This document shows, piece after piece, positions 1-64,000 of a stretch of DNA of 64,000 bases. The position numbers were made by a program, and so were the translations under genes. Positions within the stretch are counted from its first letter, which is position 1. The number at the start of each line of letters is the position of its first letter. The notes under the pieces are model-generated. The model saw nothing but the letters and a program-made list of their open reading frames with translations, had not been told where the DNA came from and did not search any database. The stretch spans positions 19,125-83,124 of IMG/VR virus record IMGVR_UViG_3300042502_001233. One strand, written 5' to 3'. Source of the stretch: a virus.

Positions 1-674
1 TCAACAGTTTGTTTTTGTTGTTTGATAAGTTTAACCTGACCAGACATCGTATCTAACGCGCTTTGTTCTTCACCCAACAACCTTTGTGCTTTTTCTAATT
101 CAACATCGTCACCCAACCCTTGAACCAAATGGTTTTTAACGTTGTCCATCTTTCTTGGGATGATTGTGTAAAGCTTCAACAACTCGTTGTTAACGTCTTT
201 AAGGTCACCACCAACTTTCAACATAGCAGTTACTCTTGATAACACTTCTTGAGCCGATTCCACTTGTTGTTCAGAAACTGCATCTTGTGTTACTTTGTAG
301 TTTTTCTGGATAGACTTATTCGCGTATGCCATAAGGTCTTGGACCAATTTCTTAACCATTGCGTCTTTGATTGCTTCAACGGTATTGTTTTTTGATGCAC
401 CGTTTGAATCATCAACAACTGGTTCAGCTAACAATTCAGTTACGTCAGTGTAACCTTTGGTTGATGACGTTTTTTCGCGTAAGATTTTATCCCACTCGTT
501 TTTACTTTTAAACACAGTAGCCATGTTTTTACCCACTCTACCATACTCACATTTTATTCTACCATCTGAAAGTTCTTCCATGATGTAGACTTTGTTGCTA
601 TTGTCTGTTTTACCATTGTCTACCGACACGTGAATCAGTTTAGCATATCTTAACCCGTTTTCTTTTGTAACCAT
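1..674 (-). CDS. WGR-domain-like protein (5' part; ORF runs off the left edge)
   Basis: Minus-strand ORF with ATG at 672-674 and no stop before position 1; absent from the ORF track because it is incomplete. The motif EYGRVGKNMATVFKSKNEWDKILREKTSSTKGY resembles a WGR domain. Confidence 0.4.
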   Translation of the reverse strand, partial: MVTKENGLRYAKLIHVSVDNGKTDNSNKVYIMEELSDGRIKCEYGRVGKNMATVFKSKNEWDKILREKTSSTKGYTDVTELLAEPVVDDSNGASKNNTVEAIKDAMVKKLVQDLMAYANKSIQKNYKVTQDAVSEQQVESAQEVLSRVTAMLKVGGDLKDVNNELLKLYTIIPRKMDNVKNHLVQGLGDDVELEKAQRLLGEEQSALDTMSGQVKLIKQQKQTV

Positions 675-728
675 GTTAAATAATTTTTGACAAATATACC
701 ATTATAATTTTAAACCACCAAATATTTT

Positions 729-1004
729 TTAAAAACCTTTAAAATCATCTGGAAGTCTTTGACAAATGTTGTTTTTCCACCATTCGCTAAATATTATCTT
801 GTTAAAATAATATCTCCATAAATGTGTAGCCCATAAAAACACGCATTCAGCTATTAACTCAAGACGAAATAAATCTTCCAAATCATCAAAAAATTCTGGG
901 TCATTATCAACCATAAAACTCATTTGCAGACCATACATGATTCCTCCGATTAAAATATACGTTAATAGTAAAATCATAATAATACTTACCATAGTTATTT
1001 CCAT
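729..1004 (-). CDS. small hydrophobic membrane protein
   Basis: 91-aa ORF with two predicted TM segments. Confidence 0.3.
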   Translation of the reverse strand: MEITMVSIIMILLLTYILIGGIMYGLQMSFMVDNDPEFFDDLEDLFRLELIAECVFLWATHLWRYYFNKIIFSEWWKNNICQRLPDDFKGF

Positions 1005-1201
1005 TTTTTAGTTACATCGTCAAATTTTGACTCATTATTTGTCACATAATCCAAAAACAATTTTTGCATTGCTGGTGGAACTGGATATCCGTTGACATAA
1101 ACAACGTCCATCACTATTTCGACTTCTTGACCAGCTGGAAGTGGCATATCTTTTGCCACTTCAACACCCTCTTTAAGTCTGTAAACTTTATTCTGTATCA
1201 T
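995..1201 (-). CDS. hypothetical protein
   Basis: 68-aa ORF co-oriented with neighbours. Confidence 0.3.
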   Translation of the reverse strand: MIQNKVYRLKEGVEVAKDMPLPAGQEVEIVMDVVYVNGYPVPPAMQKLFLDYVTNNESKFDDVTKKWK

Positions 1202-1320
1202 TTGAATTCATTCGTTTTTTATTATTAATATACGTTATTTTCTAAAAAAAATAAATAGTTTTCGCTAAAAAACTTTAATTATTTTTAACTACTAACTCTT
1301 TCTTTATCAAATATTTAAGG

Positions 1321-2397
1321 TTATGACAACCCAACTTTTTCGTTTAATCTTTGGGAGAAAAACTTTTTAGAAATTTCAGAAACATATTTACCAATATCCT
1401 TTATTTCTAACCCTTCATCGCTAATAGTTTGAAGCTCTTCTTTTACTATGTCATTCATAACTGATTTTATATATTTACCAGTATCTTTAACATCGAAAGT
1501 ACCACCATTTAACGTGTCAAATGTTTCATTAAGCATTTGTTCAAGTCTCCAAGCTGGGGTGATTTTTTCAGCTAAGTCTATGCATTTTTGTACCCTCGCA
1601 TCATCAACTGGTTTGAGTGTTTTAACTTTTGAAACACCAGCGTGTTTCTCACCTTTAGATTTGAAAAAGATTCTAACACCATTTTCATCTAAATTTGAAA
1701 AAACAATCCCTTCACCTACAGTATTTGGAAAACCAAAGTGTTTAGCCACTGGACATTCGTCTTCAACACTTAAAGTCATTTCAATCATTTTGTTTTGACT
1801 AAGTTCAGGTCTATTAAAATCAATTTCAATTTCATATGTTTGAAAATCTAACATATTGTAAATTCTTTTTTCGTTATCCCTGAAACCTGAATAATCGACC
1901 CAATAAGCTGGGTTGTTTTTTAATTCTTCTTCATTTTCTACGATAGGTGAAATCTTTATACCATAGATAAACACCGATTTTTCAATATTGGTAATACCAA
2001 CACCTTTTTGAATATTAGAACCAGCCCACTCTGAATAAACACCAATTGTGTTATTATCCAAATCGATACCGTATTTATCAGCTATTTCGTTGATGATTCT
2101 CAACCAAGATTCTTTTGTTGATTCTGCAAAAAAAGCAAAACCAGCATTGTCGGATTGAGGGGTGATGATATTACCTCTACTCTGACACCACATACCTGAT
2201 TTGTTATTAAACAAAACACCAGCTGAAGTACCGTGTAGTTTAACAGTACCAATAAATTTAATAATTGGTTTTGGTTTAGATGGGTCGTAAATAGGCTCAC
2301 CATTTTCATCTAAACCACAGAAGTTATGTTTTCTGTTTACATCACTAACAACCTCTCTAAATTGAGGGGTTGATGGGTATTTTACCATTTTTTTCAT
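1321..2397 (-). CDS. RNA ligase 2 (Rnl2 family, T4 RnlB-like)
   Basis: Nucleotidyltransferase motif I KLHGTS matches the Rnl2 KIHGTN adenylylation lysine motif; length 358 aa. Confidence 0.85.
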   Translation of the reverse strand: MKKMVKYPSTPQFREVVSDVNRKHNFCGLDENGEPIYDPSKPKPIIKFIGTVKLHGTSAGVLFNNKSGMWCQSRGNIITPQSDNAGFAFFAESTKESWLRIINEIADKYGIDLDNNTIGVYSEWAGSNIQKGVGITNIEKSVFIYGIKISPIVENEEELKNNPAYWVDYSGFRDNEKRIYNMLDFQTYEIEIDFNRPELSQNKMIEMTLSVEDECPVAKHFGFPNTVGEGIVFSNLDENGVRIFFKSKGEKHAGVSKVKTLKPVDDARVQKCIDLAEKITPAWRLEQMLNETFDTLNGGTFDVKDTGKYIKSVMNDIVKEELQTISDEGLEIKDIGKYVSEISKKFFSQRLNEKVGLS

Positions 2398-2477
2398 AGT
2401 ATAATTTTTTTAGTAGAAAAAATGGGTGTTATCACACACCCATTTTTGTTTTTAATTTTATTGTTATTGTTTTGAAG

Positions 2478-2517
2478 TACAAATATACTACTTTATTTTG
2501 TAACCTCCAAATTTTTT
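2478..2517 (-). promoter_or_regulatory. Bacteroidetes-type promoter (TTTG-N20-TAtaTTTG read on minus strand) upstream of rnl2
   Basis: Plus-strand gtacaaatatactac...ccaaattt; reverse complement gives TTTGgagg...TAGTATATTTG. Confidence 0.5.
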
Positions 2518-2529
2518 ATTGTTTTTTGA

Positions 2530-3933
2530 TTAATCTACCAATAAGGTTTTAATCATGTTTTCAATTTCTTTTATAGACTCCAAGGAATCACACGTGTCTT
2601 TGTCGTCTCTAAACCCAGCAAAAGAAGGGTATAACAATGAGTAATTACCATCAACATCGTTTGATAACCCGTTACATTTACATTGGATTACAGTACCCAA
2701 CAAATTCTCTTGGTTTTCTGTGATATAAGCCATCATATCTTCTTTAAGACCTTGTGGTCTTGTTTTAACCAACCCATCAGAAGACTCGCAGTTAAAGCTA
2801 GAGATTACATTCTCATTCTTTGTTCCTTTGGTTCCGTAGTTGAACCCTACAATACGTAAATCAACATCCATTTCCAATTTCATTTTGATTTGCCACGTTG
2901 GTTTTCCGTCTTTCCACTCACCATTCCATGCTTTAAGGATTGTACCTTCTTCACCAGCAGCCAATACTTCTTGGAAGTGGGTCATAGCTTGTGCATAATT
3001 GTGAACAATAAGACTTTCAACGATGTTTACATGTGTTGGACCAACTCTTTCGATAGCTCTTTCCAAATATGCTAAACGTTCAGCGTATTTAAGTTTTGAT
3101 GATTTGTTGAAGTATTCATCTACTGTAAGACGGTCCCATACGGTATAACGAATTTTGTCTAGAGCTTCTTCCATCGAACCATGTTTGTCAGTGAATGCTT
3201 TTAATTTTTTCTCATTTTCTTTGTCACTTCTAGAATCTTTTTTACCCAAGATGTCGATAAGTGACGCGATGATACCGTTAGACTCGTATCTAGGGGTATC
3301 AACCATAGTTAACTCTCCGTTAAGAACACAATCTTCAAATGAAGTTAATTCATCTAAGAATTTAGCGCCAGTTAAGATTGTTGGTTCACCTTGACGTGAT
3401 TCCATTTCAACTTCACCACTACGAATAACAGCGTTGCAGTAACGACCATCCATTTTTATTTGTGATATTCCTTTACCACCTTTTTCGAAAATTTTACGAG
3501 CTTTCTTCTCGTCGAAAGATACAGCACCCATATAAGGTGTGTCTTCAATAAGGTCTTTGAATACTTTATTCATAAAAGTAGTTCCCATACCAATCTTACA
3601 GTCTTTCTCAATGATACGTTCAATGATGTAAGCATCTTCTGGTTGTAAATTAGACAAAACATTTACTAATAAAGTTAACGCTTCATTACCCGAAACTTCT
3701 CTATTTGATATACTTTCTAATATATTTAAACCCCAATTCAAATCTCTTGATGGTTCAAATATTTGTCTTGTGTATTCAGGAATTCTTTTAATATAGAATT
3801 TAACTCGTTTAGAGTTTGCCATGTATAGCACTTTCTTTAGTAACTCGTTATCCGAGTACTTTCTAAGGATATCAACCTTAGCGTTGTTACCGCTCTCAGC
3901 AGCAATCTCATCAAAAATTTGTTTGATTGTCAT
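2530..3933 (-). CDS. ATP-dependent DNA ligase
   Basis: Motif I KMDGRYC (KxDGxR), 467 aa, T4/T7 ligase-like layout. Confidence 0.9.
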   Translation of the reverse strand: MTIKQIFDEIAAESGNNAKVDILRKYSDNELLKKVLYMANSKRVKFYIKRIPEYTRQIFEPSRDLNWGLNILESISNREVSGNEALTLLVNVLSNLQPEDAYIIERIIEKDCKIGMGTTFMNKVFKDLIEDTPYMGAVSFDEKKARKIFEKGGKGISQIKMDGRYCNAVIRSGEVEMESRQGEPTILTGAKFLDELTSFEDCVLNGELTMVDTPRYESNGIIASLIDILGKKDSRSDKENEKKLKAFTDKHGSMEEALDKIRYTVWDRLTVDEYFNKSSKLKYAERLAYLERAIERVGPTHVNIVESLIVHNYAQAMTHFQEVLAAGEEGTILKAWNGEWKDGKPTWQIKMKLEMDVDLRIVGFNYGTKGTKNENVISSFNCESSDGLVKTRPQGLKEDMMAYITENQENLLGTVIQCKCNGLSNDVDGNYSLLYPSFAGFRDDKDTCDSLESIKEIENMIKTLLVD

Positions 3934-3934
3934 A

Positions 3935-4252
3935 TTAATTATTTAATATTATTGAGTCACCTACTTTTTTGTTAAGGTATAACTCATGAGTTATTGTATA
4001 AACGTCTTCACCTTTTTTGGTTTTAATAACCATTTTGTCGTTGGGTAATTTTTTGGTCACTAGACCTTTAGTAGGTGGTGTTGGTTCTGCGATAGCGATA
4101 GCTATAAAGTATATACCAACACCTATCGCTATTAACGCAATTGTAATCATTAAACACCCAATACCAGATTTTTTGTTGTTAGAACTACCAGCAGCTTCAA
4201 TACCAATTTCAGCTACCCCTGCTATTAACTCACCAATTATTTCGCCAGCCAT
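3935..4252 (-). CDS. membrane protein
   Basis: 105 aa with central TM helix IALIAIGVGIYFIAIAIA. Confidence 0.4.
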   Translation of the reverse strand: MAGEIIGELIAGVAEIGIEAAGSSNNKKSGIGCLMITIALIAIGVGIYFIAIAIAEPTPPTKGLVTKKLPNDKMVIKTKKGEDVYTITHELYLNKKVGDSIILNN

Positions 4253-4270
4253 AATGTTTTTGTTTTAGAG

Positions 4271-4312
4271 TACAAATATACTACTTATTTTTAATCCTCC
4301 AAACTTTTTCCC
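4271..4312 (-). promoter_or_regulatory. Bacteroidetes-type promoter (class 1)
   Basis: tacaaatatactac ... cctccaaactttt, a near-duplicate of the rnl2 promoter, about 20 nt upstream of the ATG at 4252. Confidence 0.5.
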
Positions 4313-4536
4313 AATAATTTTTCCAAATGTTCCCACATTGGTTTGGCAGCGATTGGTGTGTTAAGGTACAAAGCACCTTTGAACTCCGCGTATTCCTTGG
4401 CATACATGTCAATTTTACCACCGTGTTCGATGTTCGCAATTCTATCACCCAACTTAAGAATAATTGCATCTGGGTTGCTATGCACTTTGATAGCTACCAA
4501 CTTTGCTTCTTCGTAAGTTTTATCTGTGTAAGTCAT
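4291..4536 (-). CDS. hypothetical protein
   Basis: 81-aa ORF. Confidence 0.4.
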   Translation of the reverse strand: MTYTDKTYEEAKLVAIKVHSNPDAIILKLGDRIANIEHGGKIDMYAKEYAEFKGALYLNTPIAAKPMWEHLEKLLGKSLED

Positions 4537-4913
4537 TATTCTTTCTCCTTTTCTTTTACGTGGTCATCACATAGTGTGTATAACCAACCTTTTATTTTTC
4601 TGTTTGTACCTTTTTCACCACATTTCTCACACGTTTCGTAAGATAGTTTTTCGTATTTTATGATAACATCAGCAGCACCTTCTGGATACGTTTCGATATA
4701 GAATCTTAACCCACCAAATTTTTCTTTAACTTGAACAGGTCTTTTATCCCACCCCAATGCGATTAATTCAGTTATTAGGTCTTTGATAATAGGATACCAA
4801 CCTTCACCAACACCAAAAGCATATGCATCAACGATTGGTCCTTTATCTTCTCGATATGTTCTTTCTAACCCACCTATGGAAACTAGAAATTCATCCATTT
4901 CTTTTTTGGTCAT
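4536..4913 (-). CDS. zinc-ribbon protein
   Basis: CEKCGEKG...LCDDH Cys cluster. Confidence 0.4.
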   Translation of the reverse strand: MTKKEMDEFLVSIGGLERTYREDKGPIVDAYAFGVGEGWYPIIKDLITELIALGWDKRPVQVKEKFGGLRFYIETYPEGAADVIIKYEKLSYETCEKCGEKGTNRKIKGWLYTLCDDHVKEKEKE

Positions 4914-5098
4914 TATCTTCGAATTAAAACGTATTTATAATCTTTTTTTTCTACTGGTTCTGGATAATCAATCTCAACACATGGGTTGTATCTTACTGGT
5001 GAGTTAGGGTTATAAAAACAAACTGGTAAACCAGTATTCCATCTCATTTCTTGACCGTATTTGTTAATTACCCTGCCGTATCTATCTAGTTTGTGCAT
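4913..5098 (-). CDS. small protein, paralog of 5100..5450 (shared C-terminus DYKYVLIRR)
   Basis: C-terminal YKY(V/L)LIRR and RYG motif shared with the adjacent ORF. Confidence 0.35.
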   Translation of the reverse strand: MHKLDRYGRVINKYGQEMRWNTGLPVCFYNPNSPVRYNPCVEIDYPEPVEKKDYKYVLIRR

Positions 5099-5099
5099 A

Positions 5100-5450
5100 T
5101 TATCTTCGTATTAAAAGGTATTTATATTCATTTTTTGTTTCTCTTTTTTGGTTCAATTTACCATTAGTTTCGTGTTCCCAACCGTAGCGTTCAAAATTAT
5201 GTGGTGCATATTGTCCATTGCATTTTCTCCAAATTTCTTCTGTTGTCGATGTTAAACTAAATTTATTTAAAGAATTAATATCGCTAATTGTGGATAAACT
5301 ACCATCATCTCTTTTATTGATATAAACTTTCCAACGACCACCATCACGATAATAATAATACTGTCTACCATCATGCATTAACCTTAATGCAGTGCTATTA
5401 TCCATCAGCACAAACTGTGGGTATAAGGGTGTTATTTTTGCCATTACCAA
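5100..5450 (-). CDS. hypothetical protein, tandem paralog (C-terminus EYKYLLIRR)
   Basis: see 4913..5098. Confidence 0.35.
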   Translation of the reverse strand: MVMAKITPLYPQFVLMDNSTALRLMHDGRQYYYYRDGGRWKVYINKRDDGSLSTISDINSLNKFSLTSTTEEIWRKCNGQYAPHNFERYGWEHETNGKLNQKRETKNEYKYLLIRR

Positions 5451-5692
5451 CTAATTTTTAAATAACCACCATCTCTAAAATCCCCATCAACATACTTGGT
5501 TTTAAAACCACGTTTGTTTAACTCTTTGATTGTTAAATCATCTGGATAACATGAAACATCGCAAGAAAATTGATTTCTTTTTACTGACATTTCTATGGAT
5601 TCCAAACAAAGTTTTATTTGTTTTTCAACTTTTTCACCTAAAATTGTTTCTGCTGTTTTTCTAGCCCAATCGGCTGTAATGTTTTCTTTCAT
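5444..5692 (-). CDS. hypothetical protein
   Basis: 82 aa. Confidence 0.35.
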   Translation of the reverse strand: MKENITADWARKTAETILGEKVEKQIKLCLESIEMSVKRNQFSCDVSCYPDDLTIKELNKRGFKTKYVDGDFRDGGYLKISW

Positions 5693-5730
5693 ATATATTA
5701 TTTTAAAGGTTATGCTCTAACCCATAAGGA

Positions 5731-6681
5731 TTAGAGCATTTTGTATAACAATTTGTCATCGTAGTTAACTATGAAGTCTTCTACTGAATCAACTTTACCA
5801 TCAACCAACCCAAAATACAATCCAGTGAATTGTTTTAAGTCGTGTTTTCCACAAACTTCAAAGACAGCCGCAGCGTATCTTTTCTTTTCTTCTTTGGTTA
5901 TGTTTCTTGGTTTACGAGCGCTTAACTCACCCCACATTTCATTTAACTTTACAGTCAATTTGTCGTAGTTCTCTTTAAGTCTTAACAATTCGTCTTTTCT
6001 TTCTGGGAAAGTTGAGGCGAATTCTTCTATCTCGTTAGATTTAACGATAGTTATGATATTGTGTTCAGCAGTTTTACCTTTAAGGTGATGTGCGTGTACG
6101 TAAGCTGGGTTTTTTATCTTGATACGATTGAAATTAGCGTCTACAACAACGTAACCTTCTTCTGACCATGGCATACCCTCAAATGTACGTAACAACGCAC
6201 CCACATCTTTAGCGTTCAAGTCAAATCTTTTAACCAATGGTAATCTTAAAGATACGGATACCATTTCTAAGTCTTTCCAAGACAATTCCACTAAAGTCAC
6301 TCGGTTTCTAACAGTCAACAAAGTTGCTGATGATTCTCCGTGTGGTGCTACAACGATATTGTATGGAGTAGTTAACTCAAAAACGTATACGTGGTCTTTA
6401 TCCAACATACATGGGTTTAACGCGTATTGTTTTGTTACAGTATCCCAAAATAACGAGTTGAATGTTGTTCCCATTTTGTTGTTTACTTCACCTTCACCTT
6501 CGGCTGTACCAGTTGTACCAGCAAACCATTTATTAGCGTGCCAATCCCAATATACTTGGATTAATGAATTATGTACTAGAATACCATTAGCGAAAAAATT
6601 ATTAGTTATTTTGGTTTGAATGTCGTATCTTTTAGATTCACAAGTAATTGATTTGATACTTTTTATTTTAACTATTTTCAT
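5731..6681 (-). CDS. RNA ligase 1 (Rnl1 family) C-terminal part preceded by a split-intein C-segment (IntC, 38 aa)
   Basis: The N-terminus ...YDIQTKITNNFFANGILVHN|S is intein block F/G ending HN then Ser+1. The extein SLIQVYWD aligns with T4 Rnl1 SLVSTYLD after KEDG. Motif IV EGYVVVD and motif V RIKIKNP are present. Confidence 0.8.
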   Translation of the reverse strand: MKIVKIKSIKSITCESKRYDIQTKITNNFFANGILVHNSLIQVYWDWHANKWFAGTTGTAEGEGEVNNKMGTTFNSLFWDTVTKQYALNPCMLDKDHVYVFELTTPYNIVVAPHGESSATLLTVRNRVTLVELSWKDLEMVSVSLRLPLVKRFDLNAKDVGALLRTFEGMPWSEEGYVVVDANFNRIKIKNPAYVHAHHLKGKTAEHNIITIVKSNEIEEFASTFPERKDELLRLKENYDKLTVKLNEMWGELSARKPRNITKEEKKRYAAAVFEVCGKHDLKQFTGLYFGLVDGKVDSVEDFIVNYDDKLLYKML

Positions 6682-7595
6682 TTTAATAAATTTATTTGTT
6701 CAACAATAAATAACTCCAACTCAATATCATTAAGCGATGATATATCCATTTCCCATAATGTGATAACTTTGTATTGATTTTTATATGCAATATCTATTTT
6801 TTTTTCATCTTTCTTCCATATAGTTTCAGCTAAGACATGTTTTTTTGGGAATGGTAATATATCACCAATCTTATATTTTCTTGGGTTAGCGTGCCAAAAA
6901 TCACCATTTACTTCAATAAGAATATTAGTATTGTTAATATAGTAATCAAATACTTTACCTTTTAACGTAAATTGTGGTTCAAATTTAAGTCCGATATCAA
7001 TCAAAATCTTACCAACTCTTTTTTCCAAAATAGAAGAACCGCCACTACATAGTCTTTTTATTTGATTTAGTTTTTGTTCTTCGGTATATGAATACCAACC
7101 ACTAATTCTTTTTACACCATATTTTTTTAACATTAATTCATTAACATTATCTTTAAATTCATCAAGTTTAAAGATATTATCAACACCATAATTTTTGATA
7201 AAAGTTTTTTGTTTTTTTTCTTTTATTGATTCGTTGTTTGAGACATTATCAACACCAAAACGTTTAAAACAAGTTGTTTTATATTTATTTCTAACTGATT
7301 TTTGATTACTTATTTCTTTTGATGATTTCAACTTAATATTATTTAATTTTAATAGTGAAGTTAAACTTTTATTAGGTATTTTATATTCTTTAACCAAACT
7401 AAAAACAGAACCGTCATTAATATATTTTTTAATAATTTCACCTATTAACACATCAGTTAAACCAAACCTTGTTTTTAAAACAAACAATTCTAGTTCAGTT
7501 TCATTTTTAAATTCACTATTGTGACTATTTTTAACGTGTAATTTAAACATTTTACTATCAAATTCACACTCACATTTTATACATTTAATCTTCAT
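6678..7595 (-). CDS. freestanding homing endonuclease, Vsr-like/EDxHD-type catalytic domain with N-terminal Zn finger and NUMOD-like repeats
   Basis: C-terminal NILIEVNGDFWHANP...K resembles the Vsr FVDGCFWHGH core. It lies between the two halves of the Rnl1 gene. Confidence 0.75.
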   Translation of the reverse strand: MKIKCIKCECEFDSKMFKLHVKNSHNSEFKNETELELFVLKTRFGLTDVLIGEIIKKYINDGSVFSLVKEYKIPNKSLTSLLKLNNIKLKSSKEISNQKSVRNKYKTTCFKRFGVDNVSNNESIKEKKQKTFIKNYGVDNIFKLDEFKDNVNELMLKKYGVKRISGWYSYTEEQKLNQIKRLCSGGSSILEKRVGKILIDIGLKFEPQFTLKGKVFDYYINNTNILIEVNGDFWHANPRKYKIGDILPFPKKHVLAETIWKKDEKKIDIAYKNQYKVITLWEMDISSLNDIELELFIVEQINLLK

Positions 7596-7605
7596 AACTT
7601 TTTTT

Positions 7606-7619
7606 TATTATAAATATCT
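7606..7619 (-). promoter_or_regulatory. class-2 motif (minus strand GATATTTATAATAA) immediately upstream of the endonuclease ATG
   Basis: Plus-strand ttattataaatatc; the same motif is found before most endonuclease genes. Confidence 0.35.
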
Positions 7620-7652
7620 AGAAATATTAGAAAAGTTAGATTAGTATCAAAT

Positions 7653-8255
7653 TTATTTAGTAATTAATAAAAATTCATCTTCTTCTGTTAATTCGCTGAC
7701 CATTCTATAACAATTTAGTTTAGGTAACCAAACTTTATGATTTCCAGTTAATTTAACGGTAGTCCCATCTTCTAATTCAATTTCAAACCAATCGTTAATA
7801 TTCTTCTTAACTGAATAATCAATAATCTCGTCATACATTGGTTCATTACTTTCTAAATCTAATGATAAAACTTTACCAGAATACTTAGTTTCACATATCT
7901 CACGAATCGTCATTTCACCATCTTCAGTTATAAGAACAGTGTCCTCATGACAGCAACCATCAAGTTTCTCTAACACATTGGCTGTGTTCCAATCTATTTT
8001 AGCAGCGTTTCCTTCTTCAGCGTTGAAGAATTTACGGAACGCCAACGACATAACTTTCCACGTACCTTTTTCAAGAATAAGACCACGACAATCTTGCATC
8101 TCTGGCAACCCCATAAGAGTTGGTGACGATAATTGGTCATATTTCAAAAGAATCTTGTTATCGTATTCTCTTGATTTAAGTTTAAAGTCATTTATAGCTT
8201 TATCTAGTCCATATTTTTTTATATATGTAACGATAGCTAATTCATTATTTTTCAT
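7653..8255 (-). CDS. RNA ligase 1 N-terminal part (motif I KLDG) fused to a split-intein N-segment (IntN, about 99 aa)
   Basis: LPEMQDCRGLILE...FRKFFNAEEGN...LEKLDG aligns to T4 Rnl1 LPDALECRGIMFE...MEKFFNLNENP...LTKEDG. It is followed directly by CCHEDTVLITEDGEMTIREI, which is intein block A. Confidence 0.8.
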   Translation of the reverse strand: MKNNELAIVTYIKKYGLDKAINDFKLKSREYDNKILLKYDQLSSPTLMGLPEMQDCRGLILEKGTWKVMSLAFRKFFNAEEGNAAKIDWNTANVLEKLDGCCHEDTVLITEDGEMTIREICETKYSGKVLSLDLESNEPMYDEIIDYSVKKNINDWFEIELEDGTTVKLTGNHKVWLPKLNCYRMVSELTEEDEFLLITK

Positions 8256-8273
8256 TTTTTTTTTATTTTTAAA

Positions 8274-9119
8274 TTAAAAAATATACCTGATAGTTTCTAA
8301 AGGAAAATACTTAGAATATAAATCTTTAAACTCTAATATTAAACCATGTTTGAAACGTCTTTCATATCTGATGTTATCAGCAGCATACTGAGAATCTTTA
8401 GCTTCTTGTAACTCAGGAATACTAAGTAGATTATTTACTTCTAAAGTATTTCTTTTAAGTTGAATATTATTGTAAGTTAAAAAGATACATTCTGATTTAA
8501 ACTCAATACCTTTCAACATTTCAAACAACTCTTTATAATCATCTAACCAATTTGGATAATATACAATAGGACTAAAGTTAATATGAACTTCCATTTTTTC
8601 TTGAAGAATAGGAATCATTGCAATTCTATCAGCGATACTATCCGTTTTAGGTTCTAAAACATCTGATATTTTTTGAGGTATTAAACTAATTCTTATTCTA
8701 TGCTTATTTGCAGCTAAATTATAGTCTTGTATATTAAACTTTGTTGGGTATTTGGTTGCAAAAGTAGTTTTTACTTTGTCATGTGTGTTGAAAAAATCAA
8801 ATACTTGTTGCCACTCATAGTGTTTACCATGTAAAGGCACATCAGTACTACACCCTATATCTATACAATAGTAAGTGTCATCAACTTGATTTGACACTTT
8901 AGGCCATGGCTTGGATTCAACCCATTTATTAACGGAAGCTAAGATTTGCTCTGTGTTTTCGTTGATATAAACCTTGTCAGCATTATATCTACCTACATAA
9001 CAATATGACTTCATACACCCACCAAGACAACCATATATAAAATTAGGTGAAATAGCGTCACTACTTCTATCATTATCTCTGGTTATTAAGGTTTTAGTTT
9101 TTTGTTTCTTAATTTCCAT
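8274..9119 (-). CDS. hypothetical protein with Cys cluster (CLGGCMKSYC)
   Basis: 281 aa; no confident family assignment. Confidence 0.4.
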   Translation of the reverse strand: MEIKKQKTKTLITRDNDRSSDAISPNFIYGCLGGCMKSYCYVGRYNADKVYINENTEQILASVNKWVESKPWPKVSNQVDDTYYCIDIGCSTDVPLHGKHYEWQQVFDFFNTHDKVKTTFATKYPTKFNIQDYNLAANKHRIRISLIPQKISDVLEPKTDSIADRIAMIPILQEKMEVHINFSPIVYYPNWLDDYKELFEMLKGIEFKSECIFLTYNNIQLKRNTLEVNNLLSIPELQEAKDSQYAADNIRYERRFKHGLILEFKDLYSKYFPLETIRYIF

Positions 9120-9138
9120 TTTAAATATTAAAGTTTAA

Positions 9139-9498
9139 TTATTGTTCGTCGTCTTCTTCGTTATCATCGTTATCATCGAAGCCATCTTCTCTCATGTCTT
9201 CAATTGCTCTGATGATATCATCATAAGTTCCGCTGTCTGCTCTCTGTTTCATATCCCTAAGGAAAGATGAATCCGATTCATCCAAATTATCAAATAATTT
9301 TTTAGCAGAGAACATGGAAACTAGTTCGCTAAATTTGTTTACGTCATTTTCATCGAAAGCTAAACCCCCTAAGAAAATTAACATTGTTCCTAATTGTGAT
9401 ATGGTTACATCACCAGTTTCAGAACCTTCGTGCATCAGAGCTTGACCCATTTTCATGAATTTAGTCGTCAGCTCTAATCGTCTTTCTACGTTTGCCAT
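9139..9498 (-). CDS. small protein with poly-acidic C-terminal tail
   Basis: C-terminus DGFDDNDDNEEDDEQ. Confidence 0.4.
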   Translation of the reverse strand: MANVERRLELTTKFMKMGQALMHEGSETGDVTISQLGTMLIFLGGLAFDENDVNKFSELVSMFSAKKLFDNLDESDSSFLRDMKQRADSGTYDDIIRAIEDMREDGFDDNDDNEEDDEQ

Positions 9499-9510
9499 AA
9501 TTTTGTGTTT

Positions 9511-9528
9511 TTTACAAAGATACTATTT
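9511..9528 (-). promoter_or_regulatory. class-1 -7 box (tacaaagatact on plus = TAGTATCTTTG on minus)
   Basis: 15 nt upstream of the ATG at 9498. Confidence 0.45.
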
Positions 9529-9545
9529 TAAACAATACCAAGCAA

Positions 9546-10187
9546 TTATTTTGAATAATAATAACTTGGGATTCTTATTTTAACACCGTGTCTAGCACCC
9601 AAAGCATCAACACCTTCTGTAAATCTAGTATCAAAACCACAAGTTTCTTCAACGACACCCGTAAGATAAAGAGTATACTGAGCTTTACCCAACCAATCTT
9701 TTTCTTTTCTAATATCACTAACACTTACTATTAAACCGTTGAATGTATGGTCTTTCATAAACTCATTCAATTCTTCTTTAAGGGTTTCTTCATCAATATC
9801 CATTTGAAATGGAACACCCATAGATGTTAGTGATTCGCTAACCATTTCGTTGTATCTTCCGAAACTTCCGTTTATTAAAACTTGGAATGGAACCCATTTA
9901 ACCACATGTGGTTCATTATGGTTTATTTTACCAGAATACTTGGCTAAATAAGTATAACCCATGTTACCACTTTTATGTATCGCAAATACCAATTGTAAAT
10001 CAGAAATATCCAAACCAGTTTCTTCTTTACATTCTCTTATGGCTGTTACCATAGGGTTTCCGATGTCTTCTATTTCACCTTTGCCGCCGATTAACCCAAA
10101 ATCATTATGATTATCTTTTCTAGAAACACCAAGTATTAACCCGTCTTCATTTATTAATACAACTTGTGACGTATATTTTATTTCCAT
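9546..10187 (-). CDS. Nudix hydrolase
   Basis: Nudix box GGKGEIEDIGNPMVTAIRECKEETGL. Confidence 0.8.
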   Translation of the reverse strand: MEIKYTSQVVLINEDGLILGVSRKDNHNDFGLIGGKGEIEDIGNPMVTAIRECKEETGLDISDLQLVFAIHKSGNMGYTYLAKYSGKINHNEPHVVKWVPFQVLINGSFGRYNEMVSESLTSMGVPFQMDIDEETLKEELNEFMKDHTFNGLIVSVSDIRKEKDWLGKAQYTLYLTGVVEETCGFDTRFTEGVDALGARHGVKIRIPSYYYSK

Positions 10188-10267
10188 TATTTTATTTTTT
10201 TACAAAAATACGAATTAATTTTAAACAAAACAAGAACTTTAAAAAATATCTTCATATTTATAGATAT

Positions 10268-10420
10268 ATGAAGAATAAATATAAAACGAAAACAAAAGTA
10301 AATTATTCTATTAATTCCGAAATAGTTAATAGTTTTAATGATTTAGCTGATAAAAAATCAGTTAATAAATCAAAATTAATAGGTCAATTAATACAAAAAT
10401 GGATAAATGAAAACTTATAA
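10268..10420 (+). CDS. small ribbon-helix-helix (CopG-like) protein preceding the GIY-YIG gene
   Basis: MKNKYK...VNYSINSEIVNSFNDLADKKSVNKSKLIGQLIQKW; the same NKSKLI..LL motif occurs in four other small ORFs before HNH genes. Confidence 0.4.
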   Translation: MKNKYKTKTKVNYSINSEIVNSFNDLADKKSVNKSKLIGQLIQKWINENL

Positions 10421-11045
10421 AATTTACACTTTAAACCATCCAATTACTAATGAAATACGTTATGTTGGACAAACTGTTTATGAACTTAAAATAAGGTTAA
10501 GAAAACATTTAGTTTCTAAAGATAAATCATATAGGACAAACTGGATACAATCATTGTTAAAACAAGATTTAAAACCGATAATAAATTTAGTTTTAGATAA
10601 TTTATCAAAAGAAGAAAGTAATTACTATGAACAATATTATATACAAAAATATAAAGAAAACGGTGTTAACTTAGTCAATTTAACAAACGGTGGTGAAGGT
10701 AGTAATGGGTTTCGTCATAGTGAAGAGACTAAAAAATTATTATCCAATATTAGAAAAGAACAAAAAGAAAAAAATATACTAAAATTTAACTCTATAAATA
10801 ATAAAATTAGTAAAACTAAAACACCTAAAATTGATATTGAGGTTTATTCCGCTAACGTGATAAATCAAAAAGGTAGAAGAAATATTAAGCAATTTACATT
10901 AGATGGTGAATTTATCCGAGAATTTATCTCATTACGAGAAATAGAACGAGAATTAGGTTATTTTAGAGCAAATATAACACCTTGTTTAAAAGGTGAGTTT
11001 AAACAGGCTTATAATTTTATATGGAAATACTCTGATGAAACTTAA
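10407..11045 (+). CDS. GIY-YIG homing endonuclease
   Basis: N-terminal KIYTLNHPITNEIRYVGQT (GIY...YVG); NUMOD-like basic C-terminal region; opposite strand to its neighbours. Confidence 0.8.
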   Translation: MKTYKIYTLNHPITNEIRYVGQTVYELKIRLRKHLVSKDKSYRTNWIQSLLKQDLKPIINLVLDNLSKEESNYYEQYYIQKYKENGVNLVNLTNGGEGSNGFRHSEETKKLLSNIRKEQKEKNILKFNSINNKISKTKTPKIDIEVYSANVINQKGRRNIKQFTLDGEFIREFISLREIERELGYFRANITPCLKGEFKQAYNFIWKYSDET

Positions 11046-11296
11046 ATGATTCTATGTTTAATCATTGACGTATCTATCCCAGCTTTATTTGCCTTTTCGA
11101 TAAGTTCTTTAAGCACACATTTACCAACCTCAGTTATTTCTTTAGCTTTATCCATATCATATAACGTATAACCACGTTCTAATGCGGAAATTTTAACTTT
11201 TTCACTAATTGTTAGTTTATCATTGTGGTTATCCTTTCTAGACACCCCAAGTATTAAACCTTCTTCGTTAATCAATACTACTTGTGCTGTTATCAT
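11042..11296 (-). CDS. chimeric small ORF whose first about 26 aa duplicate the Nudix N-terminus
   Basis: MITAQVVLINEEGLILGVSRKDNHND vs Nudix QVVLINEDGLILGVSRKDNHND, about 80% nt identity over about 66 nt; the two copies flank the GIY-YIG gene. Confidence 0.4.
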   Translation of the reverse strand: MITAQVVLINEEGLILGVSRKDNHNDKLTISEKVKISALERGYTLYDMDKAKEITEVGKCVLKELIEKANKAGIDTSMIKHRII

Positions 11297-11610
11297 TTTT
11301 TTCTATTTTTTTTAGGGGTTAAAGTTGTTTTCCTTTTTTGCCATATTTTAAACTTTGTAGCTAACACATTTTGAGTATAAGTGTTAAGCGGTTCTTCAAA
11401 AGTTTCACATTTTTCATATGATTCTTTATATAATAAATGCATAAGATGAATAGCAGATGTTACATCAACGTGATTTATATCGTTTACTATTTTATCAAAC
11501 CTATTTAATAACCTAGCTGGTTTTCTGGAATCTAAACCCCTTTCATTTATTATATTAACCATGGTTATGGCTGCTGGTGAATCACCAAATGTTCTTTCAT
11601 CTAATTTCAT
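11293..11610 (-). CDS. hypothetical protein
   Basis: 105 aa. Confidence 0.35.
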   Translation of the reverse strand: MKLDERTFGDSPAAITMVNIINERGLDSRKPARLLNRFDKIVNDINHVDVTSAIHLMHLLYKESYEKCETFEEPLNTYTQNVLATKFKIWQKRKTTLTPKKNRKK

Positions 11611-11611
11611 G

Positions 11612-12133
11612 TTATATAATTTTAAAATTAATAGCTTGATGGATACTGAGCCTATCCTCTTTTATCGCATCTTCAATTGTTTCGTGACCAATGTACCAAA
11701 AAGAATCAAATTTACAAAATTTTTCTTTACCCTTTATGTTTCGTTTATAAACCCCATTTGTTTCTGGGAAAATACTGGACTCAATTTTCATTGTAGGGTG
11801 TTTTTTAAGTGACCATTTAATTGGAGTTTTCCAAGTTATAAACAAAGTTTTCGTAACCCCATTTATTGATTTAATTCTGTGGAAGTCTGTTGGTTTCCTG
11901 AATATTACTGAACCAACACTATGTTTTTTAACCTTTATTTTATCACCATCTAAAAATTCTTCAACATAACCATTTTTAAGGATTACGGATATGAAATAAA
12001 AAGGATGGTTATGTAAAAAAGGCGTTTTGTCTTCACTTAAAATTGTGTGAAAACGAACATGTAGTTTTTTATAAGACATCAAAGTCTTTCTAATCATATA
12101 ATTAGGTAAACTATTATACTCCTTAAGTAACAT
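11612..12133 (-). CDS. possible cupin-fold protein
   Basis: LHNHPF...HSVGS...FHRI His-rich motifs; weak. Confidence 0.25.
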   Translation of the reverse strand: MLLKEYNSLPNYMIRKTLMSYKKLHVRFHTILSEDKTPFLHNHPFYFISVILKNGYVEEFLDGDKIKVKKHSVGSVIFRKPTDFHRIKSINGVTKTLFITWKTPIKWSLKKHPTMKIESSIFPETNGVYKRNIKGKEKFCKFDSFWYIGHETIEDAIKEDRLSIHQAINFKII

Positions 12134-12183
12134 AACTATTTTTTACAAAGATACGATATGTTTTTAATATATGCAAATAAAAA

Positions 12184-12199
12184 GGGGTCTTAGGACCCC
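12184..12199. terminator. bidirectional rho-independent terminator hairpin GGGGTC-TTAG-GACCCC flanked by A and T runs
   Basis: perfect 6-bp GC-rich stem seen in the sequence. Confidence 0.6.
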
Positions 12200-13128
12200 T
12201 TTTTTATTTCAGTTACTATACCTTTAATAGCAAAGTTTTTTATTTTTTGCCATTTGGTGATGTTGTTTGACATCACTGGTTTACCACCATCTGGATTTAT
12301 TGCAATCGTAATGTGTGGTATTGCATTGGCTGATGGATAACCTTCTACTTTGACCGCCATGGCCATATCGCTAAGACCTATGGCTTCAACATACAACGTT
12401 ACCTCTTTACCTAAGTCTTCTTTGTTTGGAACACCTTTACCGAATACAATTGTCATGTGGTGAGCAAATACTTTCCAACCTTCTGGGATATAATCATCAA
12501 GTCTAGATAACAACGCTGCTTTAGAACCATTATCCAATACAACAGCTGAATATAACACATCAGATTCTTTGTACATGTCTTTAGACTCCAAAACACTTTT
12601 CAATGTTAGCAATCCTTGACCTTTGTGAGATTCAATCAATGATTGAATTTTTTCCAATGGTACACCGTGAGTATTTCTCTCAGCAAGTATTTCCGCTGGT
12701 AACCCGTTGGTACCTATATCAACAAATTTTATGTTGTTATCAGACAAACCTAATTCTAACGCTGCTTTCACATACGCTTTGGATTCGTTTTGTTTGATGT
12801 TCGTGTTATCCACAATAACTGGTGATAATCCTTCTTTCAAAGATTTTATCGCATTTTTCAAGTTTGTTGAGTGCGCTCTTGACAATGGTGTGAAATCTTT
12901 CGACTCAAACATTGCTGCAAAGAATTTGTTGTAATCACCTTGTGACTCAATAACATCGTCTGTGGAGTGTATGATACCTTCACCTACTAGTTCTTTAGCT
13001 TTTGTGGATTTACCAGAACCTGGTATACCGCGCATAACTATCAGTTCTTGTGTTGGTCTTGTAACTACAACACCCAACGCATTTTTTTTCATGTCTTCTC
13101 TTAATATTGTTCTTATTTCTTTTTTCAT
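12190..13128 (-). CDS. bifunctional polynucleotide 5'-kinase / 2H-family cyclic phosphodiesterase
   Basis: N-terminal P-loop GIPGSGKST (T4 Pnk kinase-like); C-terminal twin HxT motifs HHMTI and HITI typical of the 2H phosphoesterase superfamily. Confidence 0.7.
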   Translation of the reverse strand: MKKEIRTILREDMKKNALGVVVTRPTQELIVMRGIPGSGKSTKAKELVGEGIIHSTDDVIESQGDYNKFFAAMFESKDFTPLSRAHSTNLKNAIKSLKEGLSPVIVDNTNIKQNESKAYVKAALELGLSDNNIKFVDIGTNGLPAEILAERNTHGVPLEKIQSLIESHKGQGLLTLKSVLESKDMYKESDVLYSAVVLDNGSKAALLSRLDDYIPEGWKVFAHHMTIVFGKGVPNKEDLGKEVTLYVEAIGLSDMAMAVKVEGYPSANAIPHITIAINPDGGKPVMSNNITKWQKIKNFAIKGIVTEIKKGS

Positions 13129-13152
13129 TGTGCAAATGTATATATTAGTTTT

Positions 13153-13932
13153 TTAACTAGCAACTTTTTTATATAATAATTTTTTAACGTTTGGTGTCAA
13201 AGAGAAATTTGGAATTTCTTTTAAACACCATTTAAGATAATGCGGTGCTGTTTTGGCAATCTCTCCAACTGTTTTACCTTTGTTCTTACCAAAATTAATC
13301 ACATCATCTTCATCCAACGCTTTTGATACTTTGGTTGTGGCTGGTTTCTTTTTATCTTCCATTAACATAAGTTTAGAATCTTTTAAATCAACCATGTGAA
13401 GCATAATCTTAGCCTCATCTTTAGCATCAGCGCCAGCTCTATGTTCTTCAACATATACCTCACCGTCCTTCATAAAGAATTGGTTATAAATCTCTTCCAC
13501 CGATGGTCTTTTGGTTTTACCATTCTTATCTTTGTATTGTGAGTATTGTGTGGCTGTTTGCATAAGACACTTAACGTCTTTCATTTCAAACCCAGCAGCT
13601 TTCAAGAATCTAAGGTCAAATGATTTGTTATATGCGGTCATTTTGTATTTGTCAAACAATTCTTGGAGTTCTTCTCTGTAATCATCCAAAGATTTCGCAT
13701 TTTCAACGTCTTCAACCGTAAGTGTTGTGTTTTGGAATATCCAAGAGTTCTTATGTCTTTTTGAGTTAAACTTATCGTGTTTAATTACGTTATCGAAAAC
13801 TATTTCGATTTTTTTGGTTACGGTATCCACTAAGGCAATACCTATTTCTACGATAGCATCAGACTGCGCGTAAAAACCTGTTGTTTCAATATCTACTACT
13901 AATAATTTCATGTATTTTGTTGTTATAAACAA
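13153..13932 (-). CDS. DEDDh 3'-5' exonuclease (DnaQ/RNase T-like)
   Basis: Exo I VVDIETTG, Exo II AYNKSFDLRFL, Exo III H...D (EEHRAGADA). Confidence 0.75.
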   Translation of the reverse strand: MFITTKYMKLLVVDIETTGFYAQSDAIVEIGIALVDTVTKKIEIVFDNVIKHDKFNSKRHKNSWIFQNTTLTVEDVENAKSLDDYREELQELFDKYKMTAYNKSFDLRFLKAAGFEMKDVKCLMQTATQYSQYKDKNGKTKRPSVEEIYNQFFMKDGEVYVEEHRAGADAKDEAKIMLHMVDLKDSKLMLMEDKKKPATTKVSKALDEDDVINFGKNKGKTVGEIAKTAPHYLKWCLKEIPNFSLTPNVKKLLYKKVAS

Positions 13933-13942
13933 ATATACTAAA

Positions 13943-14875
13943 TTAAGTTTGATTTATCAAGTGAATAATTGAAGGGTTGTAAACTATTATGTGTTTTATA
14001 TTTTCATAGTCTTTATTTACTATGATTCCGTCAATACCTAAAGAAACACAATTTCTAACAAATTCAACTGGGTTATATCTGTAAAAATCAATCCATACTT
14101 GAAGAATGCAGTCTTTTTCGTTATCATTGAAGTTCATACAACCTTCAACAAATTCTTGCATACCTCTTATTGGATTTTCGTCCCAATTTTGTGCACTACC
14201 TTCCCAATCTTCAGCCATCATAGCTAATTTTTTGATATAAGGTCTTAATTTATTTTTGTTTATTGGAACTTGGTCAAATAAAACTCTTGGTGTTAGTTTT
14301 ACACTATAGATATTTTCACCATAACGACCAGCTTCTTCTTTTGATGTGGTGAAGTAAATACCTGGACCTTCTAGGTCATTGGCTTCTTTACCACCAACAA
14401 AATCATCCATAAATTTAGTTATTTTGGTTGGGCTACCGTGAAATACGTAGTATTCACCACCATCGATTGATTCTGGTAATAAATTTTCCCTAAGCAAAGT
14501 CTTAATCAAAAACTTATTCTCGTTTAACGAATTTAACATAAAATTACAGTTTGGAAATAAAATAATTTCATTGGTTTCACCATCTTTCATTGTGATAATC
14601 GCATCATAACCCAAACCCATTAATTTTTTTGTTAATTGTTTACCCTTGGCTTTATATTCTTTAGCCAATTCGTATTTGTAAGAAATTTGGGTGTCATCGT
14701 CAACCTCTATTGTAAGTGGATTTTTTATTACAGCCAAACCAGAAACCCATGGTTCTTTAACTGGTCTATCAGTATCTTTTTCAATCACATATGTACCAGA
14801 TGGTTCAACATCTTGACCGAACATAGAACCGTAGTATTGTGCTGGTTCCATGTTTTTCATTATCCTTAATATCAT
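13943..14875 (-). CDS. possible PARP-like (H-Y-E class) ADP-ribosyltransferase domain protein
   Basis: YVFHGSPTKI and GPGIYFTTSKEEAGRYG resemble PARP1 LLWHGSRTTN and GKGIYFADMVSKSANY; the catalytic Glu position is uncertain. Confidence 0.35.
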   Translation of the reverse strand: MILRIMKNMEPAQYYGSMFGQDVEPSGTYVIEKDTDRPVKEPWVSGLAVIKNPLTIEVDDDTQISYKYELAKEYKAKGKQLTKKLMGLGYDAIITMKDGETNEIILFPNCNFMLNSLNENKFLIKTLLRENLLPESIDGGEYYVFHGSPTKITKFMDDFVGGKEANDLEGPGIYFTTSKEEAGRYGENIYSVKLTPRVLFDQVPINKNKLRPYIKKLAMMAEDWEGSAQNWDENPIRGMQEFVEGCMNFNDNEKDCILQVWIDFYRYNPVEFVRNCVSLGIDGIIVNKDYENIKHIIVYNPSIIHLINQT

Positions 14876-14915
14876 ATTTTCTTTTTATATAAATATCATG
14901 ATTCAAGGGAAAATC

Positions 14916-15003
14916 TGGAGGAGAATATGGGATTCGAACCCATGGGCCGAACTAACGGCCACGGTTTAGCAAACCGCTCCAATAACCACTCTGGCAATTC
15001 TCC
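14916..15003 (-). tRNA. tRNA-Ser(GCU), type II, CCA encoded
   Basis: Hand fold: acceptor GGAGAAT/ATTCTCC, anticodon loop TTGCTAA, long variable arm GGCCGTTAGTTCGGCCC, T-loop TTCGAAT. Confidence 0.7.
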
Positions 15004-15040
15004 AAATTTGTACCCCTACAGGGACTCGAACCCCGATTCT
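15004..15040 (-). pseudogene. tRNA 3'-half fragment (variable region + T-arm + acceptor 3' strand) abutting the HNH gene
   Basis: GGCTAGAATCGGGGTTCGAGTCCCTGTAGGGGTACA with no matching 5' half upstream; the HNH ORF 15045..15647 occupies that position. Confidence 0.4.
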
Positions 15041-15044
15041 AGCC

Positions 15045-15647
15045 TTAATTTTTGTAATTTTTTAAATATCGGTCTTTTCTAGCTGAGTTTTTATTTTTAG
15101 ATTTATATGTATCTAATTGTGAATCACAATTATGACATATTAACCTTAAATTATTTCTCATATTATTAGACGCATTTCCGTTAATATGGTCTAAAATAAA
15201 ATTCATAGGTTTACCATTCCAAACATTTTTAATATTACATATATCACATTCACAATTTTGTTCTATTAATATATGTTTTTTCAATGGTGCTAAATCTTTA
15301 TTAGCGTTACAAAAATCTTCTTGATTACTCAAATAATTTTTATAGTATTCTTCAGTTTTATGTTTTACCCAACATTCTTTATTACAATATAATTGTTTAT
15401 CATAAGAAGTGTTAACTTCTTTACCACAACACAAACAATTTATTTTCTTACCCTTACCAGTGTTAACTGGTTTGAAATTTTCACCAAATTTTGCTCTGAT
15501 TGGTAATTCAATTCCTAATCGTTTACATACTTTTTTTATATATGTATCAGAAACACCGTATTTTTCACCAATTTTTCTATAAGAAATTTTTTGAACAAAA
15601 ATTAAATCTTCTAGGTCTACTTTTTTATATTTTTCATTATAATCCAT
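15045..15647 (-). CDS. HNH homing endonuclease with N-terminal HTH
   Basis: LDHINGN...NLRLICHNCDSQ HNH motif; inside the tRNA cluster. Confidence 0.75.
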   Translation of the reverse strand: MDYNEKYKKVDLEDLIFVQKISYRKIGEKYGVSDTYIKKVCKRLGIELPIRAKFGENFKPVNTGKGKKINCLCCGKEVNTSYDKQLYCNKECWVKHKTEEYYKNYLSNQEDFCNANKDLAPLKKHILIEQNCECDICNIKNVWNGKPMNFILDHINGNASNNMRNNLRLICHNCDSQLDTYKSKNKNSARKDRYLKNYKN

Positions 15648-15725
15648 AATATTTTTTTATTATAAATATAATGAATTCGAACCAAAAGTCAACTATTTTT
15701 AAATTTAATTTTATGTTCAGATTTG

Positions 15726-15798
15726 TGACCTTATCGGGATTCGAACCCAAACGACAAATTTAGAAGATTTGTATGCTAATCCGTTACATCATAAGGCC
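15726..15798 (-). tRNA. tRNA-Arg(UCU)
   Basis: Anticodon stem CAAAT/ATTTG, loop CTTCTAA; T-loop TTCGAAT. Confidence 0.6.
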
Positions 15799-15816
15799 AG
15801 TTATTATTTAATGTTG

Positions 15817-15890
15817 TGGCTCCGACAGGGCTCGAACCTGTGACCCACAGATTAGAAATCTGTTGCTCTGTCCATCTGAGCTACGGAGCC
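15817..15890 (-). tRNA. tRNA-Arg(UCU), second copy with different sequence
   Basis: GGCTCCGTAGCTCAGATGG...; anticodon stem ACAGA/TCTGT, loop TTTCTAA. Confidence 0.6.
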
Positions 15891-15897
15891 AATTTTT

Positions 15898-15974
15898 TGG
15901 TGACCACGGTAGGATTCGAACCTACAACCTCCGCAGTCGTAATGCGGTGCGCTATCCAGTTGCGCCACGTGGCC
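15898..15974 (-). tRNA. tRNA-Arg(ACG), CCA encoded
   Basis: Anticodon stem CCGCA/TGCGG, loop TTACGAC. Confidence 0.7.
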
Positions 15975-15980
15975 AGTATT

Positions 15981-16053
15981 TGGTACCGAGTATGGGAGTC
16001 GAACCCATGTATTCATCTTTATGAGGGATGAACGTTTTCCTATAACCCTCGGC
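15981..16053 (-). tRNA. tRNA with anticodon CAU (Met or Ile-lysidine), atypical D-arm
   Basis: Loop CTCATAA, T-arm ATGGG/TTCGACT/CCCAT, CCA encoded. Confidence 0.5.
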
Positions 16054-16059
16054 ATTTTG

Positions 16060-16133
16060 CGGCCTCGACAGGATTCGAACCTGTAACCCTTGAGTTAACA
16101 ACTCACCGCTCTAACCATTATAGCTACGAGGCC
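16060..16133 (-). tRNA. tRNA-Asn(GUU)
   Basis: Loop TTGTTAA; G27.A43 mismatch. Confidence 0.55.
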
Positions 16134-16140
16134 TTTTTTT

Positions 16141-16216
16141 TGGCGGCCTAGGTAGGATTCGAACCTACACGCCTCACCTTAACAGGGTGCCGCTCTACCG
16201 TTGGAGCTACTAGGCC
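16141..16216 (-). tRNA. tRNA-Asn(GUU), second copy, CCA encoded
   Basis: Loop CTGTTAA identical to the canonical Asn loop. Confidence 0.65.
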
Positions 16217-16322
16217 AATTTTATATTTTTATCAATACACCGAGTACCACAATTACGGTGCGCCTCTGGCCTACTCGCCAGCAATGCTGTTTTTACCCGT
16301 GGTTACACCATTTGATAGGGTG

Positions 16323-16396
16323 TGGTCCCCTCGGGACTCGAACCCGAAACCGTCGCGTTATGAGCGCGCTGCGCTAACCAATTGCGCCAGAGGACC
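16323..16396 (-). tRNA. tRNA-Met/Ile2 (CAU)
   Basis: GGTCCTCTGGCGCAATTGGTTAGCGC...; loop CTCATAA. Confidence 0.6.
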
Positions 16397-16666
16397 TTAT
16401 TTACGTTTTTCAACAAGATAGTTAATGTAATCTTCGTAGCCATCATCATCATCATCATCATCATCATAATCATCATCTTCTGGTTCAAAGTCTTCATCTA
16501 ACATTTTATCCAGAACTTCAAAAGCTATTTTCATTACTTCGTTTTCTTTACCCTTTAATTGTGGGTTAGGAAGCAAAATGAACAATCCAACTATGGCTTC
16601 TACCAATCCTTTTTCATTTTCACTATATTGTCTTTTCATAGTTGTGACGGTGGGGCTCGAACCCAC
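16397..16666 (-). CDS. small acidic protein inside the tRNA cluster (likely start MKRQY at about 16639)
   Basis: C-terminal DDDYDDDDDDDDGYEDY. Confidence 0.35.
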   Translation of the reverse strand: MGSSPTVTTMKRQYSENEKGLVEAIVGLFILLPNPQLKGKENEVMKIAFEVLDKMLDEDFEPEDDDYDDDDDDDDGYEDYINYLVEKRK

Positions 16667-16725
16667 ATTGTGTTATAAACACCCAGCGTATCAGGCTGGT
16701 GACTAAACCATTCATCCACATCACA
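16642..16725 (-). tRNA. tRNA-like gene with anticodon GAU but a 16-nt hairpin variable arm (non-canonical)
   Basis: Same anticodon loop CTGATAC as the canonical Ile tRNA next to it, plus an extra hairpin GTGTT-TAT-AACAC. Confidence 0.4.
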
Positions 16726-16732
16726 GTTTTCG

Positions 16733-16806
16733 TGGGTAACACGGGAGTCGAACCCATAACCTCTCGCGTATCAGGCGAGTGCTCTAACCAGTTGAGCTAG
16801 CTACCC
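16733..16806 (-). tRNA. tRNA-Ile(GAU)
   Basis: GGGTAGCTAGCTCAACTGGTTAGAGC...; stem CTCGC/GCGAG, loop CTGATAC. Confidence 0.7.
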
Positions 16807-16814
16807 ATTATTTG

Positions 16815-16887
16815 CACGGACCAAGAGAATCGAACTCTTTCCATTCGAGGTTTTGGAGACCTGATGCATGCCATTATGCTGGCCCGT
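16815..16887 (-). tRNA. tRNA-Trp(CCA)
   Basis: Loop CTCCAAA; T-arm AAGAG/TTCGATT/CTCTT. Confidence 0.6.
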
Positions 16888-16894
16888 ATTTAAT

Positions 16895-16989
16895 TTATCA
16901 CCAAAGGATTCGAACCTTTACACCCTTCTCGGGTTACCGTTTTCACTACAGCAGTCAGTACCCAGTTTACTCTTTTGACTCACGTGATA
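16895..16989 (-). ncRNA. tRNA-like element (about 95 nt) with T-arm and acceptor-like ends; anticodon arm unresolved
   Basis: T-loop AAAGG/TTCGAAT/CCTTT and a 6-bp acceptor TATCAC/GTGATA; possibly a type II tRNA. Confidence 0.3.
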
Positions 16990-16997
16990 AATTTAGG

Positions 16998-17083
16998 GTG
17001 AAAAGACGGGACTCGAACCCGCAAGGACATTTCTGTCATCTGGCTCACAACCAGACTCGCTACCGTTACGTACTACAATCACC
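16998..17083 (-). pseudogene. tRNA-His-like (GUG) with extra variable hairpin and mismatched acceptor; probable pseudo-tRNA
   Basis: Loop TTGTGAG, hairpin GACA-GAAA-TGTC, three acceptor mismatches. Confidence 0.35.
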
Positions 17084-17092
17084 ATGTATTTC

Positions 17093-17725
17093 TTATACTC
17101 GACCTAATCTCCAATTATCTGGAATTAAATCATCTTTTTTAATCTTTTTATTTTCACTACCATTTGTTACCCATCGACTACCAAATTGTGAATTTGTTTC
17201 ACCAACACCAGTACCTTTTTTTACTTTAGACATTAATTGTTTAGATTCATGACTATGGGTTTCACCTTCCCAATTTTTAATCCAATTTTTATCTCTAGTA
17301 CCAGTTAAATATTCTAGTGTTCTAGCTGTTGATATTTTATTACTTTTCTTTTCTACCCATTCTGGGTCTTGTCTTAAAAGCTTTTGTTTTTCGTTTGATT
17401 TAATCGCATTCAATTTTTGTTGTTCCGAGCTAAACCCACCAGTACCACCTTCTCTAAGATTCATACACATAGGGTTTTCCACCAACTCTTTAGTAACAAT
17501 TTCAATCTCTCTAAGAACCATTTCTTCTCTTGTAGGTAAAAATTCAAGTATTTCTTTTGTATGGTTTTCCACACCATGTTTTCTAATTGAATACCTAAGT
17601 CTTTTACCACTCCCCATATAACCATCTTCCAGGTTATATGCACTATGCATTCCTACATAATATCTTCCCGTTACATTACATGTTGTTTTATATATGTAAT
17701 GTATGTTTCTTTGTTTTCTTGCCAT
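17093..17725 (-). CDS. GIY-YIG homing endonuclease
   Basis: IHYIYKTTCNVTGRYYVGMHS...GYMGSG; paralog of 38029..38688. Confidence 0.8.
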   Translation of the reverse strand: MARKQRNIHYIYKTTCNVTGRYYVGMHSAYNLEDGYMGSGKRLRYSIRKHGVENHTKEILEFLPTREEMVLREIEIVTKELVENPMCMNLREGGTGGFSSEQQKLNAIKSNEKQKLLRQDPEWVEKKSNKISTARTLEYLTGTRDKNWIKNWEGETHSHESKQLMSKVKKGTGVGETNSQFGSRWVTNGSENKKIKKDDLIPDNWRLGRV

Positions 17726-17784
17726 TTCTCTTTCTTTCTAAATAAATATCTTAAGAAAGAGAAAAGTACAAAAAAGTTTAAGAG

Positions 17785-17859
17785 GGTGGTATATCGGGTT
17801 CGAACCGATGACCCTCGACACCACAAGCCGATGCTCTAACCAACTGAGCTAATACCACC
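17785..17859 (-). tRNA. tRNA-His(GUG) with G-1:C73
   Basis: 8-bp acceptor GGTGGTAT/ATACCACC, loop TTGTGGT. Confidence 0.75.
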
Positions 17860-17952
17860 ATGTTTAATTTACATTCACCGCATTTTTGCGGCGATTATCA
17901 CCGTTAACTTTAAAAATTATAAACTATGCGGTGATAATATTGTCTATTCGCC

Positions 17953-18387
17953 TTATTTTTGCGGTGAATATTTTTCTATATAATTTATTAAATTATTCAA
18001 ATAATTAATATCTTCTTTTACATTACCCAACAATTTATTACATTTGTCACATAAAATATCTCTAACAACACCAGTTAAATGACAATGGTCCACATGTGTG
18101 TTTTTATCATTTTTTAGAACATCACTACAGATAGAACATTTATTATCTTGTTTATCTAATTTTAAAAAATATTCTTCTTTTGTAAGACCATAATTTCTTA
18201 AAATTGAATTATATTTTATTTTTTCTTTCTGAATAGGGTTTTGATATCTAATCTTAGTCCTATTATTTTCACACTCTTTACAATAATGATTTAAACCATC
18301 TTTATTATAATTCTTAATACCAAATAAATCAATACTTTTTACTTCTTGACATTTGGAACATCTTTTTACGTTCGTATTTATTTCCAT
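17953..18387 (-). CDS. endonuclease VII-type HNH nuclease (probable homing endonuclease)
   Basis: HVDHCHLTGVVRDILCDKCN matches the Endo VII family motif. Confidence 0.7.
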   Translation of the reverse strand: MEINTNVKRCSKCQEVKSIDLFGIKNYNKDGLNHYCKECENNRTKIRYQNPIQKEKIKYNSILRNYGLTKEEYFLKLDKQDNKCSICSDVLKNDKNTHVDHCHLTGVVRDILCDKCNKLLGNVKEDINYLNNLINYIEKYSPQK

Positions 18388-18456
18388 ACTAATAAATATC
18401 TAACATTTTGTAAAAGTGCGGATAATTTTTAATATTCACCGCATTTGTAAACTTTG

Positions 18457-18544
18457 CGGAGATAGTAGGATTCGAACCCACAAGCCGTTTCCGACCACAG
18501 TTTTCAAGACCGCCAAGCTTAGTCCACACTGCTCTTATTCTTCC
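18457..18544 (-). tRNA. type II tRNA, probably Ser(UGA); acceptor stem has 2 mismatches
   Basis: Loop CTTGAAA, variable arm GTCGGAAACGGC, T-loop TTCGAAT. Confidence 0.4.
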
Positions 18545-18765
18545 AATTCATCGTCCTTTTTAATCTCTACAAAGATTACGGTGAACCCACCTTCTTTATG
18601 AAATCTTAGCTCTCCGTGATATCCACTGGCATCAGCTATCTTTCTGTACTTATCGACTATCAGGTCGAAATCTTTTGTAAGGTTTACAGTTTTCTCTGTT
18701 CCTAATTTTCTCACCAACTCACCCATAGTCTTAAAATAAAAAAACCCGATTAAGTTTTCACTCAT
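18535..18765 (-). CDS. hypothetical protein
   Basis: 76 aa; a hairpin plus T-run overlaps its start codon. Confidence 0.35.
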   Translation of the reverse strand: MSENLIGFFYFKTMGELVRKLGTEKTVNLTKDFDLIVDKYRKIADASGYHGELRFHKEGGFTVIFVEIKKDDELEE

Positions 18766-19114
18766 CGGGTTGTATATTGTTATCTTTTGAATTCTTACTA
18801 GAACTCTATGATGTCACAATTAGACATACCCGACACTTGGTGACTATTGCGTCTCCAATTCGAAATCGAAATCATATGTATGTTAATTGTTCTCATTTTG
18901 TTTTATTTTTAATGTTGTTTTTAAATTCTTTGCAAATATACGAACTTATTTAATACAAGTCAAGTTTTTTGCAACTTTTTTTTTCTATTTTTTTCTTTTT
19001 ACTGTTGTTCTTGATACTTGGACTGTTTTTCTACTGTTTGTAGTACCTTTTCTTGTTTCAATAACTCTAGAATGTGCTTTCCTTTTATGTGATGGCATAT
19101 CTTTTATTATTAAA

Positions 19115-19166
19115 TATGTGCAAAGATACAAAAAGTTAAAATACTGTGCAAGTTTTTTTTAAAAAA
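19115..19166 (-). promoter_or_regulatory. class-1 promoter (TTGCAC-N17-TTGTATCTTTG on minus strand)
   Basis: Plus-strand tgtgcaaagatacaaaaagttaaaatactgtgcaagtttttttt. Confidence 0.4.
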
Positions 19167-19617
19167 TTTCAGCTGTTATATAAACTTCTGATGTTGTAGC
19201 TACCAATTCTCTGCGTTTTAACCAATCGTCAAGATTTTTTAAACCTTTGAATTGTTGACCCCAAATATAGTCAACACCTAGTGTTTTTGGATAATCTTTT
19301 AATTTGTTTCCGTAACCCATACCTCTTATACTAGAGTCTGTCGCCAACAGCACACCTTCAACACCTACTAGGTCATCATATTTTGATGCTGTTACAAAAT
19401 CTGTTATTTGATGGTTACCTAATAAATAAACACCTAATATTTTTCCATCTTCATTAAGCAGCAAAGCTGATATATCCCAATTAGTTACTGACTTCAAATA
19501 TTCTTCGAAGCTGTATTTGCTCATAAGATGGTTAAAGTATGAGTATGGAAACTCCAATACGTTATCTCTTAATTCTTGTGGTATTCCTTTTTTAATCTGC
19601 ATCTGTAATAATTTCAA
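19159..19617 (-). CDS. possible GNAT acetyltransferase
   Basis: IRGMGYGNKL resembles GNAT motif A. Confidence 0.4.
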   Translation of the reverse strand: MKLLQMQIKKGIPQELRDNVLEFPYSYFNHLMSKYSFEEYLKSVTNWDISALLLNEDGKILGVYLLGNHQITDFVTASKYDDLVGVEGVLLATDSSIRGMGYGNKLKDYPKTLGVDYIWGQQFKGLKNLDDWLKRRELVATTSEVYITAEIF

Positions 19618-20068
19618 AAAATTGATAGTCTCTGACCATCCAAATATCGTTAAGTTGTTTTGGTGTATATTTGATTATTCCTTGCCATGGGTCTAATATG
19701 TCGAAGTGTTGTTCACTGTATCCGTTTACTATTATCCAATGTGGGACACCGTGTGTTATTGTTCTAACAATTGGTATGTTATCTGAGTCGATAACTTGTT
19801 TAAGTAAATCAAAAGGTCTTGGAGAGTGAATGTATTCAATGTATTTTAAGTTACACGCTTCGAATCCTTTAATCATTTTATCTGGTGGTGTTCCTACCAC
19901 CCAATCGGTGCCGCATGCTTCAGCAATTTTCTCTACTGTGTCTGAAATTTCAACATCAAACGGTAAATCGTTTGGTTTGTTCATAACATATCTTAAAGCC
20001 ATGTATATACAAGTTGGACCGCATGTATTTCCAGTAGGTTGTTGTTTATAACTAATAGTTATCATCAT
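19592..20068 (-). CDS. C39-like papain-fold cysteine peptidase
   Basis: QQPTGNTCGPTC catalytic Cys motif and downstream His (VPHWIIVNGY). Confidence 0.55.
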   Translation of the reverse strand: MMITISYKQQPTGNTCGPTCIYMALRYVMNKPNDLPFDVEISDTVEKIAEACGTDWVVGTPPDKMIKGFEACNLKYIEYIHSPRPFDLLKQVIDSDNIPIVRTITHGVPHWIIVNGYSEQHFDILDPWQGIIKYTPKQLNDIWMVRDYQFFEIITDAD

Positions 20069-20438
20069 CGTCTTCGTCCCCGTAGTTGTCGTATAAGTTG
20101 TCTATATCTTCATCATCATCATCAAAATCTATTTCGTCTTCGTCCCCGATAACTTCTTCTAAGAAAGATTCTGTGATAAAAATACCAAATTCGTTGTTAA
20201 ATAATCTTTTAAATGTTTTTGCTTCTTCGTTTGTGATTTCTTTGAATTCGATTCTACCTAATAAATCTTCACCGCTTGAGTATTCTAATTCATCAGCACC
20301 CATCTTGTAAACAAATGGCCAATTGATGCTGGCGGCTAATTCTTCGAAGTTTTCAACTTCTTTGTCGCTCATTACTGTAAAACCGTTGATTTCAATTTCG
20401 TCCAACGTATCTGTGAACGTTACTAAAAATTTTGCCAT
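20052..20438 (-). CDS. acidic protein
   Basis: C-terminal DFDDDDEDIDNLYDNYGDEDDDDNY. Confidence 0.4.
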   Translation of the reverse strand: MAKFLVTFTDTLDEIEINGFTVMSDKEVENFEELAASINWPFVYKMGADELEYSSGEDLLGRIEFKEITNEEAKTFKRLFNNEFGIFITESFLEEVIGDEDEIDFDDDDEDIDNLYDNYGDEDDDDNY

Positions 20439-20483
20439 AATATAAAGTATTTTTACATAAATATATTATGGCAAAGTAATAAA

Positions 20484-21677
20484 TCAAGATAATCCTAATA
20501 ATTTTTTAAATTTATCAGTTTCCATTTTTTGAATGGCTTTTCCAAGTTCAGGTCCAGGACCTATATTGAATTTTTCCATCGCTTCTGGACCAGTAACTGT
20601 TAGTCTGAACTCTTCAAAAGCATCTAGCAATTGTGATGATATACCTTCGTTGCTACCAAAATTTCTAATTTGGTCGTTGGATACTCCAGAAGTTTGTTGT
20701 ACTTTCTTTAATAAGTAAGCAGTGTCAACATCTAACTTCAATAATGAAATTAAAAACACAATGGCTTTAATCTCATCCGATGAGTATTTTAAATCATTTA
20801 GTTTTTTTCTCAATACATCAACGTTGTTACCTTTTAACAACCTAGCTAACAATACTATGTAATCATCAGCTTTGTAATCAGAGTTTCTTCTAAATACTCT
20901 TGTGTCTACATCCAAATTAGGAAATATCCAATCAAACAATTTGTATTTGTCTAACATCAACAAGTAAGCGTCGGTTGATTTAGCTGATATAAGCCCTTTG
21001 ATAAATTCATCTCTAATACGTTCACCAGAAATACCTTCAAGACTAGCATCTTGTTGTAACGCAGCATCTACGTCAGGGTCCAACCCACTACCAAATCTAC
21101 CAGCCAGTCTTATACCTCTAAGTTTACGTAATTTATCTTCACTAAACCTGTCTTCTGATTTACCAACAGTGCGTATAACAGAATTTTTTAAATCAACGAT
21201 ACCACCTACTAAATCTACTACTTCTTGGGTGTCCATATCATAAAACAAAGCATTTACACTAAAATCTCTTCTTAAAACATCAGATTTTATATCTGAAAAT
21301 TCAACGTAATCTGGTCGTCTACCATCACTACTACCGATATCTTTACGCATAGTAGCTATCTCATATTCACCATCTGTAGTTATAACATTAACCACACCAA
21401 ACGCTTTACCTGTTTCCAATATATTTGTAACAAATTCTTGATTTTTTAATAAATTTATTACGTTATCTGGTGTGGCATTTGTTACTAAATCAAAATCTTT
21501 TGGTGTTACATTAAGTAACATATCACGAACTGACCCACCAATAGGGTATAATTCAAAACCATTTTTTTTAAAAATTGAATGAATTTTATTAACATTTGTC
21601 GGAAATTTAAAATAAATTTTTAATCTCTTCTCTGATGTTAAATTTTTTTTTAAAATTTCCTTTATAATTGTTTTCAT
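20484..21677 (-). CDS. tRNA nucleotidyltransferase (CCA-adding enzyme)
   Basis: Head-domain motif LYPIGGSVRDMLL...DFDL (GGxVRD / DxD). Confidence 0.8.
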   Translation of the reverse strand: MKTIIKEILKKNLTSEKRLKIYFKFPTNVNKIHSIFKKNGFELYPIGGSVRDMLLNVTPKDFDLVTNATPDNVINLLKNQEFVTNILETGKAFGVVNVITTDGEYEIATMRKDIGSSDGRRPDYVEFSDIKSDVLRRDFSVNALFYDMDTQEVVDLVGGIVDLKNSVIRTVGKSEDRFSEDKLRKLRGIRLAGRFGSGLDPDVDAALQQDASLEGISGERIRDEFIKGLISAKSTDAYLLMLDKYKLFDWIFPNLDVDTRVFRRNSDYKADDYIVLLARLLKGNNVDVLRKKLNDLKYSSDEIKAIVFLISLLKLDVDTAYLLKKVQQTSGVSNDQIRNFGSNEGISSQLLDAFEEFRLTVTGPEAMEKFNIGPGPELGKAIQKMETDKFKKLLGLS

Positions 21678-22549
21678 ATTTTATTATCATTTAAAATGTT
21701 TAATAACATTTTTTTAACAACATCAAATTTATTTTTAATATCAAATTCCCAAAATCTAATTATTTTAATATTATTGTCTTTTAACATTATTTCTTTTCTT
21801 TTATCTCTATCTATATTTTTAAGTTGAATGGAATCTAGGGTTTTATCTTTATAGACCAATGGGTTTGCATGCCAATAATCACCATCACATTCCACCACTA
21901 AGTTATACTTAGGTAAATAAAAATCAACTAAAAAATTATTTATTCTATGATTTTTAATAAAATCTATTGATTCATCAATTAATAAATCTTTAATTTTTAA
22001 TTCAATAATAGTTGGTTTTCTATTTTGAATCATCGCTTTATTTAAACGATTAATTATTATTTGTTTTTCTTCATCTGTTTTTTTAGACCAATTTAACTTA
22101 GCCTTTTCCGATAATTTCTCAGAATATTTTAAAATTCTTTCATCATTAAATTTAGTTTTCCCATTATTCCAAGCTGTTGAACCATACATAGGGTTATTTT
22201 CGCCACTTAAGCTTGGTAAGGTACCAGATTTAAACATATCAATTCTAGTTTTAGCTAACTTCTCAGATTTTATTCTAACTATTTGTGAATTTTCTTTAGT
22301 TTTACCTTTTAACGGTGAAACTTTACCAAACATTGCATTGTTTTCACCACTATTTAATCTAGATTTTATTTGATATGTTTGTTCTTTAGAGTGTTTCAAT
22401 TTTAATTTACCTATTTTAACACTAATCGCTTCTAATGTTCTATTATATTTCGAATTAAACAATGGATATATCTCACTTACAGAAAAACCGTTATTTTCAT
22501 ATAATTCTCTTAAATACCTAACTTCTTCTTCAGACCAATATTTTCTCAT
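21674..22549 (-). CDS. freestanding homing endonuclease: NUMOD3 repeats + Vsr-like/EDxHD catalytic domain
   Basis: GENNAMFGK and GENNPMYGS NUMOD3 motifs; C-terminal VVECDGDYWHANP. Confidence 0.75.
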   Translation of the reverse strand: MRKYWSEEEVRYLRELYENNGFSVSEIYPLFNSKYNRTLEAISVKIGKLKLKHSKEQTYQIKSRLNSGENNAMFGKVSPLKGKTKENSQIVRIKSEKLAKTRIDMFKSGTLPSLSGENNPMYGSTAWNNGKTKFNDERILKYSEKLSEKAKLNWSKKTDEEKQIIINRLNKAMIQNRKPTIIELKIKDLLIDESIDFIKNHRINNFLVDFYLPKYNLVVECDGDYWHANPLVYKDKTLDSIQLKNIDRDKRKEIMLKDNNIKIIRFWEFDIKNKFDVVKKMLLNILNDNKI

Positions 22550-22601
22550 AAATTTAATTTTATAATAAATATCTCTTAATATCCTAAAAGTGTCTTGTTA
22601 T

Positions 22602-22620
22602 TTTGCAAAGATACTACTAT
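22602..22620 (-). promoter_or_regulatory. class-1 -7 box upstream of the endonuclease gene
   Basis: tgcaaagatactact. Confidence 0.4.
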
Positions 22621-22623
22621 TTT

Positions 22624-23850
22624 TTAATTAAACAAATTAGTTCTTAATATTTTTTTTATTTCGTTTAAATCCAAGGCTAATTGATTAGGGTCAACAAATT
22701 TTTGTTTCTTCTTTTTCTCTTTTGGTGGTTGAATACCAAAATTCATCACTTTCATTGCTGTTGGTAAATCTAAGTAAGTTTCAATCATTCTATTAATATA
22801 ACTACCATAAATTTCATCTTCATCATCACCAGAATCGCCCATATCTCTGTTGGCCATATTGTATAATCTTTCAGAATCGCCTCTATAATCTGAATAATCA
22901 TATAATAATGGTTTTGTAAGTACGTGCATGAAATCTTCAGAATCTGAAGCTTGCGAAAAATCTATAATTATGTAACAATACCCGTTAGTAGAATTGTTGT
23001 ACCAATCATTCCAATTTGTATCACCACCTTTTCTATTATAAGTAAAACACCACAATGAATTACAACCAATTAGTTTAATACCTTCTGGACCAGAAACTTC
23101 AATAATCATTATGTTACCTTTATTATATTTAACCTTTAACTCATCATAATTTTCTTTATCGTATTTAAGTATTTGCCCTACTTGTTTTCTGGTCATATCG
23201 ACACCACCCAAAAGACTTTCTTTGTCGTAAAGAAAATCCATAACGTTATCCAAGGTTGTATTTTTTGTAAAAATTTTAGCTAGAATACTACGTTTAGCTT
23301 CTTCGTTTCTATTGTTTAACATGGACATATAAGCGTCAGCATTTTCTAATGAATCTCTATAATGATTCATTTCACTACTATCTCTTTCTCTTCTAATATC
23401 ATCCTTCATATTTCGTTTTGCTATTGAAGGCCATTCGTTAAATATGTTAAGTATTTTTTCACGCTGAGTCAAAGCTCTGATTAAGTCATTTACGTTTTCA
23501 ACACCGTTGATATTAAAACCTTTGATTGGGAATACGTTTTTGTTGTATTCTTTTAATTGATTGTATAATGGTCTTAGTTTTTTCAAATCATCCATACCCA
23601 TAACGTCATTCTCAGGTTTTTCAGTTTCTTGATGTTCTGGGTCTATTTGTTTTAACACCCAATTACCTGTTCTATGACCATCCATTAACATAATGTAGTA
23701 TATGTCAGTCATAATTTTGGTATATGGGTCACCATTGGTGACATGTGTGATTATTTCTCTAACTCTAGGTGATAATTTTCCAGAATTGAAATAAACTTTG
23801 TCAGCCAATTGTAGGTTTTCTCTAAGTAATTGTTTTATAAAATCCTTCAT
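22624..23850 (-). CDS. hypothetical protein
   Basis: 408 aa. Confidence 0.5.
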   Translation of the reverse strand: MKDFIKQLLRENLQLADKVYFNSGKLSPRVREIITHVTNGDPYTKIMTDIYYIMLMDGHRTGNWVLKQIDPEHQETEKPENDVMGMDDLKKLRPLYNQLKEYNKNVFPIKGFNINGVENVNDLIRALTQREKILNIFNEWPSIAKRNMKDDIRRERDSSEMNHYRDSLENADAYMSMLNNRNEEAKRSILAKIFTKNTTLDNVMDFLYDKESLLGGVDMTRKQVGQILKYDKENYDELKVKYNKGNIMIIEVSGPEGIKLIGCNSLWCFTYNRKGGDTNWNDWYNNSTNGYCYIIIDFSQASDSEDFMHVLTKPLLYDYSDYRGDSERLYNMANRDMGDSGDDEDEIYGSYINRMIETYLDLPTAMKVMNFGIQPPKEKKKKQKFVDPNQLALDLNEIKKILRTNLFN

Positions 23851-23878
23851 ACCTATAAATATCCTATAAAATAAAAAA

Positions 23879-23894
23879 GGGCCTCAGTGGGCCC
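23879..23894 (-). terminator. rho-independent terminator GGGCC-TCAGT-GGGCCC followed by a T-run on the minus strand
   Basis: Located after the stop codon of 23902..24315. Confidence 0.55.
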
Positions 23895-23901
23895 TAATTT
23901 A

Positions 23902-24315
23902 TTATACTACATGTAGCTTTTCAATCAAATCTTTTTTGTATTGTTCCATAACTTTGTAATTTACGTCTGGAGCATCCATTGAAGCTATGATTTCTTTCAA
24001 ACCATCAATTATAGGTTGTGTTTTTCTTTTAAGTCTAACACTCATGTAACCTTGGTCCAAAAACATAAGATGTTTAAGACCATTCTTAGCGTTAGGGCTT
24101 GACCAACCGTCAATGTTGAATTGGATGTTGATTCTGTTGGGTGTTAAATCTTCATTTAACAATATTCCCATCCAATATGTTTTACCATCTTTGGTTTTAG
24201 CGTCAAAAAGTCTAAAAGCTACTTTTTTATCGTTGATTGTTTTTACAAATACATGTTCTGATGTTTTGTTTAAATATGTGTTCAATTCTTGTTGAACTTG
24301 TTCTAATGTTTTCAT
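23902..24315 (-). CDS. hypothetical protein
   Basis: 137 aa. Confidence 0.45.
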   Translation of the reverse strand: MKTLEQVQQELNTYLNKTSEHVFVKTINDKKVAFRLFDAKTKDGKTYWMGILLNEDLTPNRINIQFNIDGWSSPNAKNGLKHLMFLDQGYMSVRLKRKTQPIIDGLKEIIASMDAPDVNYKVMEQYKKDLIEKLHVV

Positions 24316-24338
24316 TTTTTTTTCTTTTTAAGTTTATT

Positions 24339-24421
24339 ATTTTTATGTTTTGTCCAAGAACATAGACACGATGTCTATGTTGATGTCTATGTTGGACATG
24401 TTGTCCAAGATAGTGTCCAAG
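24339..24421. repeat. operator-like cluster: three TGTCCAAG direct repeats and two 7-8 bp palindromes
   Basis: ttgtccaaga...catagacacgatgtctatg...ttggacatgttgtccaaga...gtgtccaag, upstream of the gene starting at 24315. Confidence 0.4.
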
Positions 24422-24484
24422 TTATAATAAACTTAAGGCGGTGCTCTGATAATCTATTTCATAGTTTCTATTATTTAAAGTTTG

Positions 24485-24559
24485 AGGTCGGAGAGAGATT
24501 TGAACTCCCACCGTAAAGGTTCTTGCGGAACCAGTGCCTTACCATTCGACCATCCGACC
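24485..24559 (-). tRNA. tRNA-Cys(GCA), discriminator U73
   Basis: Acceptor GGTCGGA/TCCGACC, loop CCGCAAG, T-loop TTCAAAT. Confidence 0.6.
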
Positions 24560-24815
24560 CTGTTATTACGGATAAATCCTTGCGGTTATACCTTCATCCG
24601 TAGTTGTTATTTGTATCTTGCCTTTGAATTTCAACGACCCTTTGGTACTTGGGTTATCTGGCGTTTCTTTGGTTGAAAATCCTATACCAGAATCCATAAC
24701 CAAGTGGTCCACATAATAGGTTTGACCTTTGGCTTTTATTACCCACATCGGAATGCTAGGTTCTTGCAAATGCATTTTGTTGAAATGAAATATAATCTCG
24801 GTTCTTTTATCTATG

Positions 24816-25166
24816 TTAAGCATATTGAACCTCCTTTCCCATTAACGGACATGAGCTCGTTAATTTTTTGGCAGCATCGGTTGGCTCAAAAGCAACAGCC
24901 GTTATTTCGTTACCCAAGTCAGGTTCACGGAAAATTGTGTGTTTGATACCCATAAAGATAGCTTTGGTAATCAATTTGATTAGCGCTTCTTCATCAGCGA
25001 CAGTTAATAATGCTAAATAGTTTGATTTTGTTTGCCATTCGGTAGCTTCAACAGGGTGTTGATATTGGAAATCTACCAAGGCATGAGCTGATTGAACAGC
25101 TTGTTGTGAAGGTGTTAAGTCACGTCTTGTGACAACTCTTAATTTTTGATTGTTAATCTAAGTCAT
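24816..25166 (-). CDS. PTH2-family peptidyl-tRNA hydrolase with an in-frame TAG at codon 3
   Basis: Translation M-T-(TAG)-INNQKLRVVTRRDLTPSQQAVQSAHALVDF...LLTVADEEALIKL...ITAVAFEP matches PTH2 (VVRTDL...AAQ.SHA / VVLKA.DEE.L..L / TVLAIGP). The ORF track shows only the part after the TAG. Confidence 0.6.
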
Positions 25167-25226
25167 AATTTCTAATTTTTTGTTTATTATAAATATACCA
25201 CACTTTTAAAAAATGTAAAGTGTTTG

Positions 25227-25299
25227 TAGTTCTAATCGGACTCGAACCGATATCTCTCCGTTTTAGAGGCGGGTGTATTCACGTTAATACTATAGAACC
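25227..25299 (-). tRNA. candidate amber-suppressor tRNA, anticodon CUA
   Basis: The 73-nt hand fold fits canonical numbering. Acceptor is GGTTCTA/TAGAACT, D-stem GTAT/ATAC, anticodon loop CTCTAAA (34-36 = CUA), and T-arm ATCGG/TTCGAGT/CCGAT. The anticodon stem has C.A mismatches at both ends. Confidence 0.45.
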
Positions 25300-25349
25300 T
25301 TATTGTGGTACAAAGATACCACAAGTTTTTTAATTGTACAACTTTTTTT

Positions 25350-25562
25350 CTAACTTTTTTTCAAAAATTTTCCAAGTCTTAAAACTTTCTCTTTAAATTC
25401 CTCAAAAGTTCCGTTGTTTTCAATGATGATATCAGCACATGTTTTGTCAATATCAAACGATGATGGGTCTTCCAACGGAAGTCTTTCAGACGCATCAACC
25501 CAAATGATTATATCAAATAAACCTTGTCTCATACACTCGTTGATTTCAGCTCTATCTCGCAT
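25350..25562 (-). CDS. hypothetical protein
   Basis: 70 aa. Confidence 0.35.
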   Translation of the reverse strand: MRDRAEINECMRQGLFDIIIWVDASERLPLEDPSSFDIDKTCADIIIENNGTFEEFKEKVLRLGKFLKKS

Positions 25563-26178
25563 CTAAAGATAATTCAATAATTAAATCGTTAACAACTTTT
25601 TTTAACGCTTTAATGTCTTTTTTATCATTATAAATAACTTTACTAAAGTTAGTATAATCATCTAGATTAGTTTCTGAGATATGGTTTAAATCACGTAAGC
25701 TGTTCTCTCTAACACCCATTGGGTCGCCTTCCAGTCGAATTAAATAACCACCTTCTTTAAGGATATAGTCAGCTTCATTAACAAATCTAACATCTGGTAT
25801 CACAATAATTTTACCATTATTTAACTTAGTATCTAATTCTTCATTAAAGAATGATTTAACCCAAATATCAGTATCATAATTATCTCTAAATAAATCAGTA
25901 CCAACTAATTGTAATGTTTCACCAATAGTTTTATCAAATTGTTTAATAACTATATTTTTTTGGTCTTGAGTATAATTACGAATCTCATTGCAGAATGGTT
26001 TATTAGCTTCATGAGTTGTCGTCATACGTATACCACTAATTATTTCCGTAATTAACCTTAATTTATCAGCCAATGCATGTCTTTCTACTTTACCATGTAA
26101 TTGCTCAGCTAATAATTCAGCAAAGGTATCTTTACCACTACCTATTTTTCCACTAATACCTATAATTTTTTTTTTCAT
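25552..26178 (-). CDS. deoxynucleoside monophosphate kinase (T4 gp1-like)
   Basis: P-loop GISGKIGSGKDT (T4 gp1 GVKRSGKDT) and IVIPDVR...G.LIRLEG block. Confidence 0.65.
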   Translation of the reverse strand: MKKKIIGISGKIGSGKDTFAELLAEQLHGKVERHALADKLRLITEIISGIRMTTTHEANKPFCNEIRNYTQDQKNIVIKQFDKTIGETLQLVGTDLFRDNYDTDIWVKSFFNEELDTKLNNGKIIVIPDVRFVNEADYILKEGGYLIRLEGDPMGVRENSLRDLNHISETNLDDYTNFSKVIYNDKKDIKALKKVVNDLIIELSLDAR

Positions 26179-26181
26179 ATT

Positions 26182-29100
26182 TTACATTTTAAATGCTGTA
26201 ACATAAATAAATTTATCACTTTCTCTTAAAACCAAGTTATCAAAACCTATTTCTAAAAGTATTCTTTTAAATTCATCTTCATTATCTTTCCATTGATTGG
26301 CTGTTTCTGCAATCATGATTGGTTGCATAGTTCTCAATACTCTGTAAGCTTCTTTTAAATAATCTTCATAATTGCTACCCATAAGTGATAAACTAAAAAC
26401 AACAACATCTATAGATTCATCGTCTAAAGGTAATTTTGAAATATCACAAGCTATTACTGAATCATCAATGGCTACGTGGTCAAATGATAACACTTTGTTG
26501 GGTATTTCAGTTTTTAAAAGGTTTTCACCACATCCAAAATCACCAACAATATAATCTTTACGTTTAATTTGTTTAGCGATTTCTTTATATGGTATTTCTG
26601 ACCAAGTTTTTCTAGCTTCACGATACAAAGTATGATACTGATACCACTCAGTTGGGTCCTCGGTTAATCGTTTGTTAGTTGTAATAGAATTTGATACACC
26701 CCAGCGTTTATTCATTTGACTGAACTCACCATATTTAGGTAGGTTATGATTAACATAATTTGGATTCAAAGGTATTTTAAATTCTTCTCTATCAAACGTG
26801 ATAATCTCACCGTTGTTTAAACGATTAACCCATTCGGCCAACTCTTGTTGTGCTTCAAACACTAATCGTTCTCTTGAAGGTAGGAGATTTCTAGGAACAC
26901 GCCCATCAATTGCTAAATCACCCAAAGTTGCTTTAAATCTAATTATATTATGTCTACGTCTGTCCCAACTCCAAATATGTTCGCCAGCTGGTATAATAAC
27001 TTGTGGAATATAAATGTTAACTTTATCAAATTTAGAACCTTGTCTATTAACACGACCAACTAATTGGTCATATTCAGAACTGGTCCATGGAAGTACTATT
27101 GGTATCAATGTGTCACACACATATTGAATACCGTCTACACCAGTACCAACTGGTGCCGAACCAATTAAAACATCTAATTTACCCTTTTTAAAAGCTTCTA
27201 AACCACTTTTATCGTCACCAGTATAAAATCCTATACTAAAACCTAAATCTTTTACGAATTTACCTATAATATCGGTTAATTCAGTAACATAATATGTGTA
27301 TATTAAAGTCCCCCTTTTTATTTTATCTTTAACAGAATCAAGTTTAGTATTAATTAAAACTTTTTCGAACTCGCTAACAGCACCTTTAGGTATTGCTATG
27401 ATTTCATTAAACAAATGACTACCATCAGATTCTATGATTTCTTCGTTAACTGAAATACCATAATTAGGTTTATAACGAAGACCATATCTTGTTAATGCTT
27501 TATACATTTCAATACCATTTACAATGTTTTCTTTGGTTTCTAATTCGTTATGAGATTCACCTGTTAACAATTCAATTAATTTTTTAGGTTCTGTTAAATT
27601 GTTAATAATTGGTGTTGCCGACATAGCCATAACTAATAAATTTTCATTATCTTCTTTAGAGTTTATTATTAGTTTTTTAACAACATTCCTTCTAATAGAT
27701 TCTTCGTTATCACGCTGCTTAACATTTTGAACTTCATCTAAAATTATGTAATCAATCTGATTATATTTTAACAATTCAGAAACAATATATTCACCATCTT
27801 CTAACTGAAACGTTTCATAATTTAATACTAAATAATTATAAACATTTTCTTTTAATTTTATGTTATGTTTATGAACTAAATTATAATTAGAATTAACACC
27901 TTCTAATTCTTTCTTAACGTAAATCTGATTGTTAGTGAAATATTCATTTATGGACTCAACCCAGCCCTCAACAGTTGCATTATTACAAATTATTATAGTG
28001 TTTTTAGCACCAGCTAACCTACCAGCAAATATTGCAGATAAAGTTTTACCAGCACCAGTTCCAGACCAGTTACCGTATTTTTTCTCTTTAATTAAACGAT
28101 AACTAATTAGTTTTTGCATTAAGTTTGGCTGATGTTGAAAAATGTAATCACTTGGGGCGACTATTTTACAAACTTCTTCGTATTCACTAAAAAACCAGTC
28201 TTTAATTATTGTAAACCTTTCACCACCAGTTTCACCTCTTAAAGTATCAACATCTATTTGATTGTTAAGAACTTTATTCCACAATTTTTTTAATTGATTC
28301 TTTAACAAGAAATCAATATTTTCATCATCCAAAGAAGCGGTAACCATTGTATTATCATACATATGTAATTCTTTAATTGGGTCTAAAGGTGCTAATGACT
28401 CTGGTTCTTCTTCAGTAATTTCATCAACATTACCCTCAACTAAATCAACTTCTAAATTAGTTGGTTCGTTTAGAATAGAATCATTGTTGGTGTCATCGTC
28501 AGACTCATCGTTTTCTAACGTATCTAATATATCGTGAATTAATCTTTCTCTTTCCTCCGAACCAGCTTCAGAAGAAGTTAAAGAATCTAATGACCCTATT
28601 TGTTGTATTTTTTTAGCGAGATTGTTTGAATTTATTATGGTTATTAGTTCAACTGAGTCCATATAAATTAAATCTTTTTCTAAAGATTTAATAAAGTCTA
28701 ACATATAACGTTTATTCCAATAGTGACCATCACCTAAAGAACCTAACCAATCACCCATAGAAACCCACCCAGAATATTTGTATGTTTTTTCTGGCATTGC
28801 TGGGATGTTGTCTGGTTTTTTTATGTTTTTCCATTCACTATAAGATTTAAGACCTAAAGTTCTAGCATATTCTCTAGCTTCTTCAAATGGTAAAAACTCC
28901 CTAAAATTTGATAACTTACCATGACCTAACCAATCACTCCAAGATACCCAACCAGATTCTTTATAAACTTGAGATGGTGATGCTGGAATTTCATCTGGTT
29001 TAGCTGAAGATTTAGAAAACAACCTCCATTCTTTTTCACCAGTTAATTTTAAACTTCTAGCATATTCTCTAGCTTCTTCAAATGGTAGATAATCTCTTTT

Positions 29101-30078
29101 GTTACATGATATGTAATTAGTTCCTAACCAATCACCCAGCGACACCCAACCAGAATCTTTATAAACCCTATCTGGGGCACTAGGTATATTATTTGGTCTT
29201 AATTCAGATTTAATAAATTCAACCCATTCCTTTTGTCGGGTTATATTTAATTTTCTAACATATTCTCTAGCCTCTTCAAACTGTAAAAATTTTTTATCAA
29301 AATTTGATAACTTACCGTGACCTAACCAATCAACCCAAGATACCCAACCAGAATCTTTATATGTTTTATTTGGTGATTTAGGAATTTTAACATCATAATC
29401 GGTAGATTTTAAATATGTTCTAAACTCATTAGTGTTATTTAATTTTAAATTATGTATTATTTTCCTAGCTTCTTTAAAATCATAAAACTCATCAAAATCT
29501 TTTTTATAACCTAAAAAATCACCCCAAGATTTCCACCCATAATTTTTATACATTACGTGAGGTGAATAAGGTAAACCATTCACATTTGTTTTGTTTAAAT
29601 ATTCATGATATTTAGTTTGTGATGTTAAACCTAAAATTTTAACTACGTTTTTGGCCTCTTCAAAGGATAAATAATTTCTATTTTTTAAAGCAACGTAATT
29701 AGTTCCTAACCAATCACCCAGCGACACCCAACCAGAATCTTTATATATTTTATCTGGCGATGTAGGTATGTTGTGAGGCCTTAATTCAGACTTATAAAAA
29801 TTTTTCCAATCTTGTTGTGTTTTTAATCCTAAACTCTTAACAAAATTTTTAGCAATTTCAAAAGGTAGGTAACCGTCTTTTAGATTCACCGATGAACATT
29901 TAGTTTTATTTAACAAAGCATATGGTGTTATTAAATGTTCTGTATTAAACTTTTTATCAATAACCACCACTTTTTGGTTAGTATTGACATATTCGACTTT
30001 GGAATAATCATAATTATCGTTCCAATTACCACTATCTCTTAATTTTTGTAAAAACTCTTTTGTTTTATCAGTCATCAT
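26182..30078 (-). CDS. 1298-aa multidomain protein: about 8 tandem repeats of roughly 58 aa (ending YKDSGWVSxGDWLG) + SNF2/SF2 helicase + C-terminal SAM methyltransferase
   Basis: Walker A GTGAGKT, DEVQ box, SAT, helicase motif VI QLVGRVNRQGS; MTase motif I VGDFGCGEN. Confidence 0.8.
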   Translation of the reverse strand: MMTDKTKEFLQKLRDSGNWNDNYDYSKVEYVNTNQKVVVIDKKFNTEHLITPYALLNKTKCSSVNLKDGYLPFEIAKNFVKSLGLKTQQDWKNFYKSELRPHNIPTSPDKIYKDSGWVSLGDWLGTNYVALKNRNYLSFEEAKNVVKILGLTSQTKYHEYLNKTNVNGLPYSPHVMYKNYGWKSWGDFLGYKKDFDEFYDFKEARKIIHNLKLNNTNEFRTYLKSTDYDVKIPKSPNKTYKDSGWVSWVDWLGHGKLSNFDKKFLQFEEAREYVRKLNITRQKEWVEFIKSELRPNNIPSAPDRVYKDSGWVSLGDWLGTNYISCNKRDYLPFEEAREYARSLKLTGEKEWRLFSKSSAKPDEIPASPSQVYKESGWVSWSDWLGHGKLSNFREFLPFEEAREYARTLGLKSYSEWKNIKKPDNIPAMPEKTYKYSGWVSMGDWLGSLGDGHYWNKRYMLDFIKSLEKDLIYMDSVELITIINSNNLAKKIQQIGSLDSLTSSEAGSEERERLIHDILDTLENDESDDDTNNDSILNEPTNLEVDLVEGNVDEITEEEPESLAPLDPIKELHMYDNTMVTASLDDENIDFLLKNQLKKLWNKVLNNQIDVDTLRGETGGERFTIIKDWFFSEYEEVCKIVAPSDYIFQHQPNLMQKLISYRLIKEKKYGNWSGTGAGKTLSAIFAGRLAGAKNTIIICNNATVEGWVESINEYFTNNQIYVKKELEGVNSNYNLVHKHNIKLKENVYNYLVLNYETFQLEDGEYIVSELLKYNQIDYIILDEVQNVKQRDNEESIRRNVVKKLIINSKEDNENLLVMAMSATPIINNLTEPKKLIELLTGESHNELETKENIVNGIEMYKALTRYGLRYKPNYGISVNEEIIESDGSHLFNEIIAIPKGAVSEFEKVLINTKLDSVKDKIKRGTLIYTYYVTELTDIIGKFVKDLGFSIGFYTGDDKSGLEAFKKGKLDVLIGSAPVGTGVDGIQYVCDTLIPIVLPWTSSEYDQLVGRVNRQGSKFDKVNIYIPQVIIPAGEHIWSWDRRRHNIIRFKATLGDLAIDGRVPRNLLPSRERLVFEAQQELAEWVNRLNNGEIITFDREEFKIPLNPNYVNHNLPKYGEFSQMNKRWGVSNSITTNKRLTEDPTEWYQYHTLYREARKTWSEIPYKEIAKQIKRKDYIVGDFGCGENLLKTEIPNKVLSFDHVAIDDSVIACDISKLPLDDESIDVVVFSLSLMGSNYEDYLKEAYRVLRTMQPIMIAETANQWKDNEDEFKRILLEIGFDNLVLRESDKFIYVTAFKM

Positions 30079-30088
30079 TTATAAAATT

Positions 30089-30107
30089 TCTACAAAGATA
30101 CGAATTA
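30089..30107 (-). promoter_or_regulatory. class-1 -7 box upstream of the 1298-aa gene
   Basis: tacaaagatacgaat. Confidence 0.4.
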
Positions 30108-30155
30108 AAATTTACTTATTAAAGAAAAAGTCATATATTTATAATAAAAATTATT

Positions 30156-30296
30156 ATGAAGAAAGAAAATAAAATTATTGGAATTGCTGTTGATAAAGAA
30201 TTACTTAAAAAAGTTGACGCTGGAAACTATAACCGTTCTAAACTTATCGATGATTTGTTGACCAAACACTACGAAGAAAAAAAAGTTAAAAAATAA
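30156..30296 (+). CDS. small RHH-like protein (cassette ORF A)
   Basis: IIGIAVDKELLKKVDAGNYNRSKLIDDLLTKHY; a paralog is at 35083. Confidence 0.4.
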   Translation: MKKENKIIGIAVDKELLKKVDAGNYNRSKLIDDLLTKHYEEKKVKK

Positions 30297-30368
30297 TTCA
30301 TAAATTTATGACTTTTTTAAATTTCCACGATATTTATAAGTATATAACATTTATTAATACTCATTATC

Positions 30369-30530
30369 ATGGGAAGAAAAGCAAAAATACAAGAAGAAAA
30401 GAAAGATAAAATTAGTATCTCTATCTCAAAAGAAAACTACGAAGCAATGGCTTCAGAAGGTATCAATAAGTCACAACTAATCAATTGGTTGTTAGAACAA
30501 CACTTTAATTTATTAAATTATGGAAAGTAA
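30369..30530 (+). CDS. small RHH-like protein (cassette ORF B)
   Basis: ISISISKENYEAMASEGINKSQLINWLLEQHF, a CopG-like pattern; a paralog is at 35297. Confidence 0.4.
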   Translation: MGRKAKIQEEKKDKISISISKENYEAMASEGINKSQLINWLLEQHFNLLNYGK

Positions 30531-31185
30531 AATTTGTAATACGTGTAATACTGAATTACCATTAGATAATTTTTCTAAAGACAATGCAACTAAAGATAAA
30601 TTAAAAAATACATGTAAAAAATGTTCCTCAATTAAAAACGCTGAATGGAGAAAAAATAATAAAGAAAAAAGAAAACAATACCATAAAGAATATCATAATA
30701 AAAATAAAGAAAAATTAAAAGAGTATAATAAAAAGATTAACAATGAATTTAAAAAAACACATGGTATATCTAGACATACTTTATGGGATAGAGAGAATAA
30801 AGATAGACGTAAAGAATTATTGAAAATTAGACTAAAAAATCCAGTAGAGGCTTTAAAGTATAAATTAAGGAGTTCTTTAAATGCAATTTTTAGATATAAC
30901 GGTTATACTAAAAAACATAAATCACACGATATTATAGGTTGTTCATATGAAGAATTTAAACAACACCTTGAATCTCAATTTGAACCTTGGATGAATTGGG
31001 ATAATCGTGGGTTATATAATGGTGAGTTTAACTATGGTTGGGATATTGACCATATGGTACCATTATCAACGGCAACAACTGAAGAAGAGTTAATTAATTT
31101 ATGTCACTACACAAACACACAACCATTATGTAGTAAAGTTAATAGGGATATAAAGAAAAATAAAGTTGATTTTTATCCAACATAA
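30520..31185 (+). CDS. HNH homing endonuclease with N-terminal Zn finger and basic KEY-repeat region
   Basis: GWDIDHMVPL...NTQPLCSKVNRDIKKNK. Confidence 0.8.
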   Translation: MESKICNTCNTELPLDNFSKDNATKDKLKNTCKKCSSIKNAEWRKNNKEKRKQYHKEYHNKNKEKLKEYNKKINNEFKKTHGISRHTLWDRENKDRRKELLKIRLKNPVEALKYKLRSSLNAIFRYNGYTKKHKSHDIIGCSYEEFKQHLESQFEPWMNWDNRGLYNGEFNYGWDIDHMVPLSTATTEEELINLCHYTNTQPLCSKVNRDIKKNKVDFYPT

Positions 31186-31466
31186 CAGTCAGAATGTTCC
31201 AAGATACCTTTGGCTAGTTTGGCTCTGTCATCTTTGTTGTAATCACAAATAAGTTCTTTCCATTCAGCTCTGTGGTTAACTCTATCCTCAAAACATTCTT
31301 CTGGTGTTGTATAACCATATTTGTCTTTAAGTGTGTTGTATAGAAATATATCAGCAGCGGCTTGTGATGATGATTTGAATGTTAACCCATAATTATCTCG
31401 CCATATTTCAGCTAACGTATCTTTCGCGTGGCGAGCGTGTCCGATTACCAGAATTTTTTTAAGCAT
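31173..31466 (-). CDS. hypothetical protein with degenerate P-loop-like motif (VIGHARHAKDT)
   Basis: 97 aa; possibly a truncated dNMP-kinase-like paralog. Confidence 0.3.
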   Translation of the reverse strand: MLKKILVIGHARHAKDTLAEIWRDNYGLTFKSSSQAAADIFLYNTLKDKYGYTTPEECFEDRVNHRAEWKELICDYNKDDRAKLAKGILEHSDCYVG

Positions 31467-31520
31467 AATTTTATTTTTTATTAGAAGAAACCCTACCTTT
31501 TACAGTAGAGTTCCTTGGTT

Positions 31521-32459
31521 TTATTTAAGTTGGTTTAGCACTGCTGTGCTACCCACAACTTGTGGAACCCTTGGTGTGTTAGGGTCAACATCAATCCATT
31601 TTAAATATTCAATATACAACGGAGTGATTTCTCTTTTTCTAATTTGCATCGCTTCAGCTTGCGCTTTAGCTTCGATAATTGTTTGTTGTGCGTTACCGTT
31701 AGCAATTGCCACTTTCTTTCTAGCTTCGGCCTCAGCTGTAAGCGCTTTTTGGTCTTCCGCTTGTGCTTGTTGAATGGCTTTGGTTTTTGCAATAATGGTT
31801 TCTTGTAACGATTGTGGTGGAACGATGTTAGTCCTTAACTGTGACACAGTAAACCACTTGGATAAACGTTTGTTACATTCTGTTTTGATAGCAGCTTCAA
31901 ATAATTCACGTTCGTTGAAGATTTTGTCAACTTCCCATTTGTTAGCTACGTCATTTATAGCACCTACTATGGCTGTTTGTAACCAACCTTGTTCTACCGA
32001 TTTAATATCCAATCTTAAGTTTTGGAACATATCACCAACAGCACCAGCTTTTAATGAATAGTTAAAACTAGGGTGAATCGTAGCTGGGAAACCACCTTTG
32101 GTTATGACTTGTTGTTTTTCGTAACCAATTGTTTGTTGGAAGGTTGGGAATTCATAAAGCTGTTCAGCCCATGTGTTGAATACAACCCAACCAGTTTTGT
32201 ATTCATACTTTGACACACCACGTGCATCTCCAGTTAAGTTTACTTTGATACCTACGTTACCAGCGTCAACTCTACTTAATTTGTAAGGTTGTATAAACCC
32301 TACTACAAGGCCAATTACAAAAATGCTTATTGGTTTGATTAACCAACCGCTGTTGAACTCTGGTCCCCATTGTGTTTGTTTTGTGCTATTTTCCCTCGTG
32401 GAAAGAGCAATTACTATCGCTACTATTAGCGATAAGACAATAATAATTGTTGAAATCAT
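31521..32459 (-). CDS. SPFH/band-7 (prohibitin/HflK-like) membrane protein
   Basis: N-terminal TM followed by SPFH core and an Ala/Gln/Glu-rich coiled coil (AQAEDQKALTAEAEARKKVAIANG). Confidence 0.65.
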   Translation of the reverse strand: MISTIIIVLSLIVAIVIALSTRENSTKQTQWGPEFNSGWLIKPISIFVIGLVVGFIQPYKLSRVDAGNVGIKVNLTGDARGVSKYEYKTGWVVFNTWAEQLYEFPTFQQTIGYEKQQVITKGGFPATIHPSFNYSLKAGAVGDMFQNLRLDIKSVEQGWLQTAIVGAINDVANKWEVDKIFNERELFEAAIKTECNKRLSKWFTVSQLRTNIVPPQSLQETIIAKTKAIQQAQAEDQKALTAEAEARKKVAIANGNAQQTIIEAKAQAEAMQIRKREITPLYIEYLKWIDVDPNTPRVPQVVGSTAVLNQLK

Positions 32460-32464
32460 AAAAT

Positions 32465-32659
32465 TTATTTGTTTAAGTTATTAATTACGTATTTGTGTGT
32501 TTTGCTAATCATGTAAACCGTTGCTATTAGCGCTCCAATTGTGGTTATAAATTGGGTAGTTTCATTCATTGGTCTGGAGATTATGTATTCGGCAAGAATA
32601 TTCATACCTATTACCCATAATACCCAACCTAGAATCAATGTTAAAGGTGTTGTTTTCAT
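32465..32659 (-). CDS. small membrane protein
   Basis: 64 aa, two TM segments. Confidence 0.35.
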   Translation of the reverse strand: MKTTPLTLILGWVLWVIGMNILAEYIISRPMNETTQFITTIGALIATVYMISKTHKYVINNLNK

Positions 32660-32716
32660 ATTTTTAAGTTTTTTTTACAAATATACTAAATCTTTTTCAT
32701 ATATGCAAATAAAAAA

Positions 32717-32730
32717 GGGGCAAATGCCCC
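32717..32730 (-). terminator. terminator hairpin GGGGC-AAAT-GCCCC
   Basis: A-run before and T-rich after. Confidence 0.5.
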
Positions 32731-32735
32731 TCTTA

Positions 32736-33062
32736 TTATGATAGAAGTTCGATTCTTCCTCTGGATATATCTTTAAGACTTGCAGTCTTGTTGGTTATGT
32801 GGTCAACTACCACCCCATCCTTGACTCTGTACGTTCTTCGTTTGTCGCTTCTGTCACCTTTACCGATTTGTTCACGTCTCTCGTCAACGCTTTCTTGTAT
32901 GTGACCAGTTCTGTAATATTCGTTCACACGCTTTTTAAGCTCTTTTAAGGCATCTTCTTTGTTCTGGTGTTGATTCCTTCCATCTCGAACTACTTTGAGC
33001 CCTGTGGCCGCGTGTGTGACTACTACACATGAATCTGTGGTATTTTTGTGCTGACCACCAAA
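32736..33062 (-). pseudogene. release-factor fragment (GGQ domain + C-terminal domain) lacking a start; paralog of 36084..36767
   Basis: The in-frame translation FGGQHKNTTDSCVVVTHAATGLKV...NQHQNKEDAL...RTYRVKDGVVVDHITNKTASL begins immediately after the TAA of the upstream ORF. Confidence 0.5.
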
Positions 33063-33386
33063 TTAAACGGCACGATATTCATTAAGCATTTTTTTAATAT
33101 ATTCCCAACAAATATTTGCGTTTTTAAATTCAACATCACCAAATTGACATAATCTCGTGTATTCTTCATCAATTTCATTGGAAAATTTAGTGCTATATTT
33201 TTTCACATCATCTTTTGATAATTCGTAAAAACTAGGTAAACCATTTTTAACTAAAATATTAGAAAACGCTTCAATTCTAGTATCTTTATCACCACTATAA
33301 AAATGGTCAATCATCTGACAACGACTAGAAATAAGTTCTTCAACTACTTCTAAAGCTTTTATTTTATTTTTAATATCTTTTTTCAC
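33063..33386 (-). CDS. hypothetical protein downstream of the GHKL ATPase
   Basis: 107 aa, 3-nt gap to the ATPase gene. Confidence 0.4.
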   Translation of the reverse strand: MKKDIKNKIKALEVVEELISSRCQMIDHFYSGDKDTRIEAFSNILVKNGLPSFYELSKDDVKKYSTKFSNEIDEEYTRLCQFGDVEFKNANICWEYIKKMLNEYRAV

Positions 33387-33388
33387 GA

Positions 33389-34927
33389 TTAATAAATTAT
33401 AAATTTTCGTAACCTTTCACTAACTTTAATGAAATATTCGGTTAACATTATTTCTTTTTCAGTATCATTATAATACTCAATATCAGCTAAAGCCAACCCT
33501 AATGAAGCTAATAACTTAAAAGCTACATCTTTAGTTTCAAAGTTAGTTTTACTCATAAATTTAGACCAAAAAGGATGTTCTTGATTTATTTCTAAAATAT
33601 ATAGACCTTGTTCTTTAACCGTTTTAAACATCAAACCATTTTCACCTAATTTAATAAATCTATAATCAAAAAATTTATCATCTCTGACTCTAGTTTGATT
33701 TGGTTTACTTCCTGGTTTAACCGTTTCTTTCTTTTCAACTGGTGTCTCACGTTTTGTGTTCATACCCCTTTCTTTTTTAATATCAATAAAACGGTTATTA
33801 TTGATACTTTTAGTTGACTCATCTAACTCTTTTTTAACATCCTCAGTCAACTCTATATTCAATGTTTGGTCTTCTCTACTTCTGATTGTTTTAATATAAG
33901 GTTGGATAGCATTTCTACAAATATCTTTAAACCCTTGGTCAATATCATTTTTATCCTTTTCATGTATCATTTTATTGAAAGTTGACCCGAATAAGTCATC
34001 ACCACTACCATTAACAAATAATTCAATTCTAACACCATTAGAATACCCATCACCTATTTTACCCACAATACCTAAATCCAAACCAGCCCCAACTAAACGT
34101 TTATTTCTATAAATATAAAGGCCAGCATTACTACTATTTCTACCAATTTTTGTTGATAATGAAGTACTAACACCTTCTAAATTATAAACACTAAATTTAA
34201 TTTCATTCTCACCATAAACTATTTTTTCATTTGATGTGAGACATTTGGAGTAAAATTCTTTACGAAACATTGGGTCGAAAGATTCAACTAACTCATCGTT
34301 AACAAATAATTTAACATTTAATTCATCAATAAAATATTTGAAATATAAACTAAGTTTACTTTTTAAAATATCTTTAAAAATAGAAGGGTTTGAATTTGAT
34401 ACTTTATCAAGTTTATATAATTTAATAATAGTACCTGTATCAGAACCAACGTCTTCTTTAAACGATTCTAATTCTTCTGGAGTACCAGTTCTAATAGGAA
34501 TAATAAAAGTATTTTGGTCTAACAAAACCTCTAAATCATAAGTGGCAATATATAATGAACCATTTTCACTTTTTGTTATCACATCAAAAGCTTTACCGAT
34601 AGATAAGGCAGCAGCTTTAAGACCAGTACCATATGAACCTAAATCGAACTCTCTGTTTTTACCAGTTAAAGCACCAAGTTTAAATGCTTCTTTTAACGTT
34701 TCTAAATCCATACCACAACCATCATCACAAATTTTAATGTGGTCATACTCATCTTTGATTTTCTTAATTGTAATTTTAACGTTTTTTGAGTTAACGTTTG
34801 TGTCTAGTGAATTATCAATAATATCAGCAATTGCCGCATAATTATTGTAACCAGAATTTCTTAAAGTCGCTAAGAAATTGACATTTGGAGTTACATCCAA
34901 ACCATTTGTTTCGTTTAATTTTTCCAT
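33389..34927 (-). CDS. GHKL-superfamily (MORC/HATPase_c_3-like) ATPase
   Basis: Bergerat motifs ADIIDNSLDT, ICDDGCGMD, LGSYGTGLKAA. Confidence 0.65.
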   Translation of the reverse strand: MEKLNETNGLDVTPNVNFLATLRNSGYNNYAAIADIIDNSLDTNVNSKNVKITIKKIKDEYDHIKICDDGCGMDLETLKEAFKLGALTGKNREFDLGSYGTGLKAAALSIGKAFDVITKSENGSLYIATYDLEVLLDQNTFIIPIRTGTPEELESFKEDVGSDTGTIIKLYKLDKVSNSNPSIFKDILKSKLSLYFKYFIDELNVKLFVNDELVESFDPMFRKEFYSKCLTSNEKIVYGENEIKFSVYNLEGVSTSLSTKIGRNSSNAGLYIYRNKRLVGAGLDLGIVGKIGDGYSNGVRIELFVNGSGDDLFGSTFNKMIHEKDKNDIDQGFKDICRNAIQPYIKTIRSREDQTLNIELTEDVKKELDESTKSINNNRFIDIKKERGMNTKRETPVEKKETVKPGSKPNQTRVRDDKFFDYRFIKLGENGLMFKTVKEQGLYILEINQEHPFWSKFMSKTNFETKDVAFKLLASLGLALADIEYYNDTEKEIMLTEYFIKVSERLRKFIIY

Positions 34928-34991
34928 AAATAAAAATTATTTTATATTTAATCGTATTATTTTACGCATTCTAAATTTTTCAATTTAAAAT

Positions 34992-35036
34992 ACATGCAAA
35001 GATACTAACAATATCATCGCTTGTCAAGTTTTTTTC
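34992..35036 (-). promoter_or_regulatory. class-1 promoter (TTGACA-N17-TAGTATCTTTG on minus strand)
   Basis: Plus-strand atgcaaagatactaacaatatcatcgcttgtcaagttttttt. Confidence 0.5.
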
Positions 35037-35082
35037 TATTTATTTTTAATTAATTTTCAATATATTTATTAAAAACAAAACT

Positions 35083-35223
35083 ATGGACCAGAAAAAAATA
35101 AGCGTAGCATTATCACCAGAAGTTCTAAAACAATTAGAAGATAGTAACTATAATAAATCAAAATTAATCGATTCTTTATTAACTGAACACTTTAAAAAAG
35201 AAAATGAAAAAAAGTTAAAATAA
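35083..35223 (+). CDS. small RHH-like protein (cassette ORF A, paralog)
   Basis: ISVALSPEVLKQLEDSNYNKSKLIDSLLTEHF. Confidence 0.4.
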   Translation: MDQKKISVALSPEVLKQLEDSNYNKSKLIDSLLTEHFKKENEKKLK

Positions 35224-35296
35224 AAATCGCACTGGTACGACTTTTTTCTAATTTCTAGATATTTATAGATATAACAATTATCTAACACAAAATATC

Positions 35297-35464
35297 ATGG
35301 GAAGAAAAGCAAAACTACAAGAAGAGAAAAAAGGTAAACTATCAATCACCATCTCATCCGATAACTATGAAATACTAGTTAATGAAAACATCAATAAATC
35401 TAAATTAATCGATTGGTTATTAGAACAACATTTTAACTCTTTAAACAATGGGAAGGGTGCTTAA
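35297..35464 (+). CDS. small RHH-like protein (cassette ORF B, paralog)
   Basis: LSITISSDNYEILVNENINKSKLIDWLLEQHF. Confidence 0.4.
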   Translation: MGRKAKLQEEKKGKLSITISSDNYEILVNENINKSKLIDWLLEQHFNSLNNGKGA

Positions 35465-36071
35465 TGATGAACAGAAAAAAGCTAGAGCTGAATACCAAAA
35501 AGCTTGGCGAGAAGCTAATAAAGAACGTTTAGCTGAATGGCATAGAGAATATAGAAAGAATAACCCAGAAAAGAACAAAACCAACACTAAAGCGTATAGA
35601 GAGCGTCACCCAGAAAAAGCAAAAGAATCAACTAAAAAATATAAAGCGAATAATCAAGACAAAATTAAAGCTGCATCAATAGTGTATAGAGGTAGAAAAC
35701 TTGAATTACATAATATCAAAAAAGCTAATGACCCAGTGTATAATTTAAAATGTACTGTTAGAAGCGGTATATTAAAATCTTTCTCCAGAATCAACGCTAA
35801 GAAAAACAATAAAACAGTTGAAATTCTAGGATGTTCTTATGAGTTTTTAAAAGAACATATTGAATCAAAATTTGAACCATGGATGACTTGGGGCAACAAA
35901 GGTCTTTATAATGGTGAATTAAACTACGGTTGGGATGTAGACCACATCATACCACTGGATACAGCGGTGACCGAAGAAGATGTGATTAGACTTAACCATT
36001 ATACCAACCTACAACCACTTTGTAGTAAAATCAATCGAGATATTAAAAAAAATAACCCTAGTTACTACTAG
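35448..36071 (+). CDS. HNH homing endonuclease (paralog of 30520..31185)
   Basis: GWDVDHIIPL...NLQPLCSKINRDIKKN. Confidence 0.8.
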   Translation: MGRVLNDEQKKARAEYQKAWREANKERLAEWHREYRKNNPEKNKTNTKAYRERHPEKAKESTKKYKANNQDKIKAASIVYRGRKLELHNIKKANDPVYNLKCTVRSGILKSFSRINAKKNNKTVEILGCSYEFLKEHIESKFEPWMTWGNKGLYNGELNYGWDVDHIIPLDTAVTEEDVIRLNHYTNLQPLCSKINRDIKKNNPSYY

Positions 36072-36083
36072 GGTTATTTATTA

Positions 36084-36767
36084 TTATGAAAGAAGCTCTA
36101 TTTTACCTCTTAATATGTCTTTTAGACTAGCAGTCTTATTAGTGATATGGTCTACAACCATATCATCCTTTACACGATAAGTCCTTCTTTTATCGGCACG
36201 ACCACCTTCACCAATTTGTTCATTACGGTTTTCAATGGTTAATGAATCATGACCTGTTTTATAAAAGTTATTAACCCTTTGAGTTAATTCAGCAATCGCT
36301 GCTTCTTTATTTTGGTGTTGACTTCGACTATCACGTCTAACTTTAATCCCAGTTGCTATATGAGTTACAACAACACATGATTCAGTTTTATTCCTTTTTT
36401 GCCCACCGTTCCCAGTTCCTCTGGTTGTTTCCAAACGATATTCACTAGGATGTAATTCTACTTCCTTATAATCGTTTTCTTCCATAAGTGCTACGGTGAT
36501 TGAACTTGTATGAACCCTACCTTTTCTTTCGGTTGGTGGTACTCTTTGCCACCTATGTGAACCTACATGGTTTAAGAACACATTTTTAACATTATATCCA
36601 GATATTCAGATAGTTATCATACCATCTTTCTCATCAATAACTTTAGCTTCAAATGAATAATTTTTGCAAGCTTTTAAAAAAATATCTCGCATATCTTTAA
36701 TTAATAATTTTGAATCATCACCGCCTTCTGACGCTCTTAATTCTAATAAAATTTTATTTGTTTTCAT
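36084..36767 (-). CDS. truncated class-I release factor (RF1-like PxT motif PPT, GGQ, no domain 1) with one in-frame TGA
   Basis: MKTNKILLELRASEGGDDSKLLIKDMRDIF...DGMITI-TGA-ISGYNVKNVFLNHVGSHRWQRVPPTERKGRVHTSS...RGTGNGGQKRNKTES...SQHQNKEAA...RTYRVKDDMVVDHITNKTASL. It is collinear with RF1 domains 2-4. Confidence 0.6.
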
Positions 36768-37545
36768 TGTATTTTGGTCTATTTAAATTGCCTTCATATA
36801 TAACACCGTTTATTTCCCTTGTTGTTCCCCACATTGGTCTAAGATTCGATAAAGCGTTTACCACACTGGCTGGAGTTTCTGGTGGAAAACTAATAATTTG
36901 TTTTATATGGTCTATGTGCCATTCTCCATAATTATCCCATGTCATTCCGTCAGTAAATAAGTTTGTGATATGTTCTTTAAATTCTAAAGCTGAATAGCCT
37001 AACATATCTATGGTCTTACCAGTTTTTTTGTTATGTAAATCACGTAGCGAATTTTTTAATATTCGCCTCCAAGCTATTACGTGTGGGTTTTTTTGATTAT
37101 ATAATTTAGCGTTTTCTTTTATTTTTTCTTTATTATTTTTTCTATATTCTTTACCGTAAGCTGATTTTTTTTCACGATTATCTATTAAATATTGTTTGTC
37201 ATACGCTTTTTTCTTTTCTTTATTTAACGCAACGTATTCTTTATTTTTTTGTTTAACATATTCAATATTTTCTTTACGATATTCTTTTTGATAATTATTT
37301 CGTTTATCTTTATTTTCCAAACGGTGGTTAATAAAATACTCATTTAACTTTTCTTTATTCTTTTCCCTATACTTTGCATCGAGTAACTTCTTTTTTTGTA
37401 AAGAAACATCACTATGGATTTTCACATCAGGATATAACTCCCTTAACTGTTTAACCGTTAAATTGTGTGATTTTAAATGTTTGGTCGATAATGAAGATAA
37501 ATCTTTTCCACATACTGGACAAGTTACAAATGAAGATGGTTCCAT
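36754..37545 (-). CDS. HNH homing endonuclease with N-terminal Zn finger and basic repeat region
   Basis: CPVCGK...H..H; GEWHIDHIK...NLRPMW; overlaps the release-factor start by 14 nt. Confidence 0.75.
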   Translation of the reverse strand: MEPSSFVTCPVCGKDLSSLSTKHLKSHNLTVKQLRELYPDVKIHSDVSLQKKKLLDAKYREKNKEKLNEYFINHRLENKDKRNNYQKEYRKENIEYVKQKNKEYVALNKEKKKAYDKQYLIDNREKKSAYGKEYRKNNKEKIKENAKLYNQKNPHVIAWRRILKNSLRDLHNKKTGKTIDMLGYSALEFKEHITNLFTDGMTWDNYGEWHIDHIKQIISFPPETPASVVNALSNLRPMWGTTREINGVIYEGNLNRPKYNENK

Positions 37546-37934
37546 AATATTCTTTTATAATAAATATCACAAATAATTAAAAAAACCACAAATGGCAAAG
37601 AATTCCATTCGTTCTTAAAGATTTCTTTTGCGTTTTTACCCGTTAGTCAGATGCTAACAAATCCTAACCTATCTTCGGTTATTATTCAGTCGATGTTATT
37701 GTTCTTCGCTGTTTTAATGTAAATGTCGCGCATTTCACAAACCAACAGCTTCGCATCGGTTCCACCTTCTGCGTCTCGGATTTCTAAATTAATTTTTCCC
37801 ATTGGTTTTGTTTTTTGTTGTTTGTTATTAGTTTTAATAAAAAACCCCATATTGCTATGGGGTTTAGTATTTTACAGAATAGTTTTTGTTTTTTTTTCCT
37901 TAAAAATTTCAATTGCTGAATCTATTCTTCTAGT

Positions 37935-38020
37935 TGCGGAAGTAGGACTCGAACCTACAACACAGTGTTACTGCTCCTCTAGGTTATGAGCCTAGCATGT
38001 TTCCATTTCCACCATTCCGC
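37935..38020 (-). tRNA. tRNA-like gene, anticodon CAU, with a 20-nt hairpin variable arm (non-canonical)
   Basis: Anticodon stem CTAGG/CCTAG, loop CTCATAA, extra hairpin CAGT-AAC-ACTG. Confidence 0.4.
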
Positions 38021-38028
38021 GATGTATT

Positions 38029-38688
38029 TTATTTTCTACCCTTAACCCAACCTTCGTTCAGATAAGTTTCAAGGTTTTCTTTTTTTATCTTTTTGTTAGC
38101 ACCGTCTCTGGTTATCCAACACGTACCGTATTGACTATTTGTTTCACCAATACCAGTACCTTTTCTTTTTTCAGAGATTAAACGTTTAGATTCTTCAGCA
38201 TGATTTTTACCAGTCCAATCTAGATTTTTTAATTTATTCTGTCTGTATTCTTCATTTTCCCAAGCTATTTTATTAACATGAGAATTGAATCTACTTAACC
38301 AGTTTTCATCACCACCGAACTTTTCTTTTAAAACTTCGTCAGTTTTTTTTCTACCAGCTTTAACACATTTAAACATATGTTCTTCATTGATAAAACCACC
38401 ACCTTCACCACCAAGAGCCAAATTCATACATTTGGAATCTGAAATTAATTCTTTATTAACAATTTCTTTTTCTCTTTTAGCTAATTCTTCTCTATTTTCT
38501 AAAAATTCTAGAATCTCTTTTGTGTGATTTTCTTTACCGTATTTTCTAATAGAACGTCTTAATGTTTTACCACTACCTATATAACCATCTTCTAAGTTAT
38601 ACGTGCTATGCATTCCGATGTACCATCGTCCTGTTATATTACACGTTGTTTTATAAATGTAGTGTATGTTTTTTTCTTTTCTTGCCAT
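38029..38688 (-). CDS. GIY-YIG homing endonuclease (paralog of 17093..17725)
   Basis: IHYIYKTTCNITGRWYIGMHS...GYIGSG. Confidence 0.8.
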   Translation of the reverse strand: MARKEKNIHYIYKTTCNITGRWYIGMHSTYNLEDGYIGSGKTLRRSIRKYGKENHTKEILEFLENREELAKREKEIVNKELISDSKCMNLALGGEGGGFINEEHMFKCVKAGRKKTDEVLKEKFGGDENWLSRFNSHVNKIAWENEEYRQNKLKNLDWTGKNHAEESKRLISEKRKGTGIGETNSQYGTCWITRDGANKKIKKENLETYLNEGWVKGRK

Positions 38689-38746
38689 TTCAATTTCTTT
38701 AATAATAAATATCTCAGAAAACTGAAAAGTACAAAAAAGTCTCCAG

Positions 38747-38819
38747 TTGCGGGGGCACGACTCGAACGTGCGACCTCAAGGTTATGAGCCTTGCGAGCTA
38801 CCTACTGCTCTACCCCGCG
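38747..38819 (-). tRNA. initiator tRNA-fMet(CAU)
   Basis: CGCGGGGTAGAGCAGTAGGTAGCTCG...CTCATAA...; the C1.A72 mismatch is the bacterial initiator hallmark. Confidence 0.75.
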
Positions 38820-38823
38820 ATGT

Positions 38824-39234
38824 TAGTGCGGTAGGCTGGAGTGACCCAGCTATCTTAGTGAATGCTGTGAAGCAATCGTTCAGATAAAAACTTAATTTCT
38901 ACCGCGTGTGGCCAGAATCTCTGTTTTGCTTGTTTTTTCTCAAATGTAAAATTGCTTTTTTATTTGCTGAAAAGATTCTTTAACCATATAATGTATCTCA
39001 AGATGATAGTTCGCCTTGTTTTACGTTACTAACGTGCTCACGGCAGTGGATTTAAAGTGCCCTCACAACACTTCCAGTTTTATTCACTTTCGTGTGACTT
39101 TAAGAACTCATGATATTTCAATGTGGTTATTAAAATCTATGGGAGACCAGTTACTCCCTCTCTTAAATTTGTAGTTTTCTGTTTGCAGAAATCATCTTTC
39201 TAGATATAATGTCTATGAACGTATTGTAATAAAT
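38824..39234 (-). other. about 410-nt noncoding, hairpin-rich leader between a class-1 promoter and tRNA-fMet
   Basis: No ORF above 30 codons; contains nested stems GCGGTAG...CTACCGC and GCTGG-agtgac-CCAGC. Confidence 0.3.
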
Positions 39235-39280
39235 ATATGCAAAGATACTAATATTTCACTCTCATGTCAAGTTTTTTTTT
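39235..39280 (-). promoter_or_regulatory. class-1 promoter (TTGACA-N17-TAGTATCTTTG)
   Basis: Plus-strand atatgcaaagatactaatatttcactctcatgtcaagttttttttt. Confidence 0.5.
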
Positions 39281-39312
39281 AACTTTTTTAAATTTTTTTT
39301 ATAAACCCTTGA

Positions 39313-39522
39313 TTATGAGGGTAATTTGTCACCAAATTGTTCTACAATTAGATACGTACCTTGTTTATTATCTGTAGAATGTACCACGTTAAGAACTCTA
39401 TAATAAACATTTATATGCCAAACGTATTCATCGCGTCTTGGTATTGATGATAATTTTATGTTGGATTTTATAATATTCCATTTACTATCTAACAGACTTA
39501 CTGTATATTTTTTACTAAACAT
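39313..39522 (-). CDS. hypothetical protein
   Basis: 69 aa. Confidence 0.3.
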   Translation of the reverse strand: MFSKKYTVSLLDSKWNIIKSNIKLSSIPRRDEYVWHINVYYRVLNVVHSTDNKQGTYLIVEQFGDKLPS

Positions 39523-39724
39523 ATTAATAATTTATTTTTATTGATATTTATATTTGTTATAACACTTTAAATAATTCTACAAAATCATGAAAAACAAAGG
39601 ATGCGGTTGCAAACCACCTAAAAGATAATCAAATTATCTTAAAAAATTAAACCCCACGTAAAGCGATTTACAGTGGGGTTTTTATTTCTCACTCATTGGT
39701 TTATTTTGAGCAGAATCATTACTG

Positions 39725-40103
39725 ATGGTGGAGTTATGGGGAATCGAACCCCAGTGTTGCATATTCTTCAAAAGCTTTCTACATGTTTATCTAGTTTCTA
39801 ATTCTAGCAAAGTTGTGCTGCGTTATTTATCCCGATGGAAGTGCAGCGACCATCGTTCCTTTTTTTACAACTAGGAAGTTGGTTCTTGGTGATTTATCAC
39901 CATCAAGTGGAATTACCACTATTAGCTATAATTAGGCTACAGCTACCTCTCCTGCGAAACTGAATGCAGCTTCGTTAAGGAAATTTTCAGAAACGATGAA
40001 ATCGTTGTCAATTCAATTTTTTAATAGACAGATTAAAGTGCTTCCAATCTAGCACTACATGCTTACGATTTACGACTATATCCAGTCAATACCGTTTAAC
40101 CCC
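39725..40103 (-). ncRNA. ssrA: tmRNA-like RNA (ssrA candidate), about 379 nt
   Basis: The 5' end GGGGTTAAACGGTATTGACTGG pairs with the 3' end (GGGGTTA / TAACTCC, one G.U). The 3' end has T-arm TGGGG-TTCGATT-CCCCA, acceptor strand and an encoded CCA. There is an internal candidate tag ORF ...GCAGGAGAGGTAGCTGTAGCCTAA (AGEVAVA*). A class-1 promoter lies about 50 nt upstream. Confidence 0.5.
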
Positions 40104-40147
40104 AATAATTTAAAGAACTTATGTATATAAATATACGTATTTTTTAT

Positions 40148-40200
40148 TTTTTACAAATATACTACATATTTTATCAAAATGCAAGTTTATTTTAAAATAT
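40148..40200 (-). promoter_or_regulatory. class-1 promoter upstream of the tmRNA-like gene
   Basis: ttacaaatatactacatattttatcaaaatgcaagtttatttt. Confidence 0.45.
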
Positions 40201-40201
40201 T

Positions 40202-40513
40202 TTATTTTTCTTTTTCTTGAAACGAAGATGGTAATATGTACTTGTTAAGTTTTAAATACTTGGTAAGTATAAAGAATATCGTACCACCAGGCAACAATGC
40301 AATACCAACCAACCCCGTAGTCTTCAACACATCTTTCAGTTGCTCACCAACCTTGTTCTTTTCCTCTTGAGTCAATTTTTTACCTTCTTTGACCGAGTCA
40401 ACAATCAACATGAAAGCCTCTTTGGTTTCGAGGCTTTCTTGTTCAGTGTTTTTTATAAAGTCTTTGGCGTTAACCTTAAGTTCTTTATAATATTTTTGAA
40501 TGGTTGAAAACAT
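40202..40513 (-). CDS. small membrane-anchored protein
   Basis: C-terminal TM helix GLVGIALLPGGTIFFIL. Confidence 0.4.
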   Translation of the reverse strand: MFSTIQKYYKELKVNAKDFIKNTEQESLETKEAFMLIVDSVKEGKKLTQEEKNKVGEQLKDVLKTTGLVGIALLPGGTIFFILTKYLKLNKYILPSSFQEKEK

Positions 40514-41232
40514 TATTTCTTTCTGTTTATGATTATATCATCAACAATACCGTAAGCTTTAGCTTCTTCTGCATTTAACCATAAATCTCTGTCAGCATCT
40601 ATTTTAACTTGTGCTGGGTCTTTGTCAGTATATTGACCTAACAAACCAAACAAAAGTTCGTTGTATTTCCTAGCTTCTGCCAATGAGATTTCAATGTCTT
40701 GAATAGTACCTTGTGCACCACTTGATACTTGGTGTAACATTACTCGACTGAAATTCAATGTAAATCTCTTGCCTTTGGTTCCAGCACCCAAAAGGATACT
40801 ACCCATACTAGCAGCCATACCAGTGTTGATTGTGATGATATCGGACTTAACGTAGTTCATAATGTCTACGATTGACAAACCTGATTTAACGGAACCACCT
40901 GGACTGTCTACGTGCAAGGTGATGTCTTTCAATTCTAAATTGTCCAAGAACAATAACTGTGCTTGTACTACAGTGCTCATTCTATCGTTAACTGGACCAG
41001 CCAACCAAATGATTCTATCCATCATCATTCTGGAAAAGATATCCATTTGAGTTACCCTCAATTCTCTTTCTTCAAGGATATATGGTGTCAAAGATGCTGA
41101 CGGACCAGTTGTAATCAAAGGAGCTTGCGCACCATAGATTTTTTCTTGAAGTTGTTCCCAATTGTGGAAATCTATCCCAGATATCCCCATATGCTTAATA
41201 GCATAGTCTTTAAATTCTTGCGTGTAATTCAT
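40513..41232 (-). CDS. clpP: ATP-dependent Clp protease proteolytic subunit
   Basis: Ser-His-Asp region GMAASMGS...MLHQ; ClpP-length 239 aa. Confidence 0.9.
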   Translation of the reverse strand: MNYTQEFKDYAIKHMGISGIDFHNWEQLQEKIYGAQAPLITTGPSASLTPYILEERELRVTQMDIFSRMMMDRIIWLAGPVNDRMSTVVQAQLLFLDNLELKDITLHVDSPGGSVKSGLSIVDIMNYVKSDIITINTGMAASMGSILLGAGTKGKRFTLNFSRVMLHQVSSGAQGTIQDIEISLAEARKYNELLFGLLGQYTDKDPAQVKIDADRDLWLNAEEAKAYGIVDDIIINRKK

Positions 41233-41249
41233 ATTTTTGTTTTGTTATT

Positions 41250-41672
41250 TTATTCTGTTTCTTCTATAAACAAATGCAACGGTGTGTAATCTCCAACAAA
41301 TGCTCCAGCCACATTATAACCGAAATACTCCAAAGCCATCATATAAGCAGCGTCATCTCGTGTCATACCATCTTCAACATCGTCGTCAGATACTTCCATG
41401 TCGTTCATTAATATTTTAATCGCTTTTTCAACATCGTAAGCTACTAGACCTTCAAAACTTGGTCTATCCCAATTATCTATTGAGTCAAATTCATCATATT
41501 CTTCAAAACCCTCATAAAAGTTTGGGTCTAATTTAATATTTACAATACCGTTAGAATTATAGATAACTAGGGGACCAAAATCTTCTTTTTTGGCCAAACC
41601 TATGATTGCCTCATCTAAACCATCCCACACAATAGCGTTTGGACTTAATAAAGCTATTTCATCCCTAGTCAT
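41250..41672 (-). CDS. acidic hypothetical protein
   Basis: 140 aa. Confidence 0.4.
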   Translation of the reverse strand: MTRDEIALLSPNAIVWDGLDEAIIGLAKKEDFGPLVIYNSNGIVNIKLDPNFYEGFEEYDEFDSIDNWDRPSFEGLVAYDVEKAIKILMNDMEVSDDDVEDGMTRDDAAYMMALEYFGYNVAGAFVGDYTPLHLFIEETE

Positions 41673-42106
41673 TATTTTATTATAGCTTCTGTTTCATCTT
41701 CTTGTTGCTTCTCAGCTTGTTGAAGAGTTATGATTGACTCTCTCATCACATTCCATTTATCGAAACCGTATTTAGCCAAGACACCACTGTATGTGATTAC
41801 ATCTGGGTTAGTCATTTCTAATTTGTCTTTTTCGGTGTTGTAATGGATACCAGCCAAGGATTCTTCCATTACGATTTGAATTTGGTCTGGTTGTAATTGG
41901 TCCAAAATAGTTTGGTTGATGATAATGTTTACATCATCACCCGTTTTGAACTTTTCAAGTTCTGTACATTTTTTAACAACAAAGATTTTCTTTTGTTTGT
42001 TGTCAGATAAGATTGTGATGTTTAAGTAGTTTGATAACCCAGCTCTATCGATTAATTGGTTATACAAATCTAGTGTGTCGTCATACGGAGCTTCGTATTT
42101 TGCCAT
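41672..42106 (-). CDS. hypothetical protein
   Basis: 144 aa. Confidence 0.4.
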   Translation of the reverse strand: MAKYEAPYDDTLDLYNQLIDRAGLSNYLNITILSDNKQKKIFVVKKCTELEKFKTGDDVNIIINQTILDQLQPDQIQIVMEESLAGIHYNTEKDKLEMTNPDVITYSGVLAKYGFDKWNVMRESIITLQQAEKQQEDETEAIIK

Positions 42107-42138
42107 TCGTTTAATGTTTTTATTTTTGTTATGTTATT

Positions 42139-42180
42139 TTTACAAATATACTAATATTATCCTTTATTTGCAAGTTTTTC
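42139..42180 (-). promoter_or_regulatory. class-1 promoter
   Basis: tacaaatatactaatattatcctttatttgcaagttttt. Confidence 0.45.
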
Positions 42181-43176
42181 TTTAAGATTTATCACAGCTT
42201 CTTTAGCTTCATCATCCAAAACTTTAGGTATTTCAATACCTAACGTAACTATAAGGTCACCTCTACCATCTTTACCGTATACACTAACACCTTTAAACGG
42301 AACTCTAAGGTTAGTACCAACGTCGCTATACTCTGGAACACTCATTCTTATTTTGTTACCTTCAATTGTGTCTATTTCTACTTTGTCACCCAAAACCAAT
42401 TGTGGATAAGATAGTTTAAGATTCATCTTTAAATCAGGACCTATTCTAGTAAAGACTTTATGTGGTAACTCAATAATTTTTATGTGTAAATCACCATTGT
42501 TTCCTGATTTAACACCTTGACCTTTACCCTCCATTACAAATGTCATCCCATTTTGAATACCAGCTGGAACTGTAACTTGTACAGTTTCTTTTATGTTTGT
42601 TAACCCACTACCACTACATGTGTTACAAGGAGTTCTATGTTTGGTCCCAGTAGCGTCACATGAAGGGCAAGGTTGTGTTGTTTGAAAAACACCCATTGGA
42701 GTTCTGGTAAGACTTGTTACCATACCGCTACCATTACAAGATGGACAATCATATGGGTCAGTACCACCGTGACCTTCGCAGTCTGTACAACTAACATTTC
42801 TGTTGTAGTTATAGGTTTTATTCACCCCAGAGAATATTTCTTCAAGGGTTAATTTAACAGTTAAGCTAAGAGTTTCACCAACCCTAACTTGTTTATGACC
42901 TTGGTTGAAATGACGACCAAAGATATCATGAAAACCTCTAAACATATCATCTGGGTTGCCTCTGTTATCTGAATTGTGTCCAAATCTGTCATATTTTGCT
43001 TTTTTATCATCATCGGACAAAACTTCATAAGCTTCAGACACTTCTTTGAACTTATCTTCATCACCACCCTTATCTGGGTGTAACTCTTTGGCTAGCTTTC
43101 TATAAGCTTTCTTGATTTCATCTTGTGAAGCGCCTTTGGCTAACCCTAAAACCTCATAATAATCTCTTTTACTCAT
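42157..43176 (-). CDS. dnaJ: DnaJ (Hsp40) co-chaperone
   Basis: J-domain with HPD ([10 protein letters not shown]), four CxxCxGxG zinc-finger repeats. Confidence 0.9.
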
Positions 43177-43234
43177 GTGTAATCTTTATTTTTATGCAAA
43201 TATACTTAAATTTATAATATAAAACAAATAATTT

Positions 43235-43888
43235 ATGAAATACCGCGTAATTTTAACATCCAATGGTGAATACAAGAAAACTCTACATATAAGTAAGACC
43301 AGAGAAACAGCCTTTAAGAACTTTCACAAGATAAAAGATGAAAACAAAGTGTATTTTCCTAAAAAATTCATAAATAGCCATGGTATTAGACCAGTTAAAT
43401 ATGAAATATGTATCACTAAACCAACTGAAGAAGGTGATGTGTTTAGAACGCGTAGAGATGACTATGGAAAATTGTATACTGAACCACCATTGGGTGATTG
43501 GACTATTCTACATTCTGATAATTTTGAAATAGAAGAAACATTTTACATATATGGTTACGAAGAAAAAGAAAGACCTACTATTACTGAAATAGTTAAACGT
43601 CTTATGGTTAACGCTCACTCGAAAAAGATTGTGAAACAAGTTATCGTGGTTTATAATAAGTTAATCATATACAATGAAGAACAATTTGATTTGGTTTTGT
43701 GTAAAAACCTAGAAGAAGCTCAAAGATTGCACCATACACTAGCCAAAATAGTAAAAAAGCAAAAGATTAAAAGTTTATTGTTTATGGGCACCGCTTCAAA
43801 AGCGAATATAGGGCGTTTATACGATTTAATTCACGATGAAACAGGTTGGTCGTACAGAAAGATAAGAAGAACCAGTACAAAACCTTAA
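43235..43888 (+). CDS. hypothetical protein (plus strand)
   Basis: 217 aa, located in an inter-operon gap. Confidence 0.45.
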   Translation: MKYRVILTSNGEYKKTLHISKTRETAFKNFHKIKDENKVYFPKKFINSHGIRPVKYEICITKPTEEGDVFRTRRDDYGKLYTEPPLGDWTILHSDNFEIEETFYIYGYEEKERPTITEIVKRLMVNAHSKKIVKQVIVVYNKLIIYNEEQFDLVLCKNLEEAQRLHHTLAKIVKKQKIKSLLFMGTASKANIGRLYDLIHDETGWSYRKIRRTSTKP

Positions 43889-44514
43889 AAAAGTAAAATA
43901 CAACTAGTTGGTCTAATGGTTAGTTTTATATCCATCAATTCATCTGATGAGTAATCTAACTCACCAAAATCTATTCGACTAACAAAACCTCTGATAACCC
44001 ATTCTTCAACCAAGTCACCAACTGGACCCAATAATTGTATTCTATATTCAAATTCTCTATTGGTGTAAGAACTACCAACTCTCAAAAATAGTTCGTGCAT
44101 TCTTTCAGCCATTGATGGTCCGATTGGGTCTCTAAAAATTATTTCGATATCTTCCCATTCCACTCTACCATTATTAAACGTAACACTAGGCCTAACAGTT
44201 GTTTTTACAACTTGATGAGGAATTTCAAATTCGTCTGGGAATAACAACATAAATCTATTAGGTCTTTTAGGTTCATAAAAACTAGCTAGGTTAGGTTTGC
44301 TCCAAAATTTATCTAGGTTTTCTAAATCATCAATTTTGTTTGAAATCCATTGTTTAACTACTTGTTCAGAAATAGATAATTCTACAGAAAAAATAAGTGT
44401 AATCTCTTCTGCAATATGTCTACCATAATCTTTACCACCAAAATGAGTGTGAACTATGTTTGAATCACCCAACACATAGTTCATATCCATATAATCAAAC
44501 AATCTTTTTTCCAT
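43885..44514 (-). CDS. hypothetical protein
   Basis: 209 aa. Confidence 0.45.
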   Translation of the reverse strand: MEKRLFDYMDMNYVLGDSNIVHTHFGGKDYGRHIAEEITLIFSVELSISEQVVKQWISNKIDDLENLDKFWSKPNLASFYEPKRPNRFMLLFPDEFEIPHQVVKTTVRPSVTFNNGRVEWEDIEIIFRDPIGPSMAERMHELFLRVGSSYTNREFEYRIQLLGPVGDLVEEWVIRGFVSRIDFGELDYSSDELMDIKLTIRPTSCILLF

Positions 44515-44768
44515 TATTTAAACAAACCTTCAAGTTTTCCAACTAGTACCGAAATCCTAGCATCATTTTTTCTTATTTGTTCTTCTAAGTGTGGTGGTAT
44601 GTTACCAGCAAATTCAGATTTTATTTTAGAGTTTTGTCTTTGAAGCGCATCGCTTTCTCTAAGACATTCTTCATATATCGCAGCTTTTTGGTCGTTATTC
44701 ATTTTTATCACATTTACAGTTACCACCGCATTCGCATGGTTTATTTTCAGTTTCTTCGTCTTCAACAT
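44514..44768 (-). CDS. hypothetical protein
   Basis: 84 aa. Confidence 0.35.
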   Translation of the reverse strand: MLKTKKLKINHANAVVTVNVIKMNNDQKAAIYEECLRESDALQRQNSKIKSEFAGNIPPHLEEQIRKNDARISVLVGKLEGLFK

Positions 44769-45033
44769 CGATATCAGTATCTATTGAAAATTGTTCTTTT
44801 ATATCTTCAACCATTTGGTTAATTTTTGCCATATCAGCCTCAGCTATGATTGATGGGTTGATACATTCTACTCTTTCTTCACCTTTGGTAGGAATAAAGA
44901 ATGCCATAGCGTTAGAATTTTTTTCAGCTAACATATGATTTACAGATTCAGCAAAAGGTTGAATAATTTCTTTGATTTTCATCATTTCAGCATCCAAGTA
45001 AAATACAAGGATAAGTGGATATTGGTTTTCCAT
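44695..45033 (-). CDS. hypothetical protein with C-terminal Cys motif (CECGGNCKC)
   Basis: 112 aa. Confidence 0.35.
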   Translation of the reverse strand: MENQYPLILVFYLDAEMMKIKEIIQPFAESVNHMLAEKNSNAMAFFIPTKGEERVECINPSIIAEADMAKINQMVEDIKEQFSIDTDIDVEDEETENKPCECGGNCKCDKNE

Positions 45034-45036
45034 AGT

Positions 45037-45297
45037 TTATTGTTTATAATTTGTTATTTCTTCAACATAATTTGATATATCGTCACTGTTTGGGATAGTT
45101 TTGAAATGTGTTACTAAATATTCTGTAACTACCAAGGATTTCTCGGTTTGACCTAAAACTTCTCTACATGCGATGTTTTTACCATCAATGTTTATATATA
45201 TTAAGTATTCGCTAATATAGTTTTTTCCTTTTTTTCTACTGTAAAATCTATCAATTTCTTTTACTATTATTTTTGTCATAAAATTTATTTTAAACAA
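45037..45297 (-). CDS. hypothetical protein
   Basis: 86 aa. Confidence 0.35.
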   Translation of the reverse strand: MFKINFMTKIIVKEIDRFYSRKKGKNYISEYLIYINIDGKNIACREVLGQTEKSLVVTEYLVTHFKTIPNSDDISNYVEEITNYKQ

Positions 45298-45574
45298 GTA
45301 TAACGAAAAACAATAAATATGTAAATGATATAAATAAAAAAAGCCCCATTGCTGGAGCTTTCTTTTTATTCGATTTGTCTACAAGATGCGGGGGCATTTA
45401 CTTCTAAACCCAGTTACGAAGTTTCTCTCGATTCAAAAAATTTTAGAGGTTACAAGAGAGGACCTACGTTAAATAGTGTATCTGAATATTTGTAGTTTTT
45501 TTGTTTGCTGCATACAACTTTTAAGCGACAAATCTAGTTAAGACACGGAGCAGTTTCCCACCCCGCACTTAGTT
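45298..45574 (-). other. 277-nt noncoding region with long-range stem (UGCGGGG ... CCCCGCA about 140 nt apart); candidate structured RNA
   Basis: atgcgggggcat at about 45415 pairs with ccccgcac at about 45562; no ORF. Confidence 0.3.
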
Positions 45575-47011
45575 TTAAACAGTTACGCAAGCGTAACGTT
45601 CTGAGCCGATAACAGACATCATCATTGAGTATGGTGTCATCTCTTTACCCGCTAGCAAGCTAGTCAATAAAGATGGTGAGAAACCACTCACTAAAGCAGT
45701 ACCGTTTTTATCAAACTGAACTGGTTTGTTGTTATCACCTCTTGACTGAATGTTCCAGTATACAACTTTAGGCATAGCATAACCAGCTTGAGAGTATTTG
45801 GCTTCAATCATTTGTTGTGCAGTTGGGTTCCAACTTCCACCACCAGCGTAGTTGAATTCCATATCCGAAAGGATAAGAATCATTGTTGGCATTTCTTCTT
45901 GAGAAACTTTAGAAGCTCTCGCTTTGTCAAGTATCAAGTTGAACACCGCTTCGATGTTGGTAGACATTGCCCACTCAGCACGTCTCAATTGGTTGTATCT
46001 CTCACTAAGAGAACCTTTCAAGATTTGAAGCGAAGGACGACTTGAGAAAGTCACAAACGCATCTTGGAAAGGACCAACGTTTCTTTCTGAAATGTATAAC
46101 CCCAAAGAGATTGCTACATCCATACAAGTTACACTAGCGCTACCACCAGCTGAACAAGACATTGAACCTGACACGTCAACAACTGGCAAGAATTTCTCGT
46201 TGTTGTTTTCCATGTAGTTAGGTAGTGCACCCCATTGTGCGTTAGCACCTTTAGTGTTACCTTGGTTCAAGCTTTTGATAATGTCGTATGGGTATACGGC
46301 ACCAGCGTTTATTTTTGTTTCACCTTTTTCAACAGAGTTAAGGTATTCTTGGAAACGAACCAAGTCATTTTTAGAGAACGCTTTCATGTAGTCACTCATT
46401 GCTTTTGAAGGCAATTTAGAATACTCAATTTTAGAGAATTCTTTAGCACACATCAATTGCTCAACGGTGTTAGAGTTTTCTACTAACATTTTACGGTAGT
46501 CTTTTGGTGACATACCCATGTGTTTTCTCAAAGCTGTCGCCCATCTTTTTTTCTCACGATTACCTACGTTTGGACGTGGCATCCATTTAGCGCAAAGACC
46601 ATTTTTATTAGCCAACGCACTAGCGATTAACTCCAAAGCATCTTTTTCCAAAGGTGTACCTACCAATACAAGTAAGTCATCCCATCTACCGAACTCGGCA
46701 ATCAAGTGTAAATTTTTACGCAAAGCGTCTGTACGGTTAGCCGCAAGATACTCTATGATATCTCTGAAGATTTTTCTTTCTCCAGCTCCACCACGAACGT
46801 CACGTGCCCAGAACAACAAACGCATTGCTGTTAATGAGTTCTCACCAAATGCTTTCGTGAATACATTGATAAGACGTTGTTTATCTTGCCCTCTCATAGC
46901 ACCAATCTGGAAGAATAAATCCACACATAGGTTTAATGATGAAGAGTTAGTAGACATACCGTTTTCAGTCAATGAATCTTTAGTTTGCATAGCATTTAAT
47001 AATGTACTCAT
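45575..47011 (-). CDS. vWA-domain protein with TROVE/Ro60-like or DUF2828-like N-terminal region
   Basis: MIDAS-like VVDVSGSMSC; N-terminal LLFWARDVRGGAGERKIFRD; the likely start is MSTLLNAMQ at 47011, not 47050. Confidence 0.45.
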   Translation of the reverse strand: MSTLLNAMQTKDSLTENGMSTNSSSLNLCVDLFFQIGAMRGQDKQRLINVFTKAFGENSLTAMRLLFWARDVRGGAGERKIFRDIIEYLAANRTDALRKNLHLIAEFGRWDDLLVLVGTPLEKDALELIASALANKNGLCAKWMPRPNVGNREKKRWATALRKHMGMSPKDYRKMLVENSNTVEQLMCAKEFSKIEYSKLPSKAMSDYMKAFSKNDLVRFQEYLNSVEKGETKINAGAVYPYDIIKSLNQGNTKGANAQWGALPNYMENNNEKFLPVVDVSGSMSCSAGGSASVTCMDVAISLGLYISERNVGPFQDAFVTFSSRPSLQILKGSLSERYNQLRRAEWAMSTNIEAVFNLILDKARASKVSQEEMPTMILILSDMEFNYAGGGSWNPTAQQMIEAKYSQAGYAMPKVVYWNIQSRGDNNKPVQFDKNGTALVSGFSPSLLTSLLAGKEMTPYSMMMSVIGSERYACVTV

Positions 47012-47042
47012 AATAATAAAATTTTTGATTGTTAATTTTTGA

Positions 47043-47090
47043 TAATGCAAAGATACTACTTTTTATATATGCTTGTCAAGTTTTTTTTCG
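47043..47090 (-). promoter_or_regulatory. class-1 promoter (TTGACA-N17-TAGTATCTTTG)
   Basis: atgcaaagatactactttttatatatgcttgtcaagtttttttt. Confidence 0.5.
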
Positions 47091-47096
47091 TTTTTT

Positions 47097-47696
47097 TTAT
47101 AAAAAATTTCTAACGTACTGATTTCTATGGTACTTACATATCCCATATTCTTTAATTGCGACTATATGTTGAGGGCTAAGATACCCTTTATTACCATCCC
47201 AAAGGTATATTGGATACAATTTATGTAACTTGGTCATGTATTCATCTCGTCTAACTTTAGCTACGATAGCAGCCGCAGCTATACAAGTATACGTATCATC
47301 ACCTTTAGGTACAAGTGTTACTGGAATGTCTTTTGTCCATTTATCCCATACAGTACCATCAACAAGGATTTGTTCTGGTTCAATTGTTAAACCATCAAGA
47401 CATCTGTGCATTGTTTTAAACGTTGCTGGGTTAATACCCAAATCGTTTATGTCTTGAATAGTACTGGCCAAACAAACAACATCCAGCGCGTTATCTAAAA
47501 TAAGTTTATACGCATCGTTACGTTGTTTTTCGGTAAGTTGTTTGGAATCTCTTATAAGTTCAGACTTGAATCCTTTTGGCATGATTACCGCTGCCGTCAC
47601 AACTGGACCAGCACCACAACCTCTACCTACTTCATCTAACCCAGCAACATAATCATAGTCACCGAAATCCTCAAGAATTTTTTTTATCTTAGCCAT
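47097..47696 (-). CDS. rnhB: ribonuclease HII
   Basis: GLDEVGRGCGAGPVVTAAVI and DSKQLTEKQR motifs. Confidence 0.85.
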   Translation of the reverse strand: MAKIKKILEDFGDYDYVAGLDEVGRGCGAGPVVTAAVIMPKGFKSELIRDSKQLTEKQRNDAYKLILDNALDVVCLASTIQDINDLGINPATFKTMHRCLDGLTIEPEQILVDGTVWDKWTKDIPVTLVPKGDDTYTCIAAAAIVAKVRRDEYMTKLHKLYPIYLWDGNKGYLSPQHIVAIKEYGICKYHRNQYVRNFL

Positions 47697-47734
47697 TTTA
47701 TTATATTAATACGGCAAAGATACTAAATTAAACC

Positions 47735-47965
47735 TTATACTCCAACTATTTTATAAAGTTTTACAACAATACCAGCAATCTCAATCTCAAACTCATCATC
47801 ATAAGTTATAAAGTTCGCTGTTGGATTGTTTTTATAAAACAAAACTTCATTGATTTTTCTATACTCATGTTCTGGTAGTGTATATGACAACATCAACCCT
47901 TTCTTTTGTATTCTTTCGTCAGCAATTATTACCGACACTGTTTCTATTAATTGTTCGTAATTCAT
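47735..47965 (-). CDS. hypothetical protein
   Basis: 76 aa. Confidence 0.3.
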   Translation of the reverse strand: MNYEQLIETVSVIIADERIQKKGLMLSYTLPEHEYRKINEVLFYKNNPTANFITYDDEFEIEIAGIVVKLYKIVGV

Positions 47966-47966
47966 A

Positions 47967-48179
47967 TTAAAATTTTGTAAATATTTTTTTTATTGATGTC
48001 ATTATTTTTTGACCAAGGGTTGGTTTTTTAATGATAGGTTTTGGTTTCTTTTTTATTTCTTCACCTAAACCAGATTTAACTTCTTCCACAAATTGGGCTT
48101 TTTTTAAAGCTGTCTTGTATTTTTCAGCAAGTATTTCTTTTTCTGCTTGCGCAATTTCTCTATTGTTAGTTACACTCAT
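47967..48179 (-). CDS. small basic protein
   Basis: 70 aa, Lys-rich. Confidence 0.3.
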   Translation of the reverse strand: MSVTNNREIAQAEKEILAEKYKTALKKAQFVEEVKSGLGEEIKKKPKPIIKKPTLGQKIMTSIKKIFTKF

Positions 48180-48289
48180 ATTTTTTTTGTTTTAAATATA
48201 GTTATTGTTTTTATTTTTGTAAATAACAAAAATATTTGTATATAAATATTGACTATTTTGTACATAAACCGTATATTTGAATAAAAATT

Positions 48290-48625
48290 ATGGTTACAAT
48301 ACTTTTTATTCTGATTTGTTACGGTGCATGTAACAATATTATTTACGGTTCACTTTTTGAAGGATTTAGAAATTTTTTAGCTAAATTCGGACAAGGTGGT
48401 TATAGTTTATATAAGTTATTCACATGTTTTATGTGTTTAGGTACTTGGATGGGTTTTGCTGTTTCAGCGTTAATGGCTCATTTCTCTTACGCGCATTTAA
48501 CCCCAATGGGTTCTATTGGTGTGGATAGTTTATACTTAATGATTTTTTTAAATGGATTGGTTTCAGCTGGCGGTGTCTGGCTGATGCATACTCTACAGGA
48601 AGCTCTGGAAGGGGTTTCAGCTTAA
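48290..48625 (+). CDS. membrane protein (plus strand)
   Basis: 111 aa, 3 TM segments, followed by a terminator. Confidence 0.4.
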   Translation: MVTILFILICYGACNNIIYGSLFEGFRNFLAKFGQGGYSLYKLFTCFMCLGTWMGFAVSALMAHFSYAHLTPMGSIGVDSLYLMIFLNGLVSAGGVWLMHTLQEALEGVSA

Positions 48626-48645
48626 TGTTTTTGTTTAACAAAAAA

Positions 48646-48663
48646 AGCCTCAGAAATGAGGCT
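48646..48663. terminator. bidirectional terminator AGCCTCA-GAAA-TGAGGCT
   Basis: Between convergent genes 48290..48625 (+) and 48668..49348 (-). Confidence 0.6.
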
Positions 48664-48667
48664 TTTT

Positions 48668-49348
48668 TTATTTAGGGGGTAATTCAATTTTACTCCTGTT
48701 TGATTTTGGTTTCTTGTTGTCAAGATATTTTCTATTGCGCTCGGCCCTAGCCTCTTCTTCCAACATTTCTAATTCTTCTTCAGAATATTCTATTGGGTTA
48801 CCATTTTCATCTACATAAGCTATGTGGTTAATGCTATTTATTTCATCTTGTGTGTCATAATCGCTGTAACCATTAAAACTATCTGGGTCTGTTACAATTA
48901 TCACTTCTTTTTCTGATTGTGGTTGAATAATTTCTTCCACTATCTCATCGTCAATGTTTAAATCGAAATCATTTAATTTTGGTACCAATTCTTCGTCAGA
49001 AAATGAAAACTTCAATCGAGTTAATTTCTCCAAAGAGTTTTGTTTAAAGATGTTTTTTAGTTCTTCAACTTTTAATTTCAAAAGCTCATGTTTTTTTTCT
49101 CGCTCTTGATTCATTTTGATTGTTTTACCAACAAACCCTAGTAATTCGTCAACACCAATATTAGGTGCATCACTGTAAACCATAAAATAATTCAAAGATT
49201 CATCACCTTTAATTGTTTTTATTGTTTGGTCTGTTTGCACCGTCCAACCTTCTTTAAAAACTGCATCTATAACTGGTACTCCTTCTACATATCTAATACC
49301 TACTATATATGGTTGAAGCGCGTCTAATGTTTTTTGTATGTTTGACAT
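48668..49348 (-). CDS. hypothetical protein
   Basis: 226 aa. Confidence 0.4.
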   Translation of the reverse strand: MSNIQKTLDALQPYIVGIRYVEGVPVIDAVFKEGWTVQTDQTIKTIKGDESLNYFMVYSDAPNIGVDELLGFVGKTIKMNQEREKKHELLKLKVEELKNIFKQNSLEKLTRLKFSFSDEELVPKLNDFDLNIDDEIVEEIIQPQSEKEVIIVTDPDSFNGYSDYDTQDEINSINHIAYVDENGNPIEYSEEELEMLEEEARAERNRKYLDNKKPKSNRSKIELPPK

Positions 49349-49357
49349 ATTTTATTT

Positions 49358-49573
49358 TTAAATTGTAATACCTGTAAAAATTGCAGATAGTGCGTATGCA
49401 AGGGATAAACCTAACAAGAACAATGATTTGTTTGAAATAATGTACTTGCTTGTTTGACCTTCTTCATTGGTTTTGAACATTGCTTGGATAAAATAATATC
49501 CATGTCTAAACACATTGAATATTGATAACAAGAATAACACTACCAATAATTTGTTAAGTATCGTCTCTAACAT
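49358..49573 (-). CDS. small membrane protein
   Basis: 71 aa, 2 TM. Confidence 0.35.
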   Translation of the reverse strand: MLETILNKLLVVLFLLSIFNVFRHGYYFIQAMFKTNEEGQTSKYIISNKSLFLLGLSLAYALSAIFTGITI

Positions 49574-49763
49574 AATGTTTGTTATTTTGCTTCTTTGTTC
49601 TTAGCAGAAACGTCTTGTCTCAAAGTTTGAGCCAAAGCTTTAATGTCTTGTAAACCTTTTCTAAGTCTTACACCAGCAGCTTTGTTGCTTTTTTCATAAA
49701 ATTTAGTCGCATCTTCTTCTAATGCAATTACTAATCCTTTTAATTCGTTAAATTCATTCATTG

Positions 49764-50000
49764 TTAATCGTTTTTTTGTTCAATGTTATTATTGTTATTA
49801 TTGTTTAGCATAGTTTGGAGTTTAGCCACACTGGCTTCGTTATTAGCTATGCTAGCTAATATCATTTTAATCGAGCTAGATTTTTGGTCTATAGTTTCAC
49901 TCGAATTAATTGTTTGTTCTAGTCTATCTTCCAATTTCATTTTATCGGTAGTTAGTTCTAAAAGTACTACGTTAAATAATCTTTCTGTATTCATAAGCAT
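49764..50000 (-). CDS. hypothetical protein
   Basis: 78 aa. Confidence 0.3.
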   Translation of the reverse strand: MLMNTERLFNVVLLELTTDKMKLEDRLEQTINSSETIDQKSSSIKMILASIANNEASVAKLQTMLNNNNNNNIEQKND

Positions 50001-50038
50001 AAAACTACTATAAAAAAATTAAAAATAAATAGTAAAAC

Positions 50039-50518
50039 CTAATTTTTTTGTGTTTTTAGCGACATTTCCATTAATCGATAGATTTCTAGGAAGGTATCAA
50101 TGTCTGCATTGGTCTTTAATTTGTTATAATCGAAGATGTCTAACCATAATTTTAATATAGTGTTATCCGTGTAATCTGATTTGTTTTTTTCTTTGTTAAA
50201 ATAAAACACTTCGAACATAAATTCTGAAAAATACTCCATAATTCTTTCATTTTCAAAATAAATACCTTCTTCTTTGAAAATATCTATTGTTCGATTCCAG
50301 CACCAATTAAAATGGTTAGATTGTTCTTGTGGTGGTGTAACATCGTCACCCATATATGTATCAAAAACAGTAATCAATAGCGATTGTACGAAATCACTAT
50401 AAAGTTGACATTTCTCATACTTTATATTATTTTTATTATAGACCATAGATATCGCTTCCCAACTCATTGGGTTATTAATGTACGCTAAAAAACTTAACTT
50501 ATTGTACTTATCATTCAT
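50039..50518 (-). CDS. hypothetical protein
   Basis: 159 aa. Confidence 0.4.
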   Translation of the reverse strand: MNDKYNKLSFLAYINNPMSWEAISMVYNKNNIKYEKCQLYSDFVQSLLITVFDTYMGDDVTPPQEQSNHFNWCWNRTIDIFKEEGIYFENERIMEYFSEFMFEVFYFNKEKNKSDYTDNTILKLWLDIFDYNKLKTNADIDTFLEIYRLMEMSLKTQKN

Positions 50519-50575
50519 CTTATTATTTTATTATTAATATAAGGCAATAAGGTGAAAAATAAAGTTTATTTAGAA

Positions 50576-51190
50576 TTATGCGGTTAACCAAGTATAATAT
50601 CTTTTGGTCAATGATAATCTATCAGCTAACCCCTTGGTACCACCATTTATTCTTCTGGTCAAACTTCTTATTATTTTATCATTAACACCTAAATCACATA
50701 TAGACCATAATTTATTAGTATTAAAAAAGAACATAGCCGATTCAAAAGAAAAATTAGTTGCAACTAAATCTGGGTTAGCCATTATTTCTGGTCTTTTTAT
50801 TGAATCTGAAAATAATTTATAATTATTTTTACCAGTTAATTGAATAGCACCTCTACCTCTATATGTCCAACCTTCTTTTGACGCTTCATTACCGTTACCC
50901 ATTCTGTTTCCATAAACTCTTGAAGCTATTTTTACTGGTTGTCTTGCGTACTCATTAACATTGTCTTTGGTAAAATATTTTGGAAAAGTTTTTAACAATC
51001 CAGTGGCGGAATAGTTTAAATTTTCTGTGAATGATTGAAAACCACCAGTCTCGTGAGATAGCTGACCGAAAAAGTGTGCCGCTCTTTCTGGTGTTAATTT
51101 AAAATACGTCATAGCTGCTTTTAATGTTTTTGGACCAAATGACCCATCAGCTGTAACACCTAATTTTTCTTGTAATTTGATTAAACTCAT
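50576..51190 (-). CDS. endolysin: peptidoglycan-binding domain + GH19 (chitinase-like) catalytic domain
   Basis: LQEKLGVTADGSFGPKTLKAA (PG_binding_1-like); FFGQLSHETGGF matches the GH19 catalytic SHETTGG region. Confidence 0.6.
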   Translation of the reverse strand: MSLIKLQEKLGVTADGSFGPKTLKAAMTYFKLTPERAAHFFGQLSHETGGFQSFTENLNYSATGLLKTFPKYFTKDNVNEYARQPVKIASRVYGNRMGNGNEASKEGWTYRGRGAIQLTGKNNYKLFSDSIKRPEIMANPDLVATNFSFESAMFFFNTNKLWSICDLGVNDKIIRSLTRRINGGTKGLADRLSLTKRYYTWLTA

Positions 51191-51242
51191 TGTTTTTGTT
51201 TTTAAAAAATATTATACCCATAAATATCTTAAAAACAAAAAA

Positions 51243-51261
51243 AGCTACCCATTGAGTAGCT
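51243..51261. terminator. terminator AGCTAC-CCATTGA-GTAGCT with flanking A and T runs
   Basis: After the stop of 51287..52945. Confidence 0.55.
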
Positions 51262-51286
51262 TTTTTTTATTTATTTTTATCTTATA

Positions 51287-52945
51287 TTATTTGAATAATT
51301 CATCAACATTCATTGGTGCAAAATCAATACCGTTTAATTTAACACCTTCATTCATGCTAACATGTTTTTTAGCGTCAGCAGCTTGTGGTACACTTACTTT
51401 ATCCCATTCACCAGTTTTTGGAGCTGGAGCATAAGTAGTATTTGATGGATTACCATGAGCAGCAGCTTGTTTTACATCCATTTGGTCCCATTCTCCTTCA
51501 CCTTCTGATTGGTCACCTAACCCCATACCGATTTTAGAGTCACCAGTAGTTCCAACGTGAACATTTTTCTTAGCTTCTGGAGCTTGTTTTTTAACTTTTT
51601 CTAACGAATCAGCTGAACCTGTTTTAGCAGCTGGCGCTTTGGTACCTTTATCTGTCGATACAGAACCTTCTACGTGTTTTTTAGCGTCAGCAGCTTGAGA
51701 TACCTTCTCGTCAGTTTTTTTCTCAGAAGCTTTTTTACCTTCGATGTCTTCAGCTTCCATTAATATTTTAGTTTTGTCCCAGATTTTTCCGAAAGTAGCA
51801 TTTTCTTCAATTCTTGATTTACCCTTAACAAGACCCAAAGTGTCTTGAGATTTGTAACCCATAAGGTGTTTCATCTTTTGCATGTCTTCGTTAATCATTG
51901 TTTTATCTGAAGCTGTTAGAACTACCGCTCTACCTTCAGATAATGTTCCTTCCCAACGCATTGTGTATGACTCATTTCCATCAGTCATTTCAAATACTTT
52001 GTTATCAACTCTATATGATTCAGGAATCATTTTTAAAGCGTTACCAACGCCATTGAATTCTTGTTTGAATTTAAGTCTTTTCATCGATTCTTTTTGTGTT
52101 TGTTTTGTATTATTATCGTTATGGTTAACTACTTGGTCATTTTTATCTAATGTTTGAATATTTACACCACCTTTTGTTTTTGTTGGTACTTTATAATCTT
52201 TACCGTTTGGTAAAAATTGAACACCTGTAGCAATAGTTTTTCCACCTCTTTTAACATCAAATTTGTTTTTTGTGTCAACTTTATTTTCAGTAGAAATTTC
52301 TCTGTTAGTTTTTTCGTAAGCATCACCTGATGCATCAGCTTGTTCCATATCATCTGGGTCGTCCTTTTTGTCTTTATTTTCATTAAGTGCTGAAAAACTT
52401 GACATAGGTGCGTAATCATCTGGCACTACTTCAAAATCATCACCAAAGCTAATAACACCTTTAACAGCGTCTTGTCTTTTCTTGTGAGAAGCTTTGATTG
52501 CTTTAACCAAGTTTTTACCAAAATCTGGACCAGTAAACCCTTGTTGTTTTGGAACAACGTTAGCCCATTCTGGGTTGTTACCCATAGTAGAATCTCCTTC
52601 AATAGCTTTTTTAGCTCTATCTTTGAACATTTTGTTTGGGTCTCTGTCATACTCAATCATTTCTTGACCATTCATATCTTCCATTTGTTGATGATATGTT
52701 TGTTCGTTGTCGTCGTTGTAGTTGAATTTGTTTTGTGGCATCTCTTTGGTTCCCTCAGCTTGTTTCTTAACAGACTTGTCATAATCTTTAAGATTATCTT
52801 GCATGTCTTTGATACCAGCTTTGTTTTCTTTTCCAGATTTTGTACGTATAGCGTTTGTGACTGTGATGCCTGGGGTATCGGTAGTCGGTTTAGCTTCGTT
52901 CAAGAATCTTTCAACCAAAAAATCTTTTATTATTTTTTTATCCAT
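51287..52945 (-). CDS. Lys/Glu/Asp-rich low-complexity protein (possible virion-internal or DNA-associated protein)
   Basis: 552 aa, highly charged and disordered. Confidence 0.45.
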   Translation of the reverse strand: MDKKIIKDFLVERFLNEAKPTTDTPGITVTNAIRTKSGKENKAGIKDMQDNLKDYDKSVKKQAEGTKEMPQNKFNYNDDNEQTYHQQMEDMNGQEMIEYDRDPNKMFKDRAKKAIEGDSTMGNNPEWANVVPKQQGFTGPDFGKNLVKAIKASHKKRQDAVKGVISFGDDFEVVPDDYAPMSSFSALNENKDKKDDPDDMEQADASGDAYEKTNREISTENKVDTKNKFDVKRGGKTIATGVQFLPNGKDYKVPTKTKGGVNIQTLDKNDQVVNHNDNNTKQTQKESMKRLKFKQEFNGVGNALKMIPESYRVDNKVFEMTDGNESYTMRWEGTLSEGRAVVLTASDKTMINEDMQKMKHLMGYKSQDTLGLVKGKSRIEENATFGKIWDKTKILMEAEDIEGKKASEKKTDEKVSQAADAKKHVEGSVSTDKGTKAPAAKTGSADSLEKVKKQAPEAKKNVHVGTTGDSKIGMGLGDQSEGEGEWDQMDVKQAAAHGNPSNTTYAPAPKTGEWDKVSVPQAADAKKHVSMNEGVKLNGIDFAPMNVDELFK

Positions 52946-53016
52946 TTTTAAAGTTTTATTATAAATATCTATATTTTATGTAAAATCTATGTAAATACCT
53001 ATTATCTATCATTTTT

Positions 53017-55482
53017 TTATCTGTTATCAACACGTGTGTCAATTTTATCAATAATAAATTGAGATACTTTAGATATAATTTCTAAATTGTTTTGAATTCT
53101 GTCTTTATTAGCCTTCCATAACGCTAAATAAGTAGCATGGTGAGCTACTGGGATTCCATAGTGTTTCAACACAACATAGGAAACACTTTCAGCTTGTAGT
53201 TCTTGTAACTCATTTTTAGTTCTACCTTCACCATTATCTATATAATATATTGACGATTTTTTCCAGTGCATCAACTCATGCGCTATTTCGTGAATCGTTG
53301 TTGATAACCTAGCAGCACCTGTAACGTCTGAAGAAATATTTATATGGTCACCAGCACTGTATCCTTTTTCACCACCTTTGGCATCACTTTGTGTTACTCT
53401 AATACCCAAATCAGCAGCTACTTCAGTTACTGCGTTATATAACATATCAGCAGTTTCTGATGGTGTGTTATCACCCCACCATTGTGGTGTGTCAGGAACA
53501 TCACCTCTTTCATCAATTGGTTCGGTATCACTAATATCAAAAACGTTTACCGCTTTAAATCTAGTTATTTGTGGTCTATTTGTCATACCCATTTGACCCA
53601 TCAATTCAGTTGTTTCATCATCGTATTGAGTCATTTCTGGTTTACCAGCTGGTGCTAATATTTTAATTGCTTTTGAACCTTTTTTAACTCTTCTAAATTT
53701 TGATTCCCACAATTTAAATGAACCAACTTTTGTTGCGTCAGGTTTTTGGATGAATATTAACATTCTATTATAAAAACTGTATCCGTGAAATTTAGAGAAG
53801 AATGTTAAATATCTTCTAATTTCAGCCGATAACGCAACTTCATCAGTTGCGTTGGCTAAATCCATAATGTATTGGTCGAGCCTAGCTTTTAAAAAATCTT
53901 TATTGTCTGCTGATGAATTTTCAACAGCATCTTCCAAGTCTTCTAATTGGTCTATAATATATTCTGCTTTGTTAACTAATGTAAGCGTTTTTTTAGCTAT
54001 CTCTAATTTGTCAGCATCTATAACCCAATTAGTGCCATTCCAATTAAAACCATTTTGTTTTAAAACAGCTTTATTATGAAATGTTTCTTGACTAGCCGCT
54101 CTACCTTCTAAATCTGACAAGACAATAAGTTTATTTTGAGTTTTATCGTGTTGTAGTTTTAAAGCTTCGCGAACTATACCTTCGTTTAATGAAGGTGCGT
54201 TTATATTACCACTAGTTTTTCTTTGTTTTACAACATTATTTACCGCACCAGTACTACATCCACCATTTTGAGCTTTTTTGTTGTTATTTAGTTTTGTACA
54301 ATCGTCGATATCAACAAACGAACCACCAGCCCATTGTGTTTTTTCTTCCGCTTTGGTTTTCTTTCGGTTTTTAGGAAAATTTCCATCTCTAGATATCCCA
54401 ACAAACCCAGGGTTATCATACCCAATGTTGCCAGCATCAGCTGTATCCATTTCATAAACAACTTTAACATTTAATTTATCATCGTCAATTGGCATACCTT
54501 TACTAATAGGTCCAACACTCATTGGTGCTACAAAAGAACCACCAACACTACCAGCTGTAGTTGATTCACTTACCGTGTTTAACACGCTAACCAATTTTTT
54601 ATCTTTGTCATATAAACCTAACAATTCATTTTTTAAAGAACCATCAATTTTTACAATATCGTATTCACCACTCATAAAAGCATCAGCACCTTCACCAACA
54701 TTTGATGAAGCCATTACATCGTTGAAATATCTTTGTATTGCAGAATTATCCACTTCCCAATCATCATAATATTCCATATCACCATCAGCATCGATAAACC
54801 CTTGTTTTTCTGCGTAATCTTCAAAATCATTTTTATTTATATTTGCATGGTTAAATGCAAACATATCATCACTAGTTTTACTTTTTAAAATTGAAAACTC
54901 TGTATTATTGTAAACTAATTCATAATTCTTATTATCTGGTTTATTACCTATTGACGATATTGGGTCTGGTCTATTTAATGGGTTGTTAGGGTCAAAATCT
55001 GAGCCTAACGGAGAGTTATCTTCTTGCATGTTGTGGTTTAACATTTCTGATAATGTTTCGTATATCGATTTTTTTATTTCATCTGGCGTACCTAATGACT
55101 TAGGAATTCTATAGGTATTTTCTTTTGTGACAAATAGTCCTTTGCTTTCCAATGCTTCACATAAATCTTCATAAGCCAAATTGTTTTCTCCCCAATATTT
55201 TGAAAACTCTTCATTAACACCATAAACATATTTAATAAAATCTTCTACTTCGTTTATATTTAATTTTGGTATTGAGGTGTTTTTATTATCAATATTAAAA
55301 TTATTTTTTTTAACAATCTCTTCTTCTGGTATATATTCAAAGTTTGAAATGTCTTTACCAGCAAAAGCTTTTTTAAAAGTTTTGTTAACTGGGTTTTTTG
55401 TATCAAAAGAAACACCTTCATTAATTAAACCAGCAGCTTTTAATTTTTGATATTGTTCTTTGGTTATTTTAATTTTTTTCAT
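53017..55482 (-). CDS. 821-aa protein with C-terminal ArdC-like module (ssDNA-binding ArdC-N + HExxH metalloprotease)
   Basis: FHGYSFYNRMLIFIQKPDATKVGSFKLWESKFRRVKKGSKAIKILAP (ArdC-N/DUF1738 pattern) and HEIAHELMH. Confidence 0.65.
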   Translation of the reverse strand: MKKIKITKEQYQKLKAAGLINEGVSFDTKNPVNKTFKKAFAGKDISNFEYIPEEEIVKKNNFNIDNKNTSIPKLNINEVEDFIKYVYGVNEEFSKYWGENNLAYEDLCEALESKGLFVTKENTYRIPKSLGTPDEIKKSIYETLSEMLNHNMQEDNSPLGSDFDPNNPLNRPDPISSIGNKPDNKNYELVYNNTEFSILKSKTSDDMFAFNHANINKNDFEDYAEKQGFIDADGDMEYYDDWEVDNSAIQRYFNDVMASSNVGEGADAFMSGEYDIVKIDGSLKNELLGLYDKDKKLVSVLNTVSESTTAGSVGGSFVAPMSVGPISKGMPIDDDKLNVKVVYEMDTADAGNIGYDNPGFVGISRDGNFPKNRKKTKAEEKTQWAGGSFVDIDDCTKLNNNKKAQNGGCSTGAVNNVVKQRKTSGNINAPSLNEGIVREALKLQHDKTQNKLIVLSDLEGRAASQETFHNKAVLKQNGFNWNGTNWVIDADKLEIAKKTLTLVNKAEYIIDQLEDLEDAVENSSADNKDFLKARLDQYIMDLANATDEVALSAEIRRYLTFFSKFHGYSFYNRMLIFIQKPDATKVGSFKLWESKFRRVKKGSKAIKILAPAGKPEMTQYDDETTELMGQMGMTNRPQITRFKAVNVFDISDTEPIDERGDVPDTPQWWGDNTPSETADMLYNAVTEVAADLGIRVTQSDAKGGEKGYSAGDHINISSDVTGAARLSTTIHEIAHELMHWKKSSIYYIDNGEGRTKNELQELQAESVSYVVLKHYGIPVAHHATYLALWKANKDRIQNNLEIISKVSQFIIDKIDTRVDNR

Positions 55483-55484
55483 GA

Positions 55485-55772
55485 TTAATTTGCTTTGTTA
55501 CTTAAACTATCTCTCCACAAACCTCTTTTAACCCATAAGGCTTTATAAAGTTGTGTGAGAACATTTTTTGTTATATCAACTATTTTATCTTCTAATTCTT
55601 TTTCATTTTTAAGTCTATCTTTAACAATTTTTTCAATTTTCTTTTTGAATTCATTGCTATCCATATAAACTTTAATCTCTTTAGAGACATCAGATTTTGA
55701 TAGTGTTTCGTTTATTTTTTTACTATTTTTAGTCATAGTGTAGTTTTTATTATAAATATTAAGAATAAACAA
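55485..55772 (-). CDS. hypothetical protein
   Basis: 95 aa. Confidence 0.35.
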   Translation of the reverse strand: MFILNIYNKNYTMTKNSKKINETLSKSDVSKEIKVYMDSNEFKKKIEKIVKDRLKNEKELEDKIVDITKNVLTQLYKALWVKRGLWRDSLSNKAN

Positions 55773-55776
55773 AAAA

Positions 55777-55792
55777 AGCCCTATATAGGGCT
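55777..55792. terminator. terminator AGCCCT-ATAT-AGGGCT
   Basis: A-run before and T-rich after. Confidence 0.55.
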
Positions 55793-55813
55793 CTTTTATT
55801 AAAGATATATTGT

Positions 55814-56536
55814 TTAAAAATCAAACATCAAACCAACACCTAATTGGCTGTTCGTGTTCACAGAACCCAACACGTTTAATTTTTTGTATCTAAAACCACC
55901 TAGGATTTCATAATTTTGTGTTGCTCTATCTGAAGTGGTATTATACTTGGCACCACCAAAATATTTCCAATTTTTTATTTTTTGTTCAGCAACTGGTAAT
56001 GTATGTACGTCAAGACTGTTAACTTCTACAAATTCGCTATCTGTTTTAAGCGTAGCTTTCCATATACCCTCTTTGGTCTCAGAAATAACCAAATCAAGAC
56101 TTTGAGGTTGAAATTGGAACTTACCCTTACCTTGTTTGGTAGCTAGGCTTATACCGCCTGTATACTTCAAAGTTTGTTTTTCTTTGCTTGGGTAATAATC
56201 TTCAATATGAACGGAATCATTTTCAACAATTACGTTATCCATTGGTTTTTCAACATCTTTTTGTCTGTATTCAATTCTGGTGATTATCTTAGGGTTTTTA
56301 ATATCCATTTCCAAATCTTTAATAATCTTAGCCATATCTCTTTTGGTAACTGTGTCGGCTACTAACTTTTCATATTGGTTATCACTTATTTTTTTAAGTT
56401 TGTCCATTTTAATTTCGTTTTTATGTAGTTCAGCTCTTAACCCTTCAGTTTCTCTATCTGAACTACACTTGGTTATATAAAAAGCCATAAAAGCAAATAA
56501 CCCAGCAATAACTATTGTTTTAAAATCTAATTTCAT
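55814..56536 (-). CDS. lipoprotein / outer-membrane-like protein
   Basis: Signal peptide with lipobox ITKC; C-terminal ...GVGLMFDF ending in Phe, like OM beta-barrel proteins. Confidence 0.4.
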   Translation of the reverse strand: MKLDFKTIVIAGLFAFMAFYITKCSSDRETEGLRAELHKNEIKMDKLKKISDNQYEKLVADTVTKRDMAKIIKDLEMDIKNPKIITRIEYRQKDVEKPMDNVIVENDSVHIEDYYPSKEKQTLKYTGGISLATKQGKGKFQFQPQSLDLVISETKEGIWKATLKTDSEFVEVNSLDVHTLPVAEQKIKNWKYFGGAKYNTTSDRATQNYEILGGFRYKKLNVLGSVNTNSQLGVGLMFDF

Positions 56537-56537
56537 A

Positions 56538-57071
56538 TTATTGATTGTTTTGTTTACCCATGTAATCTTCTTGTAATTTTATCGCCCATTCATCTTCCCA
56601 ATTTTGATAAAACCCTGGCAATTTTTTAAGCAACTCTGATAAATCTGGGTTTGACACGTTTTTAACAACTGGTTCTTTAAAACCATCTAACAACGATAAT
56701 TCAAAATAAACACCAGAACGGTTTCCTTCGTTCATCCAACTACGTTCTAAATTAGGGTCGTTACCACCAGCACCACTACCAATAGCTCCTTCCAAATACA
56801 CAACACCCATATGTACGTTAGCATTTTTTTCATCAGTATATATCTTGAAGAACTTTATAGTAACTCTAGGGTTTATCGCTTGTAATTTTTTCAATTCTTC
56901 ACTGTAAACAGCATCACCTTTGTTAACATCCATAACTTCTTTTTCAACCATAGAATCTGATTGTTGTTCAGGTTGTTCTTCAGCTTCAGTTAATAATCTT
57001 GACTTGTAACCACCTCTCATGATATCCATCATTTTTTTGGTCATATCGTGTTCGTCAATTCTTTCTTTCAT
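56538..57071 (-). CDS. hypothetical protein
   Basis: 177 aa. Confidence 0.4.
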   Translation of the reverse strand: MKERIDEHDMTKKMMDIMRGGYKSRLLTEAEEQPEQQSDSMVEKEVMDVNKGDAVYSEELKKLQAINPRVTIKFFKIYTDEKNANVHMGVVYLEGAIGSGAGGNDPNLERSWMNEGNRSGVYFELSLLDGFKEPVVKNVSNPDLSELLKKLPGFYQNWEDEWAIKLQEDYMGKQNNQ

Positions 57072-57077
57072 ATTATT

Positions 57078-57689
57078 TTATTTTAATTCTAATTTATTTT
57101 TAAATTTTAGATAATCCCAACTTGGTGATAAATCAGTATAGTGTTTTTCAAGATTGCTTTTATATATAACACCTTTGTAATCAAAGAAATTATCAATTTT
57201 TGTATTGTGTGGTAACACAGCTTTTGGTATGTTGAATTGTTCGCAAAGCATTTTAACTAGCTCTAATGTTGATTCAAATTGTTCATCAGTGTATTTATCC
57301 CAATACTTATAGTTTCTCCATCGCCTTTCAGAAATATCAATTGGTTTATTATAAATATTACCAACCCATGTAATGTATTCATTTTTTTCAATATCTTTAA
57401 CCAACCAACCATTATTTTCTAACAATATAATGATTGACTTGTTATTCAACTCATCACTATCTAAAAATTCTGAAGAATATTTAGGGTCAAAATGTTTATA
57501 AACAAAACCAGCCGCATCTATTGTAAATGCAGCTGTTTTTTTATATTTTCCGTTATATCTTTTTTTCCACCCTAGGAAATGTTTCATATCTGAATTAAAA
57601 GTATGTCCTATAACTATTTGTGTTTTTTCACTTTCAATCGGTGTAAAATTCTTTTCTGTTAAAGAATATGTTGTATCATCTAAAACCAT
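57078..57689 (-). CDS. hypothetical protein
   Basis: 203 aa. Confidence 0.4.
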   Translation of the reverse strand: MVLDDTTYSLTEKNFTPIESEKTQIVIGHTFNSDMKHFLGWKKRYNGKYKKTAAFTIDAAGFVYKHFDPKYSSEFLDSDELNNKSIIILLENNGWLVKDIEKNEYITWVGNIYNKPIDISERRWRNYKYWDKYTDEQFESTLELVKMLCEQFNIPKAVLPHNTKIDNFFDYKGVIYKSNLEKHYTDLSPSWDYLKFKNKLELK

Positions 57690-58921
57690 TAACTACGTCT
57701 AAAGTAATTGTTATTTTTATTTATAGGTTTTTCATTGGTGCCACTAACTTTTTGAATAGTGTTACCTTTTGGATAAGGTACGTTTACTGAAAACCCTCTA
57801 TTTCTATCTTTAACTTCTTTGATGTCATCAAGTTTTATCTTACCATAAGTTTGTTGTTCCGCTGAAGGTAAAACAACTTCTTCAATTTCTGGTTCTGGTT
57901 CTGGAATATCTTCTAGGATTGATTCTTCATTATCCACTATAGGTTCTATAGGTAAATCATCAAACTCTCTAGTAAAAACTCCAGGTGACTTAAATTTAGT
58001 GATATCAACATCAGGTTTAGTTTGTGCTCCAACGTTTTTTACTTCTTTAATTTTTCGCTTGTAATTTTTTATTTTGGTTAATATGGATTCTTTTTTTCTT
58101 TTTGCAACTTCTGGTTCTGGTATGTATTGACCACTTTCAATTTGAAATACTCTGTTTGTAATCAAAATCAACGCTACAGCTAACGGGTCAAACACAAATA
58201 TCAATAATAATATCAAATAGTTAACAACTTTTGCCATTGATACCCCAGTTAATTCTGCAATATATTTCAACGGACCAACCTCTGCTGCTACTTCACTACC
58301 AGATTTTAATTCTAGCGCTTTTGTGTTGTATACACTGATGGAATCCGATAAACTAGCATTTTTAATATTTAACACATCTATATCTGTTGATAATTTTTGA
58401 ATTTCAGTGTTGGCAGTTGAAATATCACCTCTAACACTGTTTCTAGCTCTATTTGAATTAGAACCGTCTAGTCTAGCTTCTTGTGTTGTTCTTAACCCAC
58501 TTAATTGGTCAATACGTTTGTTTTTACTATCTATGATTTTTTGATTGTCTGCAACGCTTTTTTCAAATATTTGTTTTTTACCATCTAACACACTTAATTC
58601 ACCTTCATGAATTTCTAGTTTGTTAGCGGTCTTTTGATAAGCATTTGAAAGGAAACCGTAAATACCAGCTGAGGTTATAAGCATTAGTACAACAACACTA
58701 AACGTTAAGTAAGTTCTAAGCCCTTTAGCTAGTTTACCCCAATAAGTATGAAGAGCTGTTGTTGTAACAATTTTACCAACTTCTAATACTGAAGCCATAA
58801 TAATGACCGCAGTACTAGCGCCAGCGAATAATTGACTTAAACCCCAAACTGAGAAATAGGCTGCGCAACCAGCTACTGATAACGCAAGCAATAACATAAT
58901 ATATTTAATCTTAAACTTCAT
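57689..58921 (-). CDS. membrane protein with N-terminal TM bundle and long coiled coil
   Basis: 410 aa; 4 predicted TM helices then a heptad-rich region. Confidence 0.45.
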   Translation of the reverse strand: MKFKIKYIMLLLALSVAGCAAYFSVWGLSQLFAGASTAVIIMASVLEVGKIVTTTALHTYWGKLAKGLRTYLTFSVVVLMLITSAGIYGFLSNAYQKTANKLEIHEGELSVLDGKKQIFEKSVADNQKIIDSKNKRIDQLSGLRTTQEARLDGSNSNRARNSVRGDISTANTEIQKLSTDIDVLNIKNASLSDSISVYNTKALELKSGSEVAAEVGPLKYIAELTGVSMAKVVNYLILLLIFVFDPLAVALILITNRVFQIESGQYIPEPEVAKRKKESILTKIKNYKRKIKEVKNVGAQTKPDVDITKFKSPGVFTREFDDLPIEPIVDNEESILEDIPEPEPEIEEVVLPSAEQQTYGKIKLDDIKEVKDRNRGFSVNVPYPKGNTIQKVSGTNEKPINKNNNYFRRS

Positions 58922-58952
58922 AGTAATAAATATTACGATTATATAATTGTTA

Positions 58953-59786
58953 TTATTGGTTTATTAATTCTTGCAATGTTTGTGTATGGTGTCTTAACTT
59001 TCTGATTGCTTTTTCTTTGATTTGTCTGATTCTTTCTTTTGTCAAATCATATTTATCACCAATGGCTTCAAGTGTCATTGCTTCGTGTGTTATGTTCATT
59101 CCGAAATATGATTCAACAATCATTTTCTCTCTTTCATCCAACACACTTAATATTTTATTTAATTCGTCTTTAACTTTATCGTTAACCTCAATCTCATCAA
59201 TGTTTAAAGTTAACGGTTCACTTACTAACAAATCAACAATTTCACCACCTTCTTCACCAATCAATTTGTTCAATGAAGAAGTTTTTGAATAATTTAATAT
59301 TGATAAATCATTTTCTTCATTAAACATATCAACATAAATAGGGTCTGTTTCGTTTTCTTGTTCTGTATTTGACATTTCTTTATTCAATTTTGAAATTTTG
59401 TTAATAACGTTAGCTGGTAATCTTACTACTCTAGCGTTATCGTTAAGACTTTGAATAATTGATTGTTTTACCCACCATACAGCGTAAGAGATAAATCTAA
59501 ACCCTCTTTTATGGTCAAATCTGTGAGCAGCTTTGATTAGGCCGTAATTACCTTCATTTATCAAATCTGATAATGGAAGACCTTGCCCTTGATATTCTTT
59601 TGCGATTGAAATCACAAATTTAAGGTTGGCTTCCACCAACTCGGTAGTCGCTTTTGTATCACCTTTTTTTATTCTTTTTGCTAATTCTATCTCTTGACTA
59701 GGAGTCAAGATAATAGATTTTTTTACTTCTTTAAAATACTTTGAAACTGTGTCATCTGTACTATAATTTACATACTTTTTGTTCAT
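58953..59786 (-). CDS. sigma-70 family RNA polymerase sigma factor (group 3-like)
   Basis: Region 2 FDHKRGFRFISYAVWWVKQSI; region 4 HTH LEAIGDKYDLTKERIRQIKEKAIRKLR. Confidence 0.85.
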   Translation of the reverse strand: MNKKYVNYSTDDTVSKYFKEVKKSIILTPSQEIELAKRIKKGDTKATTELVEANLKFVISIAKEYQGQGLPLSDLINEGNYGLIKAAHRFDHKRGFRFISYAVWWVKQSIIQSLNDNARVVRLPANVINKISKLNKEMSNTEQENETDPIYVDMFNEENDLSILNYSKTSSLNKLIGEEGGEIVDLLVSEPLTLNIDEIEVNDKVKDELNKILSVLDEREKMIVESYFGMNITHEAMTLEAIGDKYDLTKERIRQIKEKAIRKLRHHTQTLQELINQ

Positions 59787-59874
59787 TAAAATTGTTCATA
59801 CTTTTTCTTTTTTTGTTATGTTTAACTTATTAAATATACGACATATTGTTAATAAAGTCAAGGGTTTACGGTAA

Positions 59875-60423
59875 TTATTTTACCAAAAACCCCAATATTT
59901 TTTTGTCATAATCTGTTAAGTTTTGAACACCTTTATCAATAATGTTGTCATACAATTTTTTCTTTTCTGTTTTGCACATATTGTTGATGTCTTCTTGACT
60001 TAACTCGATAGTAACTGCTGTTGTTTCAGTACACGCACTAATTTTGTTTGTGTCTCTTTCACTATTGTTAATGGTTTTGATAGTGTTTAAAAAGTCTATC
60101 GTGTTTTCTCCAAGTATTCTATCGTTGTTTTCTTTTAAAAAACCGAATAACCCTTCGTGGATATCTTTTTTGTTGATAAAAAACCCAGAATTCTCTTGGT
60201 CCAAATCAAAAACTAAAAAACTTCTATTATTTGATTTAAACCATTCGGATAGTTCCTTGGGTTCCATAAACGAAGTAAATGTAGCAATAACTATACCTTT
60301 TGCATCCAAAACGTTTGATTTTGACTCACTAACTTTATCTATTTCGGGGACAACACCTATTGTGTCTCCCATGATTACTACGCAATAATTTCTGAATTTC
60401 ATATCATTTATTTTATAATACAA
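59875..60423 (-). CDS. hypothetical protein
   Basis: 182 aa. Confidence 0.4.
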   Translation of the reverse strand: MYYKINDMKFRNYCVVIMGDTIGVVPEIDKVSESKSNVLDAKGIVIATFTSFMEPKELSEWFKSNNRSFLVFDLDQENSGFFINKKDIHEGLFGFLKENNDRILGENTIDFLNTIKTINNSERDTNKISACTETTAVTIELSQEDINNMCKTEKKKLYDNIIDKGVQNLTDYDKKILGFLVK

Positions 60424-60451
60424 ATATATTACTTTTTTGGGTAATATGCAA

Positions 60452-62758
60452 TTAATTAAACGTTATTTTAGAAATATTATTTTCTTTAACTACAGTAACC
60501 ACGTTTGTTGACCAATCTTTAACGATATCGTTGTGTGTGATAAAGAAGACGATATCATACATGTCTTTTACTTTATCAAACAACAATTTTAGTTTTTCAA
60601 GATTCTCTGGAGCCACTTTACCCAACACTTCATCAAACGTGATGAAATTAGGCATAGGTAGTGTAGATAGTTTCCCTAACACAGCTCTTAAAGCTAGACT
60701 GGCAGCAGTTTTTTCTAACCCAGACCCAGATTTTAACAATTTAGAAACACCATCTTTAACTAATAAAAACTGAACATCGTTCTTATCATTAATAAATATC
60801 TCGATTTCAAAATCTACAACATCTTCTAATAATCTTTGAACTTCTGAATTGATAATTGGGAGAACTGAGCGCAATACCAATTTACTAATACCTTTCTTAC
60901 CAACCAATTCAATGTATATCTTGAATATTTTATCAACTTCCTCTTCTTTTTTTATAGTTTCAATAAGTTTTGTTTTTATACCAATATGTTCCGCGTTGAT
61001 TCTTAATTCACTTTGAACTCGTTCGAGACTTCTGATTGTTTCGTCTTTTTTATATTCTTTAACTGAAATATCTGTAATAATTTTACTAACAGCTATTTCT
61101 ACACTACGATTTAACTCTATCGCTTCTAAGTTTAATTTGTATTTTTTCAAATCATTCTTTTTAGCAACAATTTGGTTTCTTAATCCACCCATTTCAACTT
61201 CTAATCTGTCTATATCCAATTCCTTTTTACCAATTGAGTCAGCAATTTTTTTGGTTTCATTTAAACCTTCAAGTTCTTCAACACTTTTTAAAAGTTTATC
61301 AGTAAGTTCTTTTACTTCTTTGTTTATTTTTTCAATCTCAACCTCATGTTTAGCTATATGTGCTGAATTATCAACATCATCTAATTTTCTGTTACATGAT
61401 TGACAAATACCACCAGCAATTAAATCGGATACAACTTTTTTAAGTCTTTTTGATTCGGCTTCTTTAACTGCTTTATCCATATTTAATTTACTACCTAATT
61501 TTGTCAACTCATGATGTCTATCTTCATCAAATTCAATTTTACCTATCTCTTCGATTTCACTTTTTATAGTTGTTACTTTACCACTTAACTCAACACCTTT
61601 ATCAATGAGTGTTTTAATGTCATCTTCAAGTCTTTGGGGGTTTAATTCTGAAATTGTTACGTCAATTTTCTCTTTGCTGTTTAAAAGAGCATCTTTTTCA
61701 GTTTTTAACTCTTCCAAAGATTGTTTAGTAGTTTCTAAAGTTTCGTTTAAATCACTTTCTAGTTCATTATAGTTCACAATTTTTTCATTGTGGTCATCAA
61801 TCTCTTGACCCAAAGTTATAACGTCGTATTCGTTAGATTTCTTCTTTTTAGAAAATTCATTGTACATCGTTCTAGCGATTGCTTCTTTCATTTCAAGAAC
61901 TTCTAAACCAATAAGTCTAGTAAGTATCTTACCAGATTCAGTTGTTGTCAATCCAATCAATTCATCCAAGTTTTTTTCAGTAGCCAAAACCAACATTTCA
62001 AAATCTTTTTCGGTTCCGATGCTTTCTTTTAACTTTTTAGTTGTTTGTTTGGCATCTTCTTCATTTAATTCCTCTTCTTCACCATCTGGTTGAATTTTAT
62101 AGTAGTTTACTTTGTTTACAACAGTCCAACCACCACCTTTTTTAGAAGTACGTCTCATTTTTCTTTCAATGATAGTCTCTTCACCTTCAATTTCAATCAT
62201 TCCACGAACAACCAACTCATTCTTTTCAGAGTATGTGTTGAATATTTGCTCGTTGGTATCTGTTTTGGTTGTACTACCATGAAGCAAAAACTTAATAGCG
62301 TCGATTGTAAGCGTTGTATTATGTGATACGATTCCATTGGTATAATATTGATGGACTTCGGCTACTTGAATATCGTATAATGTATCTTTTTCTTTTAATA
62401 ATTCAATAGTAGCAACAGCACTATCACCATCGTTTGTTTGAATCATCTCACCAACTTTTATCTCTTTAAGGACAACAAACTCATCATCCGTTTTCTTTAA
62501 ACGATGATAATCAGCACCTTCAACAAACATTCCGTTTTGAAGTTCACATCTATAAACATCAGCATTTTCTTCTGTAATTCCACACCACTCAATGTCTTTA
62601 TAACCATATGGTGTATCAACTTTAAATCCTAGGTCTCCGTATTTTTGGTAAATATTATTTAATTCACCAATTGTAATTTCTTTATTCTCCATCTTTTTTA
62701 TATAAATTAATTTCTTCAATTTCAAATTCAATACCACGAAGTTTATCTTTAGATTCAA
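60452..62758 (-). CDS. SbcC/Rad50-like recombination ATPase (T4 gp46-like) preceded in-frame by an intein C-segment (blocks B, F, G; about 125-147 aa)
   Basis: N-terminal VYRCELQNGMFVEGADYHRL (block B-like) ... DTLYDIQVAEVHQYYTNGIVSHN|TTLTIDAIKFLLHG, where the extein starts at the [ST]T of the P-loop. The C-terminus has the signature motif, Walker B FITFDEV and H-loop FFITHN. Confidence 0.7.
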   Translation of the reverse strand: MNLKINFVVLNLKLKKLIYIKKMENKEITIGELNNIYQKYGDLGFKVDTPYGYKDIEWCGITEENADVYRCELQNGMFVEGADYHRLKKTDDEFVVLKEIKVGEMIQTNDGDSAVATIELLKEKDTLYDIQVAEVHQYYTNGIVSHNTTLTIDAIKFLLHGSTTKTDTNEQIFNTYSEKNELVVRGMIEIEGEETIIERKMRRTSKKGGGWTVVNKVNYYKIQPDGEEEELNEEDAKQTTKKLKESIGTEKDFEMLVLATEKNLDELIGLTTTESGKILTRLIGLEVLEMKEAIARTMYNEFSKKKKSNEYDVITLGQEIDDHNEKIVNYNELESDLNETLETTKQSLEELKTEKDALLNSKEKIDVTISELNPQRLEDDIKTLIDKGVELSGKVTTIKSEIEEIGKIEFDEDRHHELTKLGSKLNMDKAVKEAESKRLKKVVSDLIAGGICQSCNRKLDDVDNSAHIAKHEVEIEKINKEVKELTDKLLKSVEELEGLNETKKIADSIGKKELDIDRLEVEMGGLRNQIVAKKNDLKKYKLNLEAIELNRSVEIAVSKIITDISVKEYKKDETIRSLERVQSELRINAEHIGIKTKLIETIKKEEEVDKIFKIYIELVGKKGISKLVLRSVLPIINSEVQRLLEDVVDFEIEIFINDKNDVQFLLVKDGVSKLLKSGSGLEKTAASLALRAVLGKLSTLPMPNFITFDEVLGKVAPENLEKLKLLFDKVKDMYDIVFFITHNDIVKDWSTNVVTVVKENNISKITFN

Positions 62759-62883
62759 TACGGTTATTAATTAAATCAAACACAGTTTCAATTTGTAAAA
62801 AAGGGCTATCGCCACTAATTATTACTAGGTATTGTATTCTTCTATATGATTTTTGTGTATATTTATAAACACCTTTTTTAATT

Positions 62884-63900
62884 TTATTTATTTCCATTTT
62901 TTAAAAATTTTTTACATTTATTTATTATCTCTTGTTTGTTTTTTTTATATTCGGAATCCCAAACAACTAAAACTTCAAAACCTTTATTATTAGCTATTAA
63001 CATTTTTTGTTTATCTTTATCCCAAATATCTTTAGCTGTTAAGTCTTTTCTAAAAGGGTTTGGATAATCATCTTTATCATATTTATTTGGATTACCATGA
63101 TAATCATCACCATTATACTCAATTATTTTTTTATTTTTTAAGTCAGTAAAATCATATCTATAAAAACCATTATCATCAGTTAAAACAAATTCACCACCTT
63201 TTTTTGCAAAAAGAAAATAATTAATATCATTAATGTCAACTTTTTCTATTAACGTATAAAACAACTCTTGACTTACTTCGGAATAACCAGATTTTAATTT
63301 ACCATTTTTATAAAGTGTTTTTTGCCATTTTATTTGTCTTTCATTAAACTTAACTAACCCTTCTTCTGAACCATATTTTTTAATACAGGTTTTTAAACTA
63401 AACGTTTGTTGTCTTTTAGAAACCATTTGTTTACTTTCTTTATCATCAAAACCTTTATTTAACCAATATTGGATATTAGCACTTCCAAGTTTACCAGCGG
63501 CACTTCTTTTACCTTCTCGTTCTCCCCATTTTTTAGTACCTTCTTTTTCACCAAACCTAGCTATACAACCTCTTAAAGAAACCATTTTTTGACCTTCAAT
63601 TTGTAGTATCGCTTCTTCTTCGGTATAACCATTTTTAACCCAATATTCAATATTTACTGGTCTTAAAGTTCTAATGTGGTCTTCAATTTTGTTTTCATTT
63701 AAACCTCTATCTATCCAATATTGTTTTGAATAAGGTGAACCTTTTGGTATTACAATCCCTAAATTTTTTAACCTACTAGTTATAACACTAGGGTCAACAT
63801 TAAATCTTAGTGCTATCTTATTAGTAGATTCAAAATTCTCATTATACAATTTTAACATTATTTTGATTTCATCATCACTAAATTCTTTTCTTTTTCCCAT
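62884..63900 (-). CDS. freestanding homing endonuclease, Vsr-like/EDxHD-type, N-terminal HTH
   Basis: C-terminal IIEYNGDDYHGNP...K...D; sits immediately upstream of the intein-bearing SbcC-like gene. Confidence 0.7.
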   Translation of the reverse strand: MGKRKEFSDDEIKIMLKLYNENFESTNKIALRFNVDPSVITSRLKNLGIVIPKGSPYSKQYWIDRGLNENKIEDHIRTLRPVNIEYWVKNGYTEEEAILQIEGQKMVSLRGCIARFGEKEGTKKWGEREGKRSAAGKLGSANIQYWLNKGFDDKESKQMVSKRQQTFSLKTCIKKYGSEEGLVKFNERQIKWQKTLYKNGKLKSGYSEVSQELFYTLIEKVDINDINYFLFAKKGGEFVLTDDNGFYRYDFTDLKNKKIIEYNGDDYHGNPNKYDKDDYPNPFRKDLTAKDIWDKDKQKMLIANNKGFEVLVVWDSEYKKNKQEIINKCKKFLKNGNK

Positions 63901-64000
63901 TTTAACTTTTATATCTATAATTATTATTTACTATAAATATAACCGTTTAACCAAAAAGGTAAAGACAAAGAAATAATTATTTTAGTTCATCTGGTAAAAA

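What the first reader, a model, noticed from the sequence alone, without database searches (positions are those of the whole stretch)
36084..36767. Truncated RF1-like release factor gene with a single in-frame TGA
Two same-frame ORFs are separated only by TGA (36606..36608). The first is 53 aa, MKTNKILLELRASEGGDDSKLLIKDMRDIF...DGMITI. The second is ISGYNVKNVFLNHVGSHRWQRVPPTERKGRVHTSS...GGQ.... Together they are collinear with class-I release factor domains 2-4 (E. coli RF1 ...[22 protein letters not shown]...[36 protein letters not shown]...GGQ). The tripeptide motif is PPT (RF1-type PxT), and domain 1 is absent (PrfH/ArfB-like size). An in-frame UGA inside a release-factor gene recalls prfB autoregulation, but here no frameshift is needed, and an RF1-type factor would not itself read UGA. 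Expression would need UGA read-through or recoding. A decayed second copy (GGQ + C-domain, 32736..33062) lies 3 kb away. The two copies bracket a cassette carrying the GHKL ATPase and an RHH-RHH-HNH unit.
Basis: partly seen in the sequence, partly recalled or inferred. Interest (0 to 1): 0.8.

Follow-up and report, generated by a model that had tools for sequence, protein, structure and literature searches.

The report
Phage release-factor gene gated by UGA
A giant-phage gene for a shortened translation-termination factor (RF1 type) carries a conserved in-frame stop codon that ribosomes must read through, and it belongs to a large family in phages and bacteria that I found described nowhere, in which making the factor always requires bypassing a stop codon.

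Summary
On the minus strand, 36767..36084 is one 227-codon gene broken only by TGA at 36608..36606. The read-through product is an RF1-type class-I release factor without domain 1, with the PPT and GGQ motifs intact.

The TGA is not an error or decay. Of 121 distinct homologues from IMG/VR phages, four complete 634-735 kb phages and bacterial genomes, 114 need a stop codon bypassed within the first ~50 codons of the alignment. They do this in one of two ways:
- In-frame read-through: 74 TGA and 3 TAG contexts, at aromatic/Trp positions, in weak termination contexts.
- A prfB-like +1 frameshift at CTT TGA C/G (30 contexts) or CTT TAG C (18). In bacteria this often has a GGAG-like element upstream.

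Selection is equally strong on both sides of the stop (dN/dS 0.23). TGA is an ordinary terminator in these genomes, and no UCA suppressor tRNA was found.

Most likely mechanism: tRNA-Trp misreads UGA, so synthesis of the factor depends on how slowly stop codons are being recognised.

The window's resident gene copy was destroyed by a 4.5-kb cassette carrying HNH-like ORFs and a GHKL ATPase. The intact gene sits inside that cassette.

Papers I could search say in-frame read-through in bacterial-type RF genes, and programmed frameshifting in RF1 genes, are unknown.

The parts
36084..36767 (-). Intact release-factor gene ('copy B'). It has 227 codons including one in-frame TGA and encodes RF1 domains 2-4 without domain 1.
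   Evidence: PDB phmmer best match is T. maritima RF1 residues 85-314 (E=1e-39). An AlphaFold model of the 84%-identical P0001 matches ribosome-bound RF1 (TM 0.68).
36606..36608 (-). In-frame UGA (codon 54, context AUC UGA AUA). Proposed site of read-through as Trp.
   Evidence: The homologous column is a stop codon in most relatives. Gene callers that used code 4 rendered it as W. It is F in uninterrupted family members and in T. maritima RF1.
36531..36539 (-). PPT tripeptide (RF1-type PxT 'anticodon') within HRWQRVPPTERKGRVHTS.
   Evidence: The equivalents of Gln185, Thr190, His197 and Thr198 are retained (residue roles from PMC3974865).
36399..36407 (-). GGQ peptidyl-tRNA hydrolysis motif.
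   Evidence: Invariant in alignments A1 and A2.
37608..37802 (-). 5' remnant of the resident release-factor gene ('copy A'). Its two in-frame TGAs are at 37688..37686 and 37649..37647.
   Evidence: It is 92.6% identical to the intact gene of L003 and stops matching at 37608. The same two TGAs occur in L001, L003 and others.
32736..33059 (-). 3' remnant of copy A, running from GGQ to the stop codon.
   Evidence: RF-1 domain, 66 bits. Collinear with L003 10349 onwards at 93% identity.
33060..37607 (.). A 4,548-bp cassette that replaced 159 bp of copy A. It carries copy B, two HNH-like ORFs, two small RHH-like ORFs, a GHKL ATPase and a 107-aa ORF.
   Evidence: Absent from the closest relative L003. 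ORFs, domains.
36754..37545 (-). HNH-like ORF (263 aa) directly upstream of copy B, overlapping its start by 14 nt. Putative homing endonuclease.
   Evidence: H-N-type C-terminal motif visible in the sequence. There is no significant Pfam hit, so the nuclease assignment is inferred.
35448..36071 (+). Second HNH-like ORF (207 aa), convergent with copy B.
   Evidence: Shares the C-terminal motif GLYNGE.NYGWD.DH..PL...N..N.QPLC...N with ORF 30520..31185. No Pfam hit.
33389..34927 (-). GHKL-type ATPase (512 aa) inside the cassette.
   Evidence: Pfam HATPase_c_3, 76 bits.
37933..38021 (-). Initiator-like tRNA-Met (89 nt) immediately upstream of the resident RF gene. This arrangement is conserved.
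39726..40103 (-). tmRNA gene, part of the same translation-gene neighbourhood.
   Evidence: Rfam RF00023, 63 bits. tmRNA also lies upstream of the RF gene in several relatives.
25226..25299 (-). Amber suppressor tRNA (anticodon CUA). It lies downstream of the RF gene in the window and in most close relatives.
16814..16887 (-). Phage tRNA-Trp (anticodon CCA), a candidate near-cognate decoder of the UGA.
   Evidence: Its role is inferred, not shown.

Best explanation
The gene encodes a working RF1-type class-I release factor that lacks domain 1. From established work on truncated RF1, it would therefore be independent of RF3.

Full-length protein is made only when a ribosome fails to terminate at the in-frame UGA at codon 54 and inserts an amino acid instead. 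The inserted residue is most likely Trp, through third-position misreading by tRNA-Trp(CCA) from the host or from the phage's own gene.

The stop is a built-in translational gate, not damage. It sits in a context selected to terminate poorly. The fraction of ribosomes that pass depends on the competition between RF2 and tRNA-Trp. Output of the factor should therefore rise when UGA recognition is slow, that is, when termination capacity is short.

The factor would then take over UAA (by far the commonest stop in these genomes) and UAG, which would free RF2 for UGA. Relatives build the same gate differently. Some use two UGAs, some use UAG, and some use a prfB-like +1 shift at CUU UGA C or CUU UAG C. 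The UAG versions would give true self-regulation by an RF1-type product.

Shown here:
- The gene's structure and its RF1-type sequence and fold.
- Conservation of the bypass requirement and its specificity to this gene.
- Selection on both sides of the stop, and on the base after it.

Inferred:
- That Trp is the inserted residue.
- That the gate responds to release-factor activity.
- That the product's specificity is UAA/UAG.
For: 1. RF1 identity. prfA scores 186 bits, against prfB 104 and prfH 77. PCRF and RF-1 domains are present. The best solved relatives are RF1 (E=1e-39), ahead of RF2 (1e-22) and PrfH (1e-10). The model of a close homologue superposes on ribosome-bound RF1. PPT, GGQ and the equivalents of Gln185, His197 and Thr198 are retained.

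2. Conservation. Of 121 distinct family members, 114 need a stop bypassed within the first ~50 codons of the alignment. These include a 274-kb JGI contig, 78 of 80 IMG/VR loci and four complete 634-735 kb phages.

3. One protein, not two. dN/dS is 0.23 upstream and 0.23 downstream of the stop. No conserved start codon follows the stop.

4. Specific to this gene. Across 1.46 Mb and 2,240 ORFs, 66 of the 69 in-frame TGAs that are spanned by an uninterrupted homologue lie in this gene. It is the only such case among the window's 86 ORFs.

5. No code change. No tRNA(UCA) was found in the window, in 47 loci, or in the complete genome LR745206. In LR745206 TGA terminates 176 of 902 ORFs, and treating TGA as sense adds no coding coverage.

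6. Selected leakiness. The base after the stop is T in 1 of 77 distinct contexts (p about 7e-7). 26 of the 27 Leu codons after the stop are CTN, although 54% of Leu codons in these genomes are TTR (p about 3e-8).

7. Trp. The first recoded column aligns with the conserved Trp of cellular RF1 (KGW/RRW). The second aligns with Phe in T. maritima RF1 and in the uninterrupted family members.

8. A stop-dependent gate is the constant feature. Read-through and CTT-stop-C frameshift versions replace each other within clades and at the same sites. Locus L027 has both.

9. Domain 1 is dispensable for release, and truncated RF1 works in vivo (Baranov 2006, PMC1586002, citing Mora 2003).
Against: - There are no expression data. 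Read-through efficiency, the inserted residue and the product's codon specificity are all untested.
- An RF1-type product cannot feed back on a UGA gate, so for the window gene this is cross-regulation by RF2 at best. It could equally be a fixed attenuator.
- Close bacterial relatives switch between UGA and UAG in the same cassette. This fits poorly with a strict 'sensor matched to product' logic.
- Two UGAs in series, as in copy A and many relatives, would allow very little product if each leaks only a few percent.
- No stimulatory RNA structure was found.
- The window copy has His at a Glu that is at least 90% conserved across the family and in the three cellular RF1 sequences examined here (residue 67), and Phe in place of an invariant Tyr. 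This particular allele could be weakened.
- Only 64 kb of this phage was visible. ARAGORN could also miss an atypical suppressor tRNA.
Confidence: 0.62

Rival explanations
1. Fixed attenuator. The leaky stop only keeps a potentially toxic release factor at a very low constitutive level. It senses nothing.
For: Overproduced RF2, and to a lesser extent RF1, lowers fitness in B. subtilis (PMC12421855). An RF1-type product cannot act on UGA. Two UGAs in series imply very low output.
Against: A weak promoter or start site would achieve the same. Yet the family keeps a stop-codon-based device through repeated changes of form: read-through to frameshift, UGA to UAG, and sites at offsets 30-47. The bacterial members use the complete prfB-type cassette, whose known purpose is sensing.
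Confidence: 0.18
2. Self-regulation by a factor with broadened specificity. The product recognises UGA as well as UAA/UAG, so a UGA or a UAG gate both give prfB-style negative feedback.
For: UGA and UAG gates alternate among close relatives with near-identical decoding loops (L113/L114 against L117/L119). The family has an invariant Asp where RF1 has Glu123, one of the residues that contact stop-codon base 1. It also has a basic pair after PPTE that cellular RF1 lacks.
Against: The tripeptide is PxT-type and the third-base residues are those of RF1. The overall sequence and fold are closer to RF1 than to RF2. Glu to Asp is a conservative change. No assay supports altered specificity.
Confidence: 0.12
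3. Timed code switch. TGA is read as Trp by a phage suppressor tRNA late in infection, as in TGA-recoded phages, and the RF1 gene is simply one of the recoded late genes.
For: TGA-recoded phages are known to carry RF1 genes (Borges et al. preprint). The window does carry a suppressor tRNA, although for UAG. Only part of this genome is visible.
Against: No tRNA(UCA) was found in the window, in 47 related loci, or in the complete 634,780-bp genome LR745206. TGA terminates 20% of ORFs there, and a TGA-sense translation gains no coverage. In-frame TGAs near the gene are confined to it. In the published TGA-recoded phages the RF1 gene itself is written in the standard code.
Confidence: 0.06
4. Sequencing error, pseudogene, or two separately translated polypeptides.
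For: The window does contain a truly broken copy of the same gene. The intact copy has two unusual substitutions.
Against: The same stop recurs in more than 100 independent assemblies from different projects. Selection is equal on both sides, and the neighbouring base is under selection. The piece between two TGAs is 12 codons with no start codon, and no start is conserved after the stop.
Confidence: 0.02

Closest known systems
prfB (RF2) autoregulatory +1 programmed frameshift (SD-like element, CUU UGA C)
   Same: A class-I release-factor gene whose early in-frame stop must be bypassed. C is favoured after the stop. Bacterial and some phage relatives of the window gene use CTT TGA C literally, often with a GGAG-like tetramer within 12 nt upstream.
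   Different: The window gene needs no frameshift; the frame continues. The factor is RF1-type, not RF2. The site is in domain 2, at aromatic/Trp positions, not in domain 1. 18 of 48 frameshift contexts use UAG, which was not seen once in 8,164 prfB motifs. Programmed frameshifting was judged unlikely for prfA in more than 12,000 genomes (PMC12421855).
UGA read-through as Trp in phage Qbeta (coat-protein extension A1)
   Same: A phage gene in which a leaky UGA is decoded by tRNA-Trp so that translation continues in the same frame (from my own knowledge of the Qbeta system).
   Different: Qbeta makes two useful products, short and extended. Here the short 53-aa product has no evident use, and the gate lies inside a translation-factor gene.
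Mimivirus/Megavirus class-I release factor gene (Jeudy et al. 2012, PMC3521657)
   Same: A virus-encoded termination factor translated through internal stop codons by read-through and by frameshift. Phage locus L027 likewise combines a UGA read-through with a +1 shift.
   Different: That factor is of the eukaryotic/archaeal eRF1 type in a virus of amoebae. This one is a bacterial RF1-type protein in phages and bacteria.
PrfH (RF-H), the domain-1-less release-factor homologue paired with RtcB
   Same: About 200-230 aa, lacks domain 1, keeps GGQ (PMC1586002).
   Different: PrfH has altered decoding residues and a conserved partner gene. This family keeps the RF1 decoding residues, scores 77 bits against a PrfH threshold of 167, and has no conserved neighbour.
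RF1 genes in the code-change module of TGA-recoded 'Jade' phages (Borges et al. preprint, 10.1101/2021.08.26.457843)
   Same: Phage-encoded RF1 found together with suppressor tRNAs and other translation genes.
   Different: There the RF1 gene is written in the standard code, and TGA is reassigned in other genes with a UCA tRNA. Here only the RF gene contains TGA, and no UCA tRNA was found.

Membership tests
Release factor 1 (prfA; NCBIfam TIGR00019 / NF001859) | PCRF and RF-1 domains with the GGQ motif | tested here: met
   Pfam PCRF 59 bits and RF-1 78 bits. GGQ at residues 121-123.
Release factor 1 (prfA; NCBIfam TIGR00019 / NF001859) | PxT tripeptide and the RF1 stop-codon contact residues (Ec Gly120, Glu123, Gln185, Thr190, His197, Thr198) | tested here: inconclusive
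   PPT is present, as are the equivalents of Gly, Gln, Thr, His and Thr. The Glu123 position is Asp throughout the family.
Release factor 1 (prfA; NCBIfam TIGR00019 / NF001859) | Full-length architecture including domain 1, with a score at or above the curated cut-off | tested here: not met
   186 and 179 bits against cut-offs of 400 and 423. Only profile positions 104-333 of 347 are matched, so domain 1 is absent.
Release factor 1 (prfA; NCBIfam TIGR00019 / NF001859) | Peptide release at UAA and UAG but not UGA | not testable with these tools
   Needs an in-vitro release assay.
Release factor 2 (prfB) | SPF tripeptide and best match to the RF2 profile | tested here: not met
   The tripeptide is PPT. 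prfB scores 104 bits against prfA 186. PDB RF2 E=1e-22 against RF1 1e-39.
PrfH (TIGR03072) | Profile score at or above the cut-off (166.65 bits), with PrfH-specific decoding region | tested here: not met
   76.8 bits for the window protein, and 41-89 bits for the bacterial members.
PrfH (TIGR03072) | Conserved upstream partner gene (RtcB-type ligase) in the same orientation | tested here: not met
   The ten neighbouring window ORFs scanned (six in the cassette, four flanking it) gave no RtcB match. No neighbour is conserved across 37 bacterial loci.
ArfB / ICT1-type rescue factors | GGQ domain plus a C-terminal tail, with no codon-recognition domain | tested here: not met
   Only residues 101-134 match (24 bits, cut-off 100). 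The protein has a full domain 2/4 with PxT.
prfB-type programmed +1 frameshift cassette | CUU slippery codon followed by an in-frame stop and then C, with the product continuing in the +1 frame | tested here: not met
   The window gene has AUC UGA AUA and continues in frame 0. The feature is met in 48 distinct relatives.
Programmed stop-codon read-through | In-frame stop conserved across homologues, with coding constraint continuing in the same frame | tested here: met
   77 distinct read-through contexts. dN/dS is 0.23 on both sides.
Programmed stop-codon read-through | Termination context selected to be weak | tested here: met
   The base after the stop is T in 1 of 77 contexts. Leu after the stop is CTN in 26 of 27 cases against a 54% TTR background.
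Programmed stop-codon read-through | Full-length product detected and the inserted residue identified | not testable with these tools
   Needs a reporter assay or mass spectrometry.
Stop-codon-reassigned (code 4) phage genome | TGA inside many conserved genes, TGA not used as a terminator, tRNA with anticodon UCA | tested here: not met
   Caveat: only 64 kb of this phage was examined, and the complete-genome test was done on a homologue-bearing phage (LR745206).

The most novel reading that the evidence does not exclude
The family is a third, previously unrecognised kind of bacterial/phage class-I release factor. It would be a stress-induced, RF3-independent back-up terminator made only when stop codons are being read slowly, with a specificity widened to all three stop codons. 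That would explain why UGA and UAG gates are interchangeable among close relatives. Huge phages would use it to take control of termination in the infected cell.
Probability: 0.12. Interest if true: 0.95.

Novelty: new variant of a known kind. Interest (0 to 1): 0.85.

Why it matters
Release-factor genes are the textbook case of a gene that measures its own product by recoding, but until now this applied only to RF2 and only by frameshifting. A 2016 review states that an early in-frame stop read through in the same frame was once predicted for RF2 and never found, and that the UAG/RF1 counterpart is also unknown (PMC5009743). A 2025 survey of more than 12,000 genomes found no convincing programmed frameshift in prfA, and no UAG in any prfB motif (PMC12421855).

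This window leads to a family that does all of these things: UGA read-through, UAG read-through, CUU UAG C and CUU UGA C frameshifts, and sometimes two of them in one gene. The family occurs in the largest known phages and in cultivable Myxococcota.

It offers three things:
- A natural set of matched read-through and frameshift switches for studying how ribosomes choose between termination and bypass.
- A testable idea of how giant phages manage termination capacity.
- A correction for gene callers, which currently annotate these genes as truncated 160-184-aa fragments.

Tried and rejected
- Nucleotide search of 30000..40000 against GenBank phages. Only a tRNA matched, so no close cultured relative exists.
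- First version of the 'uninterrupted homologue spans the stop' test. It was swamped by antisense shadow ORFs. It was redone with greedy gene sets and gave a clean result.
- Stimulatory RNA structure around the stop. RNAalifold on 18 diverse sequences gave no consensus. A 5-bp hairpin (GUUAG-N7-CUAAC) occurs only in one subclade.
- Rfam on the whole window. It returned tRNAs and a tmRNA only, with no recoding element.
- Opal suppressor tRNA. None was found in the window, in 47 loci or in a complete genome.
- Inspecting the phage tRNA-Trp for a Hirsh-type D-arm change. The D arm is atypical and I could not number it reliably, so I left this unresolved.
- Conserved partner gene in bacterial loci, as for PrfH-RtcB. 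None was found.
- A dedicated NCBIfam model for the family. None exists.
- Selenocysteine. I did not pursue this. The sites are Trp/Phe in homologues, some relatives use UAG at the same site, and others use a frameshift.
- Literature searches for a prior description. None was found, but subscription journals are not covered.
Full report
**What is in the window**

The feature lies on the minus strand. From ATG 36767 the frame runs 53 codons to TGA (36608..36606; context ATC TGA ATA). It then continues in the same frame for 173 codons to TAA at 36086..36084.

With any residue at the stop, the 227-aa product matches Pfam PCRF and RF-1. In NCBIfam it matches prfA at 186 bits, over profile positions 104-333 of 347. 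That is well above prfB (104 bits) and prfH (77 bits), but below every curated full-length threshold.

Against solved structures, the best sequence match is T. maritima RF1 residues 85-314 (E=1e-39). RF2 follows at 1e-22 and PrfH at 1e-10.

An AlphaFold model of P0001, which is 84% identical, had mean pLDDT 79. It superposes best on ribosome-bound RF1 (TM 0.68, 34-35% identity).

PPT (36539..36531) and GGQ (36407..36399) are present. So are the equivalents of RF1 Gln185, His197 and Thr198. The Glu123 position is Asp in every family member examined.

So this is an RF1-type factor made of domains 2-4. [quoted passage not shown]

**The surroundings**

The window is 31% GC. It looks like part of a very large phage. 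It holds 16 tRNA genes, a tmRNA, a CCA-adding enzyme, DnaJ, and DNA and RNA ligases. Its relatives are IMG/VR viral contigs of up to 435 kb.

Standard code fits the window. 86 ORFs cover 87% of it. Stops are TAA 74, TGA 7 and TAG 5, and some TGA stops sit in typical ATGA overlaps. Only the RF gene is preceded by an in-frame TGA with a long coding segment upstream.

**The window holds three RF pieces, not two**

I compared the window with its closest relative, L003 (93-97% nucleotide identity).
- Window 38035..37608 matches the tRNA-Met gene plus the first ~63 codons of L003's RF gene.
- Window 33059..31469 matches that gene from GGQ onward, plus the next gene, which is SPFH/Band 7.
- The 159 bp between these, which encode the decoding loop, have been replaced by 4,548 bp (33060..37607).

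The inserted cassette carries:
- an HNH-like ORF (37545..36754);
- the intact but divergent RF gene under study, which is 77.5% identical in nucleotides to L003's;
- a second HNH-like ORF (35448..36071, plus strand);
- two small RHH-like ORFs;
- a GHKL ATPase (Pfam HATPase_c_3, 76 bits);
- a 107-aa ORF.

The broken resident copy carries two in-frame TGAs in its 5' remnant (37688..37686 and 37649..37647).

My inference is that a homing-endonuclease cassette invaded the most conserved part of the gene and brought a replacement allele with it. The nuclease assignment rests on sequence motifs only, because Pfam gave no hit.

**The stop is conserved**

A protein search returned two kinds of hit:
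- about 225-aa proteins on short contigs, which have W at the stop column;
- 160-184-aa proteins on long contigs, which start just after that column.

The DNA shows that the W is TGA translated with code 4 (L002). It also shows that the 'short' proteins are preceded by the missing N-terminus in the same frame across TGA (L001).

In IMG/VR, 448 loci encode a relative. Of the best 80, 78 are interrupted. Four complete phage genomes of 634-735 kb (LR756504, LR745206, LR756501, LR756502) carry one or two in-frame TGAs at the same places.

A scan of one genome per prokaryotic species found the family in bacterial chromosomes too. Examples are Minicystis rosea, Nannocystis exedens, Archangium gephyra, Thiobacillus denitrificans and Novimethylophilus. 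There the proteins are 222-235 aa with HRWQRVPPTE(K/R)RGRVHTS and GGQ.

**Forms of the bypass**

Across 121 distinct proteins, 114 need recoding:

| Form | Number |
|---|---|
| One TGA read-through | 48 |
| Two TGA read-throughs | 19 |
| TGA plus TAG read-through | 2 |
| TAG read-through only | 1 |
| +1 frameshift at CTT TGA | 26 |
| +1 frameshift at CTT TAG | 17 |
| Both (L027: TGA read-through, then TGC CTT TAG C) | 1 |

The frameshift sites are prfB-like. All 48 distinct contexts are CTT followed by a stop. The next base is C in 42 and G in 6. 34 have a GGAG-like tetramer within 12 nt upstream, although high GC inflates that last number. The phage frameshift versions have no such element.

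The sites cluster at two places. One is the column of the conserved Trp of cellular RF1 (KGW/RRW). The other is a beta-strand position that is Phe in T. maritima RF1 and in the uninterrupted family members.

Read-through and frameshift forms, and UGA and UAG forms, replace one another within clades.

**It is one protein under selection**

dN/dS is 0.23 for the 45 codons before the site (85 pairs) and 0.23 for codons 46-100 (138 pairs). No start codon is conserved after the stop. The segment between two TGAs is only 12 codons.

**It is gene-specific, not a genome-wide code change**

I pooled 87 sequences: the fetched loci plus the window (1.46 Mb, 2,240 ORFs). In them I looked for in-frame stops that an uninterrupted homologue from another locus spans.
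- For TGA, 69 ORFs qualified and 66 were this gene.
- For TAG, 11 qualified.
- For the TAA control, 25 qualified.

No tRNA with anticodon UCA occurs in the window or in the 47 loci scanned, several of which hold 20-43 tRNAs.

The complete genome LR745206 has two TGAs in its RF gene. It has 59 tRNAs, no suppressor of any kind and one tRNA-Trp(CCA). Its coding coverage is 94.4% in the standard code and 94.5% if TGA is read as sense. TGA terminates 176 of its 902 ORFs.

**The context is selected to leak**

In 77 distinct read-through contexts, the base after the stop is A 42, C 26, G 8 and T 1. About 20% T is expected, giving p about 7e-7.

When the next residue is Leu, the codon is CTN in 26 of 27 cases. 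In these genomes 54% of Leu codons are TTA/TTG, and 62% directly after TGG, giving p about 3e-8.

The sequences are related, so these probabilities are only indicative. However, the synonymous variety among CTA, CTG, CTC and CTT shows repeated retention of C.

From established work on E. coli, which I recall rather than tested here, UGA followed by C or A terminates poorly, and tRNA-Trp is the usual misreader of UGA.

**Mechanism**

The best-supported reading has three parts:
- UGA at codon 54 is occasionally decoded as Trp.
- The fraction that passes is set by the competition between RF2 and tRNA-Trp.
- The gene is therefore tied to termination capacity.

For the UAG frameshift and UAG read-through relatives, this would be direct self-regulation of an RF1-type factor. 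For UGA versions such as the window's, it is cross-regulation by RF2.

A plausible logic is that when RF2 is short, an extra factor that handles UAA frees RF2 for UGA. UAA accounts for 74 of 86 stops in the window and 72% in LR745206. This step is inference.

The rivals are:
- a fixed attenuator;
- a product that also reads UGA, which the UGA/UAG interchange and the invariant Glu-to-Asp change leave open;
- a suppressor-tRNA code switch;
- error or decay.

A puzzle remains. An amber suppressor tRNA(CUA) lies 1.5-3.5 kb downstream of this gene in nearly all close relatives. Yet I saw no convincing TAG-containing genes nearby.

**Comparison with what is known**

- The prfB frameshift is the nearest cellular analogue. 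Qbeta's UGA-to-Trp read-through is the nearest phage analogue (from memory).
- The Mimivirus eRF1-type gene, with one frameshift and one read-through, is the nearest viral analogue (PMC3521657).
- The 2016 recoding review says same-frame read-through in RF2 genes was predicted and never found, and that the RF1/UAG counterpart is unknown.
- The 2025 prfB survey found no programmed frameshift in prfA and no UAG in the prfB motif.
- Papers on huge and recoded phages list RF1/RF2 genes but do not mention interruptions.

I found no prior description in eight literature searches. The searchable library lacks most subscription journals.

**Verdict**

The gene is not a member of prfA, prfB, prfH or arfB as curated. 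It works like an RF1 lacking domain 1, placed behind a stop-codon gate.

I rate it a new variant of a known kind (recoding-controlled release-factor genes), with high interest.

Noticed in passing
window 39726..40103 (-): A phage-encoded tmRNA gene was found by Rfam (63 bits) but not reported by ARAGORN on the window. tmRNAs also lie upstream of the RF gene in several relatives.
   Followed up: partly
window 25226..25299 (-); L001, L003-L034: An amber suppressor tRNA (anticodon CUA; acceptor G1-U72, A73) lies 1.5-3.5 kb downstream of the RF gene in almost all close relatives. No convincing in-frame TAG genes were seen nearby, so its targets are unknown. Pairing it with an RF1-type factor, which competes for UAG, is odd.
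   Followed up: partly
window 37933..38021 and 38746..38819 (-): Both tRNA-Met genes upstream of the RF gene look like initiator tRNAs (5' CGCGG, C1 opposite A72). One is 89 nt with a long extra arm. Other over-long tRNAs sit next to normal twins: tRNA-His 16996..17084 and tRNA-Ile 16641..16725.
   Followed up: no
window 25573..31176: A second block absent from the closest relative L003. It holds a 1,298-aa SNF2-helicase/methyltransferase fusion (26182..30078), a 208-aa ORF and another HNH-like ORF (30520..31185).
   Followed up: partly
window 38029..38688 (-): A weakly GIY-YIG-like ORF lies between the two tRNA-Met genes. L003 has a different, shorter insert there. The region seems to be a hotspot for mobile endonuclease genes.
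   Followed up: no
L027 (IMGVR_UViG_3300017700_000931, 362 kb), RF gene at 10001..10664: One gene needs both a UGA read-through and a +1 frameshift at TGC CTT TAG C. This is the combination described as unique to Mimivirus-type release-factor genes.
   Followed up: partly
L109, L116, L128, L141, L147 and other bacterial loci: Cultivable bacteria carry the family with a complete prfB-like cassette: Archangium gephyra, Minicystis rosea, Thiobacillus denitrificans, Novimethylophilus kurashikiensis and Nannocystis exedens. The cassette uses TGA or TAG. There is no conserved neighbour gene and no dedicated NCBIfam model.
   Followed up: partly
window 36567..36569 (residue 67) and 36681..36683 (residue 29), minus strand: The window's intact copy has His where the family (at least 90%) and the three cellular RF1 sequences examined here have Glu (E-x-G-x-H-R). 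It also has Phe for an invariant Tyr. This allele may be somewhat relaxed.
   Followed up: no
window 37640..37656 (-); L001, L003, L004, L013: A small hairpin, GUUAG-N7-CUAAC, places the second UGA in its loop. It is not conserved across the family and a consensus fold does not support it.
   Followed up: yes
window 17093..17863 (-): The ORF between two tRNA-His genes appears to continue upstream across a TAG into the tRNA gene. This is probably an artefact of translating conserved tRNA DNA.
   Followed up: no

Follow-up and report, generated by a model that had tools for sequence, protein, structure and literature searches.

A complete one-piece tmRNA gene with a long conserved tag, positioned beside a ClpP gene in a large phage probably infecting Bacteroidota

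The locus examined here, in the genome of a large phage, was confirmed as a genuine, complete, full-length one-piece tmRNA gene. It occupies positions 39726 to 40103, minus strand, of the 64,000-nt stretch of viral DNA that was analysed as a whole (the window), and measures 378 nt including an encoded CCA end. It displays a full-length tmRNA architecture, its helices and its tag peptide are under selection, and its position beside a ClpP gene is fixed. This core reading is supported by a covariance model, by covariation in 19 homologues, by conservation of the tag peptide and by gene context. The gene is likely to be a functional ssrA of a large phage with a Bacteroidota host, transcribed from its own promoter and closed by its own terminator, as judged from these sequence features. 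All parts of the RNA and its flanking signals are given below in window coordinates and lie on the minus strand.

The Rfam covariance model RF00023 (tmRNA) matched the locus over model positions 1-374 of 374 with 63.1 bits against a gathering threshold of 47 (E = 2.8e-22 in the whole window, 3e-24 in the region alone). The RNA ends were those proposed by the first-pass annotation, 5' GGGGTTAAACGGTATTGACTGG at 40103 and 3' ...CTGGGGTTCGATTCCCCATAACTCCACCA at 39726, and the distance between them, estimated there at about 370 nt, is 378 nt. The minimum free energy of the RNA was -106.3 kcal/mol, versus -80.9 +/- 5.5 for shuffled sequences (z = -4.6). ARAGORN, which had been suggested as a further check, called no tmRNA on the window or on the region. 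This miss is a sensitivity issue, because the program called 11 of the 19 homologues with ends identical to those assigned here (it missed the other eight). Homologues scored between 48.5 and 80.9 bits with RF00023; the score of the window copy is moderate, and the weakest relative barely exceeds the gathering threshold of 47. A permuted, two-piece tmRNA was considered and rejected: the gene is arranged as in standard one-piece tmRNAs, 5' piece first, and the permuted model RF04321 and its relatives gave a partial match of 27.6 bits, below their gathering threshold of 47. That partial match arises because the T-arm is common to both forms.

The 19 distinct homologues were found on 25 IMG/VR viral contigs, to which one mis-binned contig of 170 kb is added. 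Helix statistics were computed on these 19 aligned sequences with slid-register controls and 2000 shuffles. MAFFT alignments misplaced a gap at the 5' side and left the central domain unalignable; the register was therefore set by anchoring.

The acceptor stem is formed by the 5' strand GGGGUUA (40097-40103, G3 at 40101) and the 3' strand UAACUCC followed by the discriminator A (39729-39736; U70 equivalent at 39732, discriminator at 39729). This pairing, claimed earlier with one G.U, holds, and the single G.U is at position 3:70. Across the family, 98.5% of the cells were paired, pairs 5 to 7 each displayed several compensatory types, and none of the 2000 shuffles reached the observed covariation. 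Pairs G1-C, G2-C, G3.U70 and G4-C did not vary among the 19 sequences; G3.U70 is the alanine identity pair. The encoded CCA (39726-39728) is indeed present at the 3' end of the window copy, and was absent from all 18 other homologues, the near-identical L001 included. An exact 27-mer from the 3' end had no match in viral contigs because only the window copy encodes the CCA. The T-arm, UGGGG UUCGAUU CCCCA (39737-39753), has a 5-bp stem and the loop UUCGAUU; it was paired in all sequences, with compensatory changes at four of five pairs and a covariation that none of the 2000 shuffles matched.

Helix P2a (5' strand 40078-40084, partner 39758-39764) was 94% paired, against 29-63% in slid registers, and displayed double-sided changes at five of its seven pairs, a compensatory signal not reached in any of 2000 shuffles. 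Helix P2d pairs GCAUGU (40057-40062) with ACAUGU (39781-39786); it was invariant in 19 out of 19 sequences, 99% paired versus 0-66% in slid registers, and had a high posterior probability in the covariance-model alignment. A putative pseudoknot PK1 (40030-40056) would combine stem 1, AGUGCU/AGCACU, which was 97% paired with two compensatory pairs in the 19 homologues, and a candidate stem 2, AGAUU/AAUCU. The latter is possible in the window copy and was 74-78% paired in the family, no better than column shuffles.

The region that replaces PK2-PK4 (39791-39920) was read in the window copy from its sequence and from minimum free energy folds. It would comprise a terminal hairpin, two further hairpins and two candidate H-type pseudoknots, one made of CAACU/AGUUG and UUCC/GGAA, the other of CGAUGG/CCAUCG and GCUGC/GCAGC. 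This domain was too divergent for family-wide alignment, and its candidate pseudoknots lack covariation support; the window copy and L001 share an insertion of about 24 nt in it.

The interior frame proposed as a tag, ending GTA GCT GTA GCC TAA (...AGEVAVA*), is real. It spans 39932-40009, has no start codon, and consists of the resume codon GAC (40007-40009), 25 codons encoding DNDFIVSENFLNEAAFSFAGEVAVA and the stop TAA (39932-39934). The frame was kept in all homologues, the sole length change being +3 nt (25-26 codons), and every homologue displayed GAC or GGC as resume codon; ARAGORN reported an identical tag in five of them. Selection was shown to act on the tag as a peptide. Variable columns numbered 9, 11 and 19 at the first, second and third codon positions, and synonymous to nonsynonymous differences were 601:728 in the tag frame, whereas the two alternative frames gave 173:1225 and 217:1193. 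The peptide ends in a non-polar C-terminus, ...AGE(L/V)AVA. Its stop codon is located in the loop of a local hairpin, H5 (39923-39945), in 19 out of 19 homologues, and the third pair of H5 covaries (A-U, U-A or G-C) through changes that are synonymous for an Ala codon.

These constraints also bear on the idea of a tRNA gene with a large intron, or of a functionless, decaying pseudogene. Homing endonucleases, inteins and over-long tRNA genes are present in the window and would suit such a reading. Neither a D-arm, an anticodon arm nor an intron family was called at the locus, however, in agreement with the earlier statement that this is no ordinary tRNA, and the interior holds the putative PK1, the conserved open tag frame and H5. 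Decay is incompatible with compensatory evolution and peptide-level constraint over 19 sequences, and this explanation is thus considered very improbable. Of the two outcomes named at the outset as speaking against a tmRNA, a missing covariance-model match and an intron-bearing tRNA, neither was encountered.

The tmRNA gene would form its own transcription unit. A promoter-like element, TTGCATTTTGATAAAATATGTAGTATATTTG (40154-40184), is of the -33 TTG / -7 TAnnTTTG type that recurs in the window. The class-1 promoter assigned to the gene by the first-pass annotation is borne out as a motif class: a TTG-N19-GTATATTTG copy lies 51 nt upstream of G1, and TTG-N17-21-TAnnTTTG occurred 25 times on the coding (minus) strand of the window versus 5.5 +/- 2.1 times in shuffles. 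Fifteen of the 19 homologues had the motif conserved ahead of the RNA, and the class is presumably of the Bacteroidota sigma-A type. Between promoter and RNA lies a leader of about 50 nt (40104-40153), conserved in the upstream alignment of the 19 homologues, with a conserved TATTTAT and with GTTCTTTAAATTAT (40105-40118) abutting G1. The leader motif was rejected as a repeated window element (six matches, five expected). Pairing of the leader segment GTTCTTTAA with tmRNA positions 332-340 was likewise discarded: the best duplex sites differed among members, and leader-tmRNA duplexes were mostly no better than those of shuffled leaders. Downstream, a putative intrinsic terminator (39641-39678) consists of the hairpin CCCCACUGUAAAUCGCUUUACGUGGGG and a U-run (-18.7 kcal/mol). 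The hairpin was kept in eight homologues; in the rest, the acceptor arm was followed immediately by a T-run. An Rfam scan detected no riboswitch.

Directly upstream of the tmRNA at all homologous loci is a gene for a ClpP protease of 239 aa (40513-41232, minus strand). It matched Pfam CLP_protease (1.5e-57) and, over its full length, the NCBIfam ClpP model with 238 bits, whereas the model for head-maturation proteases reached 65 bits. The Ser/His/Asp motifs were intact in comparison with solved ClpPs, and by sequence the phage ClpP is of the cellular type with an intact triad. Its block partners, identified with Pfam and NCBIfam, are a phage metallopeptidase (41672-42106, minus strand) and DnaJ (42157-43176, minus strand). 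The order DnaJ-metallopeptidase-p140-ClpP-tmRNA was kept in 20 loci, L088 included. The p140 gene (41250-41672) belonged only to a PHROG family of unknown function; searches against Pfam, NCBIfam and the sequences of the PDB gave no match and left a role for p140 as an SmpB- or SspB-like partner unsupported. No tmRNA was found near more distant ClpP genes (50-61% identity) or in LR745206.1. The link between tmRNA and ClpP appears limited to one clade and rests on synteny.

Translation starts in the window are SD-poor and A-rich, and the phage host is probably a member of Bacteroidota. A profile of the phage RNAs matched more than 100 bacterial tmRNAs with nhmmer, over the last ~65 nt only, and the same comparison revealed no bacterial tag similar to the phage tag. 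The similarity of these 3' 65 nt to Bacteroidota tmRNAs, together with the frequent use of ssrA as an integration site (PMC9004378), might suggest the host's own ssrA or an attP-type fragment where an integrated element ends, that is, bacterial DNA or a recent capture. The gene is full-length, however, and lies between phage-type genes that share one strand, composition and promoter class on both sides; no integrase domain was found among the window ORFs. Homologues are syntenic on viral contigs of up to 142 kb, and the sole full-length match among "genomes" was the mis-binned phage contig. The host-derived or integration-target origin raised earlier was therefore not upheld, either as a recent copy of host ssrA or as an attP fragment, and hardly any weight is given to it. 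Among GenBank phages, blastn and megablast with the RNA and the surrounding 20 kb retrieved no relative; the only match was one tRNA, in two phages of ~635 kb.

The gene had also been proposed as part of a ribosome-rescue toolkit, only part of which stood. The CCA-adding enzyme (20484-21677) and the large tRNA set, which numbers 16 tRNAs, were verified, but PTH2 and the PrfH-like label were not. The supposed PTH2, an ORF of 87 aa (24816-25079), lacked any Pfam or NCBIfam match and had only a weak PHROG "hydrolase" assignment. The supposed PrfH-like factor scored 156 bits with RF1 versus 65 with PrfH, and is of RF1 type without domain 1 and with in-frame TGA. The in-frame UGA codons of this RF1-type gene, a neighbour of the tmRNA, are conserved; their contexts are AAC UGA A/C and ATC UGA A/C. 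Genome-wide recoding of TGA was rejected, read-through being needed by the RF1-like gene only. The tRNA-Trp of the window (16814-16887) has an anticodon stem of 4 bp, and the RF1-type gene with its conserved UGAs, taken together with this tRNA, is possibly the more surprising lead of the window. An RNA ligase and a kinase/CPDase-like gene, of tRNA repair type, are encoded there as well.

SmpB (PF01668) was not found, by Pfam and tblastn, among the window ORFs or in the flanks of the relatives (+/-6 kb). The only tblastn match of E. coli SmpB was marginal and lay inside a helicase domain, while a protein search with this query recovered enterobacterial sequences only, SmpB of phages and Bacteroidota being beyond its reach. 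No ClpX or ClpA unfoldase was found in the 64-kb window or within 6 kb on either side in the relatives. Both would presumably be supplied by the host.

A working scheme would run as follows. Transcription would start at the phage promoter, of the common class of the window, and end at the intrinsic terminator. RNase P, cutting at G1, would presumably remove the leader of ~50 nt, and the CCA-less relatives would obtain their end from a CCA-adding enzyme such as the one encoded in the window. Host AlaRS would charge the RNA with alanine by virtue of the invariant G3.U70. The RNA would enter stalled ribosomes with SmpB, probably that of the host since none was found here and the SmpB-binding module of tRNA-like domain and P2 is still Bacteroidota-like. 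Translation would resume at GAC and append A-DNDFIVSENFLNEAAFSFAGEVAVA (26 residues), and the ribosome would be released at the stop codon that the H5 loop presents. Most likely, the non-polar ...(L/V)AVA end serves as a degradation signal; the neighbouring phage ClpP, its active site intact, is with a host unfoldase a plausible recipient of tagged products. The usual proteases may not recognise the tag, since its length exceeds that of Bacteroidota tags 2.5-fold and its last residues are VA instead of AA. As part of a conserved phage block for proteostasis and translation upkeep, the gene would prevent ribosomes from being tied up in infected cells and dispose of unfinished proteins.

A real tmRNA might also serve mainly a non-canonical role, competing with host tmRNA for SmpB and ribosomes, its phage-specific tag escaping host adaptors and proteases or steering products to phage ClpP, for example against host defences stalling or sabotaging translation. 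The strongly conserved tag of 25-26 residues, unlike the 9-residue tags of Bacteroidota, would fit this, as would the strict linkage to phage ClpP, DnaJ and metallopeptidase and the presence in the window of RNA ligase, the kinase/CPDase-like gene, CCA enzyme and many tRNAs; titration of SmpB has been suggested for a phage tmRNA reduced to the tRNA-like domain (PMC4131195). Against it, every canonical feature of a working tmRNA appears to be retained, including a degradation-type non-polar tag end, the sequence bears no sign of selectivity for phage ClpP, and no adaptor or unfoldase gene was found among the searched ORFs. Such a main role seems unlikely. Equally speculative is a private phage circuit, in which the 26-residue tag added by the phage's own tmRNA would be read preferentially by the co-inherited ClpP with DnaJ and metallopeptidase, or be shielded from host adaptors. 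If true, it would make ribosome recycling and disposal of aborted proteins independent of, or competitive with, the host, and might counter host defences that arrest translation.

With this family, a well-supported lineage that had not been annotated before joins the phage tmRNAs; it comes from uncultivated large phages, probably infecting Bacteroidota. Standard annotation under-detects such tmRNAs, ARAGORN missing 8 of 19 and some Rfam scores being near threshold. The strict linkage of a long-tag tmRNA to ClpP, DnaJ and metallopeptidase makes phage-controlled tagging and disposal testable with a defined peptide and protease.

Phage tmRNAs are already documented (PMC7162821, PMC4131195, PMC9004378, PMC12484599); the unusually long conserved tag and the ClpP linkage are modestly new points. 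The phage RNA resembles Bacteroidota tmRNAs in its acceptor stem with G3.U70, T-arm, long P2 with a GCAUG/CAUGU element, putative PK1 with an A-rich single strand behind it, start-less ORF with its stop in the H5 loop, and length (about 355-378 nt). The motif CATGTAGAAAGCTTnTGA...GGTTCRA of its 3' module is common almost exclusively to Bacteroidota tmRNAs. In contrast to these, it is phage-borne, resumes at GAC or GGC, possesses a divergent central pseudoknot domain and could not be aligned by nhmmer outside the last ~65 nt. Bacteroidota tags have nine codons (GNTQYAMAA, GETNYALAA, GENNYALAA) and end in (L/M)AA, whereas the phage tag has 25-26 and ends in (L/V)AVA.

Complete ssrA genes are carried by cluster C mycobacteriophages (Bxz1 group), Bacillus phage G and the huge phages of Al-Shayeb et al. 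2020, and phage G in addition has ClpP/ClpX and a tag, AKLNITNNELQVA, that is not host-like (PMC4131195, PMC7162821, PMC12484599). As here, ssrA occurs in those large phages alongside many tRNAs and translation factors. Some huge phages encode SmpB, whereas none was found in this window, and no sequence similarity of the present tmRNA to deposited GenBank phage records was found. The present tmRNA differs in being physically linked to ClpP, DnaJ and metallopeptidase across a clade, an adjacency not described in the papers on phage tmRNAs cited here. Melnitz, representing myophages of Pelagibacter/OM43, has a permuted two-piece tmRNA under a glutamine riboswitch, proposed to maintain hijacked translation or degrade proteins (PMC9004378). 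Both ssrA genes lie behind an early-type promoter, but the RNA described here is in one piece and no riboswitch was detected. Mycobacteriophage DS6A carries an ssrA derivative with the tRNA-like domain only, thought to be inhibitory and proposed to titrate SmpB (PMC4131195). In contrast to DS6A, which retains little beyond that domain, the tmRNA described here displays a complete mRNA-like domain under selection.

The tmRNA gene lay on the minus strand at 39726-40103, where the reading in the first-pass annotation (GGGGUUA, T-arm, UAACUCC, CCA) matched the sequence exactly. The mature RNA began with GGGGUUA and ended with UGGGG-UUCGAUU-CCCCA, UAACUCC, a discriminator A and an encoded CCA, the two ends being separated by 378 nt. 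The Rfam tmRNA model RF00023 matched over its full length (model positions 1-374) with 63.1 bits against a gathering score of 47, and with an E-value of 3e-24 when the region alone was searched and 2.8e-22 when the whole window was. Alignment posteriors were high for the tRNA-like ends, the GCAUG/CAUGU part of P2 and the regions of PK1 and resumption; those for the middle of the RNA were low. The model for permuted tmRNAs reached just 27.6 bits on the window copy, via the common T-arm. The minimum free energy was -106.3 kcal/mol, versus -80.9 +/- 5.5 in shuffles (z = -4.6). ARAGORN, also proposed in the annotation as a check, made no tmRNA call for the window copy, but in tmRNA mode it called 11 of 19 homologues with boundaries identical to those set here, and with the same tag frame in five; the miss is therefore a problem of sensitivity.

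These homologues were gathered by using the adjoining upstream ClpP gene as bait (57 loci of related viral contigs), because no DNA-level similarity to the tmRNA region was found in GenBank phage records. All 25 loci with ClpP at least 69 % identical carried a homologous RNA on the same strand, 100-2500 nt downstream of ClpP, which amounted to 19 distinct RNA sequences. At loci with ClpP identities of 50-61 %, no tmRNA was detected within +/-6 kb by the family nhmmer profile or Rfam, and none was found in LR745206.1, a 635 kb uncultured phage with the best GenBank ClpP relative (56 % identity). Three more family members were recognised by Rfam (80.9, 58.9 and 48.5 bits). More distant ClpP-bearing viral contigs displayed GOLLD RNAs of 241-243 bits beside arrays of ~20 tRNAs (L030, 9220-9650; L034, 9032-9466), and L034 also a freshwater-1 RNA (7261-7323), which points to freshwater phages.

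Helices were compared among the 19 sequences in a register set by anchoring, as MAFFT misplaces one 5' gap. Pairing was found in 98.5 % of cells in the acceptor stem P1 (three of seven pairs changed on both sides), 100 % in the T-stem (four of five), 94 % in P2a (five of seven) and 97 % in PK1 stem 1 (two of six). P1 pairs G1-C, G2-C, G3.U70 and G4-C were invariant, while pairs five to seven occurred in U-A, A-U, C-G and G-C forms. Helix P2d was invariant (99 % paired, none of six pairs changed on both sides), yet register-specific. PK1 stem 2 was paired in 74-78 % of cells, with none of its five pairs changed on both sides, and column shuffles did as well. For those pairs of P1, T and P2a that vary, the observed pairing was reached by none of 2000 column shuffles; slid-register controls gave 29-66 % and off-by-one registers 35-62 %. 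The RNA thus has the architecture of a tmRNA, with selection acting on its helices. The central domain, in place of PK2-PK4, was too divergent for a family-wide alignment; it contained a ~24-nt insertion in the window copy and its near-identical relative L001, and in the window copy was predicted to fold into two hairpins, two candidate H-type pseudoknots and a terminal hairpin.

The resume codon, aligned to that of Rfam, was GAC at 40007-40009, from which the frame read DNDFIVSENFLNEAAFSFAGEVAVA up to a TAA stop at 39932-39934; the remaining two frames of this region held many stops. Every family member displayed GAC or GGC as resume codon, and the family consensus was (D/G)N(D/T)(F/L)(I/V)VSENFL(N/D)E...AGE(L/V)AVA. 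Seventeen sequences had tags of 25 codons and the other two had tags of 26, owing to an exact 3-nt indel. Variable columns fell 9/11/19 on codon positions 1/2/3, and synonymous to nonsynonymous codon differences numbered 601:728 in frame versus 173:1225 and 217:1193 out of frame. In all members a local hairpin, H5, presented the stop codon in its loop, and the third pair of H5 covaried with synonymous changes of an alanine codon. The tag is under selection, and frame conservation, codon pattern and the stop in H5 are characteristic of a tmRNA tag that is translated.

The tmRNA is an independent transcription unit. The motif TTG-N17-21-TAnnTTTG occurred 25 times on the coding strand versus 5.5 +/- 2.1 in shuffles, most commonly as TTG-N19-(A/T)GTAT(A/C)TTTG and usually just upstream of ORF starts. 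This must be the "class-1 promoter" of the first-pass annotation; the copy upstream of the tmRNA (40154-40184) was conserved in 15 of 19 relatives. The motif is similar to the -33/-7 promoter of Bacteroidota sigma-A. The leader between promoter and G1 (~50 nt) contained a 14-nt motif, GTTCTTTAAnTTAT (40105-40118, minus strand), which abutted G1, was conserved at the equivalent site in 18 relatives and was not repeated elsewhere in the window; a conserved TATTTAT lay ~20 nt further upstream. Pairing of this motif with the mature tmRNA was considered and rejected, as complementarity was not consistent. Downstream, a terminator at 39641-39678 (hairpin of -18.7 kcal/mol, then a U-run) was common to eight relatives, the remaining ones displaying a T-run straight after the acceptor arm. 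CCA was encoded in the window copy only, being absent even from L001 with its 100 % identical ClpP; a CCA-adding enzyme was encoded in the window at 20484-21677.

Shine-Dalgarno-like motifs preceded just three of 62 window genes and upstream regions were A-rich, both features being typical of Bacteroidota. A scan of 185,579 species genomes for the 3' motif CATGTAGAAAGCTTnTGA-N12-24-GGTTCRA returned at least 120 loci, and the matches listed were nearly all Bacteroidota (Bacteroides, Chitinophagaceae, Paludibacteraceae, Prevotellaceae, Saprospiraceae). Tags of the matched bacterial tmRNAs had nine residues (at least 49 GNTQYAMAA, 20 GETNYALAA and 8 GENNYALAA). Since the 3' motif is common to both, yet the bacterial tmRNAs listed match the phage profile over their last ~65 nt only (33-49 bits), the phage RNA would descend from a Bacteroidota-type tmRNA through an old, phage-specific lineage; this is indicative only, because the pattern was chosen from the phage sequence and the numbers of loci are lower bounds. 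The comparison with host ssrA suggested in the first-pass annotation led to rejection of a recent host copy, in view of that limited match and the nine-residue tags. An attachment-site fragment was likewise rejected, the RNA being full length (RF00023 1-374) and the window devoid of an integrase domain. Among the matches listed, the sole full-length match to the phage profile (235 bits) was PLXT01000115.1 (L088; 170,662 bp), a contig assigned to a 'Methanobacterium sp.' MAG, with the order DnaJ-metallopeptidase-ClpP-tmRNA and the family-type tag DNDLIVSENFLDEAVLTVGAGELAFA. Given its synteny, G+C content (34 %) and tag, it belongs to the phage group and is almost certainly mis-binned in the archaeal MAG.

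The ClpP gene (40513-41232; Pfam 1.5e-57) lay immediately upstream of the tmRNA. Its product kept the Ser, His and Asp motifs and gave a full-length NCBIfam ClpP match of 238 bits, compared with 65 bits against the model for head-maturation proteases; judged by these scores it is of cellular type. The order DUF7788 protein-DnaJ-metallopeptidase-p140 (41250-41672)-ClpP-tmRNA-(homing endonuclease)-p69-RF1-like gene was kept in 20 loci. The DUF2828/DUF7788 protein (491 aa, 45575-47050, minus strand) gave a full-length match of 521 bits to PHROG 850 'RNA-binding protein', and in most relatives its gene bounded the DnaJ-ClpP-tmRNA block on the upstream side. SmpB, ClpX and ClpA domains, like integrase, were not found in the window. 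The RNA would be processed at G1 by RNase P, receive CCA where none is encoded, be alanylated by host AlaRS via G3.U70 and be delivered to the ribosome by host SmpB. Translation would resume at GAC and end at UAA, and the non-polar (L/V)AVA end would mark the tagged product for degradation, for which the adjacent ClpP with a host unfoldase may be responsible. The main alternative, that the same RNA instead plays a phage-specific role, such as competing with the host system or providing a private degradation signal, is considered unlikely.

By gene content, the window (~31 % G+C, 88 % coding, nearly all on one strand) is a non-structural region of a large phage. It included genes for a sigma-70 family factor, an amidase, a GH19 lysin, DNA and RNA ligases, a dNMP kinase, RNase HII, an ArdC-like anti-restriction protein and an SbcC-like protein, several homing endonucleases, intein fragments and 16 tRNA genes. 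Intein-splicing domains were matched in a 200-aa ORF (7653-8255) and, weakly, at the N-terminus of the SbcC-like 768-aa protein (60452-62758), both on the minus strand. With the several homing-endonuclease ORFs (GIY-YIG, HNH and Endo VII), these matches indicate that the window has been heavily invaded by selfish elements. Also on the minus strand are genes for an RNA ligase (1321-2397) and for a protein that joins a kinase (AAA_33) to a tRNA-ligase CPDase-like part (12190-13128); along with the CCA enzyme and tRNA set, they suggest a capacity for tRNA repair. Three minus-strand tRNA genes were unusually long (His, 89 nt, 16996-17084; Met, 89 nt, 37933-38021; Ile, 85 nt, 16641-16725) and may either harbour introns or represent variant tRNAs; tRNA-Met abutted a homing-endonuclease gene (38029-38688). 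The annotated 'PTH2', probably the 87-aa ORF 24816-25079 (minus strand), remained unconfirmed, with weak PHROG matches (unknown family, 4e-7; 'hydrolase', 2e-4) and no match in Pfam, NCBIfam or PDB sequences.

The annotated "PrfH-like" gene (36084-36767, minus strand) does encode a release factor, but one of RF1 type: a single 227-codon frame covered RF1 domains 2-4, with the PPT tripeptide and GGQ, and lacked domain 1. It was interrupted by one in-frame TGA (36606-36608). Orthologues at eight loci (L001, L009, L010, L013, L014, L016, L017 and L088; six distinct sequences) had either one or two TGAs in frame, whose positions and contexts (AAC TGA A/C; ATC TGA A/C) were conserved; neither TAA nor TAG ever occurred in frame. 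Read-through of TGA was needed by no other coding-strand gene of the window. The pattern suggests programmed read-through specific to this gene, which recalls prfB autoregulation except that no frameshift is involved. The tRNA-Trp(CCA) (16814-16887, minus strand) was predicted to have an anticodon stem of only 4 bp (AGGU/ACCU, flanked by C x C). Variants of tRNA-Trp with this feature are reported to decode UGA in other organisms (PMC13092985), and there may be a connection with the UGAs in the RF1-like gene. A 63-aa ORF (32736-32927, minus strand) that repeats the last ~55 residues of the RF1-like protein (positions 278-332 of NCBIfam RF1) is probably a gene fragment that a rearrangement left behind. 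Stops of the 83 window ORFs were TAA (74), TAG (five) and TGA (four). An amber-suppressor-like tRNA with anticodon CTA (25226-25299, minus strand; 'Pyl' according to ARAGORN) had its own TAnnTTTG promoter box and was also present in ten related loci; window genes gave no sign of in-frame TAG.

Phage tmRNAs have been documented in eight cluster C mycobacteriophages and Bacillus phage G, with a TLD-only form in DS6A (PMC4131195), in huge phages, some of which encode SmpB (PMC7162821), and as a two-piece RNA in Melnitz (PMC9004378). The present RNA therefore adds to a kind already known. The papers cited here yielded no description of a strict physical linkage of tmRNA with ClpP, DnaJ and metallopeptidase across a clade, or of a conserved tag 2.5 times as long as that of the presumed hosts. 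Phage G, with the tag AKLNITNNELQVA, encodes ClpP and ClpX as well (PMC12484599). The tags of the present family comprise 25-26 codons, in contrast to the nine residues of those of the presumed Bacteroidota hosts.

Follow-up and report, generated by a model that had tools for sequence, protein, structure and literature searches.

The end of the window (by which we mean the whole 64,000-nt stretch of viral DNA analyzed here) carries what is, with a probability of about 0.88, a "fractured" Rad50/SbcC-like gene of a giant freshwater phage, in which a mini-intein has been split by an endonuclease gene and whose two products would be rejoined by trans-splicing. This reading starts from the gene structure, homology, fold, exact insertion point and conservation documented below.

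Organization of the fractured locus

The features of the locus are collected in Table 1; the endonuclease gene lies on the same strand as both flanking gene halves. IntC and the C-extein form a single gene, 60452..62692 (-), which encodes 746 aa and was called in four public assemblies. The listed ORF, 60452..62758 (-), opens with TTG, and the ATG at 62692 (MENKEITIGEL...) is the likely start of the gene, homologues opening with M[EN]KEI. An earlier note on this DNA had read the ORF as an intein C-segment followed by a Rad50/SbcC body, in agreement with the intein blocks and with the PHROG_77 boundary at residue 126 given below, and the 71-aa ORF and the Vsr-like endonuclease gene were found where it had placed them. 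In public records, the C piece is named 'DNA repair exonuclease SbcCD ATPase subunit' (JGI) and the N piece 'hypothetical protein'.

Table 1. Coordinates of the features of the fractured locus in the window.
Feature	Position	Strand	Remarks
N-extein+IntN gene, 3' end	63977..64000	-	last 7 codons (FLPDELK) and TAA; from sequence reading and translation
IntN stop (...PDELK-TAA)	63977..63979	-	
Last 7 IntN codons	63980..64000	-	
Spacer and 5' UTR of endonuclease gene	63901..63976	-	conserved motif, AU-rich hairpin
Free-standing putative homing endonuclease gene, 338 aa	62884..63900	-	Vsr-like (EDxHD-type), HTH-like N-terminal region
Orphan 71-aa ORF	62682..62897	-	between endonuclease gene and IntC gene
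IntC, 125 codons (MENKEITIGEL...YYTNGIVSHN)	62318..62692	-	
C-extein, 621 codons and stop	60452..62317	-	Rad50/SbcC-like ATPase body
C-extein coding part without stop	60455..62317	-	N-terminus TTLTIDAIKFLLHG

On sequence grounds, the host protein is a Rad50/SbcC-like (T4 gp46-type) ABC ATPase. The C-extein begins at the Walker A Thr (TTLTIDAIKF...) and carries a CxxC zinc hook (GGICQSCN), the signature (SGSGLEK), Walker B (FITFDE) and the H-loop (FITHN). PHROG_77 (SbcC-like) matches it with an E of 2.8e-40 from residue 126, which is the first C-extein residue, and the C-lobe of P. furiosus Rad50 with an E of 0.0056; Pfam SbcC_Walker_B scores 14.8 bits, below its cut-off of 27. Walker A is complete only once the halves are joined (PANQGGK+TT), and GK[ST], GGK and GxxGxGK are absent from all six frames of 62693..64000, in line with the earlier observation that no Walker A is encoded in the 300 nt upstream.

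The minus-strand ORF that leaves the window (...FLPDELK, ending at 63977) is the end of the N-extein+IntN gene which, as had been anticipated, lies upstream of the endonuclease gene and partly outside the window. Its sequence was taken from near-identical metagenome contigs (L004, L005 and L006, which match the window tail over 2.6-3.7 kb at 99.97-100% identity), the window itself holding the last 7 codons and the stop. On these contigs the ORF encodes 193 aa, namely a 164-aa N-extein (...PANQGGK) and a 29-aa IntN, CVRADTKVNIQFNKNEIIKKLGFLPDELK, with the stop directly after it, and it fits the pattern predicted for the extension beyond 64000 (..NF.S...G...I...NG.GK, then C..DT.V). With a slash marking junctions here and below, the N-extein/IntN boundary reads ...WAIKWIMIDNFLSFGEQNYVPFSRLNGLTIVNSIPANQGGK/CVRADTKVNIQFNKNEIIKKLGFLPDELK-stop, that is, GGK/CVRADTKV. 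IntN contains block A, a short predicted helix (NEIIKKL) and an invariant tail (LGFLPDELK) whose codons differ synonymously between relatives. Cys1 is invariant in 29/29 aligned IntN-bearing homologues, and the same 29-aa IntN ends 107 of the 120 homologue clusters of the N protein. The AlphaFold (AF2) model of the N-extein+IntN protein had a mean pLDDT of 66.5, and its N-terminal domain of ~120 aa gave no significant PDB fold match.

Intein features

In IntC, a counterpart of VidaL's first helix is present together with block B (GADYH), block F (DTLYDIQV) and block G (VSHN). The fragment ends in the junction GIVSHN/T, where the +1 residue is T, S or C among relatives. The intein signal exceeds chance by a wide margin. 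A PDB sequence search with IntN+IntC returned the VidaL intein first (E 7.6e-8, ~30% identity) and Cat second (1.6e-4), with the DnaE and gp41-1 inteins as further matches. The AF2 model of IntC alone (pLDDT 90.6) likewise had VidaL as its top Foldseek match (TM 0.84, rmsd 1.9 A), and the PDB matches listed were inteins or related intein-like (BIL) domains, an Npu DnaE structure among them; in this model IntC would adopt the HINT fold. Against Pfam Intein_splicing (PF14890; gathering score 35.8), the fused IntN+IntC scored 28.0 bits (E 2.1e-6), and the relative P0200 38.9 bits, above the cut-off.

The residues present (Cys1, block-B His, block-F Asp, penultimate His, terminal Asn and Thr+1) are those of a predicted class-1 intein. 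H63 and D107 of IntC are invariant and S123/H124/N125 are conserved at 90% or more, and the block-B Thr is replaced by Ala (GADYH, ADYH), as it is in VidaL (AFNH). The split is N-proximal: IntN and IntC are separate ORFs, the former with block A only and the latter with blocks B, F and G, and the IntN stop and IntC start boundaries are identical in 11 distinct loci and 107 clusters. The IntN of published atypically split inteins spans 15-37 aa (PMC13014065). An atypically split intein with a very short, block-A IntN and an IntC of 100-125 aa had been proposed in the earlier note, and lengths of 29 aa and 125 aa were found.

Allele states and relatives

Four allele states occur in the clade: intein-less; contiguous, with a 147-151-aa mini-intein; split with the endonuclease gene; and split without it. 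Intein-less homologues read NQGGK/TTLTIDAIKFLLHG, which is the exact predicted spliced junction; the form ...NQGGK/T[TS]LTIDAIKFLLHG was found in about 10 protein clusters and about 40 IMG/VR loci, and the region after GGK spans 620-622 aa in these homologues, equal to the C-extein here. The earlier placement of the C-extein start within the Walker A P-loop is upheld. In L008/9 and L011/12 the same site is occupied by contiguous mini-inteins (147 and 151 aa), and by comparison with them the break falls at PDE(LK-stop/M.NK)EITIGEL, with no sequence lost. An origin of the IntN tail as a duplicated IntC helix or as cassette-derived sequence was rejected, because the contiguous alleles contain both segments in series. 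Gaps of split loci hold, in some cases, the same endonuclease family and, in others, just 40-110 nt.

Among the 146 best 50%-identity representatives that carry this IntC type, it stands at the N-terminus in 92, 57 of which are Rad50/SbcC-like, and TerL-like proteins with a related IntC account for 33 of the 146. Megablast of the last 6 kb of the window against GenBank phages gave no match, and tblastn of the 746-aa protein against phages gave distant matches only (TerL inteins of Delftia PhiW-14 and Vibrio phages, and ATPase C-lobes), with no cultured relative carrying the locus. A protein search with the contiguous L008 intein returned no contiguous proteins.

The endonuclease cassette

Weak but consistent sequence similarities place the endonuclease in the Vsr-like/EDxHD family (I-Bth0305I type). 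Its domain profile matched Vsr (1vsr/1cw0; E about 4e-3), 3hrl (2.6e-4) and I-Bth0305I (3r3p; 0.028), Pfam gave weak matches to DUF559 and MTES_1575, and PHROG_22677 matched with an E of 1.2e-28. The C-terminal domain reads ...YDFTD...IIEYNGDDYHGNP...DKDK..., and the invariants of the alignment are D, E..GD..H..NP, D.K and W (D47, E58, G61, D62, H65, D93, K96). At 21674..22549, the window holds a paralogue that scores above the DUF559 cut-off and matches Vsr at 4e-4. In 8 further split loci, the corresponding gap is filled by orthologues of 336-342 aa, and the contiguous alleles L058 and L061 as well as the endonuclease-less split alleles L056, L064 and L068 are candidate homing targets.

The 5' UTR of the endonuclease gene carries the motif CTTTACC-N13-GGTTATATTTAT with a promoter-like element (TTTACC/16 nt/TATATT, here with slashes as spacers) at 63963..63936. 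Within the window, this is the single occurrence of the full motif. Nine loci that bear the endonuclease have it conserved, and L056, which lacks the endonuclease, retains part of it. Just 5' of the endonuclease ATG lies an AU-rich hairpin of -14.3 kcal/mol, not significant alone (z = -1.64 vs shuffles). The 71-aa ORF shares 14 nt with the end of the endonuclease gene and 11 nt with the start of the IntC gene, and its frame is kept in seven variants at 90% identity or more; it had no Pfam or PHROG match, no IMG/VR relative and no counterpart in the other split loci, whose gaps hold other small ORFs or none. This ORF is a passenger of the insert, outside the intein proper.

Proposed mechanism and alternative explanations

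We infer association of the halves, trans-splicing and endonuclease homing as follows. A mini-intein sitting in the Walker A P-loop, between the Lys and the Thr of GGK/T, would have been broken near its N-terminus by the free-standing Vsr-like homing endonuclease gene. Two polypeptides would be made, N-extein (164 aa)+IntN (29 aa) and IntC (125 aa)+C-extein (621 aa), IntC carrying every splicing block other than block A; IntN would dock into this nearly complete IntC, so that the HINT fold is completed. Lys164 would then be joined to Thr by class-1 chemistry (Cys1, block-B His, block-F Asp, His-Asn, Thr+1), and the P-loop would be restored in a 785-aa ATPase with the predicted junction ...NQGGKTTLTIDAIK. 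The cassette brings its own promoter-like element, from which the endonuclease gene, the 71-aa ORF and the IntC gene are probably transcribed together, and the cassette would be the mobile agent that spreads the fractured allele.

It is conceivable, albeit unlikely, that the phage goes beyond mere tolerance and uses the fracture as a timing gate. The N piece would then be expressed with the upstream genes and the IntC-C-extein piece from the promoter-like element of the cassette; an active Mre11-Rad50 nuclease would need four coinciding polypeptides and a P-loop restored by trans-splicing, and the conserved IntN helix and tail (I.KKLGFLPDELK) may serve as a dedicated docking element.

The residues that only splicing needs are all kept in more than 100 clusters (Cys1, the His of block B, the Asp of block F, the penultimate His, the terminal Asn and Thr/Ser at +1), which makes it improbable that the intein halves merely form a non-covalent dimerization module without ligation, as reported for the endonuclease-fractured NrdA of Aeh1, or undergo cleavage only. 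Such a module would accord with a block B that lacks its usual Thr, with the adjoining SbcD-like gene, which an endonuclease gene of the same family has fractured without any intein, and with the intein-free fracture described in PMC2677866, and ligation is a step that we infer. A nick in the P-loop together with 154 extra residues would, however, probably disrupt ATP binding in a non-covalent assembly, and active trans-splicing is reported for VidaL and the TerL inteins, which are the nearest relatives of the intein here (PMC13014065).

A decaying pseudogene, in which SbcC was inactivated by the endonuclease insertion and a dead intein remnant was left behind, had been offered in the earlier note as the alternative to a split intein, and a gene whose essential motif is interrupted by 1.3 kb of foreign sequence does look broken at first sight. 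This very improbable reading is set aside because IntN is kept in 107/120 clusters, the intein is under purifying selection, with a dN/dS of about 0.15 at a dS of about 1 (IntN 0.23, IntC 0.135, flanking extein 0.13-0.32), and the catalytic positions are conserved. Moreover, both ORFs are intact in all assemblies, as is every ATPase motif of the C-extein; the 107 clusters share the 29-aa IntN stop position at extein identities down to 52%, and relatives show no frameshifts, stops or dN/dS near 1.

Least credible of all is that assembly or sequencing produced the break (through a frameshift or a chimeric join in a truly contiguous gene, with the in-frame N-extein that the earlier note had allowed for hidden by it). 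In its favor, the public contigs L001-L003 end in or near the endonuclease gene, which may point to trouble in assembling a repeated or polymorphic element. Against it, the independent JGI, ENA and Logan assemblies all have a conserved endonuclease gene in the gap, share the order N gene - endonuclease - orf71 - IntC and are 99.97-100% identical to the window; eight more divergent loci have the same architecture, and no frame of the 1.3-kb gap holds a Walker A.

Comparison with known systems

The arrangement is known but rare, and precedents exist in print both for fractured genes and for atypical split inteins of natural origin. Among the fractured genes of Dassa et al. 2009 (PMC2677866), the closest is the Lake Gatun terminase locus, with its unusual break point. 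Common to those loci and the present one are the free-standing homing endonuclease gene between gene halves on the same strand, a hairpin/control element 5' of the endonuclease gene, endonuclease-less derivatives and a freshwater source. In contrast to them, the host protein here is Rad50/SbcC (0 mentions in PMC2677866), contiguous mini-intein and intein-less alleles were found for the same site, and an extra orphan ORF follows the endonuclease gene. In the same genome, the gene of the SbcD/Mre11-like partner nuclease is also fractured, intein-free, by a paralogous endonuclease gene, and a ligase-with-split-intein locus is present, both types being described in PMC2677866.

The break is atypical, like those of the TerL, VidaL and PolB16 inteins. 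VidaL (PDB 6vgv), whose natural split is also atypical and leaves an IntN of 16 aa, is the closest solved relative by sequence and structure; it is Cys1-dependent, as the intein here is predicted to be, and both have Ala for Thr in block B. The break precedes the first helix aligned between VidaL and IntC, since this helix lies in IntC in both, a position that corresponds to the S1 region (PMC13014065). VidaL differs from the present intein in its host protein, and the present one has Thr at +1 and a longer IntN (29 aa), which includes an additional predicted helix, NEIIKKL, as well as the invariant tail LGFLPDELK. The AceL-TerL, GOS-TerL and Cat-TerL inteins have a similar short/long partition (IntN 25-37 aa, IntC 104-115 aa), CatC is the second-best PDB sequence match, and in contiguous TerL-like relatives the intein likewise follows the Walker A GK (SRQ.GK/C). 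These TerL inteins are split after the first helix, at S2 (PMC13014065), whereas the equivalent helix here sits in IntC; the extein also differs, and published TerL inteins have Cys at +1 instead of Thr. The cyanobacterial DnaE intein (Npu/Ssp), a natural trans-splicer that rebuilds an essential DNA enzyme, is likewise of class 1, but it is broken at the canonical position, into an IntN of about 100 aa and an IntC of about 36 aa, and its halves are encoded far apart with no intervening endonuclease gene.

Significance

Few natural split inteins with a peptide-sized IntN have been described, and such inteins are in demand as tools for protein engineering; the published examples found were the TerL inteins, VidaL and PolB16. 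To these the present locus would add an intein that combines Cys1 with Thr+1 and a 29-aa IntN, and that comes with more than 100 natural sequence variants and with relatives that are contiguous in nature. Rad50/SbcC, broken in its P-loop, is a new host protein for such an intein, and no published report of an intein in Rad50/SbcC was found in the literature. Should the fracture act in timing, that of the SbcD/Mre11-like partner would be part of the same control. Finally, one phage clade holds all four allele states at a single site, and the gene-fracturing model of 2009 is therefore testable with natural substrates.

Organization of the interrupted Rad50/SbcC-like gene

Our results support the interpretation of the locus at the 3' end of the window as an atypical, well-conserved split intein, as predicted in the earlier note. 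The ORFs of the window and their translation confirmed the arrangement described there: an ORF opening with the C-fragment of an intein (IntC), intervening ORFs, and a further ORF leaving the window. Within the TTG-start ORF, the ATG at 62692 (MENKEITIGEL...) is the likely start of the IntC gene. Gene callers predicted the resulting 746-aa protein in four public assemblies, and homologues share the same beginning. Residues 1-125 of this protein constitute IntC, ending in ...DTLYDIQVAEVHQYYTNGIVSHN, and are directly followed by the C-extein, a 621-aa body opening with TTLTIDAIKFLLHG.... Upstream of the endonuclease gene and a 76-nt spacer lie the last seven codons (FLPDELK) and stop codon of an ORF that exits the window at 64000. 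The claim that Walker A is not encoded upstream was borne out, as neither GK[ST], GGK nor GxxGxGK occurs in any frame of 62693..64000.

Coordinates of the features described in this work (a slash marks an extein-intein junction)
Feature	Sequence	Coordinates	Strand
RNA-ligase-like gene, second fractured gene	window	5731..8255	-
IntC of 38 aa (...NGILVHN/S) and C-extein, ligase locus	window	5731..6681	-
305-aa Vsr-like endonuclease, ligase locus	window	6678..7595	-
RNA-ligase-like N-extein (...EKLDG/) and canonical IntN, about 100 aa (CCHEDTVLITEDG...)	window	7653..8255	-
397-aa gene	window	20484..21677	
291-aa Vsr-like endonuclease, third such gene	window	21674..22549	-
Sigma-70 family factor	window	58953..59786	-
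TTG-start ORF (IntC and C-extein)	window	60452..62758	-
71-aa ORF	window	62682..62897	-
338-aa endonuclease ORF	window	62884..63900	-
Spacer, endonuclease 5' UTR	window	63901..63976	-
Pieces of the SbcD/Mre11-like gene	contig L004	3049..4909	
Conserved domain of about 120 aa	contig L004	6368..6730	

Contigs reaching past the window end were found by exact-sequence look-up of the 338-aa protein. Three of them (L004, L005 and L006) match the window tail with 99.97-100% identity across 2.6-3.7 kb, and in all three the ORF ending in FLPDELK comprises 192-193 aa and reads ...HKSWAIKWIMIDNFLSFGEQNYVPFSRLNGLTIVNSIPANQGGK/CVRADTKVNIQFNKNEIIKKLGFLPDELK before its stop codon. The first part of this ORF is a Rad50/SbcC N-terminus up to the Walker A Lys, and the last part a 29-aa N-fragment (IntN) with block A (C..DT.V); the 193-aa ORF is the upstream N-extein gene with a short, block A-only IntN that had been anticipated. 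In silico joining of Lys164 to the Thr after ...VSHN yields a normal P-loop, PANQGGKTT, in a 785-aa protein. The longest contig with these proteins measures 362,018 bp, indicating that their source is a giant phage.

The C-extein matched the PHROG_77 family 'SbcC-like subunit' (E 2.8e-40) from exactly residue 126 onwards, its C-lobe is alignable with Pyrococcus furiosus Rad50, and it displays the CxxC zinc hook, signature motif, Walker B and H-loop. In JGI annotations, the C piece is named 'DNA repair exonuclease SbcCD ATPase subunit' and the N piece 'hypothetical protein'. In every homologue, with or without intein, the Rad50 N-terminus is preceded by a conserved domain some 120 aa long (N-extein residues 1-122); its AF2 model reached pLDDT 80-90 in parts, and a PDB fold search with it gave no significant match. 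T4 gp46-type proteins are not known to carry this domain. The phage also encodes a sigma-70 family factor (regions 1.2, 2 and 4) two genes downstream of the SbcC-like gene, and the gene order is the same in the related contig L007.

Insertion point and allele states

A protein search with the 193-aa query returned 143 relatives. Among the 120 listed, 107 end in the 29-aa IntN at the identical position, with the consensus C[VIL][RK].[DN]T......[FY]....[IV][IV].K[LI]GFLPDELK and a stop, and 10 are uninterrupted (...NQGGK/T[TS]LTIDAIKFLLHG...). About 40 of 46 IMG/VR loci are also intein-less and have 620-622 aa after GGK, the same length as the window C-extein. Compared at the sequence level, these intein-less relatives prove that the insertion point lies between GGK and T of Walker A.

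As read from the loci compared, one phage clade holds four allele states at this site. Besides the intein-less state, a contiguous mini-intein occurs in L008/L009 (147 aa, ...KKIGVLPDEITIGEL...) and L011/L012 (151 aa, ...KKLGFLPDELNEEITIGEL...), from which it follows that the entire IntN tail is part of the intein and that the break deletes nothing. The third state, split with an endonuclease in the gap, is that of the window and of L053, L054, L055, L057, L060, L063, L066 and L069, whose 336-342-aa gap endonucleases are orthologues of that of the window. In the fourth, represented by L056 (=L007), L064 and L068, the intein is split without endonuclease and the halves are 40-110 nt apart. The set of evolutionary intermediates at this locus is unusually complete.

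Small ORFs 3' of the endonuclease gene differ between loci (71 aa in the window; 76 and 59 aa in L053; 167-172 aa in L060 and L063; none in L054, L055, L057, L066 and L069), which identifies the 71-aa ORF as a variable passenger. This ORF, which overlaps the endonuclease gene by 14 nt and the IntC gene by 11 nt, had no family match and is absent from the other split loci; its frame is retained in 7 variants.

Intein identity, break position and selection

The intein belongs to the atypically split group. Searched against PDB sequences, IntN plus IntC matched VidaL (6vgv; E 7.6e-8), the engineered atypical Cat intein (6dsl; 1.6e-4), and then DnaE and gp41-1 inteins; the Pfam Intein_splicing score was 28 bits against a cut-off of 35.8, which one relative exceeded. 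An AlphaFold model of IntC (14 homologues) reached pLDDT 90.6; in it, strands come after a helix that spans residues 8-18. For this model, the PDB matches listed by Foldseek consisted of inteins and related intein-like domains (BIL), with VidaL at the top (TM 0.84, rmsd 1.9 A, 30% identity). Cys1, the block-B His, the block-F Asp, the His-Asn pair and Thr/Ser at +1 are conserved. As in VidaL, the break falls by alignment in the region S1, after strand 2 (PMC13014065), and the helix matching VidaL's first helix sits in IntC, whereas TerL inteins are split at S2, after that helix (PMC13014065). The IntN of VidaL has 16 aa, while that of the Rad50/SbcC intein is about 13 residues longer, the additional residues including a helix predicted with modest confidence (NEIIKKL) and the nearly invariant tail LGFLPDELK. 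From homology and conservation, the fragments would be expected to associate and trans-splice, and the endonuclease to home.

The alternative of a decayed intein was ruled out by low dN/dS values (0.23 for IntN, 0.135 for IntC and 0.13-0.32 for the flanking extein; medians over divergent loci with dS ~1) and by synonymous variation in the IntN tail. Several synonymous codons are in use at its conserved residues (Ile ATA/ATC/ATT; Leu CTA/CTG/TTA/TTG; Gly GGA/GGG/GGT; Pro CCA/CCC/CCT), showing that the tail is conserved at the protein level.

The gap endonuclease

The C-terminal domains of the 338-aa protein's orthologues and three paralogues share an invariant D, E..GD..H..NP and D..K. A profile of this domain gave E-values of about 4e-3 for Vsr (1vsr, 1cw0), 2.6e-4 for a DUF559 structure and 0.028 for I-Bth0305I (3r3p); one paralogue, the 291-aa protein, scored above the Pfam DUF559 cut-off and matched Vsr at 4e-4. 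These features are consistent with the Vsr-like 'EDxHD' homing endonuclease family (PMC2677866; PMC3239194). The 5' UTR of the gene, like the equivalent spacers in L053-L069, contains the conserved motif CTTTACC..GGTTATATTTAT, with its TTTACC-N16-TATATT element, and a hairpin upstream of the ATG; in several loci TTTACC is able to pair with the ATGGGTAA start region, and part of the motif survives in L056 despite the loss of its endonuclease gene. The hairpin may resemble in kind the control hairpins reported in 2009 (PMC2677866). Several assemblies of the same phage (L001, L002 and L003) are broken inside or beside the endonuclease gene, which is compatible with a repeated or polymorphic element confusing assemblers.

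Breadth of the intein type and other fractured genes

An exhaustive HMMER search with IntC retrieved 570 representative proteins (E <= 1e-3). Among the best 146, IntC is at the N-terminus, i.e., naturally split, in 92: 57 of 75 Rad50/SbcC-like, 22 of 33 TerL-like and 13 of 38 other or unassigned proteins. In contiguous TerL-like members of these 146, the intein again follows the Walker A GK (SRQ.GK/C). Two Mre11-Rad50 fusions, P0169 (1017 aa) and P0186 (1211 aa), both with Metallophos and the former also with an SMC_N match, carry this intein type in contiguous form after the P-loop Lys (...GK/CVDENTEIEIEFDEKEIIEKFGFLPNELK...). P0154, a 377-aa TerL-like metagenome fragment, has a related IntC near its N-terminus and an end resembling block A (...NQEYACLSGDSIIKLLD...), suggesting that one terminase gene may hold two inteins.

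Two further genes of the phage are in pieces. The RNA-ligase-like locus matched Pfam RNA_lig_T4_1, Intein_splicing and Hint. The gene for the partner nuclease (SbcD/Mre11-like, Metallophos), located about 2-4 kb past the window end, is divided without intein into an N-terminal piece of 226 aa and a C-terminal one of 85 aa (...PSSLIQQNFGE...), with a 309-aa paralogous endonuclease gene between them; hence both SbcCD-like nuclease subunits are fractured in this phage. The 291-aa endonuclease gene is free-standing between the 397-aa gene and a 408-aa gene, neither visibly broken.

Relation to known systems

The Rad50/SbcC locus has the same 'fractured gene' architecture as those of Dassa et al. 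(2009; PMC2677866), who reported a terminase intein with an unusual break point and a 122-aa IntC, proposed in a model that a bare split intein remains once the endonuclease is lost, and described an SbcD-like gene fractured without intein in freshwater Lake Gatun, which the SbcD/Mre11-like break in L004 matches. Atypical natural split inteins found in the literature are TerL, VidaL and PolB16, whose IntN measure 15-37 aa. Dassa et al. (2009) do not list Rad50/SbcC, and the literature searched makes no mention of a Rad50, SbcC or gp46 intein. The locus represents a new case of a known arrangement, with an apparently undescribed host protein and with its evolutionary intermediates preserved to an unusual extent.
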